From: Clostridia bacterium
GTDB lineage: Bacteria; Bacillota; Clostridia; Oscillospirales; Acutalibacteraceae
Direction: 5' to 3'
Length of the DNA stretch: 39,288 nt
NCBI GenBank assembly: GCA_017436375.1
Contig: JAFSDF010000068.1
Span: 1-39,288, forward strand
Shown: positions 1 to 39,288 of the stretch, piece after piece
How positions within the stretch are numbered: the stretch's first letter is position 1
Layout of the letters: each line of letters starts with the position of its first letter
Position numbers and translations under genes: made by a program
Notes under the pieces: model-generated
Database searches by the model: none
What the model was told of the DNA's origin: nothing
What the model saw: only the letters and a program-made list of their open reading frames with translations

Positions 1-96
1 AAATGAACTCAGACACATCTGTTTTTTGTTTTGCTTTTTGGTCTGCGCTTAATGCAACAGCTCCTCATTCTTTTTCTACTAAGCATTACGGTAATT

Positions 97-1512
97 TTAC
101 AAATGAAAGGTTCTTTTCATTCTCTCTGTCAGGGGTGCCTGTGTCCTAGGCAGCTTTACTCTGTCACTTTTTGAGGGAATATGAACCCTTTCCGGGTAGG
201 CCTCCCTGTCACCGTCACTTACTCCGTCAATATCACTGTAGACCTCTTCTCTGTTAGTTTCGACCGTAAGACTGATACCCATGGCCGTAAGCCTTTTCAT
301 AAAATCTCTCTCAATGTCATTTTCCTTATATCGGTTAGAAAAAGTAAAGGTAAGCCTGTCACCGAAGGATATGACACCGCATCTGGCTCCGTTAACGATA
401 CCGGGACCTGTGTAAAACAGGAATTTTTCTATATGCTTTTCCATATCCCCGGGAACGGTTATGGGGCCGAGATTAGAAATCAGAGCCGTGGTAGAATACT
501 CCGCGCCGAAGGCAAAGCCGACCTTAATGACAGTATTTTTGACTATAAGCGGCAGAAATCTGATCTTTTCCGTACCTATCTTTACCGTACGGGTGATGTA
601 AGCGTTAAGTGCCTTTTTATTATTTGCGTGTCTGAGCTGAGCTTTTACGCTTTCGAGTATTTCCTCAAAGGTATATTCTCCCTTTCTCGGATTAATCTTT
701 ACCGAAAGACACATAACGAAATTTCTCAGTGTTTCATGGGGGAAGACCTTCCTCAGGTTAAGCGGGATCTGAACACTGACATCCTTTCTCAGAAGCCTCG
801 GTCCCGCCTGTCTCGAATAATGAATGTCAAGCAATACAGCGGCCAGCAGCTCAGTAACGGTAACACCGTATCCCCTGCTTACAGCGTGAAGCTGTGCAAA
901 GGACATCGTTACCGTGGTATAATTACACATATATAAGGGAAGCTTTGTGCCCCAGATGTGATGAGCAGGTGTCTCAAACAGATCGCTTTCCGTATCCTCA
1001 GCGGCATAGCGGATATAGGCATCCTCACGCTCCTGCGGAGCCGGCTCATCCTCCGTGCTGAGAACAAATCGGTTAAAGGAAATGCTCTCTCCCCTGAGAC
1101 GGAGATACTCTCCTGTCAGAGTAGAAAGAAAAACCGCACCGCCGTAACCGTCACACAGAGCATGATATATATCCAGACTGATACGGCTTCTGTAATAGTA
1201 AACTCTGAAAAGATAGCCGTTATTTTCCTTAAAGCCTATCCGGTAGCAATGATTTTTTATATCGTGATTTACGGGACATTCCAGACTGTTCTTTTCATAA
1301 TAGTTCCAGAAAAAGCCGCTTCTTATACGCACACGGAAGGTAGGTATCCTTTCGAGGGTGCTGCTGAGTGCCTTTTTCAGAAGTTCAGGATCAACATCCT
1401 CCTTTAACTGAACAGTCAAACGGAAAACATTTGACCATCGTTTTGTATTCTGCCCGGGAAAAACCTTCCCTGCATTATCGAGAGGTATCCATTCAAAGGT
1501 GCCCTTATTCAT
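97..1512 (-). CDS. Stand-alone condensation / alcohol-acetyltransferase-like acyltransferase (HxxxDG superfamily)
   Basis: 471-aa ORF with a GAAAGGA RBS about 9 nt upstream of the ATG. It carries the motif YHALCDGYGG (HxxxDG type) at about residue 117 and has no signal peptide. The family call rests on motif and size only. Confidence 0.55.
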   Translation of the reverse strand: MNKGTFEWIPLDNAGKVFPGQNTKRWSNVFRLTVQLKEDVDPELLKKALSSTLERIPTFRVRIRSGFFWNYYEKNSLECPVNHDIKNHCYRIGFKENNGYLFRVYYYRSRISLDIYHALCDGYGGAVFLSTLTGEYLRLRGESISFNRFVLSTEDEPAPQEREDAYIRYAAEDTESDLFETPAHHIWGTKLPLYMCNYTTVTMSFAQLHAVSRGYGVTVTELLAAVLLDIHYSRQAGPRLLRKDVSVQIPLNLRKVFPHETLRNFVMCLSVKINPRKGEYTFEEILESVKAQLRHANNKKALNAYITRTVKIGTEKIRFLPLIVKNTVIKVGFAFGAEYSTTALISNLGPITVPGDMEKHIEKFLFYTGPGIVNGARCGVISFGDRLTFTFSNRYKENDIERDFMKRLTAMGISLTVETNREEVYSDIDGVSDGDREAYPERVHIPSKSDRVKLPRTQAPLTERMKRTFHL

Positions 1513-1697
1513 AAAATTTATCCTTTCGGAATTTCATTTTTCTCATTATAACACTGCGATTATGAATTGGCAACAAAAAAATCGGATTTTCTGAGCTCTG
1601 ATAATTCACTATTTTTAAAGATATTGATAATATTAGTTTAAATTTATTAAAAAAGAATTAATTCTGTACATTAAATATCCTTTTTAACAAAGTAAGA

Positions 1698-1726
1698 TTG
1701 ACTTAATATTTCCGATATGATATATT
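1698..1726 (+). promoter_or_regulatory. Sigma-70-type promoter for the LRR/Big_2 surface protein gene
   Basis: TTGACT (1698-1703), a 17-nt spacer, then TATATT (1721-1726), about 50 nt upstream of the ATG at 1776. Confidence 0.5.
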
Positions 1727-1775
1727 CGGATTGTATCAATATGTCATATATTATACAAAAAAAGGAGAAATAACT

Positions 1776-4700
1776 ATGAAAACCTCTAAAGTGAAAAAAC
1801 TTTCATCCTTCGTATTAGCTCTTATTATGCTTTTCACGATGATACCTACGGCTGTTTTTACTCTGGCGACAGATGAGGCTTTGCCTGTGATGAAGTCCTT
1901 CAATGCCGCATCAGGAGATGACTTCCACAAATATTACAGGCAGGTTTATACCGTTACATTCCTCGACAGCATCGACGCTGACGCTATGGCGGGAGCTATG
2001 GAAAGCTGGGATATTTCCGCAGCGGGAGACGGTAGCGTTATGTCCTGGATGTATCTCAACGAGGAAGCTACCGCCGAGGCAGGCGAAAACAGATATGATG
2101 TTTATGTCTCAGGTGAAGGCGGAGTTCAGGCTCACGAAAACACCACCCATATGTTTTATGTTTTCTCTGCCCTTAAGGAAGTAAACGGAACAGAATATTT
2201 CCACACAGGAAAAGTAAAAAGCTTCCTTTACTGGTTCGGCAACTGTAATGCCCTCGAAAAAATAGACCTGAGCTGTCTCGACACCTCATCGGCTACCACC
2301 TTCCAGTATTTTTTCTATAACTGTAATGCTCTCAGAGAGGCTGATTTAAGCTCATGGAACACCTCAAATGTTACCTCTCTCCAGCAGATGTTTTACAGAT
2401 GCTACGCTCTGGAATATGCTGATCTGAGTGGCTGGGATACAAGCAAGGTCACAAATATGAAGGGCGTTTTCGAGATGACACCGCCTACAGGAGTAAGTCC
2501 CGACTATTCTCTGAAAAAGGTCGAGCTTACAGGCTGGAACACAAGTAATGTCACCACAATGGAAAATATGTTCAAAAACTGTGAGGCTCTCACAGAGCTC
2601 GATCTGAGCGCCTTCGACACCTCGAAGGTAACGACAATGAGATTTATGTTCTACTACTGTAAATCTCTTAAGAACATCTATGTAGGTGAGGGCTGGACTA
2701 CAGAGGCTATCGCCAATATAAATGACGGTGTATTTAACTGCTGCTATGCTCTCATCGGCGGTACTGACGATGAGCAGACCAATCAGGAAATATATAACGA
2801 CAAGCATCCCAGTGCCTACTATCCCCCGGATGTAACCTATGCCAAAACCAAAGAAGAGAACGGCTATCTTACCGACATCAGCCAAAAACCCGAGCCCGAA
2901 AAGAAGGAATATACGGTAACCTATGAATTCATCGGTGATGTTATCCCCGAGGATGTCACCGCTCCCGGCGAGGCCGTATACGAGGAAGGCACCACGGTCG
3001 CTGTGGCAGACAAGGCTCAGGCTGACGGCTATATCTTCTCAGGCTGGACTACAGAGGATGCAGATATAAACGATGATTCCTTTATCATAAATAATGATGT
3101 TCACTTCGTCGGCTCCTGGAGTAAGCTGTACACAGTGACCTATAAATATAAGGAAGGCTTTGAGGTACCCGAGGGTGCGCCCTCACTGGACTCATTTACT
3201 GCCGAATACGAGGCGGGAGATACAGTCGATGTGATCGGCATGCTTTACATCGACAGATATGTTTTCATCGGCTGGGCCACCGAGGATGCCGATGTAGCGG
3301 GAAATATGTTTACAATGCCCGAAAATGATGTGGTGCTCTACGGATACTTTAAAATTCCCGTAGAAAGCATTGAATTTACTATGGATGAAGACCTCGTAAT
3401 AAACGAGAATGAAACGACCAAGCTGAATGTATATGTAAAGCCTGAGGATGCCACCGTAAAGGATATCATCTATGAATCAAGCGATGAATCTGTGGTGACA
3501 GTCGATAAATACGGCAATATTACGGCTGTAGGCGAAGGCACTGCTACCGTTACCGTAAAATCAGCTGACGACGAAACCAAATCCGACACCGTTACCGTTA
3601 CAGTTAAAAAGCCTGTAACGGAAATTACCGTAGAAAAAACAGATTTCAATCTTGATAAAGGCGAAGAAGCCAAAATTGAGGCAGAAGTAAACGATGATGC
3701 CACAAACAAAAAAGTAATCTATGAATCAAAGGATGAAAGCATAGTAACCGTAGACGAAAACGGCAACATAAAGGCCGTGGACGAAGGCACAACTACAATC
3801 ATTGTTTTCCCTGAGGACAATCCGGATTTAAAAGAAGAAATTACGGTTACCGTAAAGATTCCCGTTACCGGAATTACAGCACCCGAAGAAATCACCCTCG
3901 AAATCGGTGAATCGGAAAATGTAAACGCACAGGTAAATCCGGATGCAACAAACAAAGAGCTTACATACGAGTCGGATAACCCCGGTGTAGTAAAGATTGA
4001 CGGGGACGGCAATATCATTGCTGTAGGTGAAGGCGAGGCTGTCATCACTATCACCTCAAAGGATGACAGCAGTATTACCGAGACAGTCAAGGTCACCGTC
4101 AAAAAGCCCTTCGTTCCTGTTACGGGAATTTCAGTAAACAAGCTTATAATCAATCTCACCAGAGGCGAAACCGACAAGCTCACAGCTACAGTTACACCGG
4201 AAAATGCCACGGATAAAGAAGTAATATTCAGCTCTGACGATGAGGATGTCGTCACAGTGGATAAAGACGGTAATATTACGGCTGTAGGTACAGGCACTGC
4301 TTCAATCACTGTCAGCTCAAAGGATAACCCCGAGCTTAAAATAATAATCCCTGTTACCGTCAAAGGAAAGAATGTAACCGACATCATCATTCCCGAGGGT
4401 AACGAGGACATCACCCTCAATGTAGGCGAGGAAAAGGAAATAGGCGCTTCCGTAAAGCCTGATGATGCTGACTACGGTATCACATACGAATCAAGTGATC
4501 CCGACATCGCAGAGGTTACCGAGGACGGCAAGATTATCGCAAAGGGCGAAGGCACCGTCACCGTTACCATGAAATCAGAGGACGGCAAGGCAGAGGAAAC
4601 CGTTAAGGTTACCGTAAGAGTTCCTGCAGAGGGTATCCTTACCGACAAAGAAAAGTACGAAACAGTAATAGGTGAAGCTGTAAAAATCGAAGCCACCGTA

Positions 4701-5609
4701 ACACCGGGAAATGCTACCGATAAAGACCTGACCTATAAATCAGAGGATGAATCTGTGGCCACAGTAAGCCCCGACGGTACGGTTACCCCTGTAGGTGTAG
4801 GTGAAACCGCCGTCATCATCACAGGACCTGACGGAACGAAAGTCTCTGTTACAGTAACCGTTACGGAGAAGCCTGAAGATCCAACAGACCCCGAGGAACC
4901 CACCGATCCCGAAGAACCCACTGAGCCTGAAGAACCCACTGAGCCTGAAGAACCCACTGAGCCTGAAGAACCCACCGAACCCGAAGAACCCGGATATACC
5001 ATTGAGGTTCCTGACGGCATCAATATGTTCAAGGGAGAAATCAAAGCTCTTGACATAGTAATAACACCTGACGACGGCAGTATCGTTCCCATCTTCACCA
5101 GCAGTGATGAGTCAGTAATAAGAATAGATGCTGACGGAAATATCAGAGCCGTAGGCGTAGGTATCGCCATCATTACAGCAGACTTCGGCAGCGGATACAT
5201 AAAGCTCATACCCGTCACGGTAGCCGCTATCCCCGTCAAGCACCATGTCTGCTTCGGCAAAACAGACGGCATCGGCTGGTACGAGGTATCAGTTAACGGC
5301 GGCGACTTCTTCCCCCAGGGACCCAATTCTACCCTCGAGGTTACAGACGGCTCCATTCTGGTGGTAAGAGTCCAGGATATGTGGATAGACGATGAATTCG
5401 ACTTTTATGTGAACGGCAAAAAGGTACCGCTTGATCCTGCCAATACCATTACGGTAATAGTAGACGGCTATATGCTCATTGGTGCCCTTTCGATGGATGT
5501 TCCCGTTCCCGATGTAGAGGAATCACTGAATCTCTTTGACAGACTGCTTAAGGGAATCCTCGATTTCTTTGAAGCGATTAAACGTTGGTTTGATAATTTA
5601 TTCAAATAA
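1776..5609 (+). CDS. Secreted mosaic surface protein: BspA/DUF285-type leucine-rich repeats, Listeria-Bacteroides (Flg_new) repeats, 7 Big_2 Ig-like domains, a PEEPTE linker and an unknown C-terminal domain
   Basis: I moved the start from the track ORF (1731) to the ATG at 1776, which has an AAAGGAG RBS and the signal peptide MKTSKVKKLSSFVLALIMLFTMIPTAVFTLA. About six repeats of the form F..C..L...DLS.W.TS.VT.M..MF are present. GYIFSGWTTEDAD and RYVFIGWATEDAD match Flg_new. Seven units resemble Y.SSDESVVTVD..GNITAVGEGTATVTV. Confidence 0.85.
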   Translation: MKTSKVKKLSSFVLALIMLFTMIPTAVFTLATDEALPVMKSFNAASGDDFHKYYRQVYTVTFLDSIDADAMAGAMESWDISAAGDGSVMSWMYLNEEATAEAGENRYDVYVSGEGGVQAHENTTHMFYVFSALKEVNGTEYFHTGKVKSFLYWFGNCNALEKIDLSCLDTSSATTFQYFFYNCNALREADLSSWNTSNVTSLQQMFYRCYALEYADLSGWDTSKVTNMKGVFEMTPPTGVSPDYSLKKVELTGWNTSNVTTMENMFKNCEALTELDLSAFDTSKVTTMRFMFYYCKSLKNIYVGEGWTTEAIANINDGVFNCCYALIGGTDDEQTNQEIYNDKHPSAYYPPDVTYAKTKEENGYLTDISQKPEPEKKEYTVTYEFIGDVIPEDVTAPGEAVYEEGTTVAVADKAQADGYIFSGWTTEDADINDDSFIINNDVHFVGSWSKLYTVTYKYKEGFEVPEGAPSLDSFTAEYEAGDTVDVIGMLYIDRYVFIGWATEDADVAGNMFTMPENDVVLYGYFKIPVESIEFTMDEDLVINENETTKLNVYVKPEDATVKDIIYESSDESVVTVDKYGNITAVGEGTATVTVKSADDETKSDTVTVTVKKPVTEITVEKTDFNLDKGEEAKIEAEVNDDATNKKVIYESKDESIVTVDENGNIKAVDEGTTTIIVFPEDNPDLKEEITVTVKIPVTGITAPEEITLEIGESENVNAQVNPDATNKELTYESDNPGVVKIDGDGNIIAVGEGEAVITITSKDDSSITETVKVTVKKPFVPVTGISVNKLIINLTRGETDKLTATVTPENATDKEVIFSSDDEDVVTVDKDGNITAVGTGTASITVSSKDNPELKIIIPVTVKGKNVTDIIIPEGNEDITLNVGEEKEIGASVKPDDADYGITYESSDPDIAEVTEDGKIIAKGEGTVTVTMKSEDGKAEETVKVTVRVPAEGILTDKEKYETVIGEAVKIEATVTPGNATDKDLTYKSEDESVATVSPDGTVTPVGVGETAVIITGPDGTKVSVTVTVTEKPEDPTDPEEPTDPEEPTEPEEPTEPEEPTEPEEPTEPEEPGYTIEVPDGINMFKGEIKALDIVITPDDGSIVPIFTSSDESVIRIDADGNIRAVGVGIAIITADFGSGYIKLIPVTVAAIPVKHHVCFGKTDGIGWYEVSVNGGDFFPQGPNSTLEVTDGSILVVRVQDMWIDDEFDFYVNGKKVPLDPANTITVIVDGYMLIGALSMDVPVPDVEESLNLFDRLLKGILDFFEAIKRWFDNLFK
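4875..4991 (+). repeat. In-frame 18-bp tandem repeat (about 6.5 copies) encoding (PEEPTE)n
   Basis: GAAGAACCCACTGAGCCT is perfect at 4911-4928, 4929-4946 and 4947-4964. Degenerate copies lie at 4875-4910 and 4965-4991. Confidence 0.95.
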
Positions 5610-5616
5610 TATTTAT

Positions 5617-5660
5617 CCCTCCGCCTCCTCCGGGAACAGCGGAGGGTATAATTTTGTATG
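5617..5660 (+). terminator. Putative intrinsic terminator after the LRR/Big_2 gene
   Basis: Stem CCCTCCGC (5617-5624) pairs with GCGGAGGG (5639-5646). The following T-rich tract is only weak. Confidence 0.45.
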
Positions 5661-5667
5661 TTTTCAA

Positions 5668-5696
5668 TTGACTTAAAAGTGCTGATGTGATATATT
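5668..5696 (+). promoter_or_regulatory. Sigma-70-type promoter for the M28 peptidase / GtrA pair
   Basis: TTGACT (5668-5673), a 17-nt spacer, then TATATT (5691-5696). Confidence 0.5.
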
Positions 5697-5733
5697 TAAA
5701 GTCAGAGAATAATTACTCTTAGGAGGAGAAAAT

Positions 5734-6966
5734 ATGATTTATTCACCCGAAAACCATAAAATCACTACTGCTGACTGTACCGAGTTCATTACAGAAGGTA
5801 TCACAAACATCTGTAAAACCTACGGTCCCCGCCCCTGCGGAAGCGAGAGCGAAAAAGGAGCTCAGGAACAGATGATGAAGGAGCTCGAGCCCTTCTGTGA
5901 CTCTGTTAAAAGAGAAACCTTCAAGGTAAATCCGAAGGCTTTTATGTCCTTTGTACCTCATGCGGGTGCCTGCCTTATGGGCTCTACAGCCATCAACCTT
6001 GCCTCAGCACTGGGCAAGGTATCAAAGAAGGCCACTCTCGGCTCAGCCGCACTTATGGGCGGTGCTTTGGCAGGTATCGTAGGAGAATTCCTTCTTTACA
6101 AAAAAATGTACGATCCTCTTTTCAAGGAGGAGACCTCAGGTAATGTTATCGCCGTAAGAAAAGCCAAGGGTGAAACTAAAAGAAGAATCATTATCTCCGG
6201 CCACAGCGACTCCGCTCCCGAATGGACCTATACATATAAGCTCGGCTCACACGGTGTACTTGCCGTAGCAGGCTATGCCGTAGCAGGTCTCGGCTACACA
6301 GCCGCCACCACTGCCGCTCTTCTGGCAGGCAAAAACGCTAAAAAAATGGCTCTCGGACAGCTTGCCTTCCTTCCCGCCTATGCAGGCCTTTTCAAGTTTG
6401 TAAACCATAACAACTATGTGGACGGCGCAAACGATGACCTTACGGGCTGTTATATTTCCTCAGCCGTTATGAAATATCTCAGCGAAAACGACATCCGATT
6501 TGAAAACACAGAGGTTGTGGCTATTCTCACCGGCGGTGAGGAATGCGGTCTCCGCGGTGCCAAGGCCTATTTCGAGGCTCATCCCGAGCTGAAAAGTGAC
6601 GGTGTGGAAACAGTCTTTATCGGTCTTGACAATATCCGTGACGGCGACTTTATGATGATTTATGAAAAGGATATGACCGGCATGGTCAGAAATGACAAGG
6701 ATGTATGCTCCCTTCTCAAAAATGCAGGTCTCAAACAGGGCGAGGACATTCCCGTAGGTGCCATCCCTCTCGGCTCCACCGATGCCGCCGCCGCATCTCA
6801 GGCAGGTATAAAGGCCGCCTCTCTCGTAGCCATGGATCCGGCTCCCGCTCAGTACTATCACACCCGTCTCGACACAGCAGACATCCTTATTCCCGAGGTA
6901 ATCGATAAGGTACTGAATATAGTCCTTCAGGCTGTCTGCGACTTTGACGAAAACGGTGTAAAATAA
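5734..6966 (+). CDS. M28-family metallopeptidase with membrane-spanning stretches
   Basis: 410 aa with a TAGGAGGAG RBS. It has the motifs IISGHSDSAPEW and GGEECGLRGAKAY, typical of M28 zinc ligands, and hydrophobic segments in the N-terminal half. Confidence 0.7.
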   Translation: MIYSPENHKITTADCTEFITEGITNICKTYGPRPCGSESEKGAQEQMMKELEPFCDSVKRETFKVNPKAFMSFVPHAGACLMGSTAINLASALGKVSKKATLGSAALMGGALAGIVGEFLLYKKMYDPLFKEETSGNVIAVRKAKGETKRRIIISGHSDSAPEWTYTYKLGSHGVLAVAGYAVAGLGYTAATTAALLAGKNAKKMALGQLAFLPAYAGLFKFVNHNNYVDGANDDLTGCYISSAVMKYLSENDIRFENTEVVAILTGGEECGLRGAKAYFEAHPELKSDGVETVFIGLDNIRDGDFMMIYEKDMTGMVRNDKDVCSLLKNAGLKQGEDIPVGAIPLGSTDAAAASQAGIKAASLVAMDPAPAQYYHTRLDTADILIPEVIDKVLNIVLQAVCDFDENGVK

Positions 6967-6979
6967 AGGAGAAATAAAA

Positions 6980-7420
6980 ATGAAAAAAAGTGACGCCTTA
7001 CAGGCAGTAAAATTCGCTCTCTTTTCTGCTTCGGCAGGTATTATTCAGATAGGCTCCTTCACTCTGCTCAATGAGGTTGTTCTGCCCAATATCAGCATCG
7101 AAAACGAAAAGCTTATGTTTCTGCTGAGTGCAGAATACGGTGTATGCTATCTCGTAGCTCTCACCCTTTCGGTTTTATGGAACTTCACCTTCAACCGCCG
7201 CTTCACCTTTAAATCAGCCGCCAATATCCCCGTAGCTATGGCAAAGGTTTTCGGCTTCTATCTGGTTTTCACACCCGTTTCCACCTGGTTGGGAAATACC
7301 GCTACAGGCAACGGCATAAACGAATACATCGTCCTTGCCGTCACTATGCTGTCAAATATGATTTTAGAGTACCTTTTCTGCAAATTCGTGGTTTATAAAA
7401 ATCAGGAGAATACCAGATAA
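6980..7420 (+). CDS. GtrA-family membrane protein
   Basis: 146 aa with 4 predicted TM segments and the signature WNFTFNRRFTFKS. It starts 13 nt after the peptidase stop and has an AAGGAG RBS. Confidence 0.75.
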   Translation: MKKSDALQAVKFALFSASAGIIQIGSFTLLNEVVLPNISIENEKLMFLLSAEYGVCYLVALTLSVLWNFTFNRRFTFKSAANIPVAMAKVFGFYLVFTPVSTWLGNTATGNGINEYIVLAVTMLSNMILEYLFCKFVVYKNQENTR

Positions 7421-7432
7421 AAAGGCTATAAT

Positions 7433-7483
7433 AAAAATCCATTGTAAGGTCTGAGCTGACTTTACAATGGATTTTTTATTTTT
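7433..7483 (+). terminator. Intrinsic terminator after gtrA, which is also the first module of the dispersed repeat
   Basis: TCCATTGTAA (7438-7447) pairs with TTACAATGGA (7462-7471), followed by TTTTTTATTTTT. The sequence is homologous to the terminator at 14641-14690. Confidence 0.85.
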
Positions 7484-7764
7484 GCAGTTTATTATAATTG
7501 ATAGGTTGACGGAGGGGTTACAATAGCACCGTAGGTGCCACCTCGCAGAGCCTCCACTGAAAGGGGAGGTGGATTTGCCGAAGGCAAAGACGGAGGGGTT
7601 GCAACAGCACCGTAGGTGCCACCTCGCAGAGCCTCCACTGAAAGGAGAGATTAATCAGTGCACCTACGGTGCTGTATTGTCGTAGGGGATGGCGCCCCCG
7701 ACATCCCGTGAAGTTCTTTTCAGGTAAGCAGTAACCTTGCTTCGCAGAGTGACTTTCGTCTGAT
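7484..7764 (+). repeat. Dispersed intergenic repeat module M1 (two tandem units plus a tail), locus A
   Basis: The units at 7508-7571 and 7590-7648 are near identical (GACGGAGGGGTTRCAAYAGCACCGTAGGTGCCACCTCGCAGAGCCTCCACTGAAAGG). Related copies lie at 14547-14617 (inverted), 25871-25941 and 26041-26090. Confidence 0.9.
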
Positions 7765-7852
7765 GTATGCTTCGTCTCCCGAGGCACCTTCGCTCCGACA
7801 GTCGCTTCCCGCTCTGTCTGCTTTTCCGAAATGTTCTACAGGTGAGGCTTCG
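7765..7852 (+). repeat. Dispersed intergenic repeat module M2, locus A
   Basis: It aligns with 14009-14096 in the same orientation. A 37-nt core, GCTCCGACAGTCGCTTCCCGCTCTGTCTGCTTTTCCG, is identical at 7792-7828 and 14036-14072. Confidence 0.9.
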
Positions 7853-7933
7853 TTTTCAGCCTTCATCCTCTTTTGAAAGTTAATATGTCATCTTGAGTTA
7901 AGATATATTTCCAATAAGGCAAGAAATATCTCT

Positions 7934-8920
7934 TCACACCACATTATTTTCTATTACTCTGCCCTCATGAAAGCTTCTGGCATTTTCGAGGGTAGTTATG
8001 CTTATAGCCTCGAGAGCCTCACCCGTGAGGAAGCCCTGATGTGAGGTCACTATAACATTCGGGAAGGATAAAAGTCTCGCTGTGACACTGGTTTCAAGAA
8101 TGTCATCCTCTCTGTTTTCGAAAACATTCTCTCCCTCCTCTTCATAAACATCGAGACCTACACCTGAAAACTTATGCATTCTTATACCCTTTATCAGGTC
8201 CTCGGTGCTGATGAGAGCGCCTCTGGAGGTATTTACCAGAATAACTCCATCCTTCATTTTTTCGATAGCCTCCAGATCGATAATATGATAGGTATCATTT
8301 ACCAGAGGACAATGGAGAGAAATAAGGTCGCTTCGTCTGAAAAGCTCGTCAAGACTTACATATTCGGCGAAATCAAGCCCCTGCGCCTTACCCTTATCAT
8401 AGCAAATCACCTTCATACCTATTCCGTGGCACATTTCCGCCATAGCAGAGCCTATCTTGCCCGCGCCGATAATGCCCGCAGTCTTGCCGTGGAAGTTCAT
8501 TCCCGTAAGACCTACCAAACTGAAATTGTTTTCTCTGACCTTAATGTATGCCTTATGAATATGTCTGTTTACGGCAAATGCCAGAGCGAGGGCGTGCTCG
8601 GCTACGGCTTCAGGCGAATAAGCAGGCACATGCATTACTGTTATGCCCTTTTCCTTGGCGGCGGCAAGATCCACATTATTATAGCCCGCACAGCGCAGAA
8701 GAATCAGCTTTACACCGTTTTCCGCCAGCTTTCCGATAATATTCTTATTGACCTCAGAGGCCACGAAAACACATACCGCATCATACCCCTTACTGAGATT
8801 CACCGTGTACGAGGAAATGTCTGTTTTCAGAAAATCCACAGTTATACCGTCATATTTGTCAAGTATTTTTTCAAAGGATGCCCTGTCGTATGGCTTCGTA
8901 TCGTAAAAGAGAATTTTCAT
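7934..8920 (-). CDS. ldhA: Fermentative D-lactate dehydrogenase (D-isomer-specific 2-hydroxyacid dehydrogenase)
   Basis: 328 aa that appears collinear with E. coli LdhA, as recalled from memory. Shared motifs are LRCAGYNNVD, VPAYSPEAVAEH, GKTAGIIGAGKIG, SLHCPL and NTSRGALI. The RBS is GGAAGGAG. Confidence 0.9.
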   Translation of the reverse strand: MKILFYDTKPYDRASFEKILDKYDGITVDFLKTDISSYTVNLSKGYDAVCVFVASEVNKNIIGKLAENGVKLILLRCAGYNNVDLAAAKEKGITVMHVPAYSPEAVAEHALALAFAVNRHIHKAYIKVRENNFSLVGLTGMNFHGKTAGIIGAGKIGSAMAEMCHGIGMKVICYDKGKAQGLDFAEYVSLDELFRRSDLISLHCPLVNDTYHIIDLEAIEKMKDGVILVNTSRGALISTEDLIKGIRMHKFSGVGLDVYEEEGENVFENREDDILETSVTARLLSFPNVIVTSHQGFLTGEALEAISITTLENARSFHEGRVIENNVV

Positions 8921-8959
8921 TTTAATCTCCTTCCTTTCAGTTTTATTTTAAACGCATTT

Positions 8960-10756
8960 TTACTTCTTATACTTTTCTGCCTGTAAATTAAACATATAGG
9001 AATAGGTTCCGTTCTGCTCCATCAGCTCCGAATGGCTTCCGCTTTCGATGATTCTGCCCTTTTCCATAACATAAATCCTATCCGCACCTACAGTGGTGGA
9101 AAGTCGGTGAGAGATGAATATAACGGTTTTATTCTTTGCCGCCTCTATCATCGCCTGATTAAGATTATATTCCGCTATGGGATCTAAATTTGCCGAGGGC
9201 TCATCCAAAATAACATAGGGACAGTTTTTGTAGAAGGCACGGGCAATTGCCACCTTCTGTGCTTCACCGCCGGAAAGCATTTTGCCTTCACTGTCAAACT
9301 CTCGCAGCAGCTCCGTATCGGTACCCTTTTCGAGCTTTTTGTCAAAACCGCTGTGTCTGAGAGCTTCCTTTACTCTTTCTTCATCATAGCTATCGCTGAG
9401 AGCCACATTTTCACCCGTCTTGCAGGCGAAAAGCTGGAAATCCTGAAACACTGCCGCAAAGCGGTCGCGGTGCGAGGAAACGGTAACCTCCCTGATGTCT
9501 TCGCCACCGATAAGTATCTGTCCGTCGGTGACATCGTAGAGACGGAGCAGAAGATTTGTCAGCGTAGTCTTGCCTGCACCGTTATAGCCGACGAGAGCGA
9601 TTTTCTCACAGGGCTTTATGGTCAGACTGATGTCCCGGAGCGTAGGCTCGCTGTTTCCCGGATAGGTGAAATCCAGATTTCTAATCACGATTTCCTTTGG
9701 CTTATCACAGACGGCTGTTTTTTCGCCGTCCTTTATTTTCGGCTCATATTTCAGAAATTCACGGTATTTCTCTATCATCTTTCCTCTTTCAGAGAAAATG
9801 GCCACAGCCCACACAGTCAGAAAGTTTACGGACACGGCGATAGAATATGCACCGTTGAAGGCGGCTACGAAATCACCTGCCGAAAGAGTTTCCTTTACCA
9901 GCACACAGTAACCGAGATAAAGAGGCAGTAAAAACATAAAGCCTAATATCTGTATGCCCGCATCCTGTATGAAGGAGACGAAGGAGATCTTTTTCCAGTA
10001 CCTTTTCTGATTATCAATAACATCGTCCGCCGCATCGTTATAACGGTCAATAAGAATGGGATGGATATTATTCATTCTTACTTCCTTGGCATAGTCCTGA
10101 AGGTAAAAAATACGCTGGAAATAGTCACTTCTGCGGTGGTACTCCGTGTTATCCCTTCTTCTCGCCATCTGAAGGTCTCCCCTCTTTTTACTCAGAGGCA
10201 GAAATACACCGATAATTCCGAGAATTATCAGCAGACACACAGGATCGATGGTAAGAAGGACACCGCCTATGGTAACGAAGGAAACAAGGTTACCCACATA
10301 GTTTCTCACAAGTCCTAAAAGATTAGCGATATTATCTGACGAGGACTCAATAGTAAGTATAAAGCTGTTATAAAATTCAGGGTCATCATAATTTGAAAGG
10401 TCTACGGATTTAGCCTTTTCATAGAGAGTTTTGTTCAGTCCGTAATACACTCTTTCTCTGGCTACATTCCAGAAAAACTCCTGAAAAAGCCAGGTAAAAA
10501 GCTTGCTTCCCACTAAAATGACAGCAATTAAGCCTACTGCCGTGAAAATTCTTTCGAGCCTTTCTCCCTCGGTAACCACATCGATAATATACTTAAGGCC
10601 CACCACGCTGATAAGCCTTGTGGGCAGTGTGGTAAGAATGCCTATCATAAAGTCACCGATAACAAGCACGGGTGAGATTTTAAAAAGAAGGCCTACGAAA
10701 AAGAATATGTTCGAGAAGGTGGAGTGGGCAGTTTCTCTTTTTTTCTTATCAGTCAT
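8960..10756 (-). CDS. ABC exporter, fused permease/ATPase half-transporter (second subunit of a heterodimer)
   Basis: I moved the start to MTDKKK (ATG at 10756), which overlaps the upstream stop by 8 nt (ATGACTGA). It has Walker A GYNGAGKTT, signature LSGGEAQK and Walker B ILDEPS, and the N-terminal half contains 6 TM segments. Confidence 0.85.
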   Translation of the reverse strand: MTDKKKRETAHSTFSNIFFFVGLLFKISPVLVIGDFMIGILTTLPTRLISVVGLKYIIDVVTEGERLERIFTAVGLIAVILVGSKLFTWLFQEFFWNVARERVYYGLNKTLYEKAKSVDLSNYDDPEFYNSFILTIESSSDNIANLLGLVRNYVGNLVSFVTIGGVLLTIDPVCLLIILGIIGVFLPLSKKRGDLQMARRRDNTEYHRRSDYFQRIFYLQDYAKEVRMNNIHPILIDRYNDAADDVIDNQKRYWKKISFVSFIQDAGIQILGFMFLLPLYLGYCVLVKETLSAGDFVAAFNGAYSIAVSVNFLTVWAVAIFSERGKMIEKYREFLKYEPKIKDGEKTAVCDKPKEIVIRNLDFTYPGNSEPTLRDISLTIKPCEKIALVGYNGAGKTTLTNLLLRLYDVTDGQILIGGEDIREVTVSSHRDRFAAVFQDFQLFACKTGENVALSDSYDEERVKEALRHSGFDKKLEKGTDTELLREFDSEGKMLSGGEAQKVAIARAFYKNCPYVILDEPSANLDPIAEYNLNQAMIEAAKNKTVIFISHRLSTTVGADRIYVMEKGRIIESGSHSELMEQNGTYSYMFNLQAEKYKK

Positions 10757-12575
10757 TTCTGTCCGCCTCCTTTTCACCTGTGTAGCTTGAAGCCTGAAGG
10801 GTAAACATCTCTCTGTACATTCCTTCCTCACGCATAAGCTCCTCATGGGTGCCCTGCTGTAATATTCTGCCCTCTCCGATAACGATAATCCTATCGGAAA
10901 GAACGGCTGAGGAAAGCCTGTGTGAAATGTAAAGAACAGCCTTGTTCTCGGTGGCCTTTATGAGCTCCTCATACATTTTATATTCGGCTATAGGGTCAAG
11001 AGCCGAGGAGGGCTCATCGAGTACCGCAAACTGAAAATCCTTGGCAAAAAGTCTCGCGGCGGAAACCTTCTGATTTTCACCGCCCGAAAGACCGATGCCG
11101 TCCTTGCGGAACTCTTTGGTAATCACCGTGTCACCGCCCTCGGGTAAAGCGGATATCTTTTCCCATATACCGCTCTGCTTAAGAGCCTGCTCTGCCCTCT
11201 CCTTATCCTTTTCGTCACATTCACGGCCGATGACATTCTCAAAAACAGAAAGAGCGAAGTTTTTATAATCCTGAAAAACTGCACCGAAGCTGTTACGGTA
11301 AGCGCTGAGATTATACTCCTTAATGTTAATTCCGTTGTAAAGAATTTCACCCTCCGCAGGATCGTAAAAGCGCAGAAGAAGCTTTACGAGAGTAGATTTA
11401 CCTGCACCGTTTACACCTACGAGAGCGAGAGTTTCACCCTTATTTATTTTAAAAGAAACATTCTCGAGAGAGTTTTTCTCAGCCGATGGGTAACGGAAGG
11501 TTACATTTCTGAATTCCAAGCTTTCGAAATCCCCGGGCATTCTTTCTCCCGATTTTATTTTCGGCTCGTATTCAAAAAACTCGCGGAGATTCTGAAAATA
11601 CAGTGCCATCTGTACCAAGCTGTCGAAATTCCTTGCCACAGACATAGTACTTTCTTTGACCGAGTTGATAGCCGCAAGAACCACGGAAAAGCCCGATACG
11701 GTCAGCGTGCTGCCGAAAACGAACTGATACGCCGCATAGGCATAGGTTCCGATAATAGGTATAAACTCACTGAAAAGTGAGCTTACGGTAGAATAGATAA
11801 AGAGCTTCAGACCGTAATTTTTAAGTATTACCACATTGGCATCGATAGCCGCCTTAAAGCGGTACATAAGCACGGCAAAGATATTAGAGGTCCTCATATC
11901 CTTGGAGAAATCCTTAAGAAAAACCGTTCTCTGTATGTATGCCTTTACTCGGTTATTCTTCGTCATTTCCAGATCTCGTTTATAGACGAGCTTACTTTTT
12001 ATCGTCTCTACAAAGAAAACCAAAACCACTGGAAGAAGGAAAAGAAGGTAAACGGGATCGATGGTGGTTACGGTACCGATAACCATACAGAGGGTTACCG
12101 TACTGCTTATAATATAGGCTACAGAACCGCACACCAGATCAAAATAGCTCCAGGCTAAAACATTGGTGGCTCTCTGATATTTGTCATAAAACTCAGGATT
12201 CTCGTAGCAGTCCACATCGAGAGTCAGAGCCTTGGAAAAAATCTTATTATTCAGCACCTTGAGCACATATTTGTTTGATGCGCTGACCATATAACTCGAA
12301 AGCCACTGTGTGCCGTTAACCAGCAGACAGACACCTAAAAAGGCGAGGAGAGTTAAGGAATATTCTCTGAAATCCCCTCCCCCGTCGAGAATACCCAAAA
12401 GCACCTTCAGAAAAAGTATGTTCTGAATGAACTGACCGAAAAGAGTAGCCGTAAGACTGTTTAGCAGATGGCCTATCATCAGCTTTTTATCACAATTCCA
12501 GACGGTTTTAAGGGCGTAGACGATATTTTTAAAAACAGGCACACTTCGCGCCTCCTCTAAGGGAATTCGTCTCAT
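10749..12575 (-). CDS. ABC exporter, fused permease/ATPase half-transporter (first subunit of a heterodimer)
   Basis: 608 aa with a GAGGTGA RBS. It has Walker A GVNGAGKST, signature LSGGENQK, Walker B VLDEPSSALD and H-loop ISHRL. Confidence 0.85.
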   Translation of the reverse strand: MRRIPLEEARSVPVFKNIVYALKTVWNCDKKLMIGHLLNSLTATLFGQFIQNILFLKVLLGILDGGGDFREYSLTLLAFLGVCLLVNGTQWLSSYMVSASNKYVLKVLNNKIFSKALTLDVDCYENPEFYDKYQRATNVLAWSYFDLVCGSVAYIISSTVTLCMVIGTVTTIDPVYLLFLLPVVLVFFVETIKSKLVYKRDLEMTKNNRVKAYIQRTVFLKDFSKDMRTSNIFAVLMYRFKAAIDANVVILKNYGLKLFIYSTVSSLFSEFIPIIGTYAYAAYQFVFGSTLTVSGFSVVLAAINSVKESTMSVARNFDSLVQMALYFQNLREFFEYEPKIKSGERMPGDFESLEFRNVTFRYPSAEKNSLENVSFKINKGETLALVGVNGAGKSTLVKLLLRFYDPAEGEILYNGINIKEYNLSAYRNSFGAVFQDYKNFALSVFENVIGRECDEKDKERAEQALKQSGIWEKISALPEGGDTVITKEFRKDGIGLSGGENQKVSAARLFAKDFQFAVLDEPSSALDPIAEYKMYEELIKATENKAVLYISHRLSSAVLSDRIIVIGEGRILQQGTHEELMREEGMYREMFTLQASSYTGEKEADRND

Positions 12576-12604
12576 TTTATCACCTCATTTTTTTGAAGTA
12601 ACTT

Positions 12605-12638
12605 TCAAAAAAATCCCCCCGAACTGCTGTCCGAGGGT
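12605..12638 (-). terminator. Terminator-like hairpin within the 5' leader of the ABC operon (candidate attenuator)
   Basis: On the minus strand, CCCUCGGA-CAGCAG-UUCGGGGG is followed by AUUUUUUU. It ends about 30 nt upstream of the ABC start codon. Confidence 0.45.
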
Positions 12639-12679
12639 ACAAAAATCATAAATTACGAGTGAAAGTGTAAGCTTCGCAA

Positions 12680-12751
12680 TCATTGTTTGTAAGAAGCGGA
12701 CAGAAAAGTATTCAGATTTTTCCATTCACGGTAACGGTATGAGTTTGTCAT
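12680..12751 (-). CDS. Candidate 23-codon leader peptide (MTNSYRYREWKNLNTFLSASYKQ) upstream of the ABC exporter pair
   Basis: The ATG at 12751 is preceded by GAAAGG about 10 nt upstream. The ORF lies between the predicted promoter and the terminator-like hairpin. It is not in the supplied ORF track because it is too short. Confidence 0.25.
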   Translation of the reverse strand: MTNSYRYREWKNLNTFLSASYKQ

Positions 12752-12776
12752 CTTTTTTCTGCCTTTCTTAACATAT

Positions 12777-12838
12777 TTGAGTGCAACGCATTGAGTACAA
12801 CGCAATTTTTATGATACCATATTTTGACATTTTGTCAA
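12777..12838 (-). promoter_or_regulatory. Promoter of the ABC operon with a palindromic operator and tandem 14-mers
   Basis: On the minus strand, TTGACA (12833-12838) is followed by a 16-nt spacer and TGgTATCAT (-10 at 12811-12816). The perfect palindrome TTGACA-TTT-TGTCAA (12824-12838) overlaps the -35. Tandem TTGAGTRCAACGCA units lie at 12777-12790 and 12791-12804. Confidence 0.5.
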
Positions 12839-12901
12839 TATTAACAAATAATATTTAATCAATAATTGAGTTTATTTTGTCCGGGATTACAGCTTTTTCC
12901 C

Positions 12902-13420
12902 TCACTTAAGCCTGATTCTCGAGCAGATTCTCTCCAGACACAGCACCATAAAGACTATCTGTACCGTACCCATAACTGCCGCCTGACCGAGTCGGGAAAC
13001 AGCAGTAGCAGTAAAGGGAGCACCGTAAAGAGATGAAATCCAGTAGCTGTTCATCAGCACCGTACAGAGAAGCTGAGACAGAAGCACCGAAAGAATGATA
13101 CGGGGCTTGCTCGTTTTCTTGCCTAAAAACAGTCCGTAAATCAGACCGCTAACCGCTGCCGTAAGAGTGAAGCCCGGAAAATAGGCCCCGGTAGTGGGAA
13201 AAGCCACAGCACCGATAAAGTCACCCAGACCGTAGACCGTCACCGCTCCTAAAACACCGAATCTTCTCGCCGCAATAACCACAGGAATGAAGGAGAAGGA
13301 TATGCGCAGACTCTCACTCAGAGGGATGACCAGTATTCTTGCGATTACTATCTGCATGGCAGTCAGTAGGGCAAGACAAACAAGGGTGAAGATTTTCTCT
13401 TCATTTTTTCTTTTCGACAT
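12902..13420 (-). CDS. folT: Folate-family ECF transporter S component
   Basis: I moved the start to MSKRKNEEK (ATG at 13420, AAAGGAAG RBS), giving 172 aa that are hydrophobic throughout. The gene lies directly downstream of a THF riboswitch. Confidence 0.8.
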   Translation of the reverse strand: MSKRKNEEKIFTLVCLALLTAMQIVIARILVIPLSESLRISFSFIPVVIAARRFGVLGAVTVYGLGDFIGAVAFPTTGAYFPGFTLTAAVSGLIYGLFLGKKTSKPRIILSVLLSQLLCTVLMNSYWISSLYGAPFTATAVSRLGQAAVMGTVQIVFMVLCLERICSRIRLK

Positions 13421-13486
13421 AAAAAAACACTTCCTTTGTTTTTGCCCCGCAAATGAATAAACAAAGAAAGCTATATTCCTGATTTT

Positions 13487-13585
13487 CACAGCGGGATGCG
13501 GCCTGAATATCGCAGATAAATCCTTTCGTCTCTGAAGCAACTCCCCGTCTTCAGAGCACTGAACGCACTCAAGCCTACTCTGTTT
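13487..13585 (-). promoter_or_regulatory. THF-I (tetrahydrofolate) riboswitch
   Basis: The minus strand reads ACAG-AGUAG-GCUUGAGU-GCGUU-CAGUG-CUCUGAAG-ACGGGGAGUUG-CUUCAGAG-ACGAA-...-UUCAGGCC-GCAUCCCG-CUGU. All hallmark blocks are present (AGUAG, GCGUU, GGGAGU, ACGAA, GCAUCC), along with the P1 pairing ACAG/CUGU and an 8-bp P3. Confidence 0.85.
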
Positions 13586-13600
13586 TTCGTTATTAAAAGA

Positions 13601-13629
13601 ATAATACCACCAATAATGCACATTGTCAA
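13601..13629 (-). promoter_or_regulatory. Sigma-70-type promoter driving the THF riboswitch and folT
   Basis: On the minus strand, TTGACA (13624-13629) is followed by a 17-nt spacer and TATTAT (13601-13606). Confidence 0.6.
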
Positions 13630-14008
13630 GAAAAACTGAATTCCGATATTACATTATAATTATAATGTATACATAAATGACTGAAACACCCTTAAATGCT
13701 TCGGATAACAGTAGGTTCTTTACGCTCAAGCCGCTCGGCTTTTACTTTGCCCGGGGCGGCAAAGTAAACAAAACGCCCTTCAGCGGAAACAATCCGAACG
13801 AAGAAAAGTAACGGAGTAAGGTTTTTAGTTTCCTTTATATAGCTTCCTTAGTCTGCCGCTTAGTTAAAAACGGCCTTTCTGCACTACCGTTATTTTCAGT
13901 TCTATGTTACTGCCATACCGACAGAAAGAAGGCAGGCAGTACTTTTTTGAAAACTTGTACAGGGAAATCGCTGCCGTAGTCCCTCCCCGCACAGATATTT
14001 CGTCTAAT

Positions 14009-14096
14009 ATATGCTTTGTCTCCTTAAGTATATCCGCTCCGACAGTCGCTTCCCGCTCTGTCTGCTTTTCCGTAAAGTTCTACAGGTAAGGCTTCG
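14009..14096 (+). repeat. Dispersed repeat module M2, locus B
   Basis: Homologous to 7765-7852, with a 37-nt identical core at 14036-14072. Confidence 0.9.
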
Positions 14097-14439
14097 AAAA
14101 GTTAACCGCACCTATCGAATTAAGGAGTACCCCATAAAATTAAAAGCACGGACTTTCCTTTTTCCAAAGTTTTCCCCCACAGTTCTGCTTACGGTTTCAG
14201 TAGGACTACCTGTAAAGATAAAGGACGCGTAACGGCGTGTACATAAAAAAGAACTACGGGAAAACCCGACGAAAAATGGAGATAAGGTGACTTTTCAGCG
14301 GTGATAATCTGTTTTTTCGGTAGTGCTGTCTGTAAATACACAGTAAACCGGCAGAATGAGGAAGTAGCGTAAATCAATTCCTTAAACTTTTTTTCGAAAA
14401 AATCAAATTAGCATCCGACGAGTCGTATATTCACAGCAT

Positions 14440-14640
14440 CCGAAAAGCGGTTTTGGTGACTTTTGCCAAGACAAAAGTCACTCTGCGAAGCAAATATCAC
14501 TGAATGTTTTCCTGAAACTGAGAAACCCCTTCGTCTGCTCCTGTTGGTCGCATCCACCTCCCCTGAAAGTGGAGGCTCTGCGATGTAGCATCTTCGGTGC
14601 TATTAGAACTCTCCGTCAATCCATCAATTATAATAACTTA
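14440..14640 (-). repeat. Dispersed repeat module M1, locus B (inverted relative to locus A)
   Basis: The reverse complement aligns with 7484-7760. Shared segments include TTATTATAATTGAT, the GACGGAG...CGCAGAGCCTCC...GGAGGTGGAT unit and the TTGCTTCGCAGAGTGACTTT tail. Confidence 0.9.
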
Positions 14641-14690
14641 AAAACAAAAAATCCACTGTGCAGGTCTGCTGACCTTTACAGCGGATTTTT
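14641..14690 (-). terminator. Intrinsic terminator after the giant Big_2 gene, homologous to the 7433-7483 terminator
   Basis: The minus strand reads AAAAAUCCGCUGU...ACAGUGGAUUUUUUGUUUUU: a 9-bp stem with one G-U pair, followed by a U-tract. Confidence 0.85.
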
Positions 14691-14699
14691 ATGCTCTTT

Positions 14700-17600
14700 T
14701 TATCCCTCCACGGCTTCGACTACCGTAAGAGTATATGTATCGGTAAGCTCTTCGCCGTCAGTAGTGGTTACCTTTACAGTGATTTTAACTGTACCTGTAT
14801 CCATACCCTGGACAGAGCCGTCCGTCTGATCGATAATCTTTGCGATCTCTTCGTTTTCGGAAATAAATACGATGCTTTCTATATTATCCGCATCGGCAGG
14901 AAGAACGCTGAACTCCACAGCCGTAATACCGTTAGTTACCACTGTTTCTCTGTCCTTTACAAATTCAACACCTGCTACAGGCTCGATTACGGTAAAGGGT
15001 AAGGTGTAGGTTTTTCCGGAAATACTGCTCGTTATTATGATGTTTGCCGTACCTCTGGCCTTAGCGGTAATTATGCCGTTTTCACTCACATCGGCAATAT
15101 CCTCATTATCACAGGTGAAGCTGAGCTTTTCATCGTGGTCGATGGGCTGTGCTGCAAAGACGGTGTATATGTCAGCCTCGGCTCCCTTTTTCATTATCAG
15201 AGGCAGAGAAATGAAGCCTTCGATTTCCTTGTAAACCTTGACTCTGCATACAGTCTTATAGCCGCCCTCGAGAGAGGTTACGGTAATGTCAGCCTCGCCC
15301 GCCTTATGAGCAGTTACGACACCGTTTTCGTCTACGGAGGCGATGTCGGCATCGGCACTTTCGTAGATGACATCCTTAACCGTAGCATTCTCAGGCTGAT
15401 AAACCACCTTAAGAGAAGCGGTTTCACCCTTTCTCAGACCGATCTCGCTTTCCTGAAGGTAGATGGTTATAAGCGGCACCTTGACAGTAACGGTACATTC
15501 TGCATAAGCCTCGGGATTATCCACGGCTGTAGCCCTGATTACGGCTGTACCTGACTTATCCGTGGCGGTTACCTTACCCTTACTGTCTACGGTAGCTACC
15601 GTGTCATCAGAGGTAGTCCAGATAACCTTTTTCACATCAGCATTTTCGGGAAGAACCGAGAAGGCAAGAGTCTCCGAAGCACCTCTGTCGAGTAAAAGCT
15701 CAGTTTTACTGAGTGAAACAGAATCGATGCCTGTTCTGATTTCTACCAGACAGCCGCCCTTAAAGCCGCCGTCCTCTGTCTCAGCCGTTACAAATACGAA
15801 GCCCGGCTCGTAAGCTGTGAGAACACCGTCAGCATCTACACCGGCCATCCTCTCATCACTTACTGTCCAGATTATGTTTTTGTTGTCGGCATCTGCAGGC
15901 AGAACCTCGGCCTCTATCTTGAGACCTCTGCCCACATAAGCCACTGCATCAGAGACTACATTGATTGCTTCCGCGTGCTTTCTGACTGTCACCTCACATA
16001 CAGAGGTGATGCCTGTATCCTCTGCGGTAACGGTAACGGTAGCCGTACCCTTGCCCACAGCCTTCACTTTACCTTCGCCGTCTACAGTGATTACTTCGTC
16101 GGCTGAGGAGGTGAAGGTCACATTCTTATTCGTAGTATCCTCGGGAAGAACTGCGGCACCGAGGGTGAACTCCTCACCGATATAAAGCTCATATCTTTCA
16201 GCCGTGAGCTCTATTTTTTCACTGAGAACATAAACCGAAACCTTACACTCAGCATACACATCCTCTGTCTCAGTCTGTGCTTTAATGACAGCATTACCTG
16301 CCTTAAGAGCCGTTACGAGACCGTTTTCATCTACCTTAGCCACTTCCTCATCAGAGGAGGTATAGATGACTTTCGTTTCAGTCACATTATCGGGAGTGAG
16401 TACGGGAGTGAGCTGATGTGTTTTATTCTTTTCTACTGAAAGCTCTGCTTCCATTTCGATTTCAGCGGGGAGCACGATAATCTTTATTTCGCATGTTTTC
16501 TCTACCTTGCCGCAGGCGGAGGTAAGCGTTACGGTGGCTGTGCCTGTACCTACGGTAGTAACCTTTCCGTCCTCGACGGTAAGAATATCCTTGTCTGAGG
16601 AGGTATAGGTAACCGTCTTGTCAAAGGCATTCACGGGAAGCACCTCAGGCCCGAAGGTGTAGGACTCGCCCAGCTTAAGGATTACGGATGTATCGGGAAT
16701 AATTATGTCAGTTATCTGCTGTCTTACGGTGAAGGTATACTCTGCTGCAGCACTTGTACAGGCTGAAAGAGCGGTTATTACTACCTCGGCAGTGCCTGTC
16801 TCTCCTGCTGAAAGAGCCGTTACGAGACCGTTTTCGTCTACTGTGGCGATGCTTTCATCAGAGGATGTGAAGGTAACGGTTTTATCCGTAGTGTCCTCGG
16901 GAAGAACGAGAGCATTAAGAAGTACACTGTCGCCTATCCAGAGATTATCTGTTTCTGCCGTAAGCTCGATAGCTTCTGCGTGCTTTACTACGGTTACCTT
17001 GACCGTAGCGGTAATTCTGCCCGTGTCTGCGGCGGTGGCAGTGATGAGTGTTTCACCTGCTCTGATACCTGTTACGGTGCCGTTTGCCACGGTAGCTACC
17101 GAAGACTCAGAGGATTCCCACTTGAGAGTTTTATCGTTTGCATTTTCGGGAAGAGCCTGGACGCCGAGGGTAAGCTTTTTACCTGCGCCTACGGTGTATT
17201 CGCTTTCAGTGAAGACTATCTCCTCCACAAGCTGTTTGACAGTAAAGGTACATTCTGCCGTTTTACCCTCGTCCTCAGTAGTGACGGTAACTGTGGCAGT
17301 GCCTCTGCCCACAGCGGTAACCACACCGTTTTCGTCTACGGAAACTACATTTTCATCTGAGGAGGTGAAGGTAACCTTCTGATTATGTGCATCACTGGGT
17401 GACACTGTAGGAATTAGTGTGCTTGTTTCACCCTTATTGAGTGTTACATCAGTTTTATCGAGAACTACACCGTCAACCTTCTTGACGATATGGATGTTGA
17501 TTTCCTTGGTTACTCCGGGATTATCCACGCTTATTATTCTGACTCTGCCGCTACCCATCGAAAGACCTGTAATCACACCGCTGTCGCAGGTGAAGTATTC

Positions 17601-20600
17601 GTCACCTGAGAGGATTTCCCATCTGACTTCGGGGAAGGAGGCATTCTCGGGAAGAATCGTGGCGACAATACTCTGTGAGTAAGCCTCACCGATTTTAATG
17701 TAGAAGTCATCAGCCTCTGTAGTGATTTCCTCTACGGGCATAAAGCAGGTAACCCTGCAGGTGGCCTCGAAGCCGCCGTCGGCAGTGGTGGCGGTGATAA
17801 CTGCCTCACCTGCTCCCACAGCGGTAACGGTACCGTTTTCATCCACCGCAGCGATGCTTTCATCGGAGGAGGTCCAGATAACGGTCTTGTTGATGTATTC
17901 ACCGATATTGGGAGAATCGGGATATACGGTGGGAGTAAGCTTGACCTGTTCATCTCTGTAAAGAGAAGGCACCTCGGTTATGTCGAGCACTATGCCTGTT
18001 ACAGGCTCATTGACTGTTATGTGACAGCTGGCGGTGAAATCTCCGTCGTCTGTAGTGGCATAAACCGTAGTTTCGCCGCAGTTCACACCTGTGAGCTTGC
18101 CATATTTATCTACGGTGGCTATTCCCTCATTTTCGGGAGTCCATGTGATATTTTTATTGAAGGCGTCAGCGGGCTCGACTGTAGCATTGAGCCATACCTC
18201 TGCATCTCTGTTAACAGTGATTTCTGCCTTTTCGAGAGTAATTCCCGTAACATGCTGTAAAACCGTAACGGTGCAGTCCGCTGTCTTTTTGCCGTCGGCA
18301 GTGGTAACGGTAATGAGTGCCACACCTGATTTCACGGCAGTAACCAGACCGTTTGCGGAAACCTTGGCTACTGAAGAATCGGAGGAGGCCCAGGTGACTG
18401 CCTTATCGGTTGCGTTGGCCGGAGAAACAGTAGCTGCGAGCTGCATAGTCTGTCCCACGCCGTATTTATCGATATAGAGCGTTTCGGCGGTTTCATTTAA
18501 CTCTACTCCAACCACTCTCTCTATAACCGTAACCTTACAGGTTGCGGTCTTGTTATTTTCCTTGGATGTGACAGTAACCGTAGCCGTACCGGGAGCCTTG
18601 GCAGTAATCACACCGGTGGCGGAAACTGTCGCTATATTTGTATTTGAAGAAGCGAAGGTATAGCCCTTTTCCGTAGCATTTGCAGGGCTGACGGTAACCT
18701 TAAGAGCGGCCGTGGCACCCCTTTCGAGGGAAACTGCACTTCTGTCCACTGAAACAGCCGTTACATGCTGCTTGACCGTTACGGTGCAGGTAGCTTTTTT
18801 ACCGTTTTCGCTCTTTACGGTTATTACGGCTGTGCCCACCTTCTTCGGTGTTATCTTACCGCCGCTGACGGTAAGAACCGATGTATCCGAAACAGACCAT
18901 GTGAACTTCTGATTGTTTGCATTGGTGGGAAGAACATTAGCCTTCAGAGTAAGGCCTTCACCCATATAAACAGATGCGGAGGTCTTGCTGATATAAATAG
19001 AGGTAACGGGCTGCTTTACCGTGATTTTACACTTGACGGTTATACCTCTTTCACTCTTTGCGGTGATGGTGGCAGTACCTCTGCCCTTTGCAGTGATGAC
19101 ACCCTTTGAGGAAACGGTGGCTACCTTTTTGTTACTCGAGGTAAAGGTTATTCCCTCTGTGGCATTTGAGGGCTTTCTCGTCACCTTGAGGGTATAGGTC
19201 TTACCTGCATCGAGAGTAAGCTTTTTCTTATTCAGAGTAAAGCTTTTCAGCTTTCTCTTTACGGAAACCTTACAGGTAGCCTTGAGTCCGCCGTCGTCGG
19301 TGGTAACGGTAATATTGGCAGTGCCTGTCTTTTTCGGAGTGATAGTACCGGATTTGGAAACGGTAGCCACGCTCTTTTTGCTCGACTTCCATTTTACATC
19401 GGGATTGCTCGGCTTTTTGGGATTGAGAACTGCATCAAGCTTATCCTTTTCGCCCAGATAAACCGTAAGAGTCTTCGGCAAGGATACACTCTTGACTCTC
19501 TTTACTACGGTAACCTTACAGGTAGCCTTGAGGCCGCCATCCTTAGTGATAACAGTAATAGTAGCCGTACCTGTGGAAACGGGCTTCACTACACCCTTTG
19601 AGGTAACCTTGACTACCTTTTTATTGCTTGAGGTCCACTTGAGAGCCTTATTGCTGGCATCGGAGGGCTTTATGGTAGCCTTGAGAGTAAGCTTTTCATC
19701 TATGTCGATAATAGCCTTGGTTTTATTGAGCTTCACGCTCTTTACGGGCTGATTTACAAATACGGTACACTCTGCCTTTTTACCGCTGTCAACGGAGGTA
19801 CAGGTGATAACCGCGTAGCCCGGTGCCTTGGCGGTGATTTTTCCGTTTTTAACCTTTACCACATCGTTATCGCTCGACTTCCAGGTTACCTCCTTGTTTG
19901 AGGCACTCTTGGGAGAAATGGTAGGAGTGATGGTGGTCGTCTTTCCTACGGCAATGGTAATGGAGGTTTTATTGAGCTTTACCTTCTTTACGGGCTTGAT
20001 AACCTCTACCTTAATGGTGGCACTGTAAAGGCTGTTGGCAGTGGTGGCGGTTATTTTTACCGTACCCTTCTTCAGACCTGTTACGGTACCGTCAGCGGCT
20101 ACCTTTGCTATCTTTTCATCGGAGGAGGACCAGATAACATTTTTGTTTGATGCTGTCTCGGGAAGAATGATGGGGTTGAATTTCTTCGGTGTGCCTATTC
20201 TTACCGTAGTTTTCTTGGATTTGAATTTGATACCCGTAGGCGGCTGTGTAACGGTGACCTTCACGGTAGTTTTGGCATAGCCGTCTGCAGATGCACAGGT
20301 AACCGTAGCCGTACCTGCGGCCACAGCAGTAACTACACCCGAGGAGCTTACCGTAGCAATTTTCTTATTGCTGGACGACCATTTGACATCCTTGTTCGTA
20401 GCACCTACCGGTCTGATTTCGGGAGAAAGAGTCTTCTTTTTACCTGCATCAAGAGTAATACTCGAATATTCGAAGGAAAGTGAGGTCACCGGCTGGATAA
20501 CATCTACATCAATAACATCCACATATCTGCCGTCATTGGTGGTTACGGTGAGGGTGGTGGAGCCCACTCTCTTACCCTCAACCTGTCCGGTGCTGCTTAC

Positions 20601-23195
20601 GGAAATAACCGAGGAGCCTGCTGTCCAGGTTACTCTCTGGTCTGTAGCATTGGCAGGTGAAACCGTAGCGGTGACGCTTCTCTTTTCACCCTTCGGAACG
20701 GTAAGGGAGCTGTAATTGATTTTTACGCCTGTTACCGGAATGACTACATTGACCTTACAGGTGGCACGGTAAAGATTATTCGGTGTGGAAGCCGTAACGG
20801 TAACAGTACCTGCTTTAATACCTTTGACCATACCGTTGGCATCTACCGTAGCTACCTTAGTATCAGAGGAGGTCCAGGTTATTGGCATATCGGAGGGATT
20901 GCTGCTTGCTGCGAGAATGAGAGCCGATGTAGAGCCTACGGGAACCTGTACCGAGGTGCTGTAAAGCTCGATGGGGCCAACTACATAAATCTCACAGTAA
21001 TCGGTTTTTTCTCCGTCAGTGGTTTTAACCTGAATCTTAGCCTTGCCGGGAGCATTGGCTGTAACGGTACCGTTTGAAACAGAGGCTACCTTTGCATTGC
21101 TTGTGGACCAGGCTACGGTTTTATCCGATGCGTTATCGGGGCTTACGGTTTCATAAAGGTAAACCGTAGATCCGACCTTGGTATAAACGGTCTTTTTACT
21201 CATATTGAGCGTAACGCCCGTCACCTCAACCTTAGGCTCGGTGAACACAGTACACTGAGCAGTGAGAATCCTGCCGTCGTAGGTGGTATAGGTGGCGGTG
21301 ATGGTAGAGCTGAGGTTTGCACCTCTGGCAGTAAGCATACCGGTGTTTCTGTCTACGGAAACAGCTCCGCTGTTTGATGAGGTCCATACGACTGTTTTAT
21401 TTGTAACTGTGGCTGAATTGAATTCGATTTTGAGCTGATATTTCTGCTCCTTGTACAGCTTTGAGGTAGGAGCATTGGTGATACGGATGCTCGTAGCATC
21501 CTCGGAAACGGTAACTCTGCAGGTTGCCTTGGCTCCGCCGCTTTTCGTGGTACAGGTAATGGTAGCCGTACCGCCTGCCACGGCAGTAACCTTACCGTCA
21601 GAATCGACTGTAGCCACCTTAGTATCAGAGGAGGTCCAGCTTACATTTTTGTTTGTAGCCGTGTCGGGATTAACGGTAGCGATGAGAGTTTCACTTGAAT
21701 TCGTACTGCTTCCCACTCTGAGAGAGAGAGCAGTCTTTGAAAGTGATACACTGGTGGGAGGAACCTCCACGCTTACCTCACACACGGCAATGTATCCGCC
21801 GTCATTGGTTTTTACGGTAATTTCAGCCTTTCCCTCGCTTTTACCGGAAACGATGCCCTTATCGGAAACTGTGGCTACATTGGGATTATCGGTAGACCAG
21901 GTGACCTTTTTATCCGAAGCATTTGAGGGCTCGAAAGCAGGAGAGAGGACCATCGTTCCGCCTACCCAGCAGACAGCATTTTTAGGAAGGGAAATGCCCT
22001 TTACGGGCTGTGTTACGGAAACGGTGCACTCTGCCTTAAGATTAGTTCCGTCGGCAGTGGTGGCGGTAATTTTCGCTGTGCCCGGGCCTACGGCCTTGAC
22101 TATACCGAGAGAGTCAACGGTAGCCACAGCGGTATTCGAGGACTTCCATTCCACCGCATCTGTATAGGTAATGCCGCCACTGAGCTCACAGGTGGCAGTA
22201 AGGTCTGTATTTTTATCTCCGACCTTCATAGCGAGAGAGGTTTTATCGAGAGTTATGCTCTTTGTACCGTCTGATACAACCACATAGGTTTTCGCAGTGA
22301 TGTTACTGCCGTCGGTGGTTCTGGCTGACACATAGGTCACACCTGCACCCTTCGGTGTTATGACACCGAGAGCATCCACCAGACAGACATTGGTATTGGC
22401 GCTCCACCATTCCAGATCCTTTTTAACAGCGGTGGCGGGAAGAATTTTACGGTCAACTGCATAGCCCGTAGTGGATTCGGTAACTACTACATGGGGAGGC
22501 AGAGAGAGAGTTTTGATGAGAGGATTGACCGTTACGGTAAATGAGCCCGATTTATTTGTTCCGTCGGTGGCGGTATAGGTTACGGTAGCCGTACCCTCAC
22601 CTGCACCGTAAATGTCGGCATAAGCCTGAGGATTATTGCTGTCAAGACCCGAGGAAAGGATTTTTACCACATTTTCATTTGAGGACTTCCAGCGCAGCTC
22701 CTTATAGGTGGCAGTAGCAGGCTCCACACTGACTTTTATTCTTTCCGTGCTTTGCTCCATAATGCTCAGCTTTTCGCCGCCTACAGGCTTCAGACTGTCC
22801 ACAGGGATGAAATCGAGGACCTTGATTCTGCTTCCGTAAGCGTAGGTGTAGTTGACACCCATATAGGTATAGGTGGCCGAAAGGTTAACGGTAACCTCAC
22901 CTGCCTTTATACCCTTTACCCTGCCGTTTTCGTCTACGGTGGCAATCGAGGTATCTCTCGAGGTCCATTTGTAGGTAAGGTTATCGGTTACGACCTCACC
23001 GCCGAAGGTAGCCACAGGTGTAAGGGTACCCTCAGCATTTACCAGTACGGTAATTTCATCGAAGTAAACCTCGAAGCTGTTCTCCGCCGCTACGGCAGAA
23101 ACAGCGAAGTCAAAAAACTCCGAAAGCGGTGAAAAAGGCACTGATGAAAAAATCATCACCGCACACATAAGGAATGCCAGAATTCTCTTTGTCAT
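14700..23195 (-). CDS. Giant secreted protein of about 33 tandem Big_2 (bacterial Ig-like group 2) domains
   Basis: 2831-aa uninterrupted ORF with the signal peptide MTKRILAFLMCAVMIFSSVP...AVAAENS. I counted 33 repeats of the signature K.V.W.SS....A.V...G.VTA...G.A.ITV. No other domain type and no C-terminal anchor motif are visible. Confidence 0.9.
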   Translation of the reverse strand: MTKRILAFLMCAVMIFSSVPFSPLSEFFDFAVSAVAAENSFEVYFDEITVLVNAEGTLTPVATFGGEVVTDNLTYKWTSRDTSIATVDENGRVKGIKAGEVTVNLSATYTYMGVNYTYAYGSRIKVLDFIPVDSLKPVGGEKLSIMEQSTERIKVSVEPATATYKELRWKSSNENVVKILSSGLDSNNPQAYADIYGAGEGTATVTYTATDGTNKSGSFTVTVNPLIKTLSLPPHVVVTESTTGYAVDRKILPATAVKKDLEWWSANTNVCLVDALGVITPKGAGVTYVSARTTDGSNITAKTYVVVSDGTKSITLDKTSLAMKVGDKNTDLTATCELSGGITYTDAVEWKSSNTAVATVDSLGIVKAVGPGTAKITATTADGTNLKAECTVSVTQPVKGISLPKNAVCWVGGTMVLSPAFEPSNASDKKVTWSTDNPNVATVSDKGIVSGKSEGKAEITVKTNDGGYIAVCEVSVEVPPTSVSLSKTALSLRVGSSTNSSETLIATVNPDTATNKNVSWTSSDTKVATVDSDGKVTAVAGGTATITCTTKSGGAKATCRVTVSEDATSIRITNAPTSKLYKEQKYQLKIEFNSATVTNKTVVWTSSNSGAVSVDRNTGMLTARGANLSSTITATYTTYDGRILTAQCTVFTEPKVEVTGVTLNMSKKTVYTKVGSTVYLYETVSPDNASDKTVAWSTSNAKVASVSNGTVTANAPGKAKIQVKTTDGEKTDYCEIYVVGPIELYSTSVQVPVGSTSALILAASSNPSDMPITWTSSDTKVATVDANGMVKGIKAGTVTVTASTPNNLYRATCKVNVVIPVTGVKINYSSLTVPKGEKRSVTATVSPANATDQRVTWTAGSSVISVSSTGQVEGKRVGSTTLTVTTNDGRYVDVIDVDVIQPVTSLSFEYSSITLDAGKKKTLSPEIRPVGATNKDVKWSSSNKKIATVSSSGVVTAVAAGTATVTCASADGYAKTTVKVTVTQPPTGIKFKSKKTTVRIGTPKKFNPIILPETASNKNVIWSSSDEKIAKVAADGTVTGLKKGTVKITATTANSLYSATIKVEVIKPVKKVKLNKTSITIAVGKTTTITPTISPKSASNKEVTWKSSDNDVVKVKNGKITAKAPGYAVITCTSVDSGKKAECTVFVNQPVKSVKLNKTKAIIDIDEKLTLKATIKPSDASNKALKWTSSNKKVVKVTSKGVVKPVSTGTATITVITKDGGLKATCKVTVVKRVKSVSLPKTLTVYLGEKDKLDAVLNPKKPSNPDVKWKSSKKSVATVSKSGTITPKKTGTANITVTTDDGGLKATCKVSVKRKLKSFTLNKKKLTLDAGKTYTLKVTRKPSNATEGITFTSSNKKVATVSSKGVITAKGRGTATITAKSERGITVKCKITVKQPVTSIYISKTSASVYMGEGLTLKANVLPTNANNQKFTWSVSDTSVLTVSGGKITPKKVGTAVITVKSENGKKATCTVTVKQHVTAVSVDRSAVSLERGATAALKVTVSPANATEKGYTFASSNTNIATVSATGVITAKAPGTATVTVTSKENNKTATCKVTVIERVVGVELNETAETLYIDKYGVGQTMQLAATVSPANATDKAVTWASSDSSVAKVSANGLVTAVKSGVALITVTTADGKKTADCTVTVLQHVTGITLEKAEITVNRDAEVWLNATVEPADAFNKNITWTPENEGIATVDKYGKLTGVNCGETTVYATTDDGDFTASCHITVNEPVTGIVLDITEVPSLYRDEQVKLTPTVYPDSPNIGEYINKTVIWTSSDESIAAVDENGTVTAVGAGEAVITATTADGGFEATCRVTCFMPVEEITTEADDFYIKIGEAYSQSIVATILPENASFPEVRWEILSGDEYFTCDSGVITGLSMGSGRVRIISVDNPGVTKEINIHIVKKVDGVVLDKTDVTLNKGETSTLIPTVSPSDAHNQKVTFTSSDENVVSVDENGVVTAVGRGTATVTVTTEDEGKTAECTFTVKQLVEEIVFTESEYTVGAGKKLTLGVQALPENANDKTLKWESSESSVATVANGTVTGIRAGETLITATAADTGRITATVKVTVVKHAEAIELTAETDNLWIGDSVLLNALVLPEDTTDKTVTFTSSDESIATVDENGLVTALSAGETGTAEVVITALSACTSAAAEYTFTVRQQITDIIIPDTSVILKLGESYTFGPEVLPVNAFDKTVTYTSSDKDILTVEDGKVTTVGTGTATVTLTSACGKVEKTCEIKIIVLPAEIEMEAELSVEKNKTHQLTPVLTPDNVTETKVIYTSSDEEVAKVDENGLVTALKAGNAVIKAQTETEDVYAECKVSVYVLSEKIELTAERYELYIGEEFTLGAAVLPEDTTNKNVTFTSSADEVITVDGEGKVKAVGKGTATVTVTAEDTGITSVCEVTVRKHAEAINVVSDAVAYVGRGLKIEAEVLPADADNKNIIWTVSDERMAGVDADGVLTAYEPGFVFVTAETEDGGFKGGCLVEIRTGIDSVSLSKTELLLDRGASETLAFSVLPENADVKKVIWTTSDDTVATVDSKGKVTATDKSGTAVIRATAVDNPEAYAECTVTVKVPLITIYLQESEIGLRKGETASLKVVYQPENATVKDVIYESADADIASVDENGVVTAHKAGEADITVTSLEGGYKTVCRVKVYKEIEGFISLPLIMKKGAEADIYTVFAAQPIDHDEKLSFTCDNEDIADVSENGIITAKARGTANIIITSSISGKTYTLPFTVIEPVAGVEFVKDRETVVTNGITAVEFSVLPADADNIESIVFISENEEIAKIIDQTDGSVQGMDTGTVKITVKVTTTDGEELTDTYTLTVVEAVEG

Positions 23196-23305
23196 AGTCG
23201 ATTACCTCAATTCTTCAAAATCTCTTATCTTAAATTTCAGTATTGTAATTAATATATATTATATATAATACCATAATGGCGCTAAAACCCATTATAAGTA
23301 GTATC

Positions 23306-23334
23306 ATTATAGATTAAACCTCCTCCCTTGTCAA
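23306..23334 (-). promoter_or_regulatory. Consensus sigma-70 promoter for the giant Big_2 gene
   Basis: On the minus strand, TTGACA (23329-23334) is followed by a 17-nt spacer and TATAAT (23306-23311), about 110 nt upstream of the ATG. Confidence 0.65.
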
Positions 23335-23414
23335 CACAGAAGCTGGATTATATTGAAAAAGTTTACAAATTGTGTTAAAATAATCAAAGATTCAATCCGA
23401 AAGGAGTTTTACCC

Positions 23415-24173
23415 GTGAAAAAATTTATTTCCTGGAATGTAAACGGTATCCGTGCCTGTGTTACAAAGGGCTTTCTCGAGGCCTTCAGAGAGCTGGACGC
23501 AGATATTTTCTGTCTGCAAGAGACGAAGCTGCAGCAGGGACAGATAGAGCTCGAAACGGAGGGCTACCATCAGTACTGGAATTATGCCGAAAAAAAGGGC
23601 TATTCGGGGACTGCCGTTTTCACCAAAGAGGAGCCGATTTCCGTTTTTTACGGAATGGATAAAGCCGAGCACGACACCGAGGGCAGGCTCATAACCCTCG
23701 AGTTTCCCGATTTCTATTTCGTGTGCTGCTACACGCCCAATGCACAGGACGGTCTGAAAAGGCTTGACTACCGTATGAAATGGGAGGACGATTTGCGTGA
23801 ATATCTCGTATCCCTGAAAAATGACAAGCCTGTTATTTACACCGGCGACCTGAATGTAGCGCATAATGAAATTGACCTTAAGAACCCGAAAACCAACCGC
23901 GGAAACGCAGGCTTTTCTGACGAAGAAAGAGAAAAATTTTCACTTCTTTTAGAGAGCGGCTTCACCGACTCCTTCCGCTATCTTTATCCGGAGCTTGAGG
24001 GTGCATACTCCTGGTGGAGCTACCGTTTTCAGGCCAGACAAAAGAACGCAGGCTGGAGAATTGACTACTTTATCGTATCAGATGAAGCTAAAGAAAAAAT
24101 TAAAGAAGCAAAAATTCACAGTGAAATTTTTGGCTCCGACCACTGCCCCGTAGAGCTGGTAATAGACCTGTAA
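23415..24173 (+). CDS. xth: Exodeoxyribonuclease III (AP endonuclease)
   Basis: 252 aa from a GTG start with an AAAGGAG RBS. Motifs are SWNVNGIRA, CLQETK, GDLNVAHNEIDL and GSDHCPV. Confidence 0.9.
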   Translation: MKKFISWNVNGIRACVTKGFLEAFRELDADIFCLQETKLQQGQIELETEGYHQYWNYAEKKGYSGTAVFTKEEPISVFYGMDKAEHDTEGRLITLEFPDFYFVCCYTPNAQDGLKRLDYRMKWEDDLREYLVSLKNDKPVIYTGDLNVAHNEIDLKNPKTNRGNAGFSDEEREKFSLLLESGFTDSFRYLYPELEGAYSWWSYRFQARQKNAGWRIDYFIVSDEAKEKIKEAKIHSEIFGSDHCPVELVIDL

Positions 24174-24294
24174 GCCCTTTAAAATCAAGGATTCTCATTT
24201 TTTGAGAGTCCTTTCTCTGTTTATCGGGTGTACAAAAACAAGCACCCGTGCTAAACTGAGGATGCAGAATAAAAGAAGCCATAGGAGTGATATT

Positions 24295-25572
24295 ATGCAG
24301 CTTACCCTCGGTGCTTTCATAGCCGCATTAAGAAAAGAAAAAGGTCTTACCCAGAGAGAGCTTTCAGAAATGCTCTGTGTCTCGGATAAGACTGTAAGCC
24401 ACTGGGAGCGTGACGAAACTTCACCTGATATTTCTCTCCTCCCGCTTATAGCCGACATATTCGGCATAACCGTAGATGAACTGCTTAAGGGTGAAAGAAA
24501 AGGTGCCGGAGACGAAGAAAAAAGCCTCCCCGACAGAAACGGAGACACAGGCATTATCTATGCTCTGGACATCGCCTTCAACCGCTTCAGAACGAGAAAT
24601 TTCATCAGCATCGCTCTGTCCGTAATAGCCATACTCTGCGGATACATTGTGGATTATTTCAAAACAATAGATGTGGGCTATCTCGTATTTATCGCCGTGC
24701 TTATAGTCCCCCTTCTGCTGACGGCACTTTTCAGAGGAAGCTTCACCGCTAATCTTGTCTCACCCTATACAGAGGAAGCTGTGCTGAAAAATTACGGTAA
24801 AAAAGCCAACCGCATAACCCTCTGCAGTCTGTATTTCTCGTTTCTTTGCTTCGTGCTTTATTCGGCAAGAGTGATACTTTTCCACACTGCAGATGTTGTA
24901 CTCGTTCTTCTTATTTTCCTTGCCGCGGCAGCCATTATTTTCCTGTGCGAAAGACTCCTGAGAAATAAAGATCTCGTCAGTCATACCGACAAGCCCGTTA
25001 TGATCAGAAAGAAAACCCTGCTGAAGGTCTTCTCCTGTCTTCTCTGTGCGGTAATGCTTTTTGCGGTTTATGTAAGCCACATATCCCGTGATGAGAACAG
25101 CATAATGCTCGAAAAAGCAGAATACACCCTCGTCGCAGAGGAGGATTTAACAGCCTTAATGGAAAAGGAAGTTCCCGCACCCGATGAAATTTACGGGAGA
25201 CAGGACGGCGGATGGGAGCATACAGAGTTTCTCCCCTCGGACAAGGGCGCAGAATATACCTTTTATCCCGACTTCGGTGCTGACAGCACTGAAATTGATG
25301 TAATCGATCATGACGGCGGAATAACCTTTACCTACAATAATTTAGAAATCGCACGGTACAGCTATCACCATGATGAAGGCTTCGCCGTCTACACCCACGC
25401 ACAGCTCATTGAGGCAAGAGCACAGGCAGAAAAGGCGTACGCTCTCTACACTGTTATTCATCTGGTGCTTTATCCCGTGGCTGTACTGATTTCCGTAGGA
25501 ATTTACTTTATACTTAAAAGGCTTTTCCTTAAAAAGAACAAGAGCGAAAACATAGCATTGAAGCTTTTCTGA
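24295..25572 (+). CDS. XRE-family HTH protein with multiple transmembrane segments
   Basis: I moved the start to MQLTLGAF (ATG at 24295, AGGAG RBS). The HTH region reads GLTQRELSEMLCVSDKTVSHWERDETSPDISLLPLIA. It is followed by at least 5 hydrophobic segments and a C-terminal TM segment. Confidence 0.7.
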   Translation: MQLTLGAFIAALRKEKGLTQRELSEMLCVSDKTVSHWERDETSPDISLLPLIADIFGITVDELLKGERKGAGDEEKSLPDRNGDTGIIYALDIAFNRFRTRNFISIALSVIAILCGYIVDYFKTIDVGYLVFIAVLIVPLLLTALFRGSFTANLVSPYTEEAVLKNYGKKANRITLCSLYFSFLCFVLYSARVILFHTADVVLVLLIFLAAAAIIFLCERLLRNKDLVSHTDKPVMIRKKTLLKVFSCLLCAVMLFAVYVSHISRDENSIMLEKAEYTLVAEEDLTALMEKEVPAPDEIYGRQDGGWEHTEFLPSDKGAEYTFYPDFGADSTEIDVIDHDGGITFTYNNLEIARYSYHHDEGFAVYTHAQLIEARAQAEKAYALYTVIHLVLYPVAVLISVGIYFILKRLFLKKNKSENIALKLF

Positions 25573-25602
25573 AAAAAAGTCAAAAAAATTTTGAAAAAAC
25601 TA

Positions 25603-25631
25603 TTGACAAACCGGGTGCGCTTGTGTATAAT
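25603..25631 (+). promoter_or_regulatory. Perfect consensus sigma-70 promoter driving the 5S rRNA gene
   Basis: TTGACA (25603-25608), a 17-nt spacer, then TATAAT (25626-25631). A leader hairpin, GCATACG...CGTATGC, begins at 25633. Confidence 0.75.
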
Positions 25632-25676
25632 AGCATACGTTGATTGAACGAATGCGTATGCAAAAGCGTATCGTTA

Positions 25677-25793
<117 letters not shown>

Positions 25794-25798
25794 CAACT

Positions 25799-25830
25799 TA
25801 ACCACAGCAAAGGCTGTGGTTTTTTTATTT
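25799..25830 (+). terminator. Intrinsic terminator after the 5S rRNA
   Basis: AACCACAGC-AA-AGGCTGTGGTT is followed by TTTTTTATTT. Confidence 0.8.
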
Positions 25831-25870
25831 ATATTACAACTAAAATCCGAACACAAAGCGTGAAAAAATA

Positions 25871-26220
25871 TAACAGCACTGAAGGTGCCGCATCGCAGAG
25901 CCTCCGCTTTTAGGGGAGGTGGCAGCGAAGCCGACGGAGGGATATCCTCTGCGGACACAATGCATTGTGTCCCTACGATATATGCATTTATTCGATGGTT
26001 TATCATTTTCTGTTTTAGGAAGTATTCCGCACCCGTTTAGCGTTACAATAGCACCATAGGTGCCACCACGCAGAGCCTCATCCTGAAAGGTAATTCCCTC
26101 TGTTACAGGGAGTGTCACGAAGTGACGAGGGAGTGCCCGTTCCCGGAGGGAAAGGTGGCACGGCTATGCCGTGACGGAGGGGTTATAGCGTTTAGCACTT
26201 AAAGTATCGGTCTATCATTA
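25871..26220 (+). repeat. Dispersed repeat locus C (M1-type units plus extra hairpin modules)
   Basis: M1-like units lie at 25871-25941 and 26041-26090, and GACGGAGGGGTTA recurs at 26173-26185. A 20-bp perfect palindrome, GGACACAATGCATTGTGTCC, lies at 25953-25972. The triloop hairpins GTCAC-GAA-GTGAC and CACGGC-TAT-GCCGTG are present. The segment 26185-26220 is homologous to the reverse complement of 35216-35250. Confidence 0.85.
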
Positions 26221-26243
26221 CATCTTTCCGTAAATCTTTCACG

Positions 26244-26278
26244 GCATTCTGCATTCTGCATTTTGCATTCTGCATTCA
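26244..26278 (-). repeat. Heptamer tandem array, (GAATGCR)5 read on the minus strand, abutting the ArsC-family gene stop codon
   Basis: The plus strand reads GCATTCT GCATTCT GCATTTT GCATTCT GCATTCA. The last unit contains the stop codon (26276-26278). Confidence 0.9.
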
Positions 26279-26626
26279 TAAAGCCTCTTCCCATTCCTTC
26301 TCCTTAAACCCTGTCAGCACGAAATCCTCACCCACTAAAAGGGGTCTTTTTACGAGCATACCGTCAGTGGCCAAAAGAGAGAGCATCTCATTTTCACTCA
26401 TAAGAGGTAATTTATCCTTAAGTGCCATAGACTTATATAAAAGTCCGCTTGTATTAAAAAACTTTTTGAGAGGCTGACTGCTTAAGGAGTACCATTTTTC
26501 CAGCTCTTCAAAAGAGGGATTTTCGGTTTTTATATCTCTCATTTCATACTCTATTCCCTTTTCATCAAGCCACTTTTTCGCCTTCTGACAGGTAGTGCAT
26601 TTGGGATAACAGATAAATTTAAGCAT
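26276..26626 (-). CDS. ArsC/Spx-family thioredoxin-fold protein (YffB-like)
   Basis: 116 aa with the N-terminal sequence ICYPKCTTCQKAKKWLDEKGIEY, and FNTSG and LVKRPLL motifs typical of the family. Confidence 0.75.
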   Translation of the reverse strand: MLKFICYPKCTTCQKAKKWLDEKGIEYEMRDIKTENPSFEELEKWYSLSSQPLKKFFNTSGLLYKSMALKDKLPLMSENEMLSLLATDGMLVKRPLLVGEDFVLTGFKEKEWEEAL

Positions 26627-26638
26627 AATAATTCTCCT

Positions 26639-26941
26639 TTATTCTATAACTTCAAGATAAAAGCTTACAGGACGGAAGCCGTCATTACAGGAAAGCATAG
26701 CGGACCTTTTATTTTTCATCCAGCCATCATAAAAATCCTCACCGCCATGAGCCAGTGCCATTACAAAGGGAGAAAGCGTCTCCCAGGCACTGTCACAGAA
26801 ATTCTCGGGCTTTTTCCAGCCCTCACAGACAAAGACCTGTCCTTCCTCAATGTCACAGGCATGTTCAATGGGGTTTTCATATTTTTCTATAAGATCATCG
26901 TAACGGGCTTTTCGCATTACGGTGATTTTTACTTTTTTCAT
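26639..26941 (-). CDS. TIGR04076-family small protein
   Basis: 100 aa. By recall, the sequence resembles TIGR04076 members (KITV.R....DL...Y.......C...EGQVF......P..FC..AW......, C.DG.RPV.F..E). It ends 12 nt upstream of the ArsC-family gene. Confidence 0.55.
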   Translation of the reverse strand: MKKVKITVMRKARYDDLIEKYENPIEHACDIEEGQVFVCEGWKKPENFCDSAWETLSPFVMALAHGGEDFYDGWMKNKRSAMLSCNDGFRPVSFYLEVIE

Positions 26942-27076
26942 TCTATCACTCCCTTTTTATTATATTAGCATACTTGTTTTCTGTTGTAAACTTTTTTACA
27001 TTGAAAACAGTTTTACCGTTGTGTATTTTTTACATTTGTGTTATAATGACCGCAGAAAACACCAAGGAGAACAGAT

Positions 27077-28051
27077 ATGACTAACGAATACCCTAATCCT
27101 TTTATTCCGGAGCGTGCGGATCCCTACATAACTGAGGGTGACGGCTGCTACTACTTCACAGCCTCATATCCCGCTTTTTACGATGCGGATCACGGCTATG
27201 ACAGAATTATACTCAGAAAAGCCGACACTGTGGCAGGTCTTGCCGAAGCGGAAGAAAAGGTAATATGGAAAGCTCACGAAACAGGCAATATGGCAAGGCA
27301 TATCTGGGCGCCCGAGCTTCATAAAATCGGCAGTAAATGGTATGTTTTCTTCGCTGCCGGAGACAGTGACAATGTATGGAACATCCGTCCCTATCTGCTT
27401 ATGTGTGAGGGTGACGATCCTTATGTAGACAGCTGGGCAGAAATGGGAAGAATGCAGGCAAGCGACGATGACGATGAGTCCTTCTCCTCATTTTCTCTGG
27501 ATATGACCTACTTCGGACATAAGGGAAGGCACTACCTTATATGGGCAGAAAGCCGTCCCGATTCCTCTCTCTTTATGGCGGAGATAAGCCCGGAAAACCC
27601 GCAGAAGCTTATTACCAAGCCCATACTTCTCACGAAGCCCGAATATGACTGGGAAAAGGTGAGATTCCGTGTAAATGAGGGTGCATCGGTGCTTAAAAGC
27701 GAGGATAAGCTAATTGTTTTCTTTTCCGCCTCGGGTACGGGCAGCGAGTACTGCATAGGTATGGTTTATACGGATGCCGACAAGGATCCTATGGTAAAGG
27801 AAAACTGGATCAAATGCACCTCCCCCGTTCTTTCTACCTCCGATTTACAGGGTGAATCGGGGCCGGGACACAACAGCTTCGTTTACGATGAAAAGGGCAG
27901 ACTTCTACTCGTCTACCACGCACGCCCCGAAGCCCATCTGCAAAAAAAATGCGGCACATACTGCGACGAATCCCTTTACGACCCCTGCAGACATGCACGC
28001 ATCCGTTTCGTCACCTTCGACGAAAACAATATGCCAATTATAGAAAGGTGA
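27077..28051 (+). CDS. Glycoside hydrolase family 43 (arabinofuranosidase/xylosidase-like), cytoplasmic
   Basis: 324 aa with the motifs NPFIPERADPYI, IWAPELHKIGSKWYVFFAAG and VNEGASVL, and no signal peptide. Confidence 0.75.
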   Translation: MTNEYPNPFIPERADPYITEGDGCYYFTASYPAFYDADHGYDRIILRKADTVAGLAEAEEKVIWKAHETGNMARHIWAPELHKIGSKWYVFFAAGDSDNVWNIRPYLLMCEGDDPYVDSWAEMGRMQASDDDDESFSSFSLDMTYFGHKGRHYLIWAESRPDSSLFMAEISPENPQKLITKPILLTKPEYDWEKVRFRVNEGASVLKSEDKLIVFFSASGTGSEYCIGMVYTDADKDPMVKENWIKCTSPVLSTSDLQGESGPGHNSFVYDEKGRLLLVYHARPEAHLQKKCGTYCDESLYDPCRHARIRFVTFDENNMPIIER

Positions 28052-28056
28052 AAGCT

Positions 28057-29400
28057 ATGAACAGAAAATTTCTTATCGTCGGCGCAGGCAGAAGCGGTAT
28101 CTGCTGTGCAAAAATGCTCCTGGAAACAGGCGATGATTTCGTAATATACGACGGAAACATAAATCTCGACAAAAAAGCCACCGAGGAAAAAATCGGAAAG
28201 AGCGGCATCACATTTATTCTTGATAAGATAACCGAAAAGGACCTGGAGGGAATAGACGTCTGTGCCGTGAGCCCCGGTGTCCCCTATAACAGCCCCGTGC
28301 TTACTATGGCAAAAGAAAAGGGCATACCCCTCTGGAGCGAAATCGAGCTCGCCTACCTTTACGATAAGGGCGAGATAATAGCTATTACGGGCACAAACGG
28401 AAAAACCACCACTACCTCTCTCGTTTATGAAATCGTAAAGGCACACAACGAAAACACACTGCTCGTAGGCAACATCGAAATCCCTTACACAGGTCTCGCC
28501 CTCACATCAAAGCAAGGCGGTGCCACGGTGGCAGAAATCAGCTCCTTCCAGCTGGAAACCATGGTGACCTTCAGACCGAAGGTGTCTGCCGTTCTGAACA
28601 TCACTCCTGACCATCTCGACCGTCACGGCACTATGGAGAATTACATCGAGCTGAAAAAGTCTATTACCAAAAATCAGACAGCAGAGGATTTCTGCGTTCT
28701 CAACTATGACGATGAGGTTCTCCGTGAATTCGGCAAAAGCCTTGCCTGTAAGGTGCTTTTCTTCTCCGCAAAAGAGGAGCTGACCGACGGTCTTTTCTAT
28801 AAGGACGGGACGGTTTACAAGGCTGAAAACGGTACTGCCGCTCCGTATCTCACACAGCAAGACACTAATCTCGTTGGTGTACATAATTTTGAAAACATTA
28901 TGGCGGCCATTCTTATGACCGAAGCCTTCGGTGTACCCGAGGAAACTATCAAAAAAGCAATAAAAGCCTTCCGTGCCGTAGAGCACCGCATAGAGTTCGT
29001 AGCCGAGAAAAACGGTGTTAAATACTACAATGACTCCAAGGGCACCAACACCGACGCGGCAATAAAGGCCATAGATGCTATGCCCTCGAAAACCGTACTC
29101 ATCGCAGGCGGCTACGACAAAAAGAGTGACTACGGCGAGTGGGTAAGCCACTTCCCAGGAAAGGTAAGAAAGCTTATCCTCATCGGTCAGACCAGAGAAA
29201 ACATCGCCGCCGCCTGTGAAAAAATCGGCTTTACGGATTATACTTTCGCAGAGAGTCTCCCGGAGGCTGTCGCTCTCGCCTCAAAGGAAGCAAAAGCAGG
29301 CGACTGCTGTCTACTCTCCCCTGCCTGTGCCTCCTGGGGCATGTTTAAAAGCTATCAGCAAAGAGGCGATATGTTTAAGGAAGAAGTAAATAAAATGTAA
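28057..29400 (+). CDS. murD: UDP-N-acetylmuramoylalanine--D-glutamate ligase
   Basis: I moved the start to MNRKFLIVGAGRSG (ATG at 28057), 5 nt after the GH43 stop. Motifs are GTNGKTTTTSL, NITPDHLDRHG and LLSPACASWGMFKSYQQRG. Confidence 0.9.
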   Translation: MNRKFLIVGAGRSGICCAKMLLETGDDFVIYDGNINLDKKATEEKIGKSGITFILDKITEKDLEGIDVCAVSPGVPYNSPVLTMAKEKGIPLWSEIELAYLYDKGEIIAITGTNGKTTTTSLVYEIVKAHNENTLLVGNIEIPYTGLALTSKQGGATVAEISSFQLETMVTFRPKVSAVLNITPDHLDRHGTMENYIELKKSITKNQTAEDFCVLNYDDEVLREFGKSLACKVLFFSAKEELTDGLFYKDGTVYKAENGTAAPYLTQQDTNLVGVHNFENIMAAILMTEAFGVPEETIKKAIKAFRAVEHRIEFVAEKNGVKYYNDSKGTNTDAAIKAIDAMPSKTVLIAGGYDKKSDYGEWVSHFPGKVRKLILIGQTRENIAAACEKIGFTDYTFAESLPEAVALASKEAKAGDCCLLSPACASWGMFKSYQQRGDMFKEEVNKM

Positions 29401-29451
29401 AAGTGAGGAGGCTGTCACGGTGTGATATGACAGCCTCCTCACTTTTATTTA
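29401..29451. terminator. Bidirectional intrinsic terminator between the convergent murD and modular secreted protein genes
   Basis: A 17-bp perfect stem, AAGTGAGGAGGCTGTCA (29401-29417) with TGACAGCCTCCTCACTT (29429-29445). T-rich sequence follows on the plus strand, while the minus-strand side offers only two Us before the adjacent gene's stop, so minus-strand activity is less certain. Confidence 0.85.
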
Positions 29452-29463
29452 AACATTCCGATT

Positions 29464-32052
29464 TTATTTAACCCTTACATTCTTTACACTGCTCCATGCA
29501 GAATATATCTTGGTTTTACCTACTGTCTTATAGGCTCTAACCTTTACATAGTACTTTTTACCCTTTGAAAGCTTTTTGATTGTAGTTTTCTTTGTCTTTG
29601 CCTTTTTGACTGTGACAGTCTTTGTGGTTTTCTTAGTAAATTTCTTTGAGGTTGAATATGTTACCTCATAGCCTGTTATATTGGCAATTTCCTTCCAGGA
29701 GGCCGTAAGCTGTTTTTTGCCTGCCTTAAGCGTAAGAGCAGTCTTAAGAGGCACTGTCTTGCCTGTGTAGGCAGATGAATAGGAGCCCTTATTAGTGCCT
29801 GCTATCGCTCTCACACGGAACTTGTAGGATTTGTTTGACTTAAGCTTCGTCACAGTGTAAGAGGTCTTTGAGGTAGTTTTTATGGTCTTCCACTTTTTGC
29901 TTATATACTGCTGAATTTCGTACTTTTCAGCACCTGTTACCTTTGACCAGGTAAGAGAAAGTGATGACTTTGTACCCGAAGCGAGCTTGACAGCTTTGGT
30001 TTTAAGACCGCTTACCTTCTTGAGCTTCTTTCTGTCTGTCTTTTTCTGTGCTACGATGATCTTTCCGCAGTCGGTACACTTCTTACCTGCTGTGAGACCT
30101 GTTGCCTTATATGTCGCGGCTTTAGCCTCGAGTGTAGTTATATTCTTGTGATTATTTGCGTTAAGTGAGCCGTAGTATGCACTGCAGACTGTACACTTTG
30201 CCCTTGTTCTGCAGGTGGCTGTCCCACCCTTATGACTATTTGCAGCGACAGGAATAATACCCCAAGAGGCAATATCATTGATAAGCTTATTCCCCACAGC
30301 ATCCTCGCTTATTTTACCGCAGGAGCATTTATAATAGGCTTGCTTACCCTCAGCATTACAGGTAGCCTCTGTCTTTTTAACAAGATTGTACGTACAGGTA
30401 TGTGCAAATTCATAGTAAAAGACTGCATTTTCTCCTCTGTAACCGCTGATTTCTTTTGCATCCTCACCGTTTACCGTAGCATTAAAATAAAGAATATCGA
30501 AATCAGTCGGATCGTAGTCTATTTCATAGTTTTTGTGCGGCTCTGCTTCGAAATACACGCTGTACCTGTGACCTGCTGTAAAGGTTTTCCCGTCGCCCTT
30601 TGACAGCTTAGCCTGAGCGGAGGCCTGCACATAAGTCATACCCTTACCTATGAGAGCCTCTCTCTCGGTAATATCAACCCAGTACATATCGATAATATCA
30701 TAACTGTCAGCACCGCATACTGCATCATAGTCAGGCACCTTACCTGCTACAGGGCTGTCCACACCTGAAGCATCCACATTGAATATGGACTGTACTACAG
30801 GCAAGCCGAAATTACAGTCAAAGAAGGCATTCTCACCTCTGTAGCCGCTGCCCTCTGATGCATCCTTGCCGTTTACAGTGGCGGCAAAGTAGAGAATATC
30901 CTCTGCATCATAGTCGATTTCATAGCCGTCCTGAGGCTTTACCTCCATACATAGCAGATATTCGTGACCCTCCTCGAAGGTTTTGCCGTCGCCCTTTACA
31001 AGCTTCGCCTGAGCGGAGGCCTGCACATAAGTCATACCCTTACCTATGAGAGCCTCTCTCTCGGTAATATCAACCCAGGACAGACCGACGATATCGTAGC
31101 CGGCGGCGGTGGGGAAGGCTTCATAGTCAGGCTCTTTACCTGCTATGGGAACAGATATGCCGACTATGTCGATGTTAGTGATAGTTTTAAAAGGAACGAA
31201 ATATTCGTATTCTACACCGCGAACATAATCAATATCCCATGTATCACAGATATTATCTTCACCTATTACAATACCATTGACCATTATATCGGCTATATTC
31301 TCACCGTTTGCATCTGTTCTGAACCGGTAGCCGTTGGCAAAATCTGTTCTGAGCCAGAGTGAATATTTGTAGGTTTCACCTGCCACAAAAGCCTCATCAT
31401 AGTCCCATGCCTCATAGTTGTTTTCACTGAGCTTATGAGTCCATGTAACCATACCGTTTGCATATACACCTTCGGTAAGAACATTACAGTCATTATCAGG
31501 ATACTCTCCTGCCTTCGGAATTTTAAGACCTGTAACTTCAACAGAAACGATAGATTTTTTGGTACATTCGTATGTAGCCGATACTACCCTGTATTCGGAA
31601 TTTGTGTTACCTGTAGGGACAGTAACCGTTCCCGATTTATATGTCATACCATCGACATCTGCGGTCATCTCGTAAATCTTAGCTGTTACGCTGTCTTTGA
31701 ATACCGTGCTTGAATTATTAGGCATCACAAAAATACGCACACGGTATTTTTTGCCCAGTTCAAAGGATTCGTTTTTCGCCATCTCCCTTTCCTTGAGTGT
31801 GGAGCCCGAATTTGCTTGGGTAAGCTCAAACCAACAAATACCGTTGATTGGGCTGTAGCCTTCGATGTACTGCTTTGAAACCAGATTAACATTAATGTAA
31901 TCAATATCATAGTCCGGCTTATTTCCTGCAAGAGGGGCAAGCAGATTCTCGATTCCTATGGTACCGATTTCGGTGACGGCATGTGCTGTCATTGAGAAGG
32001 CAGACACTGTCAGTACCAGTACAAAAAGCATAACCAACATTTTCTTTTTCAT
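29464..32052 (-). CDS. Secreted modular protein: four paralogous modules of about 130 aa, a Cys-rich segment and two lysine-rich Fn3 domains
   Basis: The likely start is MKKKMLVMLF (ATG at 32052; the track ORF starts at 32058, too close to the GGAGAA RBS). The signal peptide ends in ...SMTAHA. The four modules share I/V..V.G...P.AG..PDYD. The Cys-rich stretch reads HTCTYN...ATCNAEG..YYKCSCG...TATCRTRAKCTVC...KKCTDCG. The C-terminus has two Fn3-like units (LSLTWSKVTGAEKYEIQ.., LTASWKEIANITGYEVTY..). Confidence 0.8.
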   Translation of the reverse strand: MKKKMLVMLFVLVLTVSAFSMTAHAVTEIGTIGIENLLAPLAGNKPDYDIDYINVNLVSKQYIEGYSPINGICWFELTQANSGSTLKEREMAKNESFELGKKYRVRIFVMPNNSSTVFKDSVTAKIYEMTADVDGMTYKSGTVTVPTGNTNSEYRVVSATYECTKKSIVSVEVTGLKIPKAGEYPDNDCNVLTEGVYANGMVTWTHKLSENNYEAWDYDEAFVAGETYKYSLWLRTDFANGYRFRTDANGENIADIMVNGIVIGEDNICDTWDIDYVRGVEYEYFVPFKTITNIDIVGISVPIAGKEPDYEAFPTAAGYDIVGLSWVDITEREALIGKGMTYVQASAQAKLVKGDGKTFEEGHEYLLCMEVKPQDGYEIDYDAEDILYFAATVNGKDASEGSGYRGENAFFDCNFGLPVVQSIFNVDASGVDSPVAGKVPDYDAVCGADSYDIIDMYWVDITEREALIGKGMTYVQASAQAKLSKGDGKTFTAGHRYSVYFEAEPHKNYEIDYDPTDFDILYFNATVNGEDAKEISGYRGENAVFYYEFAHTCTYNLVKKTEATCNAEGKQAYYKCSCGKISEDAVGNKLINDIASWGIIPVAANSHKGGTATCRTRAKCTVCSAYYGSLNANNHKNITTLEAKAATYKATGLTAGKKCTDCGKIIVAQKKTDRKKLKKVSGLKTKAVKLASGTKSSLSLTWSKVTGAEKYEIQQYISKKWKTIKTTSKTSYTVTKLKSNKSYKFRVRAIAGTNKGSYSSAYTGKTVPLKTALTLKAGKKQLTASWKEIANITGYEVTYSTSKKFTKKTTKTVTVKKAKTKKTTIKKLSKGKKYYVKVRAYKTVGKTKIYSAWSSVKNVRVK

Positions 32053-32319
32053 AATCATTTCTCCTTTTACAAAATTTTTACTCTTTTATCACAGCACTCT
32101 CTTGATTGAAAAAGTCAGATTATGCTATAATAAATTGAATACAGATAAATATACGGGGCGGCTTCTGTTTCCGTTGGCGCGCAGACAGAGGCTTTGTGAA
32201 AAAGCACAAATAGGGAGCCCCTTCCGTGGCAAGATTATACCCTCCTTTGTATACTCCTGCGATTATATTATACTACGGTACCCGACCGAAGTCCCCACAC
32301 TTTAAGCAGAAACCAAAGA

Positions 32320-32343
32320 AAAAAGGGTGGGAAAAAGGGTGGG
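32320..32343 (+). promoter_or_regulatory. Perfect tandem 12-mer (AAAAAGGGTGGG x2) just upstream of a TATACT -10-like box
   Basis: The units lie at 32320-32331 and 32332-32343, with TATACT at 32345-32350, about 40 nt upstream of the LuxR-type gene ATG. Confidence 0.4.
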
Positions 32344-32387
32344 ATATACTTTAAAAACAACTTTTTTACCACAGAGGGAGACTTTAA

Positions 32388-33464
32388 ATGAAAAAAATTC
32401 TGACATTATCCACGGTGTGTCTTTTAATGCTTCTGACACTGACAGGCTGCGGTCCTATAGGAGACAAAACAGCAAGCCTGTCCGTAATATACATAGCCAC
32501 CACAGTGATTTCCTTTATCGTTCTGCTGACCTACTGCTGTATCATAAAGAAAAGAGATATATGGTTTCTTTTACTCTTTTCTATGGTTTCGGTAGTGAAT
32601 CTGGGTTATCTTGCTCTGTCTGTTTCCACGACACTGGAGGAAGCACTTTTAGCCAACCGTATTTCCTATCTCGGCTCAGTTTTCCTCCCCTTTTCTATGC
32701 TTTTTATTATTCTCAATGTCTGCAGATATAAATACAGAAAATGGATACCCATACTTCTCGGTGCTGTGAGTGTGATTATGTTTTTCATCGCCGCCTCACC
32801 GGGCTATTCGGACATATACTATAAGGAAGTAACCTTAGTTACTGCAAACGGTGTCACCGTACTCGACAAGGTTTACGGACCCTGGCATCCCCTTTATCTT
32901 TTTTATCTCGTTTTCTACTTCGTGGCTATGATAATCTCCACAGTCTGTGCCGCTGCCAAAAGAAAAATCCCCACCACCCGTCAAGCTGTAGTCCTCACGG
33001 TAGCTGTTATGGTAAATATAGGTGTGTGGCTTATCGAGCAGTTAGTAAGGATAGATTTCGAATTTCTCTCCGTTTCCTACATCATCTGCGAAATGTTCCT
33101 TCTGAGTCTCTGCTTTATTCTTCAGGATGGGCATCCCTCCGCTATCGCAGAATCCGGGATTAAGCCCGACTCAGGAGCAGAAGAAGAATCTGTTCCCGCC
33201 GAAAACATTACAGAAGTGCAAAATGAAGCCCTTCGTATGCAGTGTGAGCTTTTCATCTCACAGATTAAAACTCTAACCCCTACCGAAAAGACCATTTTCA
33301 ATTTATATCTTGACGGCAGAAGCACCAAAGAAATTATGGAGGAGCTGAATATAAAAGAAACCACCCTCAAATACCACAATAAAAACATTTATGGCAAATT
33401 AGGTGTTTCCTCACGAAAGCAGATGCTTGAGCTGGCATCAAAGCTAAAAATAAACAATTCATAA
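32388..33464 (+). CDS. Membrane-embedded LuxR/GerE-type one-component regulator (lipobox signal, 7 TM, C-terminal HTH)
   Basis: The N-terminus MKKILTLSTVCLLMLLTLTGC carries an LTGC lipobox. Seven hydrophobic segments follow. The C-terminus LTPTEKTIFNLYLDGRSTKEIMEELNIKETTLKYHNKNIYGKLGVSSRKQMLELA is a LuxR-type HTH. Confidence 0.75.
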   Translation: MKKILTLSTVCLLMLLTLTGCGPIGDKTASLSVIYIATTVISFIVLLTYCCIIKKRDIWFLLLFSMVSVVNLGYLALSVSTTLEEALLANRISYLGSVFLPFSMLFIILNVCRYKYRKWIPILLGAVSVIMFFIAASPGYSDIYYKEVTLVTANGVTVLDKVYGPWHPLYLFYLVFYFVAMIISTVCAAAKRKIPTTRQAVVLTVAVMVNIGVWLIEQLVRIDFEFLSVSYIICEMFLLSLCFILQDGHPSAIAESGIKPDSGAEEESVPAENITEVQNEALRMQCELFISQIKTLTPTEKTIFNLYLDGRSTKEIMEELNIKETTLKYHNKNIYGKLGVSSRKQMLELASKLKINNS

Positions 33465-33470
33465 AACCAA

Positions 33471-33508
33471 AGCAGGTACTTTCCGCAAACAGGAAAATAC
33501 CTGCTGTT
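33471..33508. terminator. Hairpin terminator between the convergent LuxR-type gene and spoVT
   Basis: AGCAGGTA (33471-33478) pairs with TACCTGCT (33498-33505), followed by GTTTTATT. Confidence 0.6.
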
Positions 33509-34048
33509 TTATTCCTCCATCTGCTTGCTCATAAAGCCTGCCGCTACCTGAGTAAGCTTTACATCGACCACACCGGGAGTTTTCTTTTTATCATCACAGA
33601 GAAGGACTACTGCGCCTAAAATATCACCCGCACCGATAATGGGACTCATCACCGCTACCTCACGGGGCATTTCCTCGGAGACTACTATGTTATCCTTATC
33701 CGTGCCGAGAGTAAAGCCGCTGCGTCTTTCCATGTAGCTTTCAAGCATAGGGGAAATCCTTTTTCCGACGATGTCCTTTTTAGGCATACCTGCCGCCGCT
33801 ACCACTCTGTCCCTGTCACAGATAACCGCCGCCTGCCCCGTAGTCCGTGCCAGAACATCAGCATACTGCTTGGAATCTGCACCAAGCTCACCTACAGGTG
33901 AGTATTTTTTAAAGATTACCTCTCCATCCGCCTGAGTGTAGATTTCGAGAGGGTCGCCCTCACGGATTCTCATCGTGCGGCGGATTTCTTTAGGGATGAC
34001 GACTCTGCCAAGGTCATCTATACGACGTACAATACCTGTTGCTTTCAT
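33509..34048 (-). CDS. spoVT: Stage V sporulation protein T (AbrB-type N-terminal domain plus GAF-like C-terminal domain)
   Basis: 179 aa beginning MKATGIVRRIDDLGRVVIPKEIRRTMRIREGDPLEI (SpoVT/AbrB swapped-hairpin motif). Length and C-terminal domain match SpoVT rather than AbrB. Confidence 0.85.
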   Translation of the reverse strand: MKATGIVRRIDDLGRVVIPKEIRRTMRIREGDPLEIYTQADGEVIFKKYSPVGELGADSKQYADVLARTTGQAAVICDRDRVVAAAGMPKKDIVGKRISPMLESYMERRSGFTLGTDKDNIVVSEEMPREVAVMSPIIGAGDILGAVVLLCDDKKKTPGVVDVKLTQVAAGFMSKQMEE

Positions 34049-34166
34049 ATATATCTTTCTCCTCTTAATGCAAATTGTGATGTTAGTATCTGTAAATCAA
34101 AAAGAAATATACAACTTTTCATTCGTCCGGTTGAATAAGCAAAACCAAAACTCATCCAACAAGTTA

Positions 34167-34195
34167 TTGAAAGATAGCGAGCGCAAAGATATAAT
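34167..34195 (+). promoter_or_regulatory. Sigma-70-type promoter for the AT-rich XRE gene
   Basis: TTGAAA (34167-34172), a 17-nt spacer, then TATAAT (34190-34195). Confidence 0.55.
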
Positions 34196-34239
34196 ATACA
34201 TGTAAGTCGGCTTAACTAAAAAATAAAGAAGGTGTTTTA

Positions 34240-34770
34240 ATGATCAATAACAAAGAGTTTGGTAAAACAATTACTTTTTTACGTACACAAAAAGGTATTA
34301 CACAAGCAGACCTTGGTGAGCGATTGGGCGTGTCCTTCCAAGCGGTCAGCAAATGGGAGCGTGGAGAAACATATCCTGATATATCTATATTAACAGATTT
34401 GGCAGATGTTCTTGAAACAACAACAGATTATCTTCTTCGTTCAGGCGAAACTACTCTATCATTCAAAGGAAAAGTCAGTGTAAGTGATATGATAGATGGA
34501 ATTAATAGTTTGAAAGCTATGGGTGAACTTTTGGGAAAAGAAAATATCATTTATCGTCACGCCATAAATGGAATAAACCAAGGCATGAACACAGATATCG
34601 AAGCTGCATTTAATGATGAATTCATTTTCGAGGGATTCGTTGCAGAAGCAATCATCCAAAATCTAAAAACAGGTTTCTATGTTGATACAACTGATATCAA
34701 ACGAAATTTCAAATATGAACATTTTCGCAATATCGCTCTTGACTATGTAAAAAAATATGATATTAAGTAA
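34240..34770 (+). CDS. XRE-family HTH protein, soluble, with an unknown C-terminal domain
   Basis: 176 aa. The HTH region reads GITQADLGERLGVSFQAVSKWERGETYPDISILTDLADVL. Its base composition and codon choice differ from neighbouring genes. Confidence 0.7.
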   Translation: MINNKEFGKTITFLRTQKGITQADLGERLGVSFQAVSKWERGETYPDISILTDLADVLETTTDYLLRSGETTLSFKGKVSVSDMIDGINSLKAMGELLGKENIIYRHAINGINQGMNTDIEAAFNDEFIFEGFVAEAIIQNLKTGFYVDTTDIKRNFKYEHFRNIALDYVKKYDIK

Positions 34771-34846
34771 TTAGCACAACTAAAAGCGAGGTGAAAGTCA
34801 CCCCTCTTTTGCTTACTCGTTAATCGTCTTAAAATTGCAGATAATG

Positions 34847-34887
34847 AAGCTCTCCTGAGGCAATCCTGCCTCGGGAGAGCTTTTTTT
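34847..34887 (+). terminator. Intrinsic terminator after the XRE gene
   Basis: AAGCTCTCCTGAGGCA-ATCC-TGCCTCGGGAGAGCTT is followed by TTTTTT. Confidence 0.85.
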
Positions 34888-34933
34888 GCATATTCTTTTT
34901 TATGAGTGCATATATTTCTTCGGGGGGATTAAT

Positions 34934-35215
34934 ATGAAGTATTTACCCGAAGAAAGAGCAAAAGAGCTGGCTCTTTACATAATCGAAACAGGTGCTACCG
35001 TAAGACAGACGGCCAAGCGCTTCGGTATAAGCAAAAGCACCGTACATACGGATATAACGGCTAGACTTATGAAAAGCGAGCCCGACCTTTATGATAGGGT
35101 GCGCCTCGTCCTCGATATTAACAAAGAGGAAAGACACATTAGAGGCGGTGAGGCGACGAGAAAGAAATTCGGAATGCGGAATTCGGAATGCGAAATTGCG
35201 GGCAAGGATTCATAA
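34934..35215 (+). CDS. spoIIID: Sporulation transcriptional regulator SpoIIID
   Basis: I moved the start to MKYLPEERAKEL (ATG at 34934). It has the HTH GATVRQTAKRFGISKSTVHTDI and the basic region RHIRGGEATRKKF. The last approximately 14 codons lie within or adjacent to the heptamer repeat. Confidence 0.85.
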   Translation: MKYLPEERAKELALYIIETGATVRQTAKRFGISKSTVHTDITARLMKSEPDLYDRVRLVLDINKEERHIRGGEATRKKFGMRNSECEIAGKDS

Positions 35216-35260
35216 ATATAGAAGTGATACACCGACCTTTAAACGCTAAAAGGAAGTCGC
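35164..35260 (+). repeat. Heptamer array (GGAATKC-type, about 5 units) plus an adjoining module, locus D
   Basis: The array reads GAAATTC GGAATGC GGAATTC GGAATGC GAAATTG at 35164-35198. The following segment, GTGATACACCGACCTTTAAACGCTAAA, is the reverse complement of a relative of 26185-26220. Confidence 0.8.
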
Positions 35261-35383
35261 AGTTTTACCTTGTTACACAAAATCACCCTCTGTCCGCAAA
35301 GATAACCGTGCGGCAGAGGGTAAAGAGTAAATTATAAAAGATTTTACTGCGTTCAAAATGACAAATCATTTTTTCGTTCTGCA

Positions 35384-36346
35384 TTATGCATTAAGGAAAT
35401 CGAGGATTTCCTTCCAGACCTTCTCGTCCTGAGCGGTCATCCTCTTCCAGTCATATTTTGCTTTGAAGGCTTTTTTGTCCTCCTCGGTCACTAAAGCCTT
35501 CTTTTTCAGTGCCTTCTGATATTCCGAAAAGAATTTATCCTTATACTTCACGGCATCCTCCGTGTAATTTGGGTTATGATTTTTGCCCGTAAGACGGAGG
35601 AATTTTATGTTTTCCTTGCCTGAAAATTCTTTTTCGAGAAGATCGAAATTATTCTTTGACGAGACAGTTTTATCATCATCAGAATGAATAATCAGCATTT
35701 CCGTTTTTGTGCTTTTCAGAGTATCGAGAGCGCTGTAACGGACATAATCCGGATTTGACTTTTCCTCGAGAGCAAGTATTTTCCTGTAAAAAGGAGAAAG
35801 AAAGCCCTTAAAAAAGCCCTTTAAAATCACAGGCACAGCAATAAATCCCGACATAGCTACTGCCTTTTCGACATCGGGATGAAGTGCAGAGATATTCATA
35901 GTGGAAAAACCGCCCCAGCTGTGACCGATAACGCTTATGGGCACAGCGGCATATTTTTCGTCAGCTTTAAGTGCTTTTATCGCATCGTCCAGGTCACGGA
36001 GAGACTGAGCGAAGCCGTTAGTGCTTTCACCTCCCGATTTCATACAGCCTGTGTGGTCGTAGGCGAAAACACGGTAGCCTGCCCCACAGAGCTTTTCGAT
36101 TTCCGTCATATATCCCGTGTGTCCCGAGCCCATACCGTGCTCAAAGATAATAAGTCTGTCTTTATCAAAGCCGTCATAGTAATAAAAGGCTCCGGCAAGA
36201 GTATGGCCGAGCGATGAAGTAAAGAGGTATTCTTCGCAGTGCAGACCTTCGAAGTCCTCCGATGTGAAATATACTACACAGCCATTATCGTCTGCACGGC
36301 TGTAAACCATATTGCGATAGATTTTTTCGATGAATCCGGTTATCAT
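35384..36346 (-). CDS. Alpha/beta-fold serine hydrolase
   Basis: 320 aa with the nucleophile elbow GHSWGG and no signal peptide. It starts 15 nt downstream of the Cys-cluster gene. Confidence 0.7.
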   Translation of the reverse strand: MITGFIEKIYRNMVYSRADDNGCVVYFTSEDFEGLHCEEYLFTSSLGHTLAGAFYYYDGFDKDRLIIFEHGMGSGHTGYMTEIEKLCGAGYRVFAYDHTGCMKSGGESTNGFAQSLRDLDDAIKALKADEKYAAVPISVIGHSWGGFSTMNISALHPDVEKAVAMSGFIAVPVILKGFFKGFLSPFYRKILALEEKSNPDYVRYSALDTLKSTKTEMLIIHSDDDKTVSSKNNFDLLEKEFSGKENIKFLRLTGKNHNPNYTEDAVKYKDKFFSEYQKALKKKALVTEEDKKAFKAKYDWKRMTAQDEKVWKEILDFLNA

Positions 36347-36361
36347 AATTAAAATCCTTTC

Positions 36362-36826
36362 TTATTTGTAAAATCTTTCCAAAGCGTCTATTTCCCTGCT
36401 CGTTTCCCATAAAAATCTGCGGCATTCCTCATCCTTGGCGAGAATCCTGCCCGCACGGGCTACACGGCGAAGAAAGATTTTACTGAAAATCACTTCATCC
36501 TTATGAGCGATGAGAGGGCAGATATTGATACCGCGTATATCAGCTCTGGCACGGATTTTACCGTCCTCACTCATATACGGAAAAAAAGGGAAAATAATAC
36601 AGGAAAGAGGTCTTTCGCTCCTGTTGCATTTTCCGTCACAGACACACAGGCAGCTGCCGTTTTTTTCCTTTACCGGAAAAGCCGTATCCTCACCCGGAAA
36701 CAGAAGCATTCCCGTCTCTTTGTCACCCTTACAGCAGGCCTTGCCGCAGACGGTACCGCAGTCGGCATTCAGAGGAGTATAGGGCAGGATAACTGCTTTG
36801 GCACGGGCGATAATATCTTTTTTCAC
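36362..36826 (-). CDS. YkgJ-like cysteine-cluster (putative Zn/Fe-binding) protein
   Basis: 154 aa from a GTG start with a GAGGTG RBS. Motifs are CGTVCGKACC...LLFPGE and RPLSCIIFPFFP. Confidence 0.55.
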   Translation of the reverse strand: MKKDIIARAKAVILPYTPLNADCGTVCGKACCKGDKETGMLLFPGEDTAFPVKEKNGSCLCVCDGKCNRSERPLSCIIFPFFPYMSEDGKIRARADIRGINICPLIAHKDEVIFSKIFLRRVARAGRILAKDEECRRFLWETSREIDALERFYK

Positions 36827-36919
36827 TTTTTCACCTCTTTTTATATTCTTACAGATTTATTATACAGCCTTTTGTATTTTTTGTACAGTAAAAAATCTTT
36901 TTATTCGTAAGTTTTTTTA

Positions 36920-36948
36920 TTGAAAAGACAAAAGATTTGTGATATATT
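36920..36948 (+). promoter_or_regulatory. Sigma-70-type promoter for the DUF1846 gene
   Basis: TTGAAA (36920-36925), a 17-nt spacer, then TATATT (36943-36948). Confidence 0.5.
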
Positions 36949-36980
36949 AATGTGTGTAGTTTTTTTTAGGAGATGTTGAT

Positions 36981-38459
36981 GTGAAAATAGGATTTGATAA
37001 CGGAAAATACATCAAAACCCAGTCTGAGCATATCAGGGAAAGGCTGTCCCAGTTCGGAGGCAAGCTTTACCTGGAATTCGGCGGTAAGCTTTTCGACGAC
37101 CATCACGCCGCCAGAGTGCTGCCCGGCTTTGAGCCCGACAGTAAGCTGAAAATGCTCCTGCAGCTTAAGGATGAGGCTGAGGTCGTTATCGCAGTAAGTG
37201 CGAAGGCGATCGAAGAAAAAAAGCTTCGCCGTGACCTTAATATCTCCTATGACAAGGAAGTTCTCCGTCTCATTGACCTTTTCAGAAGTGTAGGTCTTTA
37301 TGTGGGCAGTGTGGTAATAGCACAGTATGACGGACAGAAATCTGCCGATAAATTCAGAGACAAGCTCCGTGAGCTGGGCATCTCTGTTTTCACTCACTAT
37401 AAAATAGAGGGCTATCCCTCAAACGTACCCGTCATCGTCTCCGAGGAGGGCTACGGAAAAAACGAATATGTGGAAACAGAAAGAAAAATCGTAGTTGTCA
37501 CCGCGCCCGGTCCCGGCAGCGGGAAAATGGCCGTCTGTCTTTCACAGATTTACCACGATCATCTGAGAGGTATAGAGTCAGGCTACGCCAAATTCGAGAC
37601 CTTCCCTGTATGGAATTTACCCCTTAACCACCCTGTAAATTTAGCCTATGAGGCGGCAACAGCTGACCTTAACGACCTCAATATGATCGACCCCTTCCAT
37701 CTGGAGGCTTACGGAATTCCCACGGTAAACTATAACCGTGATGTGGAAATTTTCCCCGTGCTTGAGGCCATCTTCACAAAAATTTACGGCTCATGCCCCT
37801 ACAAATCACCTACGGATATGGGTGTAAATATGGTAGGTCACTGCATCTGCGACAAAAAGGTAGTCGAGGATGCGGCAAAGCAGGAAATAATACGCAGATA
37901 TTATGCGGCTCTCTACGATGCCAGACACGGTGCCGACACCATAAAGGAAAGAGAGAAAATCTCCATCCTTATGAATAAAGCAGGCATAAGCCCCGAAAGC
38001 AGAGCCGTGGCAGTAAAAGCTAATGAAGTAGCAGAGAAAACAGGTGCACCTGCCGCCGCTATCGAGCTCGATGACGGCAGAATTATCATCGGTAAGACCA
38101 AAGACCTTTTAGGTGCCGCCTCTGCCGCACTGCTGAACGCTCTTAAAAGTCTGGCAGGCCTTGACGATGAGCTTCTGCTCCTGCCCTCGACTCTTATCGA
38201 GCCTGTGCAGAATCTGAAGGTAAGCTATCTGGGCAGTAAAAATCCCCGTCTTCACGCTGACGAGGTGCTGGTAGCCCTCTCTGTTTCAGCGGCGACGGAT
38301 AAGAATGCGGCAAAGGTGCTCGAATGTCTGCCTCTGCTCAAAAACTGTCAAGCACACATTTCCGTCATTCCTTCGGATGTAGACAAGATGATTTACCATA
38401 AGCTGGGCATACACCTTACCGTGGAGCCCGAATACGAAAACGATAATTTGTATCATTGA
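36981..38459 (+). CDS. DUF1846 / UPF0371-family protein
   Basis: 492 aa from a GTG start with an AGGAG RBS. By recall, the N-terminus MKIGFDNGKYIKTQSEHIRERL...GGKLFDDHHAARVLPGF matches UPF0371 proteins. Confidence 0.7.
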   Translation: MKIGFDNGKYIKTQSEHIRERLSQFGGKLYLEFGGKLFDDHHAARVLPGFEPDSKLKMLLQLKDEAEVVIAVSAKAIEEKKLRRDLNISYDKEVLRLIDLFRSVGLYVGSVVIAQYDGQKSADKFRDKLRELGISVFTHYKIEGYPSNVPVIVSEEGYGKNEYVETERKIVVVTAPGPGSGKMAVCLSQIYHDHLRGIESGYAKFETFPVWNLPLNHPVNLAYEAATADLNDLNMIDPFHLEAYGIPTVNYNRDVEIFPVLEAIFTKIYGSCPYKSPTDMGVNMVGHCICDKKVVEDAAKQEIIRRYYAALYDARHGADTIKEREKISILMNKAGISPESRAVAVKANEVAEKTGAPAAAIELDDGRIIIGKTKDLLGAASAALLNALKSLAGLDDELLLLPSTLIEPVQNLKVSYLGSKNPRLHADEVLVALSVSAATDKNAAKVLECLPLLKNCQAHISVIPSDVDKMIYHKLGIHLTVEPEYENDNLYH

Positions 38460-38488
38460 GATAAAAAAACAAAGTCAGGAGAATTAAT

Positions 38489-38908
38489 ATGAGAGACTGG
38501 ACAAGATTAATAGGTAAAGCGTTAAAGCTCAGCTACGAGGAATTAGTGGAGGAGGGAAAGTCAACCGTAGAAAGAGTCCTTGACACCATCGGAAGATATT
38601 CCGATCCCGAGGGTGCCAACTACACTCTGGTAGGCCTTACCGCTTACACTGCCGCAGTGGACGACGAGCTTTCACCCATCGAGGTAAAGCTTATCGGTGA
38701 TGTTTTGGGCATCAGCGAAAAGGAGTTTCACGGCTTCGTCGAGCAGGTCAAAAAGAACGATAAAATCATTAAGGAGCTAACGGATATCGTGGAGTGTATG
38801 AGCGAGGACGAGCTCAATGATTTCGCAGCAGTTCTCGTGGGTATCTTCGCTGTTGACGGCAAAATCACCGATGAGGAAATGGCATTTCTTAAAAAGCTTT
38901 GTCATTGA
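38489..38908 (+). CDS. Small acidic protein, TerB-like fold suspected
   Basis: 139 aa with a CAGGAG RBS. Two pseudo-repeats, D.ELSPIE...I and DGKITDEEMAFL, resemble TerB-type motifs. The assignment is weak. Confidence 0.35.
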   Translation: MRDWTRLIGKALKLSYEELVEEGKSTVERVLDTIGRYSDPEGANYTLVGLTAYTAAVDDELSPIEVKLIGDVLGISEKEFHGFVEQVKKNDKIIKELTDIVECMSEDELNDFAAVLVGIFAVDGKITDEEMAFLKKLCH

Positions 38909-38942
38909 TAAAATCGTAAATTCTAAGAAGGGAGACTTTTTT

Positions 38943-39288
38943 ATGACATATTCCGAAAAATACGAACAGTGGTTAACCTTTGACGAGGAGACCAGAGAAG
39001 AGCTTCTCAGCGTAACGGACGAAAAAGAAAAGGAGGACAGATTCTATAAGGATCTTGCCTTCGGCACAGGCGGACTCCGCGGTATTATGGGTGCCGGCTC
39101 AAACCGTATGAACAGATACACCGTCGGCAAAGCCACCTATGGTCTGGCACAGTATATAAAAAATAAATATGACGGTGAAATCAAGGTAGCCTTAGGCTAT
39201 GACACCAGAAACAATTCAGCTTACTTTGCTAAGGTAGCGGCAGGTATTTTCGCTTCCTGCGGCTTTAAGGTTTATCTTTATGACATAG
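38943..39288 (+). CDS. Phosphoglucomutase/phosphomannomutase family protein (5' part, truncated by the window end)
   Basis: ATG at 38943 with a GGGAGA RBS. The translation reads MTYSEKYEQWLTFDEETREEL...LAFGTGGLRGIMGAGSNRMN...LGYDTRNNS, typical of the alpha-D-phosphohexomutase N-terminus. The ORF stays open to the end of the window. Confidence 0.8.
   Translation, partial: MTYSEKYEQWLTFDEETREELLSVTDEKEKEDRFYKDLAFGTGGLRGIMGAGSNRMNRYTVGKATYGLAQYIKNKYDGEIKVALGYDTRNNSAYFAKVAAGIFASCGFKVYLYDI

Follow-up and report, generated by a model that had tools for sequence, protein, structure and literature searches.

To our knowledge, nearly all work on REP and BIME systems and on their RAYT enzymes has been done in Proteobacteria. 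A genome usually carries a REP family in tens to hundreds of copies. Here we describe a set of short hairpin repeats in a 39,288-nt stretch of DNA from a Clostridia bacterium of the Acutalibacteraceae (the whole stretch is henceforth referred to as the window). Like the BIMEs of Proteobacteria (i.e., REP elements with RAYT or TnpA-REP enzymes), these repeats are extragenic and lie mostly at gene 3' ends or between convergent genes. They likewise appear to form a mosaic of short hairpins and conserved linkers with fixed order and orientation (in BIMEs the REPs typically alternate in orientation), occur as tandem and partial copies whose presence varies between relatives, and include companion hairpins with a GTAGG head directly before a GC-rich palindrome. 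Unlike BIMEs, the unit that we call M1 has three hairpins of 5-6 bp, lacks a GTAG head and includes an extended conserved core that is unpaired, and it combines an apparently low copy number with a Clostridia host and no RAYT gene in the ORFs scanned.

Other described repeats offer further points of comparison. M1 resembles the IS200/IS605-derived PATEs in several ways: it lacks terminal inverted repeats and shows no obvious target duplication, each of its ends has a subterminal hairpin (H1 and H3) flanked by conserved tetra- to dodecanucleotides, derivatives with internal deletions keep their ends, and hairpin features are strand-specific. It departs from them in that neither a parent IS nor a TnpA turned up in the ORFs scanned and no target tetra- or pentanucleotide is evident; furthermore, M1 copies within 20 kb point both ways, which leaves no apparent replication-strand bias. 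BOX elements (boxA-boxB(n)-boxC) of Streptococcus pneumoniae are modular intergenic Firmicute repeats which exceed 100 copies per genome and are transcribed. The likeness to M1 (modular with variable internal modules, hairpin-rich, intergenic, non-coding, without a transposase of its own, Gram-positive) is one of architecture and not of sequence, and M1 may differ from BOX elements in copy number and transcription. Finally, MITEs (e.g., Correia/NEMIS, RUP and ERIC) are 50-250 nt long, non-coding and dispersed, as M1 is, and may carry terminators or extend UTRs. However, M1 lacks terminal inverted repeats and its target duplications are inconsistent, meaning that the MITE assignment offered by a first-pass annotation of this DNA is not supported in the strict sense.

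We consider, with a probability of roughly 55%, that M1, a second module (M2) and the surrounding modules constitute a non-autonomous, BIME-like mosaic of short hairpin repeats belonging to a narrow, uncultured Acutalibacteraceae/Clostridia clade. On the best reading, the repeats behave like mosaic REP/BIME-type 'junk' repeats and not like a gene or a known RNA. If this is true, REP/BIME biology would extend to a major uncultured group, the gut and rumen Clostridia, with a new three-hairpin companion unit; the M1 family is narrow and its function putative, and we regard its importance as moderate.

Anatomy of the M1 unit

We defined M1 as a unit of about 81 nt that starts with ACAAYAGCACC, ends with GACGGAGGGGTT and contains three short hairpins (H1-H3) with stems of 5-6 bp each; there are five copies in the window. 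The motif GCACNNNAGNTGCNNCNNCGCAGAGCCTC had 5 matches there (7526+, 7607+, 14572-, 25876+ and 26051+) against 0 in 100 shuffles, and a repeat search of the window recovered the family in both direct and inverted copies, confirming that the hairpin-dense repeat family first noticed in the sequence is real. The tandem originally described after gtrA as two 65-nt units is likewise genuine (although Tandem Repeats Finder did not report it), whereas its boundaries were misplaced: the start of the 65-nt unit is the tail of a preceding truncated unit, and the true unit measures 81 nt.

The full 81-nt copy A1 (7520-7600, +; covariance model 91.9 bits, E = 3e-24), which folds, shows the complete arrangement: H1 (GCACC-GTA-GGTGC) followed by the core CGCAGAGCCTCC, H2 (CCTCC/GGAGG with an inner CT-GAA-AG), H3 (TTTGCC-GAA-GGCAAA) and the tail GACGGAGGGGTT. 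When checked on all copies, the H1 stem proved to be conserved, as claimed, with varying loops (GTA, GTA, GAA, GAA and ATA) and a single C-A mismatch in copy B at 14.5 kb. The H2 loop is CTGAAAG in A1, A2, C2 and most copies outside the window, CTTTTAG in C1 and CTTTCAG in copy B, the last being, as reported, the exact reverse complement of CTGAAAG. A single micro-inversion common to B and C1 is a parsimonious explanation, though support for the proposed inversion comes from one event.

Hairpins of the C-GNA-G triloop form, previously described as abundant, are indeed enriched and strand-specific, with 5 observed on the + strand versus 0.1 expected (0/500 shuffles; the A1/A2 hairpin, being duplicated, accounts for two of the five) and 1 on the other strand. 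A check for covariation gave a divided answer: H3 carries compensatory changes at 3 pairs (12 cells; 0/500 shuffles reach the score) with 93.5% of cells paired, whereas H1 and H2 are invariant on an unbiased alignment. As far as sequence comparison goes, the strand-biased GNA loops and H3 covariation indicate that hairpin formation is under selection.

The same features could alternatively be read at the level of RNA. M1 would then be a structured RNA co-transcribed with the upstream gene, serving to stabilise the 3' UTR, as a site of processing or protein binding, or as a small RNA, and its three hairpins and GGAGG/CCTCC would act, for example, as a 3'-exonuclease block or through Shine-Dalgarno/anti-Shine-Dalgarno-like pairing. 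Were this so, M1 would represent a new structured RNA class, yet we consider it quite improbable, and a structured RNA role less likely than a repeat acting as single-stranded DNA hairpins. The compensatory changes and high pairing of H3, the strand-specific loop bias and the G-U pairs on the M1 sense strand (T-G in C1 H1 and G-T at the base of H2) are consistent with an RNA, while the lack of covariation in H1 and H2 is not. By terminator scan and sequence reading M1 also has no promoter or U-tract of its own, and no T-run follows any of H1-H3, meaning that M1 is not an intrinsic terminator.

A longer stem around H2 (GTGCCA/TGGCAC, a 'long REP') was rejected: it shows no covariation, is 85% paired with a 9-10-nt bulge, and clashes with the H1 3' arm and the H3 5' arm. 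No terminal inverted repeats are common to the M1 5' end GTTACAAYAGC and the reverse complement of its 3' end (AACCCCTCCGTC). GTAG within M1 is confined to the H1 loop and 3' arm of A1/A2, with other copies reading GAAG or ATAG.

Organisation of the repeat-bearing spacers

At locus A, after gtrA, the series opens with a terminator hairpin (7433-7476, +; terminator scan) comprising an A-run, a 19-bp stem and a T-run, which looks bidirectional (DNA fold -15.2 kcal/mol, z = -8.3). It is followed by a leader TTATTATAATTGATAGGTTGACGGAGGGGTT (7489-7519, +; inverted-repeat search and block alignment), the last ~19 nt of which are a 5'-truncated M1 unit (H3 3' arm plus tail); for comparison, L004 has at 5303-5384 (-) a complete hairpin, CAACC-GTCA-GGTTG, and then ACGGAGAGG. 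Copy A1 is next, in tandem with A2 (7601-7649, +; direct-repeat search), which is 95% identical at 81-nt spacing and cut off inside the H2 3' arm. A2 abuts an inverted M1 5' fragment (ACAATACAGCACC-GTA-GGTGC; 7658-7681, -), recognised by sequence reading and a weak covariance match (7602-7685, -; 17.8 bits). This fragment, absent from earlier descriptions, is joined, as in L004 and L005, to a REP-like element (7681-7709, +; GTAGG and hairpin scan, DNA fold z = -2.6) with a GTAGG head and then a palindrome GGGATG...CATCCC. Further along lie the 25-nt repeat TTGCTTCGCAGAGTGACTTTCGTCT (7737-7761, +), 96% complementary to a partner at 14469-14493 (-; inverted-repeat search), and the first copy of M2 (7754-7852, +). 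The whole insert is situated between the stop codon of a 2-hydroxyacid dehydrogenase gene and the only terminator and is thus probably transcribed, which would suit the structured-RNA reading, though it would be transcribed as antisense M1.

The second copy of M2 (13998-14096, +; direct-repeat search for both) is 87% identical to the first; these are the only two in the window, and M2 was absent from every other locus compared in this analysis. Its recurrence had been noted with a 37-nt identical core; the recurrence stands and the longest identical run is 38 nt (7791-7828).

Locus B follows the gene for a 2,831-aa Big_2 protein and carries, on the minus strand, a terminator hairpin (14645-14689; DNA fold -15 kcal/mol, z = -7.6), a leader with a truncated M1 tail (TTATTATAATTGATGGATTGACGGAGAGTT; 14608-14637; inverted-repeat search and block alignment) and M1 copy B (14525-14607; covariance model 85.8 bits), which folds, has a decayed H3 and ends in the tail GACGAAGGGGTT. 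The terminator is a paralogue of the one at 7433-7476, with which it aligns as the first part of a common block, and the leader is homologous to 7489-7519; that the copies after gtrA and the giant gene have a terminator hairpin and leader in common is another feature beyond the earlier description. By contrast, the 7433-7476 hairpin does not align with the relatives' terminators at the same position, and the terminator at the Big_2 position also differs in relatives. Altogether, a block of ~180 nt (terminator, leader and M1) has itself been copied between loci A and B; since both have the same truncation point, we conclude that one block was copied and not that two insertions occurred independently.

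This copied block is relevant to a passive account of the repeats, according to which there is no dedicated mobilisation: illegitimate or homologous recombination, slippage, gene conversion and tracts imported from related strains would spread the modules, and terminator-proximal spacers would merely tolerate such DNA. We hold this to be unlikely. One block carrying its terminator and truncation point to a second locus speaks for it, as does the reshuffling of modules (at B, M2 runs opposite to the M1/terminator block, and A2 borders on an inverted fragment). The dependence of A and B on each other also counts against the BIME-like reading.

Orientation proved less regular than initially thought. 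M1 had been described as lying 3' of a gene in the orientation of that gene, which is correct for A, B and C1 and incorrect for C2, which adjoins and is antisense to the 3' end of an ArsC-family gene; as a rule it is not supported, given that at A and B the orientation is largely explained by the terminator belonging to the duplicated block. With L001 there are four cases in which M1 follows the orientation of the upstream gene, which favours a structured RNA and counts against the BIME-like reading, as a DNA-only model does not predict it. On the other hand, C2 and the copies in L002, L004, L005 and L020 each touch the 3' end of a gene to which they run antisense, and M1 lies downstream of strong intrinsic terminators (z about -8), both of which argue against a structured RNA.

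Locus C lies after the 5S rRNA gene and beside the ArsC-family gene. Following the 5S terminator is a decayed 'mini' unit (ATTACAAC...CAAAGCGTGA; 25830-25866, +), homologous to 48-nt tandem units of L026 in which only the M1 ends are retained and the interior is deleted. M1 copy C1 (25870-25945, +; covariance model 86 bits) folds with a T-G pair in H1, the H2 loop CTTTTAG and an H3 of GC-GAA-GC. Adjacent to it is a second REP-like element (25951-25977, -; GTAGG and hairpin scan, fold) with its GTAGG head on the minus strand and a palindrome GGACACAAT..ATTGTGTCC, which is 100% identical over 28 nt to its counterpart in L005. Copy C2 (26045-26184, +; covariance model 73.8 bits; H3 CACGGC-TAT-GCCGTG) is a long variant of 140 nt whose H2 loop holds an insert of ~60 nt (about 26082-26150), and this insert recurs in L002 and, inverted, in L020. 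The copy formerly placed at 26041-26090 is thus M1, and constitutes only the 5' part of this variant. The locus ends with module X (26206-26278, +; TRF), which comprises GGTCTATCATT, a hairpin and 4.9 copies of the heptamer GCATTCT, and whose end overlaps the ArsC-family stop codon (26276-26278, minus strand); elsewhere module X abuts LexA in L004 and ArsC in L026. We set aside a small ORF that can be read across the heptamers in the window and L004, since its frame shifts between loci with heptamer number and a ribosome-binding site is not conserved. Compared with L026, locus C shows replaced sequence instead of a clean insertion, in keeping with passive spread, whereas the retention of ends by the L026 derivatives is not.

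Some bacterial group II introns are known to target the region after terminators. M1 likewise lies a short way past terminators, C1 follows a 5S rRNA gene, and a GAGCC...GAAA motif recalls intron domain V, all of which might suggest degraded remains of something larger (i.e., a group II intron, an IS200/IS605 end or guide RNA, or an rRNA-operon fragment). Such an origin is very improbable, given that there was no Intron_gpII or other Rfam hit at E <= 10, that the ORFs scanned contain no reverse transcriptase, TnpB or transposase remnant, that M1 resembles the 16S 3' end no more than expected by chance, and that M1 has defined ends which recur in different genomes. Separately, the idea that M1 mimics the 3' end of 16S rRNA (helix 45 plus anti-Shine-Dalgarno) was rejected because local alignment scores were no better than those of shuffles, and a tRNA-derived origin was set aside, there being no tRNA or tmRNA genes in the window.

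Companion hairpins, distribution and gain in this lineage

A REP element is defined, as quoted in PMC6006769, by a GTAG or GTGG tetranucleotide 0-2 nt 5' of a hairpin; we additionally applied a fully paired basal stem of 7-20 nt, a loop of 2-5 nt and a GC-rich foot. The companions at 7681-7709 and 25951-25977 have the tetranucleotide feature, and the GTAGG hairpins resemble the REP table in PMC2817692. M1 itself, with no GTAG head and stems of 5-6 bp instead of 7-20 nt, falls outside this definition; it nonetheless travels with canonical GTAGG palindromes. Counting palindromes with 7-10 paired positions, at most 1 mismatch and loops of 2-7 nt, we found 2 in the window, 12 in M1-bearing loci and one more in L028, further along the window's genome (11903, -; counted irrespective of gene context), against none outside coding sequence in syntenic relatives. 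M1 stands in conserved order and orientation with these palindromes and with TGCATTC heptamer arrays in contact with stop codons: in L002, L004, L005 and L020 the REP comes first, followed by M1, the heptamers and the stop codon (~10 cases in all), and the junction 'REP (CCCTACG), 0-4 nt, ACAAYAGCACC' is identical in L004, L005 and the window (7658-7709).

The strict M1 motif occurred once each in 4 of 185,579 representative genomes (Acutalibacteraceae/Clostridia MAGs). A metagenome scan matched 9 stretches, one of which is a true M1 copy (L020); the other 8 were chance matches in coding or GC-rich DNA, as was L003 from the genome scan. M1 neighbourhoods include KduI, pyruvate kinase/Ddl, LexA and HisRS (L001, L002, L004 and L005), with a further one in L020. 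The unit is thus dispersed beside unrelated housekeeping genes in at least 5 other genomes or contigs, and the wider search that had been proposed shows that it is not a local accident. Moreover, a 240-nt composite of M1 and module X lies beside ArsC in the window and beside LexA in L004, with 88% identity over 130 nt between the two. The recurrence of one and the same composite (REP, M1, X/heptamers), its internal junctions unchanged, beside unrelated genes of different genomes argues against passive spread, as do companions that match the substrates of a known enzyme family and the selection on hairpin formation to which GNA strand bias and H3 covariation point. Copy number looks low, the strict motif matching once per genome in those four; for the source genome, 5 copies were counted in the 39-kb window and 0 in another 12 kb. 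No M1 motif match was found in viral contigs, and BLAST gave no match to plasmids (region-A spacer) or phages (region-C spacer).

Rfam returned nothing in the window repeat regions at gathering score or E <= 10, and the M1 regions of L001, L002, L004, L005 and L020 were equally without a match; the only passes in the window were a THF riboswitch and 5S rRNA. The small-RNA or 3'-UTR alternative raised at the outset has therefore gained no positive support: M1 has no Rfam match and no promoter or terminator of its own, and sits after strong terminators.

To compare orthologous spacers we used five to six syntenic relatives with 91-96% protein identity and intact flanking genes. The locus A spacer is 513 nt in the window versus 51, 48 and 37 nt in L024, L031 and L032, and the locus B spacer ~1,280 nt versus 268-333 nt in L021, L023, L024, L031 and L032; no full M1 unit was detected in the relatives by the covariance model over ~155 kb. 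Given these compact, M1-free spacers, the empty-site comparison shows, at the level of sequence, that the repeats are extra DNA gained in this lineage. Their absence from the same spacers of close relatives with flanking genes intact argues against a structured RNA, and the range of copy states (full, tandem, truncated, inverted, or internally deleted with ends kept) typifies repeat DNA and not a functional RNA gene. Terminators at orthologous positions differ among all relatives, suggesting that these spacers turn over quickly anyway, as passive spread would have it. The locus provides a concrete case in which repeats lengthen 3' UTRs from ~50 to ~500 nt and swap terminators between close relatives.

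Candidate routes of spread

No transposase domain was found in the window ORFs that were scanned or had precomputed Pfam hits, in agreement with the initial annotation, and no Y1/HUH transposase (PF01797), the cognate gene that REP repeats usually flank, in the window ORFs, the L001, L002 and L004 ORFs or the precomputed Pfam tables of L021-L032. With no adjacent transposase, the units would be non-autonomous; the same result is compatible with passive spread and, as no HUH or RAYT gene appeared in the ORFs scanned, also counts against the BIME-like reading. So do M1 falling outside the REP definition, its lack of terminal inverted repeats, its low apparent copy number and the lack of clean target sites.

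Under the BIME-like reading, the mosaic would colonise terminator-proximal, gene-free DNA, and its units would be recognised as single-stranded DNA hairpins on the strand bearing C-GNA-G. The conserved unpaired CGCAGAGCC (its invariance being partly circular, as every M1 copy was found via a motif containing it) and GACGGAGGGGTT are putative protein contact or cleavage sites. The units may be moved or copied in trans by a RAYT-like or IS200/IS605-like enzyme of the HUH/Y1 kind whose gene would lie elsewhere in the genome, and arrays may then grow and shrink via slippage and recombination between common short motifs. Effects on the host (longer 3' UTRs, mRNA-end hairpins and replaced terminators) would be a by-product. 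A more specific proposal, which we put forward tentatively and regard as doubtful, is that the composite of REP-like GTAGG hairpin, M1 and TGCATTC heptamers is the footprint of an undescribed HUH/RAYT-like single-stranded DNA system in Clostridia, with strand-specific C-GNA-G recognition hairpins, homing between stop codon and terminator and replacing terminators.

No clean insertion with unambiguous target sites was recovered, and copies other than those named next have no comparable flanking repeats; TAGCGTT flanks C2 and ATTATAAT flanks the ~1-kb insert at locus B, each a single case in AT-rich DNA.

The spacer is identical to the window in same-strain contigs L006-L010, which are uninformative on polymorphism. 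The Logan contig L011 has one M1 unit fewer at locus A; this may be an assembly collapse, as the tandem units have 39 nt of exact identity in common. Such repeats break metagenome assemblies and are also usable as strain markers.

Hairpin repeats M1 and M2

The hairpin repeat family described in the first-pass annotation proved to be real. Specifically, a degenerate motif comprising the first hairpin and conserved core of module M1 (GCACNNNAGNTGCNNCNNCGCAGAGCCTC) matched the window five times (at 7526, 7607, 25876 and 26051 on the plus strand, and at 14572 on the minus strand) and had matches in 0 of 100 dinucleotide shuffles of the window. A repeat finder recovered both the M1 family and a second module, M2, the two copies of which (7754-7852 and 13998-14096) are 87% identical, with a longest identical run of 38 nt (7791-7828). 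Sequence reading and comparison with copies from other genomes set the natural limits of M1 at ACAAYAGCACC and GACGGAGGGGTT. The window carries copies A1 (7520-7600) and A2 (7601-7649, ending inside hairpin 2) at locus A, after gtrA; B (14525-14607, minus strand) at locus B, after a giant Big_2 gene; and C1 (25870-25945) and C2 (26045-26184, a long variant with an insert of ~60 nt within the hairpin 2 loop) at locus C, after a 5S rRNA gene. An inverted 5' fragment lies at 7658-7681. One same-strain Logan contig (L011, from SRR12529063) has a single M1 unit against two at window 7508-7649, an 81-nt difference which may reflect real copy-number variation or de Bruijn-graph assembly collapse; five other same-strain contigs have two units, as in the window.

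Both RNAalifold and single-sequence folds resolved M1 into three local hairpins: H1 (GCACC-NNA-GGTGC), H2 ((G)CCTCC/GGAGG(T), where CT pairs with AG further in and leaves a 3-nt loop) and H3, a sequence-variable hairpin directly before the tail GACGGAGGGGTT. Across the nine strong copies, an unbiased MAFFT alignment showed pairing in 93.5% of cells. The covariation that had been proposed as a check was found in H3 (3 pairs, 12 cells; a score reached by 0 of 500 shuffles) but not in H1 or H2, both of which were invariant, although the invariance of the motif is partly circular because all copies outside the window were found through it, and the evidence base is ~10 good copies. An alternative longer stem, GTGCCA/TGGCAC, found no support. 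C-GNA-G triloop hairpins numbered five on the M1 sense strand (counting the duplicated A1/A2 hairpin twice) against 0.1 expected, with one on the opposite strand; C1 has GCGAAGC itself as H3, the best-known hyperstable mini-hairpin of DNA. Most copies have CTGAAAG as the H2 loop, in place of which B has CTTTCAG and C1 has CTTTTAG. In this segment B and C1 are closer to each other (94% over 32 nt) than to any other copy, and a single stem-mediated inversion before they diverged is therefore a more parsimonious account than three substitutions. This favours the micro-inversion suggested earlier, but as a single event.

Distribution and turnover

By the strict motif the M1 family is narrow and low-copy, as we found it only once each in one metagenome contig and in four MAGs among 185,579 representative genomes; two of the MAGs are assigned to Acutalibacteraceae and two are labelled 'Clostridia bacterium', one of the latter coming from sheep rectum. 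Nine copies were used to build a covariance model, which also detected diverged variants, namely one in the metagenome contig (L020, 543-618, minus strand; H2 GCTCC/GGAGC, H3 CAAAACC-GTA-GGTTTTG) and one in the M1-bearing locus L004 (5379-5469, plus strand), as well as the inverted 5' fragment in the window. The neighbours of M1 are ordinary housekeeping genes that vary by locus (including KduI and an MFS transporter, pyruvate kinase and a Ddl/Mur ligase, LexA and a peptidase M23, and HisRS), and no transposase was found near the copies in other genomes. The window was likewise said to lack a transposase, and no such domain occurred in its ORFs that were scanned or carried precomputed Pfam hits. 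Rfam gave no match in the three spacers, whether the cut-off was the gathering score or E <= 10, and none in the M1-bearing loci of other genomes; there were also no matches to viral contigs, plasmids or phages, and no tRNA genes. M1 and M2 are neither a known Rfam RNA nor a known annotated mobile element. A resemblance of M1 to the 16S 3' end was at chance level.

Contigs encoding an identical GtrA protein belong to the same strain and, L011 excepted, are uninformative about empty sites; we therefore used 2-hydroxyacid dehydrogenase orthologues (91-96% identity) to reach syntenic loci in five other genomes. The locus A spacer, 513 nt in the window, measures 51, 48 and 37 nt in the three relatives where gtrA adjoins (L024, L031 and L032), and there consists of a lone bidirectional terminator. 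The locus B spacer, from the giant Big_2 gene to the THF-riboswitch/ECF gene, is ~1,280 nt in the window against 268-333 nt in L021, L023, L024, L031 and L032. The covariance model found no full M1 unit in ~155 kb of syntenic relatives, and none in another 12 kb from the genome to which the window belongs. These spacer lengths and absences mean that the repeats are extra DNA, turning over between close relatives. Insertion edges are unclean (ATTATAAT flanking the B insert and TAGCGTT around C2, each a single case). Within the B insert, ~800 nt (13670-14468) contain no ORF of at least 80 aa and no Rfam match; M2 and a 25-nt repeat aside, nothing in the other loci compared matches the stretch, which is rich in small hairpins (e.g., TACTTTGCC-CGGG-GCGGCAAAGTA at 13743-13765).

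Relatives conserve the orphan 5S gene of locus C, but the sequence 3' of it differs in every one. In one of them (L026), a 48-nt unit, ATTGTGTGTTACAACAAGGTTCCCGAAGGCAAAGCGTGAGGGGTTCTT, stands twice in tandem directly 3' of the 5S terminator (about 10510-10605, reverse complement). Nothing but the ends of M1 is left in these units (GTTACAA ... CCGAAGGCAAAG-CG-GAGGGGTT), which makes them an internal-deletion derivative. L026 also has module X, a conserved piece at the ArsC-family stop codon, in common with the window, and lacks full M1.

Less probably, M1 is a structured RNA: H3 covaries, G-U pairs lie on the sense strand, and in A, B, C1 and L001 the unit points the same way as the gene upstream. 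The gene-following orientation noted earlier holds for these copies, but in most other loci M1 is antisense to the gene it touches. Moreover, M1 lies behind strong terminators, has neither a promoter nor a U-tract, and is dispensable in close relatives.

Mosaic architecture

Loci A and B share a terminator, the leader TTATTATAATTGATRGRTTGACGGAG and M1, aligning over ~180 nt with 85% identity across the central 86 nt, and both begin on the left with the same truncated M1 tail. They are thus copies of one 'terminator + leader + M1' block rather than two independent insertions. Their intrinsic terminators are unlike those at the same places in relatives: the terminators at the positions orthologous to 7433-7476 and 14645-14689 have unrelated stems in each of L021, L023, L024, L031 and L032. 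Within the window and within L024 (CTGTAAAAAAC...GTTTTTTACAG type) the terminator of one locus is similar to that of the other, suggesting that terminators themselves are copied between loci. Purely passive recombination, with no dedicated mobilisation, accounts for the block common to A and B and for how fast terminators turn over, but leaves unexplained both the selection on hairpins and why one composite, joined internally at the same junctions, reappears in different genomes. The M1+linker+X composite is 88% identical over 130 nt between the window, beside ArsC, and L004, beside LexA, which shows composites to be units that recur at unrelated loci.

M1 in other genomes is flanked by a REP-like element 5' and TGCATTC-type heptamer repeats 3'. 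A REP-like element here consists of GTAGG(G), a GC-rich palindrome and GC, in that order, with 7-10 paired positions and a loop of 2-7 nt. Two occur in the window (7681-7709, plus strand; 25951-25977, minus strand) and 12 in M1-bearing loci (L004, with six copies, and L001, L002, L005 and L020), with none outside coding sequence in the syntenic relatives; one more match, counted irrespective of gene context, lies further along the window's own genome (L028). Judged by sequence, the elements of the window and of the M1-bearing Clostridia loci conform to the published REP descriptor (a stem of 7-20 bp and a loop of 2-5 nt, with GTAG or GTGG preceding the stem at a distance of 0-2 nt; PMC6006769), and they look similar to REPs tabulated with RAYT genes (PMC2817692). 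Such canonical elements suggest a RAYT-type system in this Clostridia clade.

Heptamer arrays (3-5 copies of TGCATTC/GCATTCT and variants) lie 0-2 nt from, or overlap, an opposite-strand stop codon (window 26244-26277; L001 1307-1334; L004 7219-7246; L005 1679-1699; L020 937-971; L026 10353-10373), and the genes ending there vary by genome (ArsC-family, LexA and others). On the gene sense strand the array reads TGA-ATGCAGAATGCA..., with ATG in all three frames. A conserved module of ~70 nt, running from GGTGTATCATT through a hairpin to the heptamers, is found in the window, L001, L004 and L026.

M1 and M2 are a gained, dispersed, modular repeat, bearing out the earlier reading of a REP/BIME-like family. 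We read them as modules of a BIME-like mosaic because their combined features match the look of REP/BIME and IS200/IS605-derived elements: dispersal beside unrelated genes and absence from orthologous sites; copies that are tandem, truncated, inverted or internally deleted with their ends kept; a fixed order with GTAGG palindromes; no coding capacity; and strand-biased hyperstable triloops with a covarying terminal hairpin. M1 itself falls outside both the REP and the MITE definitions named in the earlier 'REP/BIME- or MITE-like' label, and is therefore better regarded as a variant than a member; M1/M2 are a lineage-specific new form of a familiar kind of bacterial repeat. A trans-acting HUH/Y1 enzyme probably handles the units as single-stranded DNA hairpins, and slippage and recombination would afterwards remodel the arrays. 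Derivation of M1 from a degraded larger element found no support.

Other features of the window

The lone 5S rRNA gene (25677-25793, in region 25604-25821) has its own TTGACA/TATAAT promoter and terminator, and is flanked by an HTH gene and an ArsC-family gene; relatives (L025, L026, L027) conserve it, and L027 has it in tandem duplicate, promoter included. An ECF-transporter S component has a THF riboswitch (13487-13584, minus strand, 84 bits) upstream of it and a TTGACA-17-TATTAT promoter at 13629-13601; the long GTG-start 'ORF' at 12902-13621 sets the gene start too far out, across the riboswitch. In a 1,292-aa Big_2/DUF285/LRR surface protein, a Pro/Glu-rich (PEEPT-like) linker is encoded by an 18-nt tandem repeat (4870-4991). 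The neighbouring 2,831-aa Big_2 protein (14700-23195) is built of ~250-nt domain repeats, and these dominate the window's repeat list.
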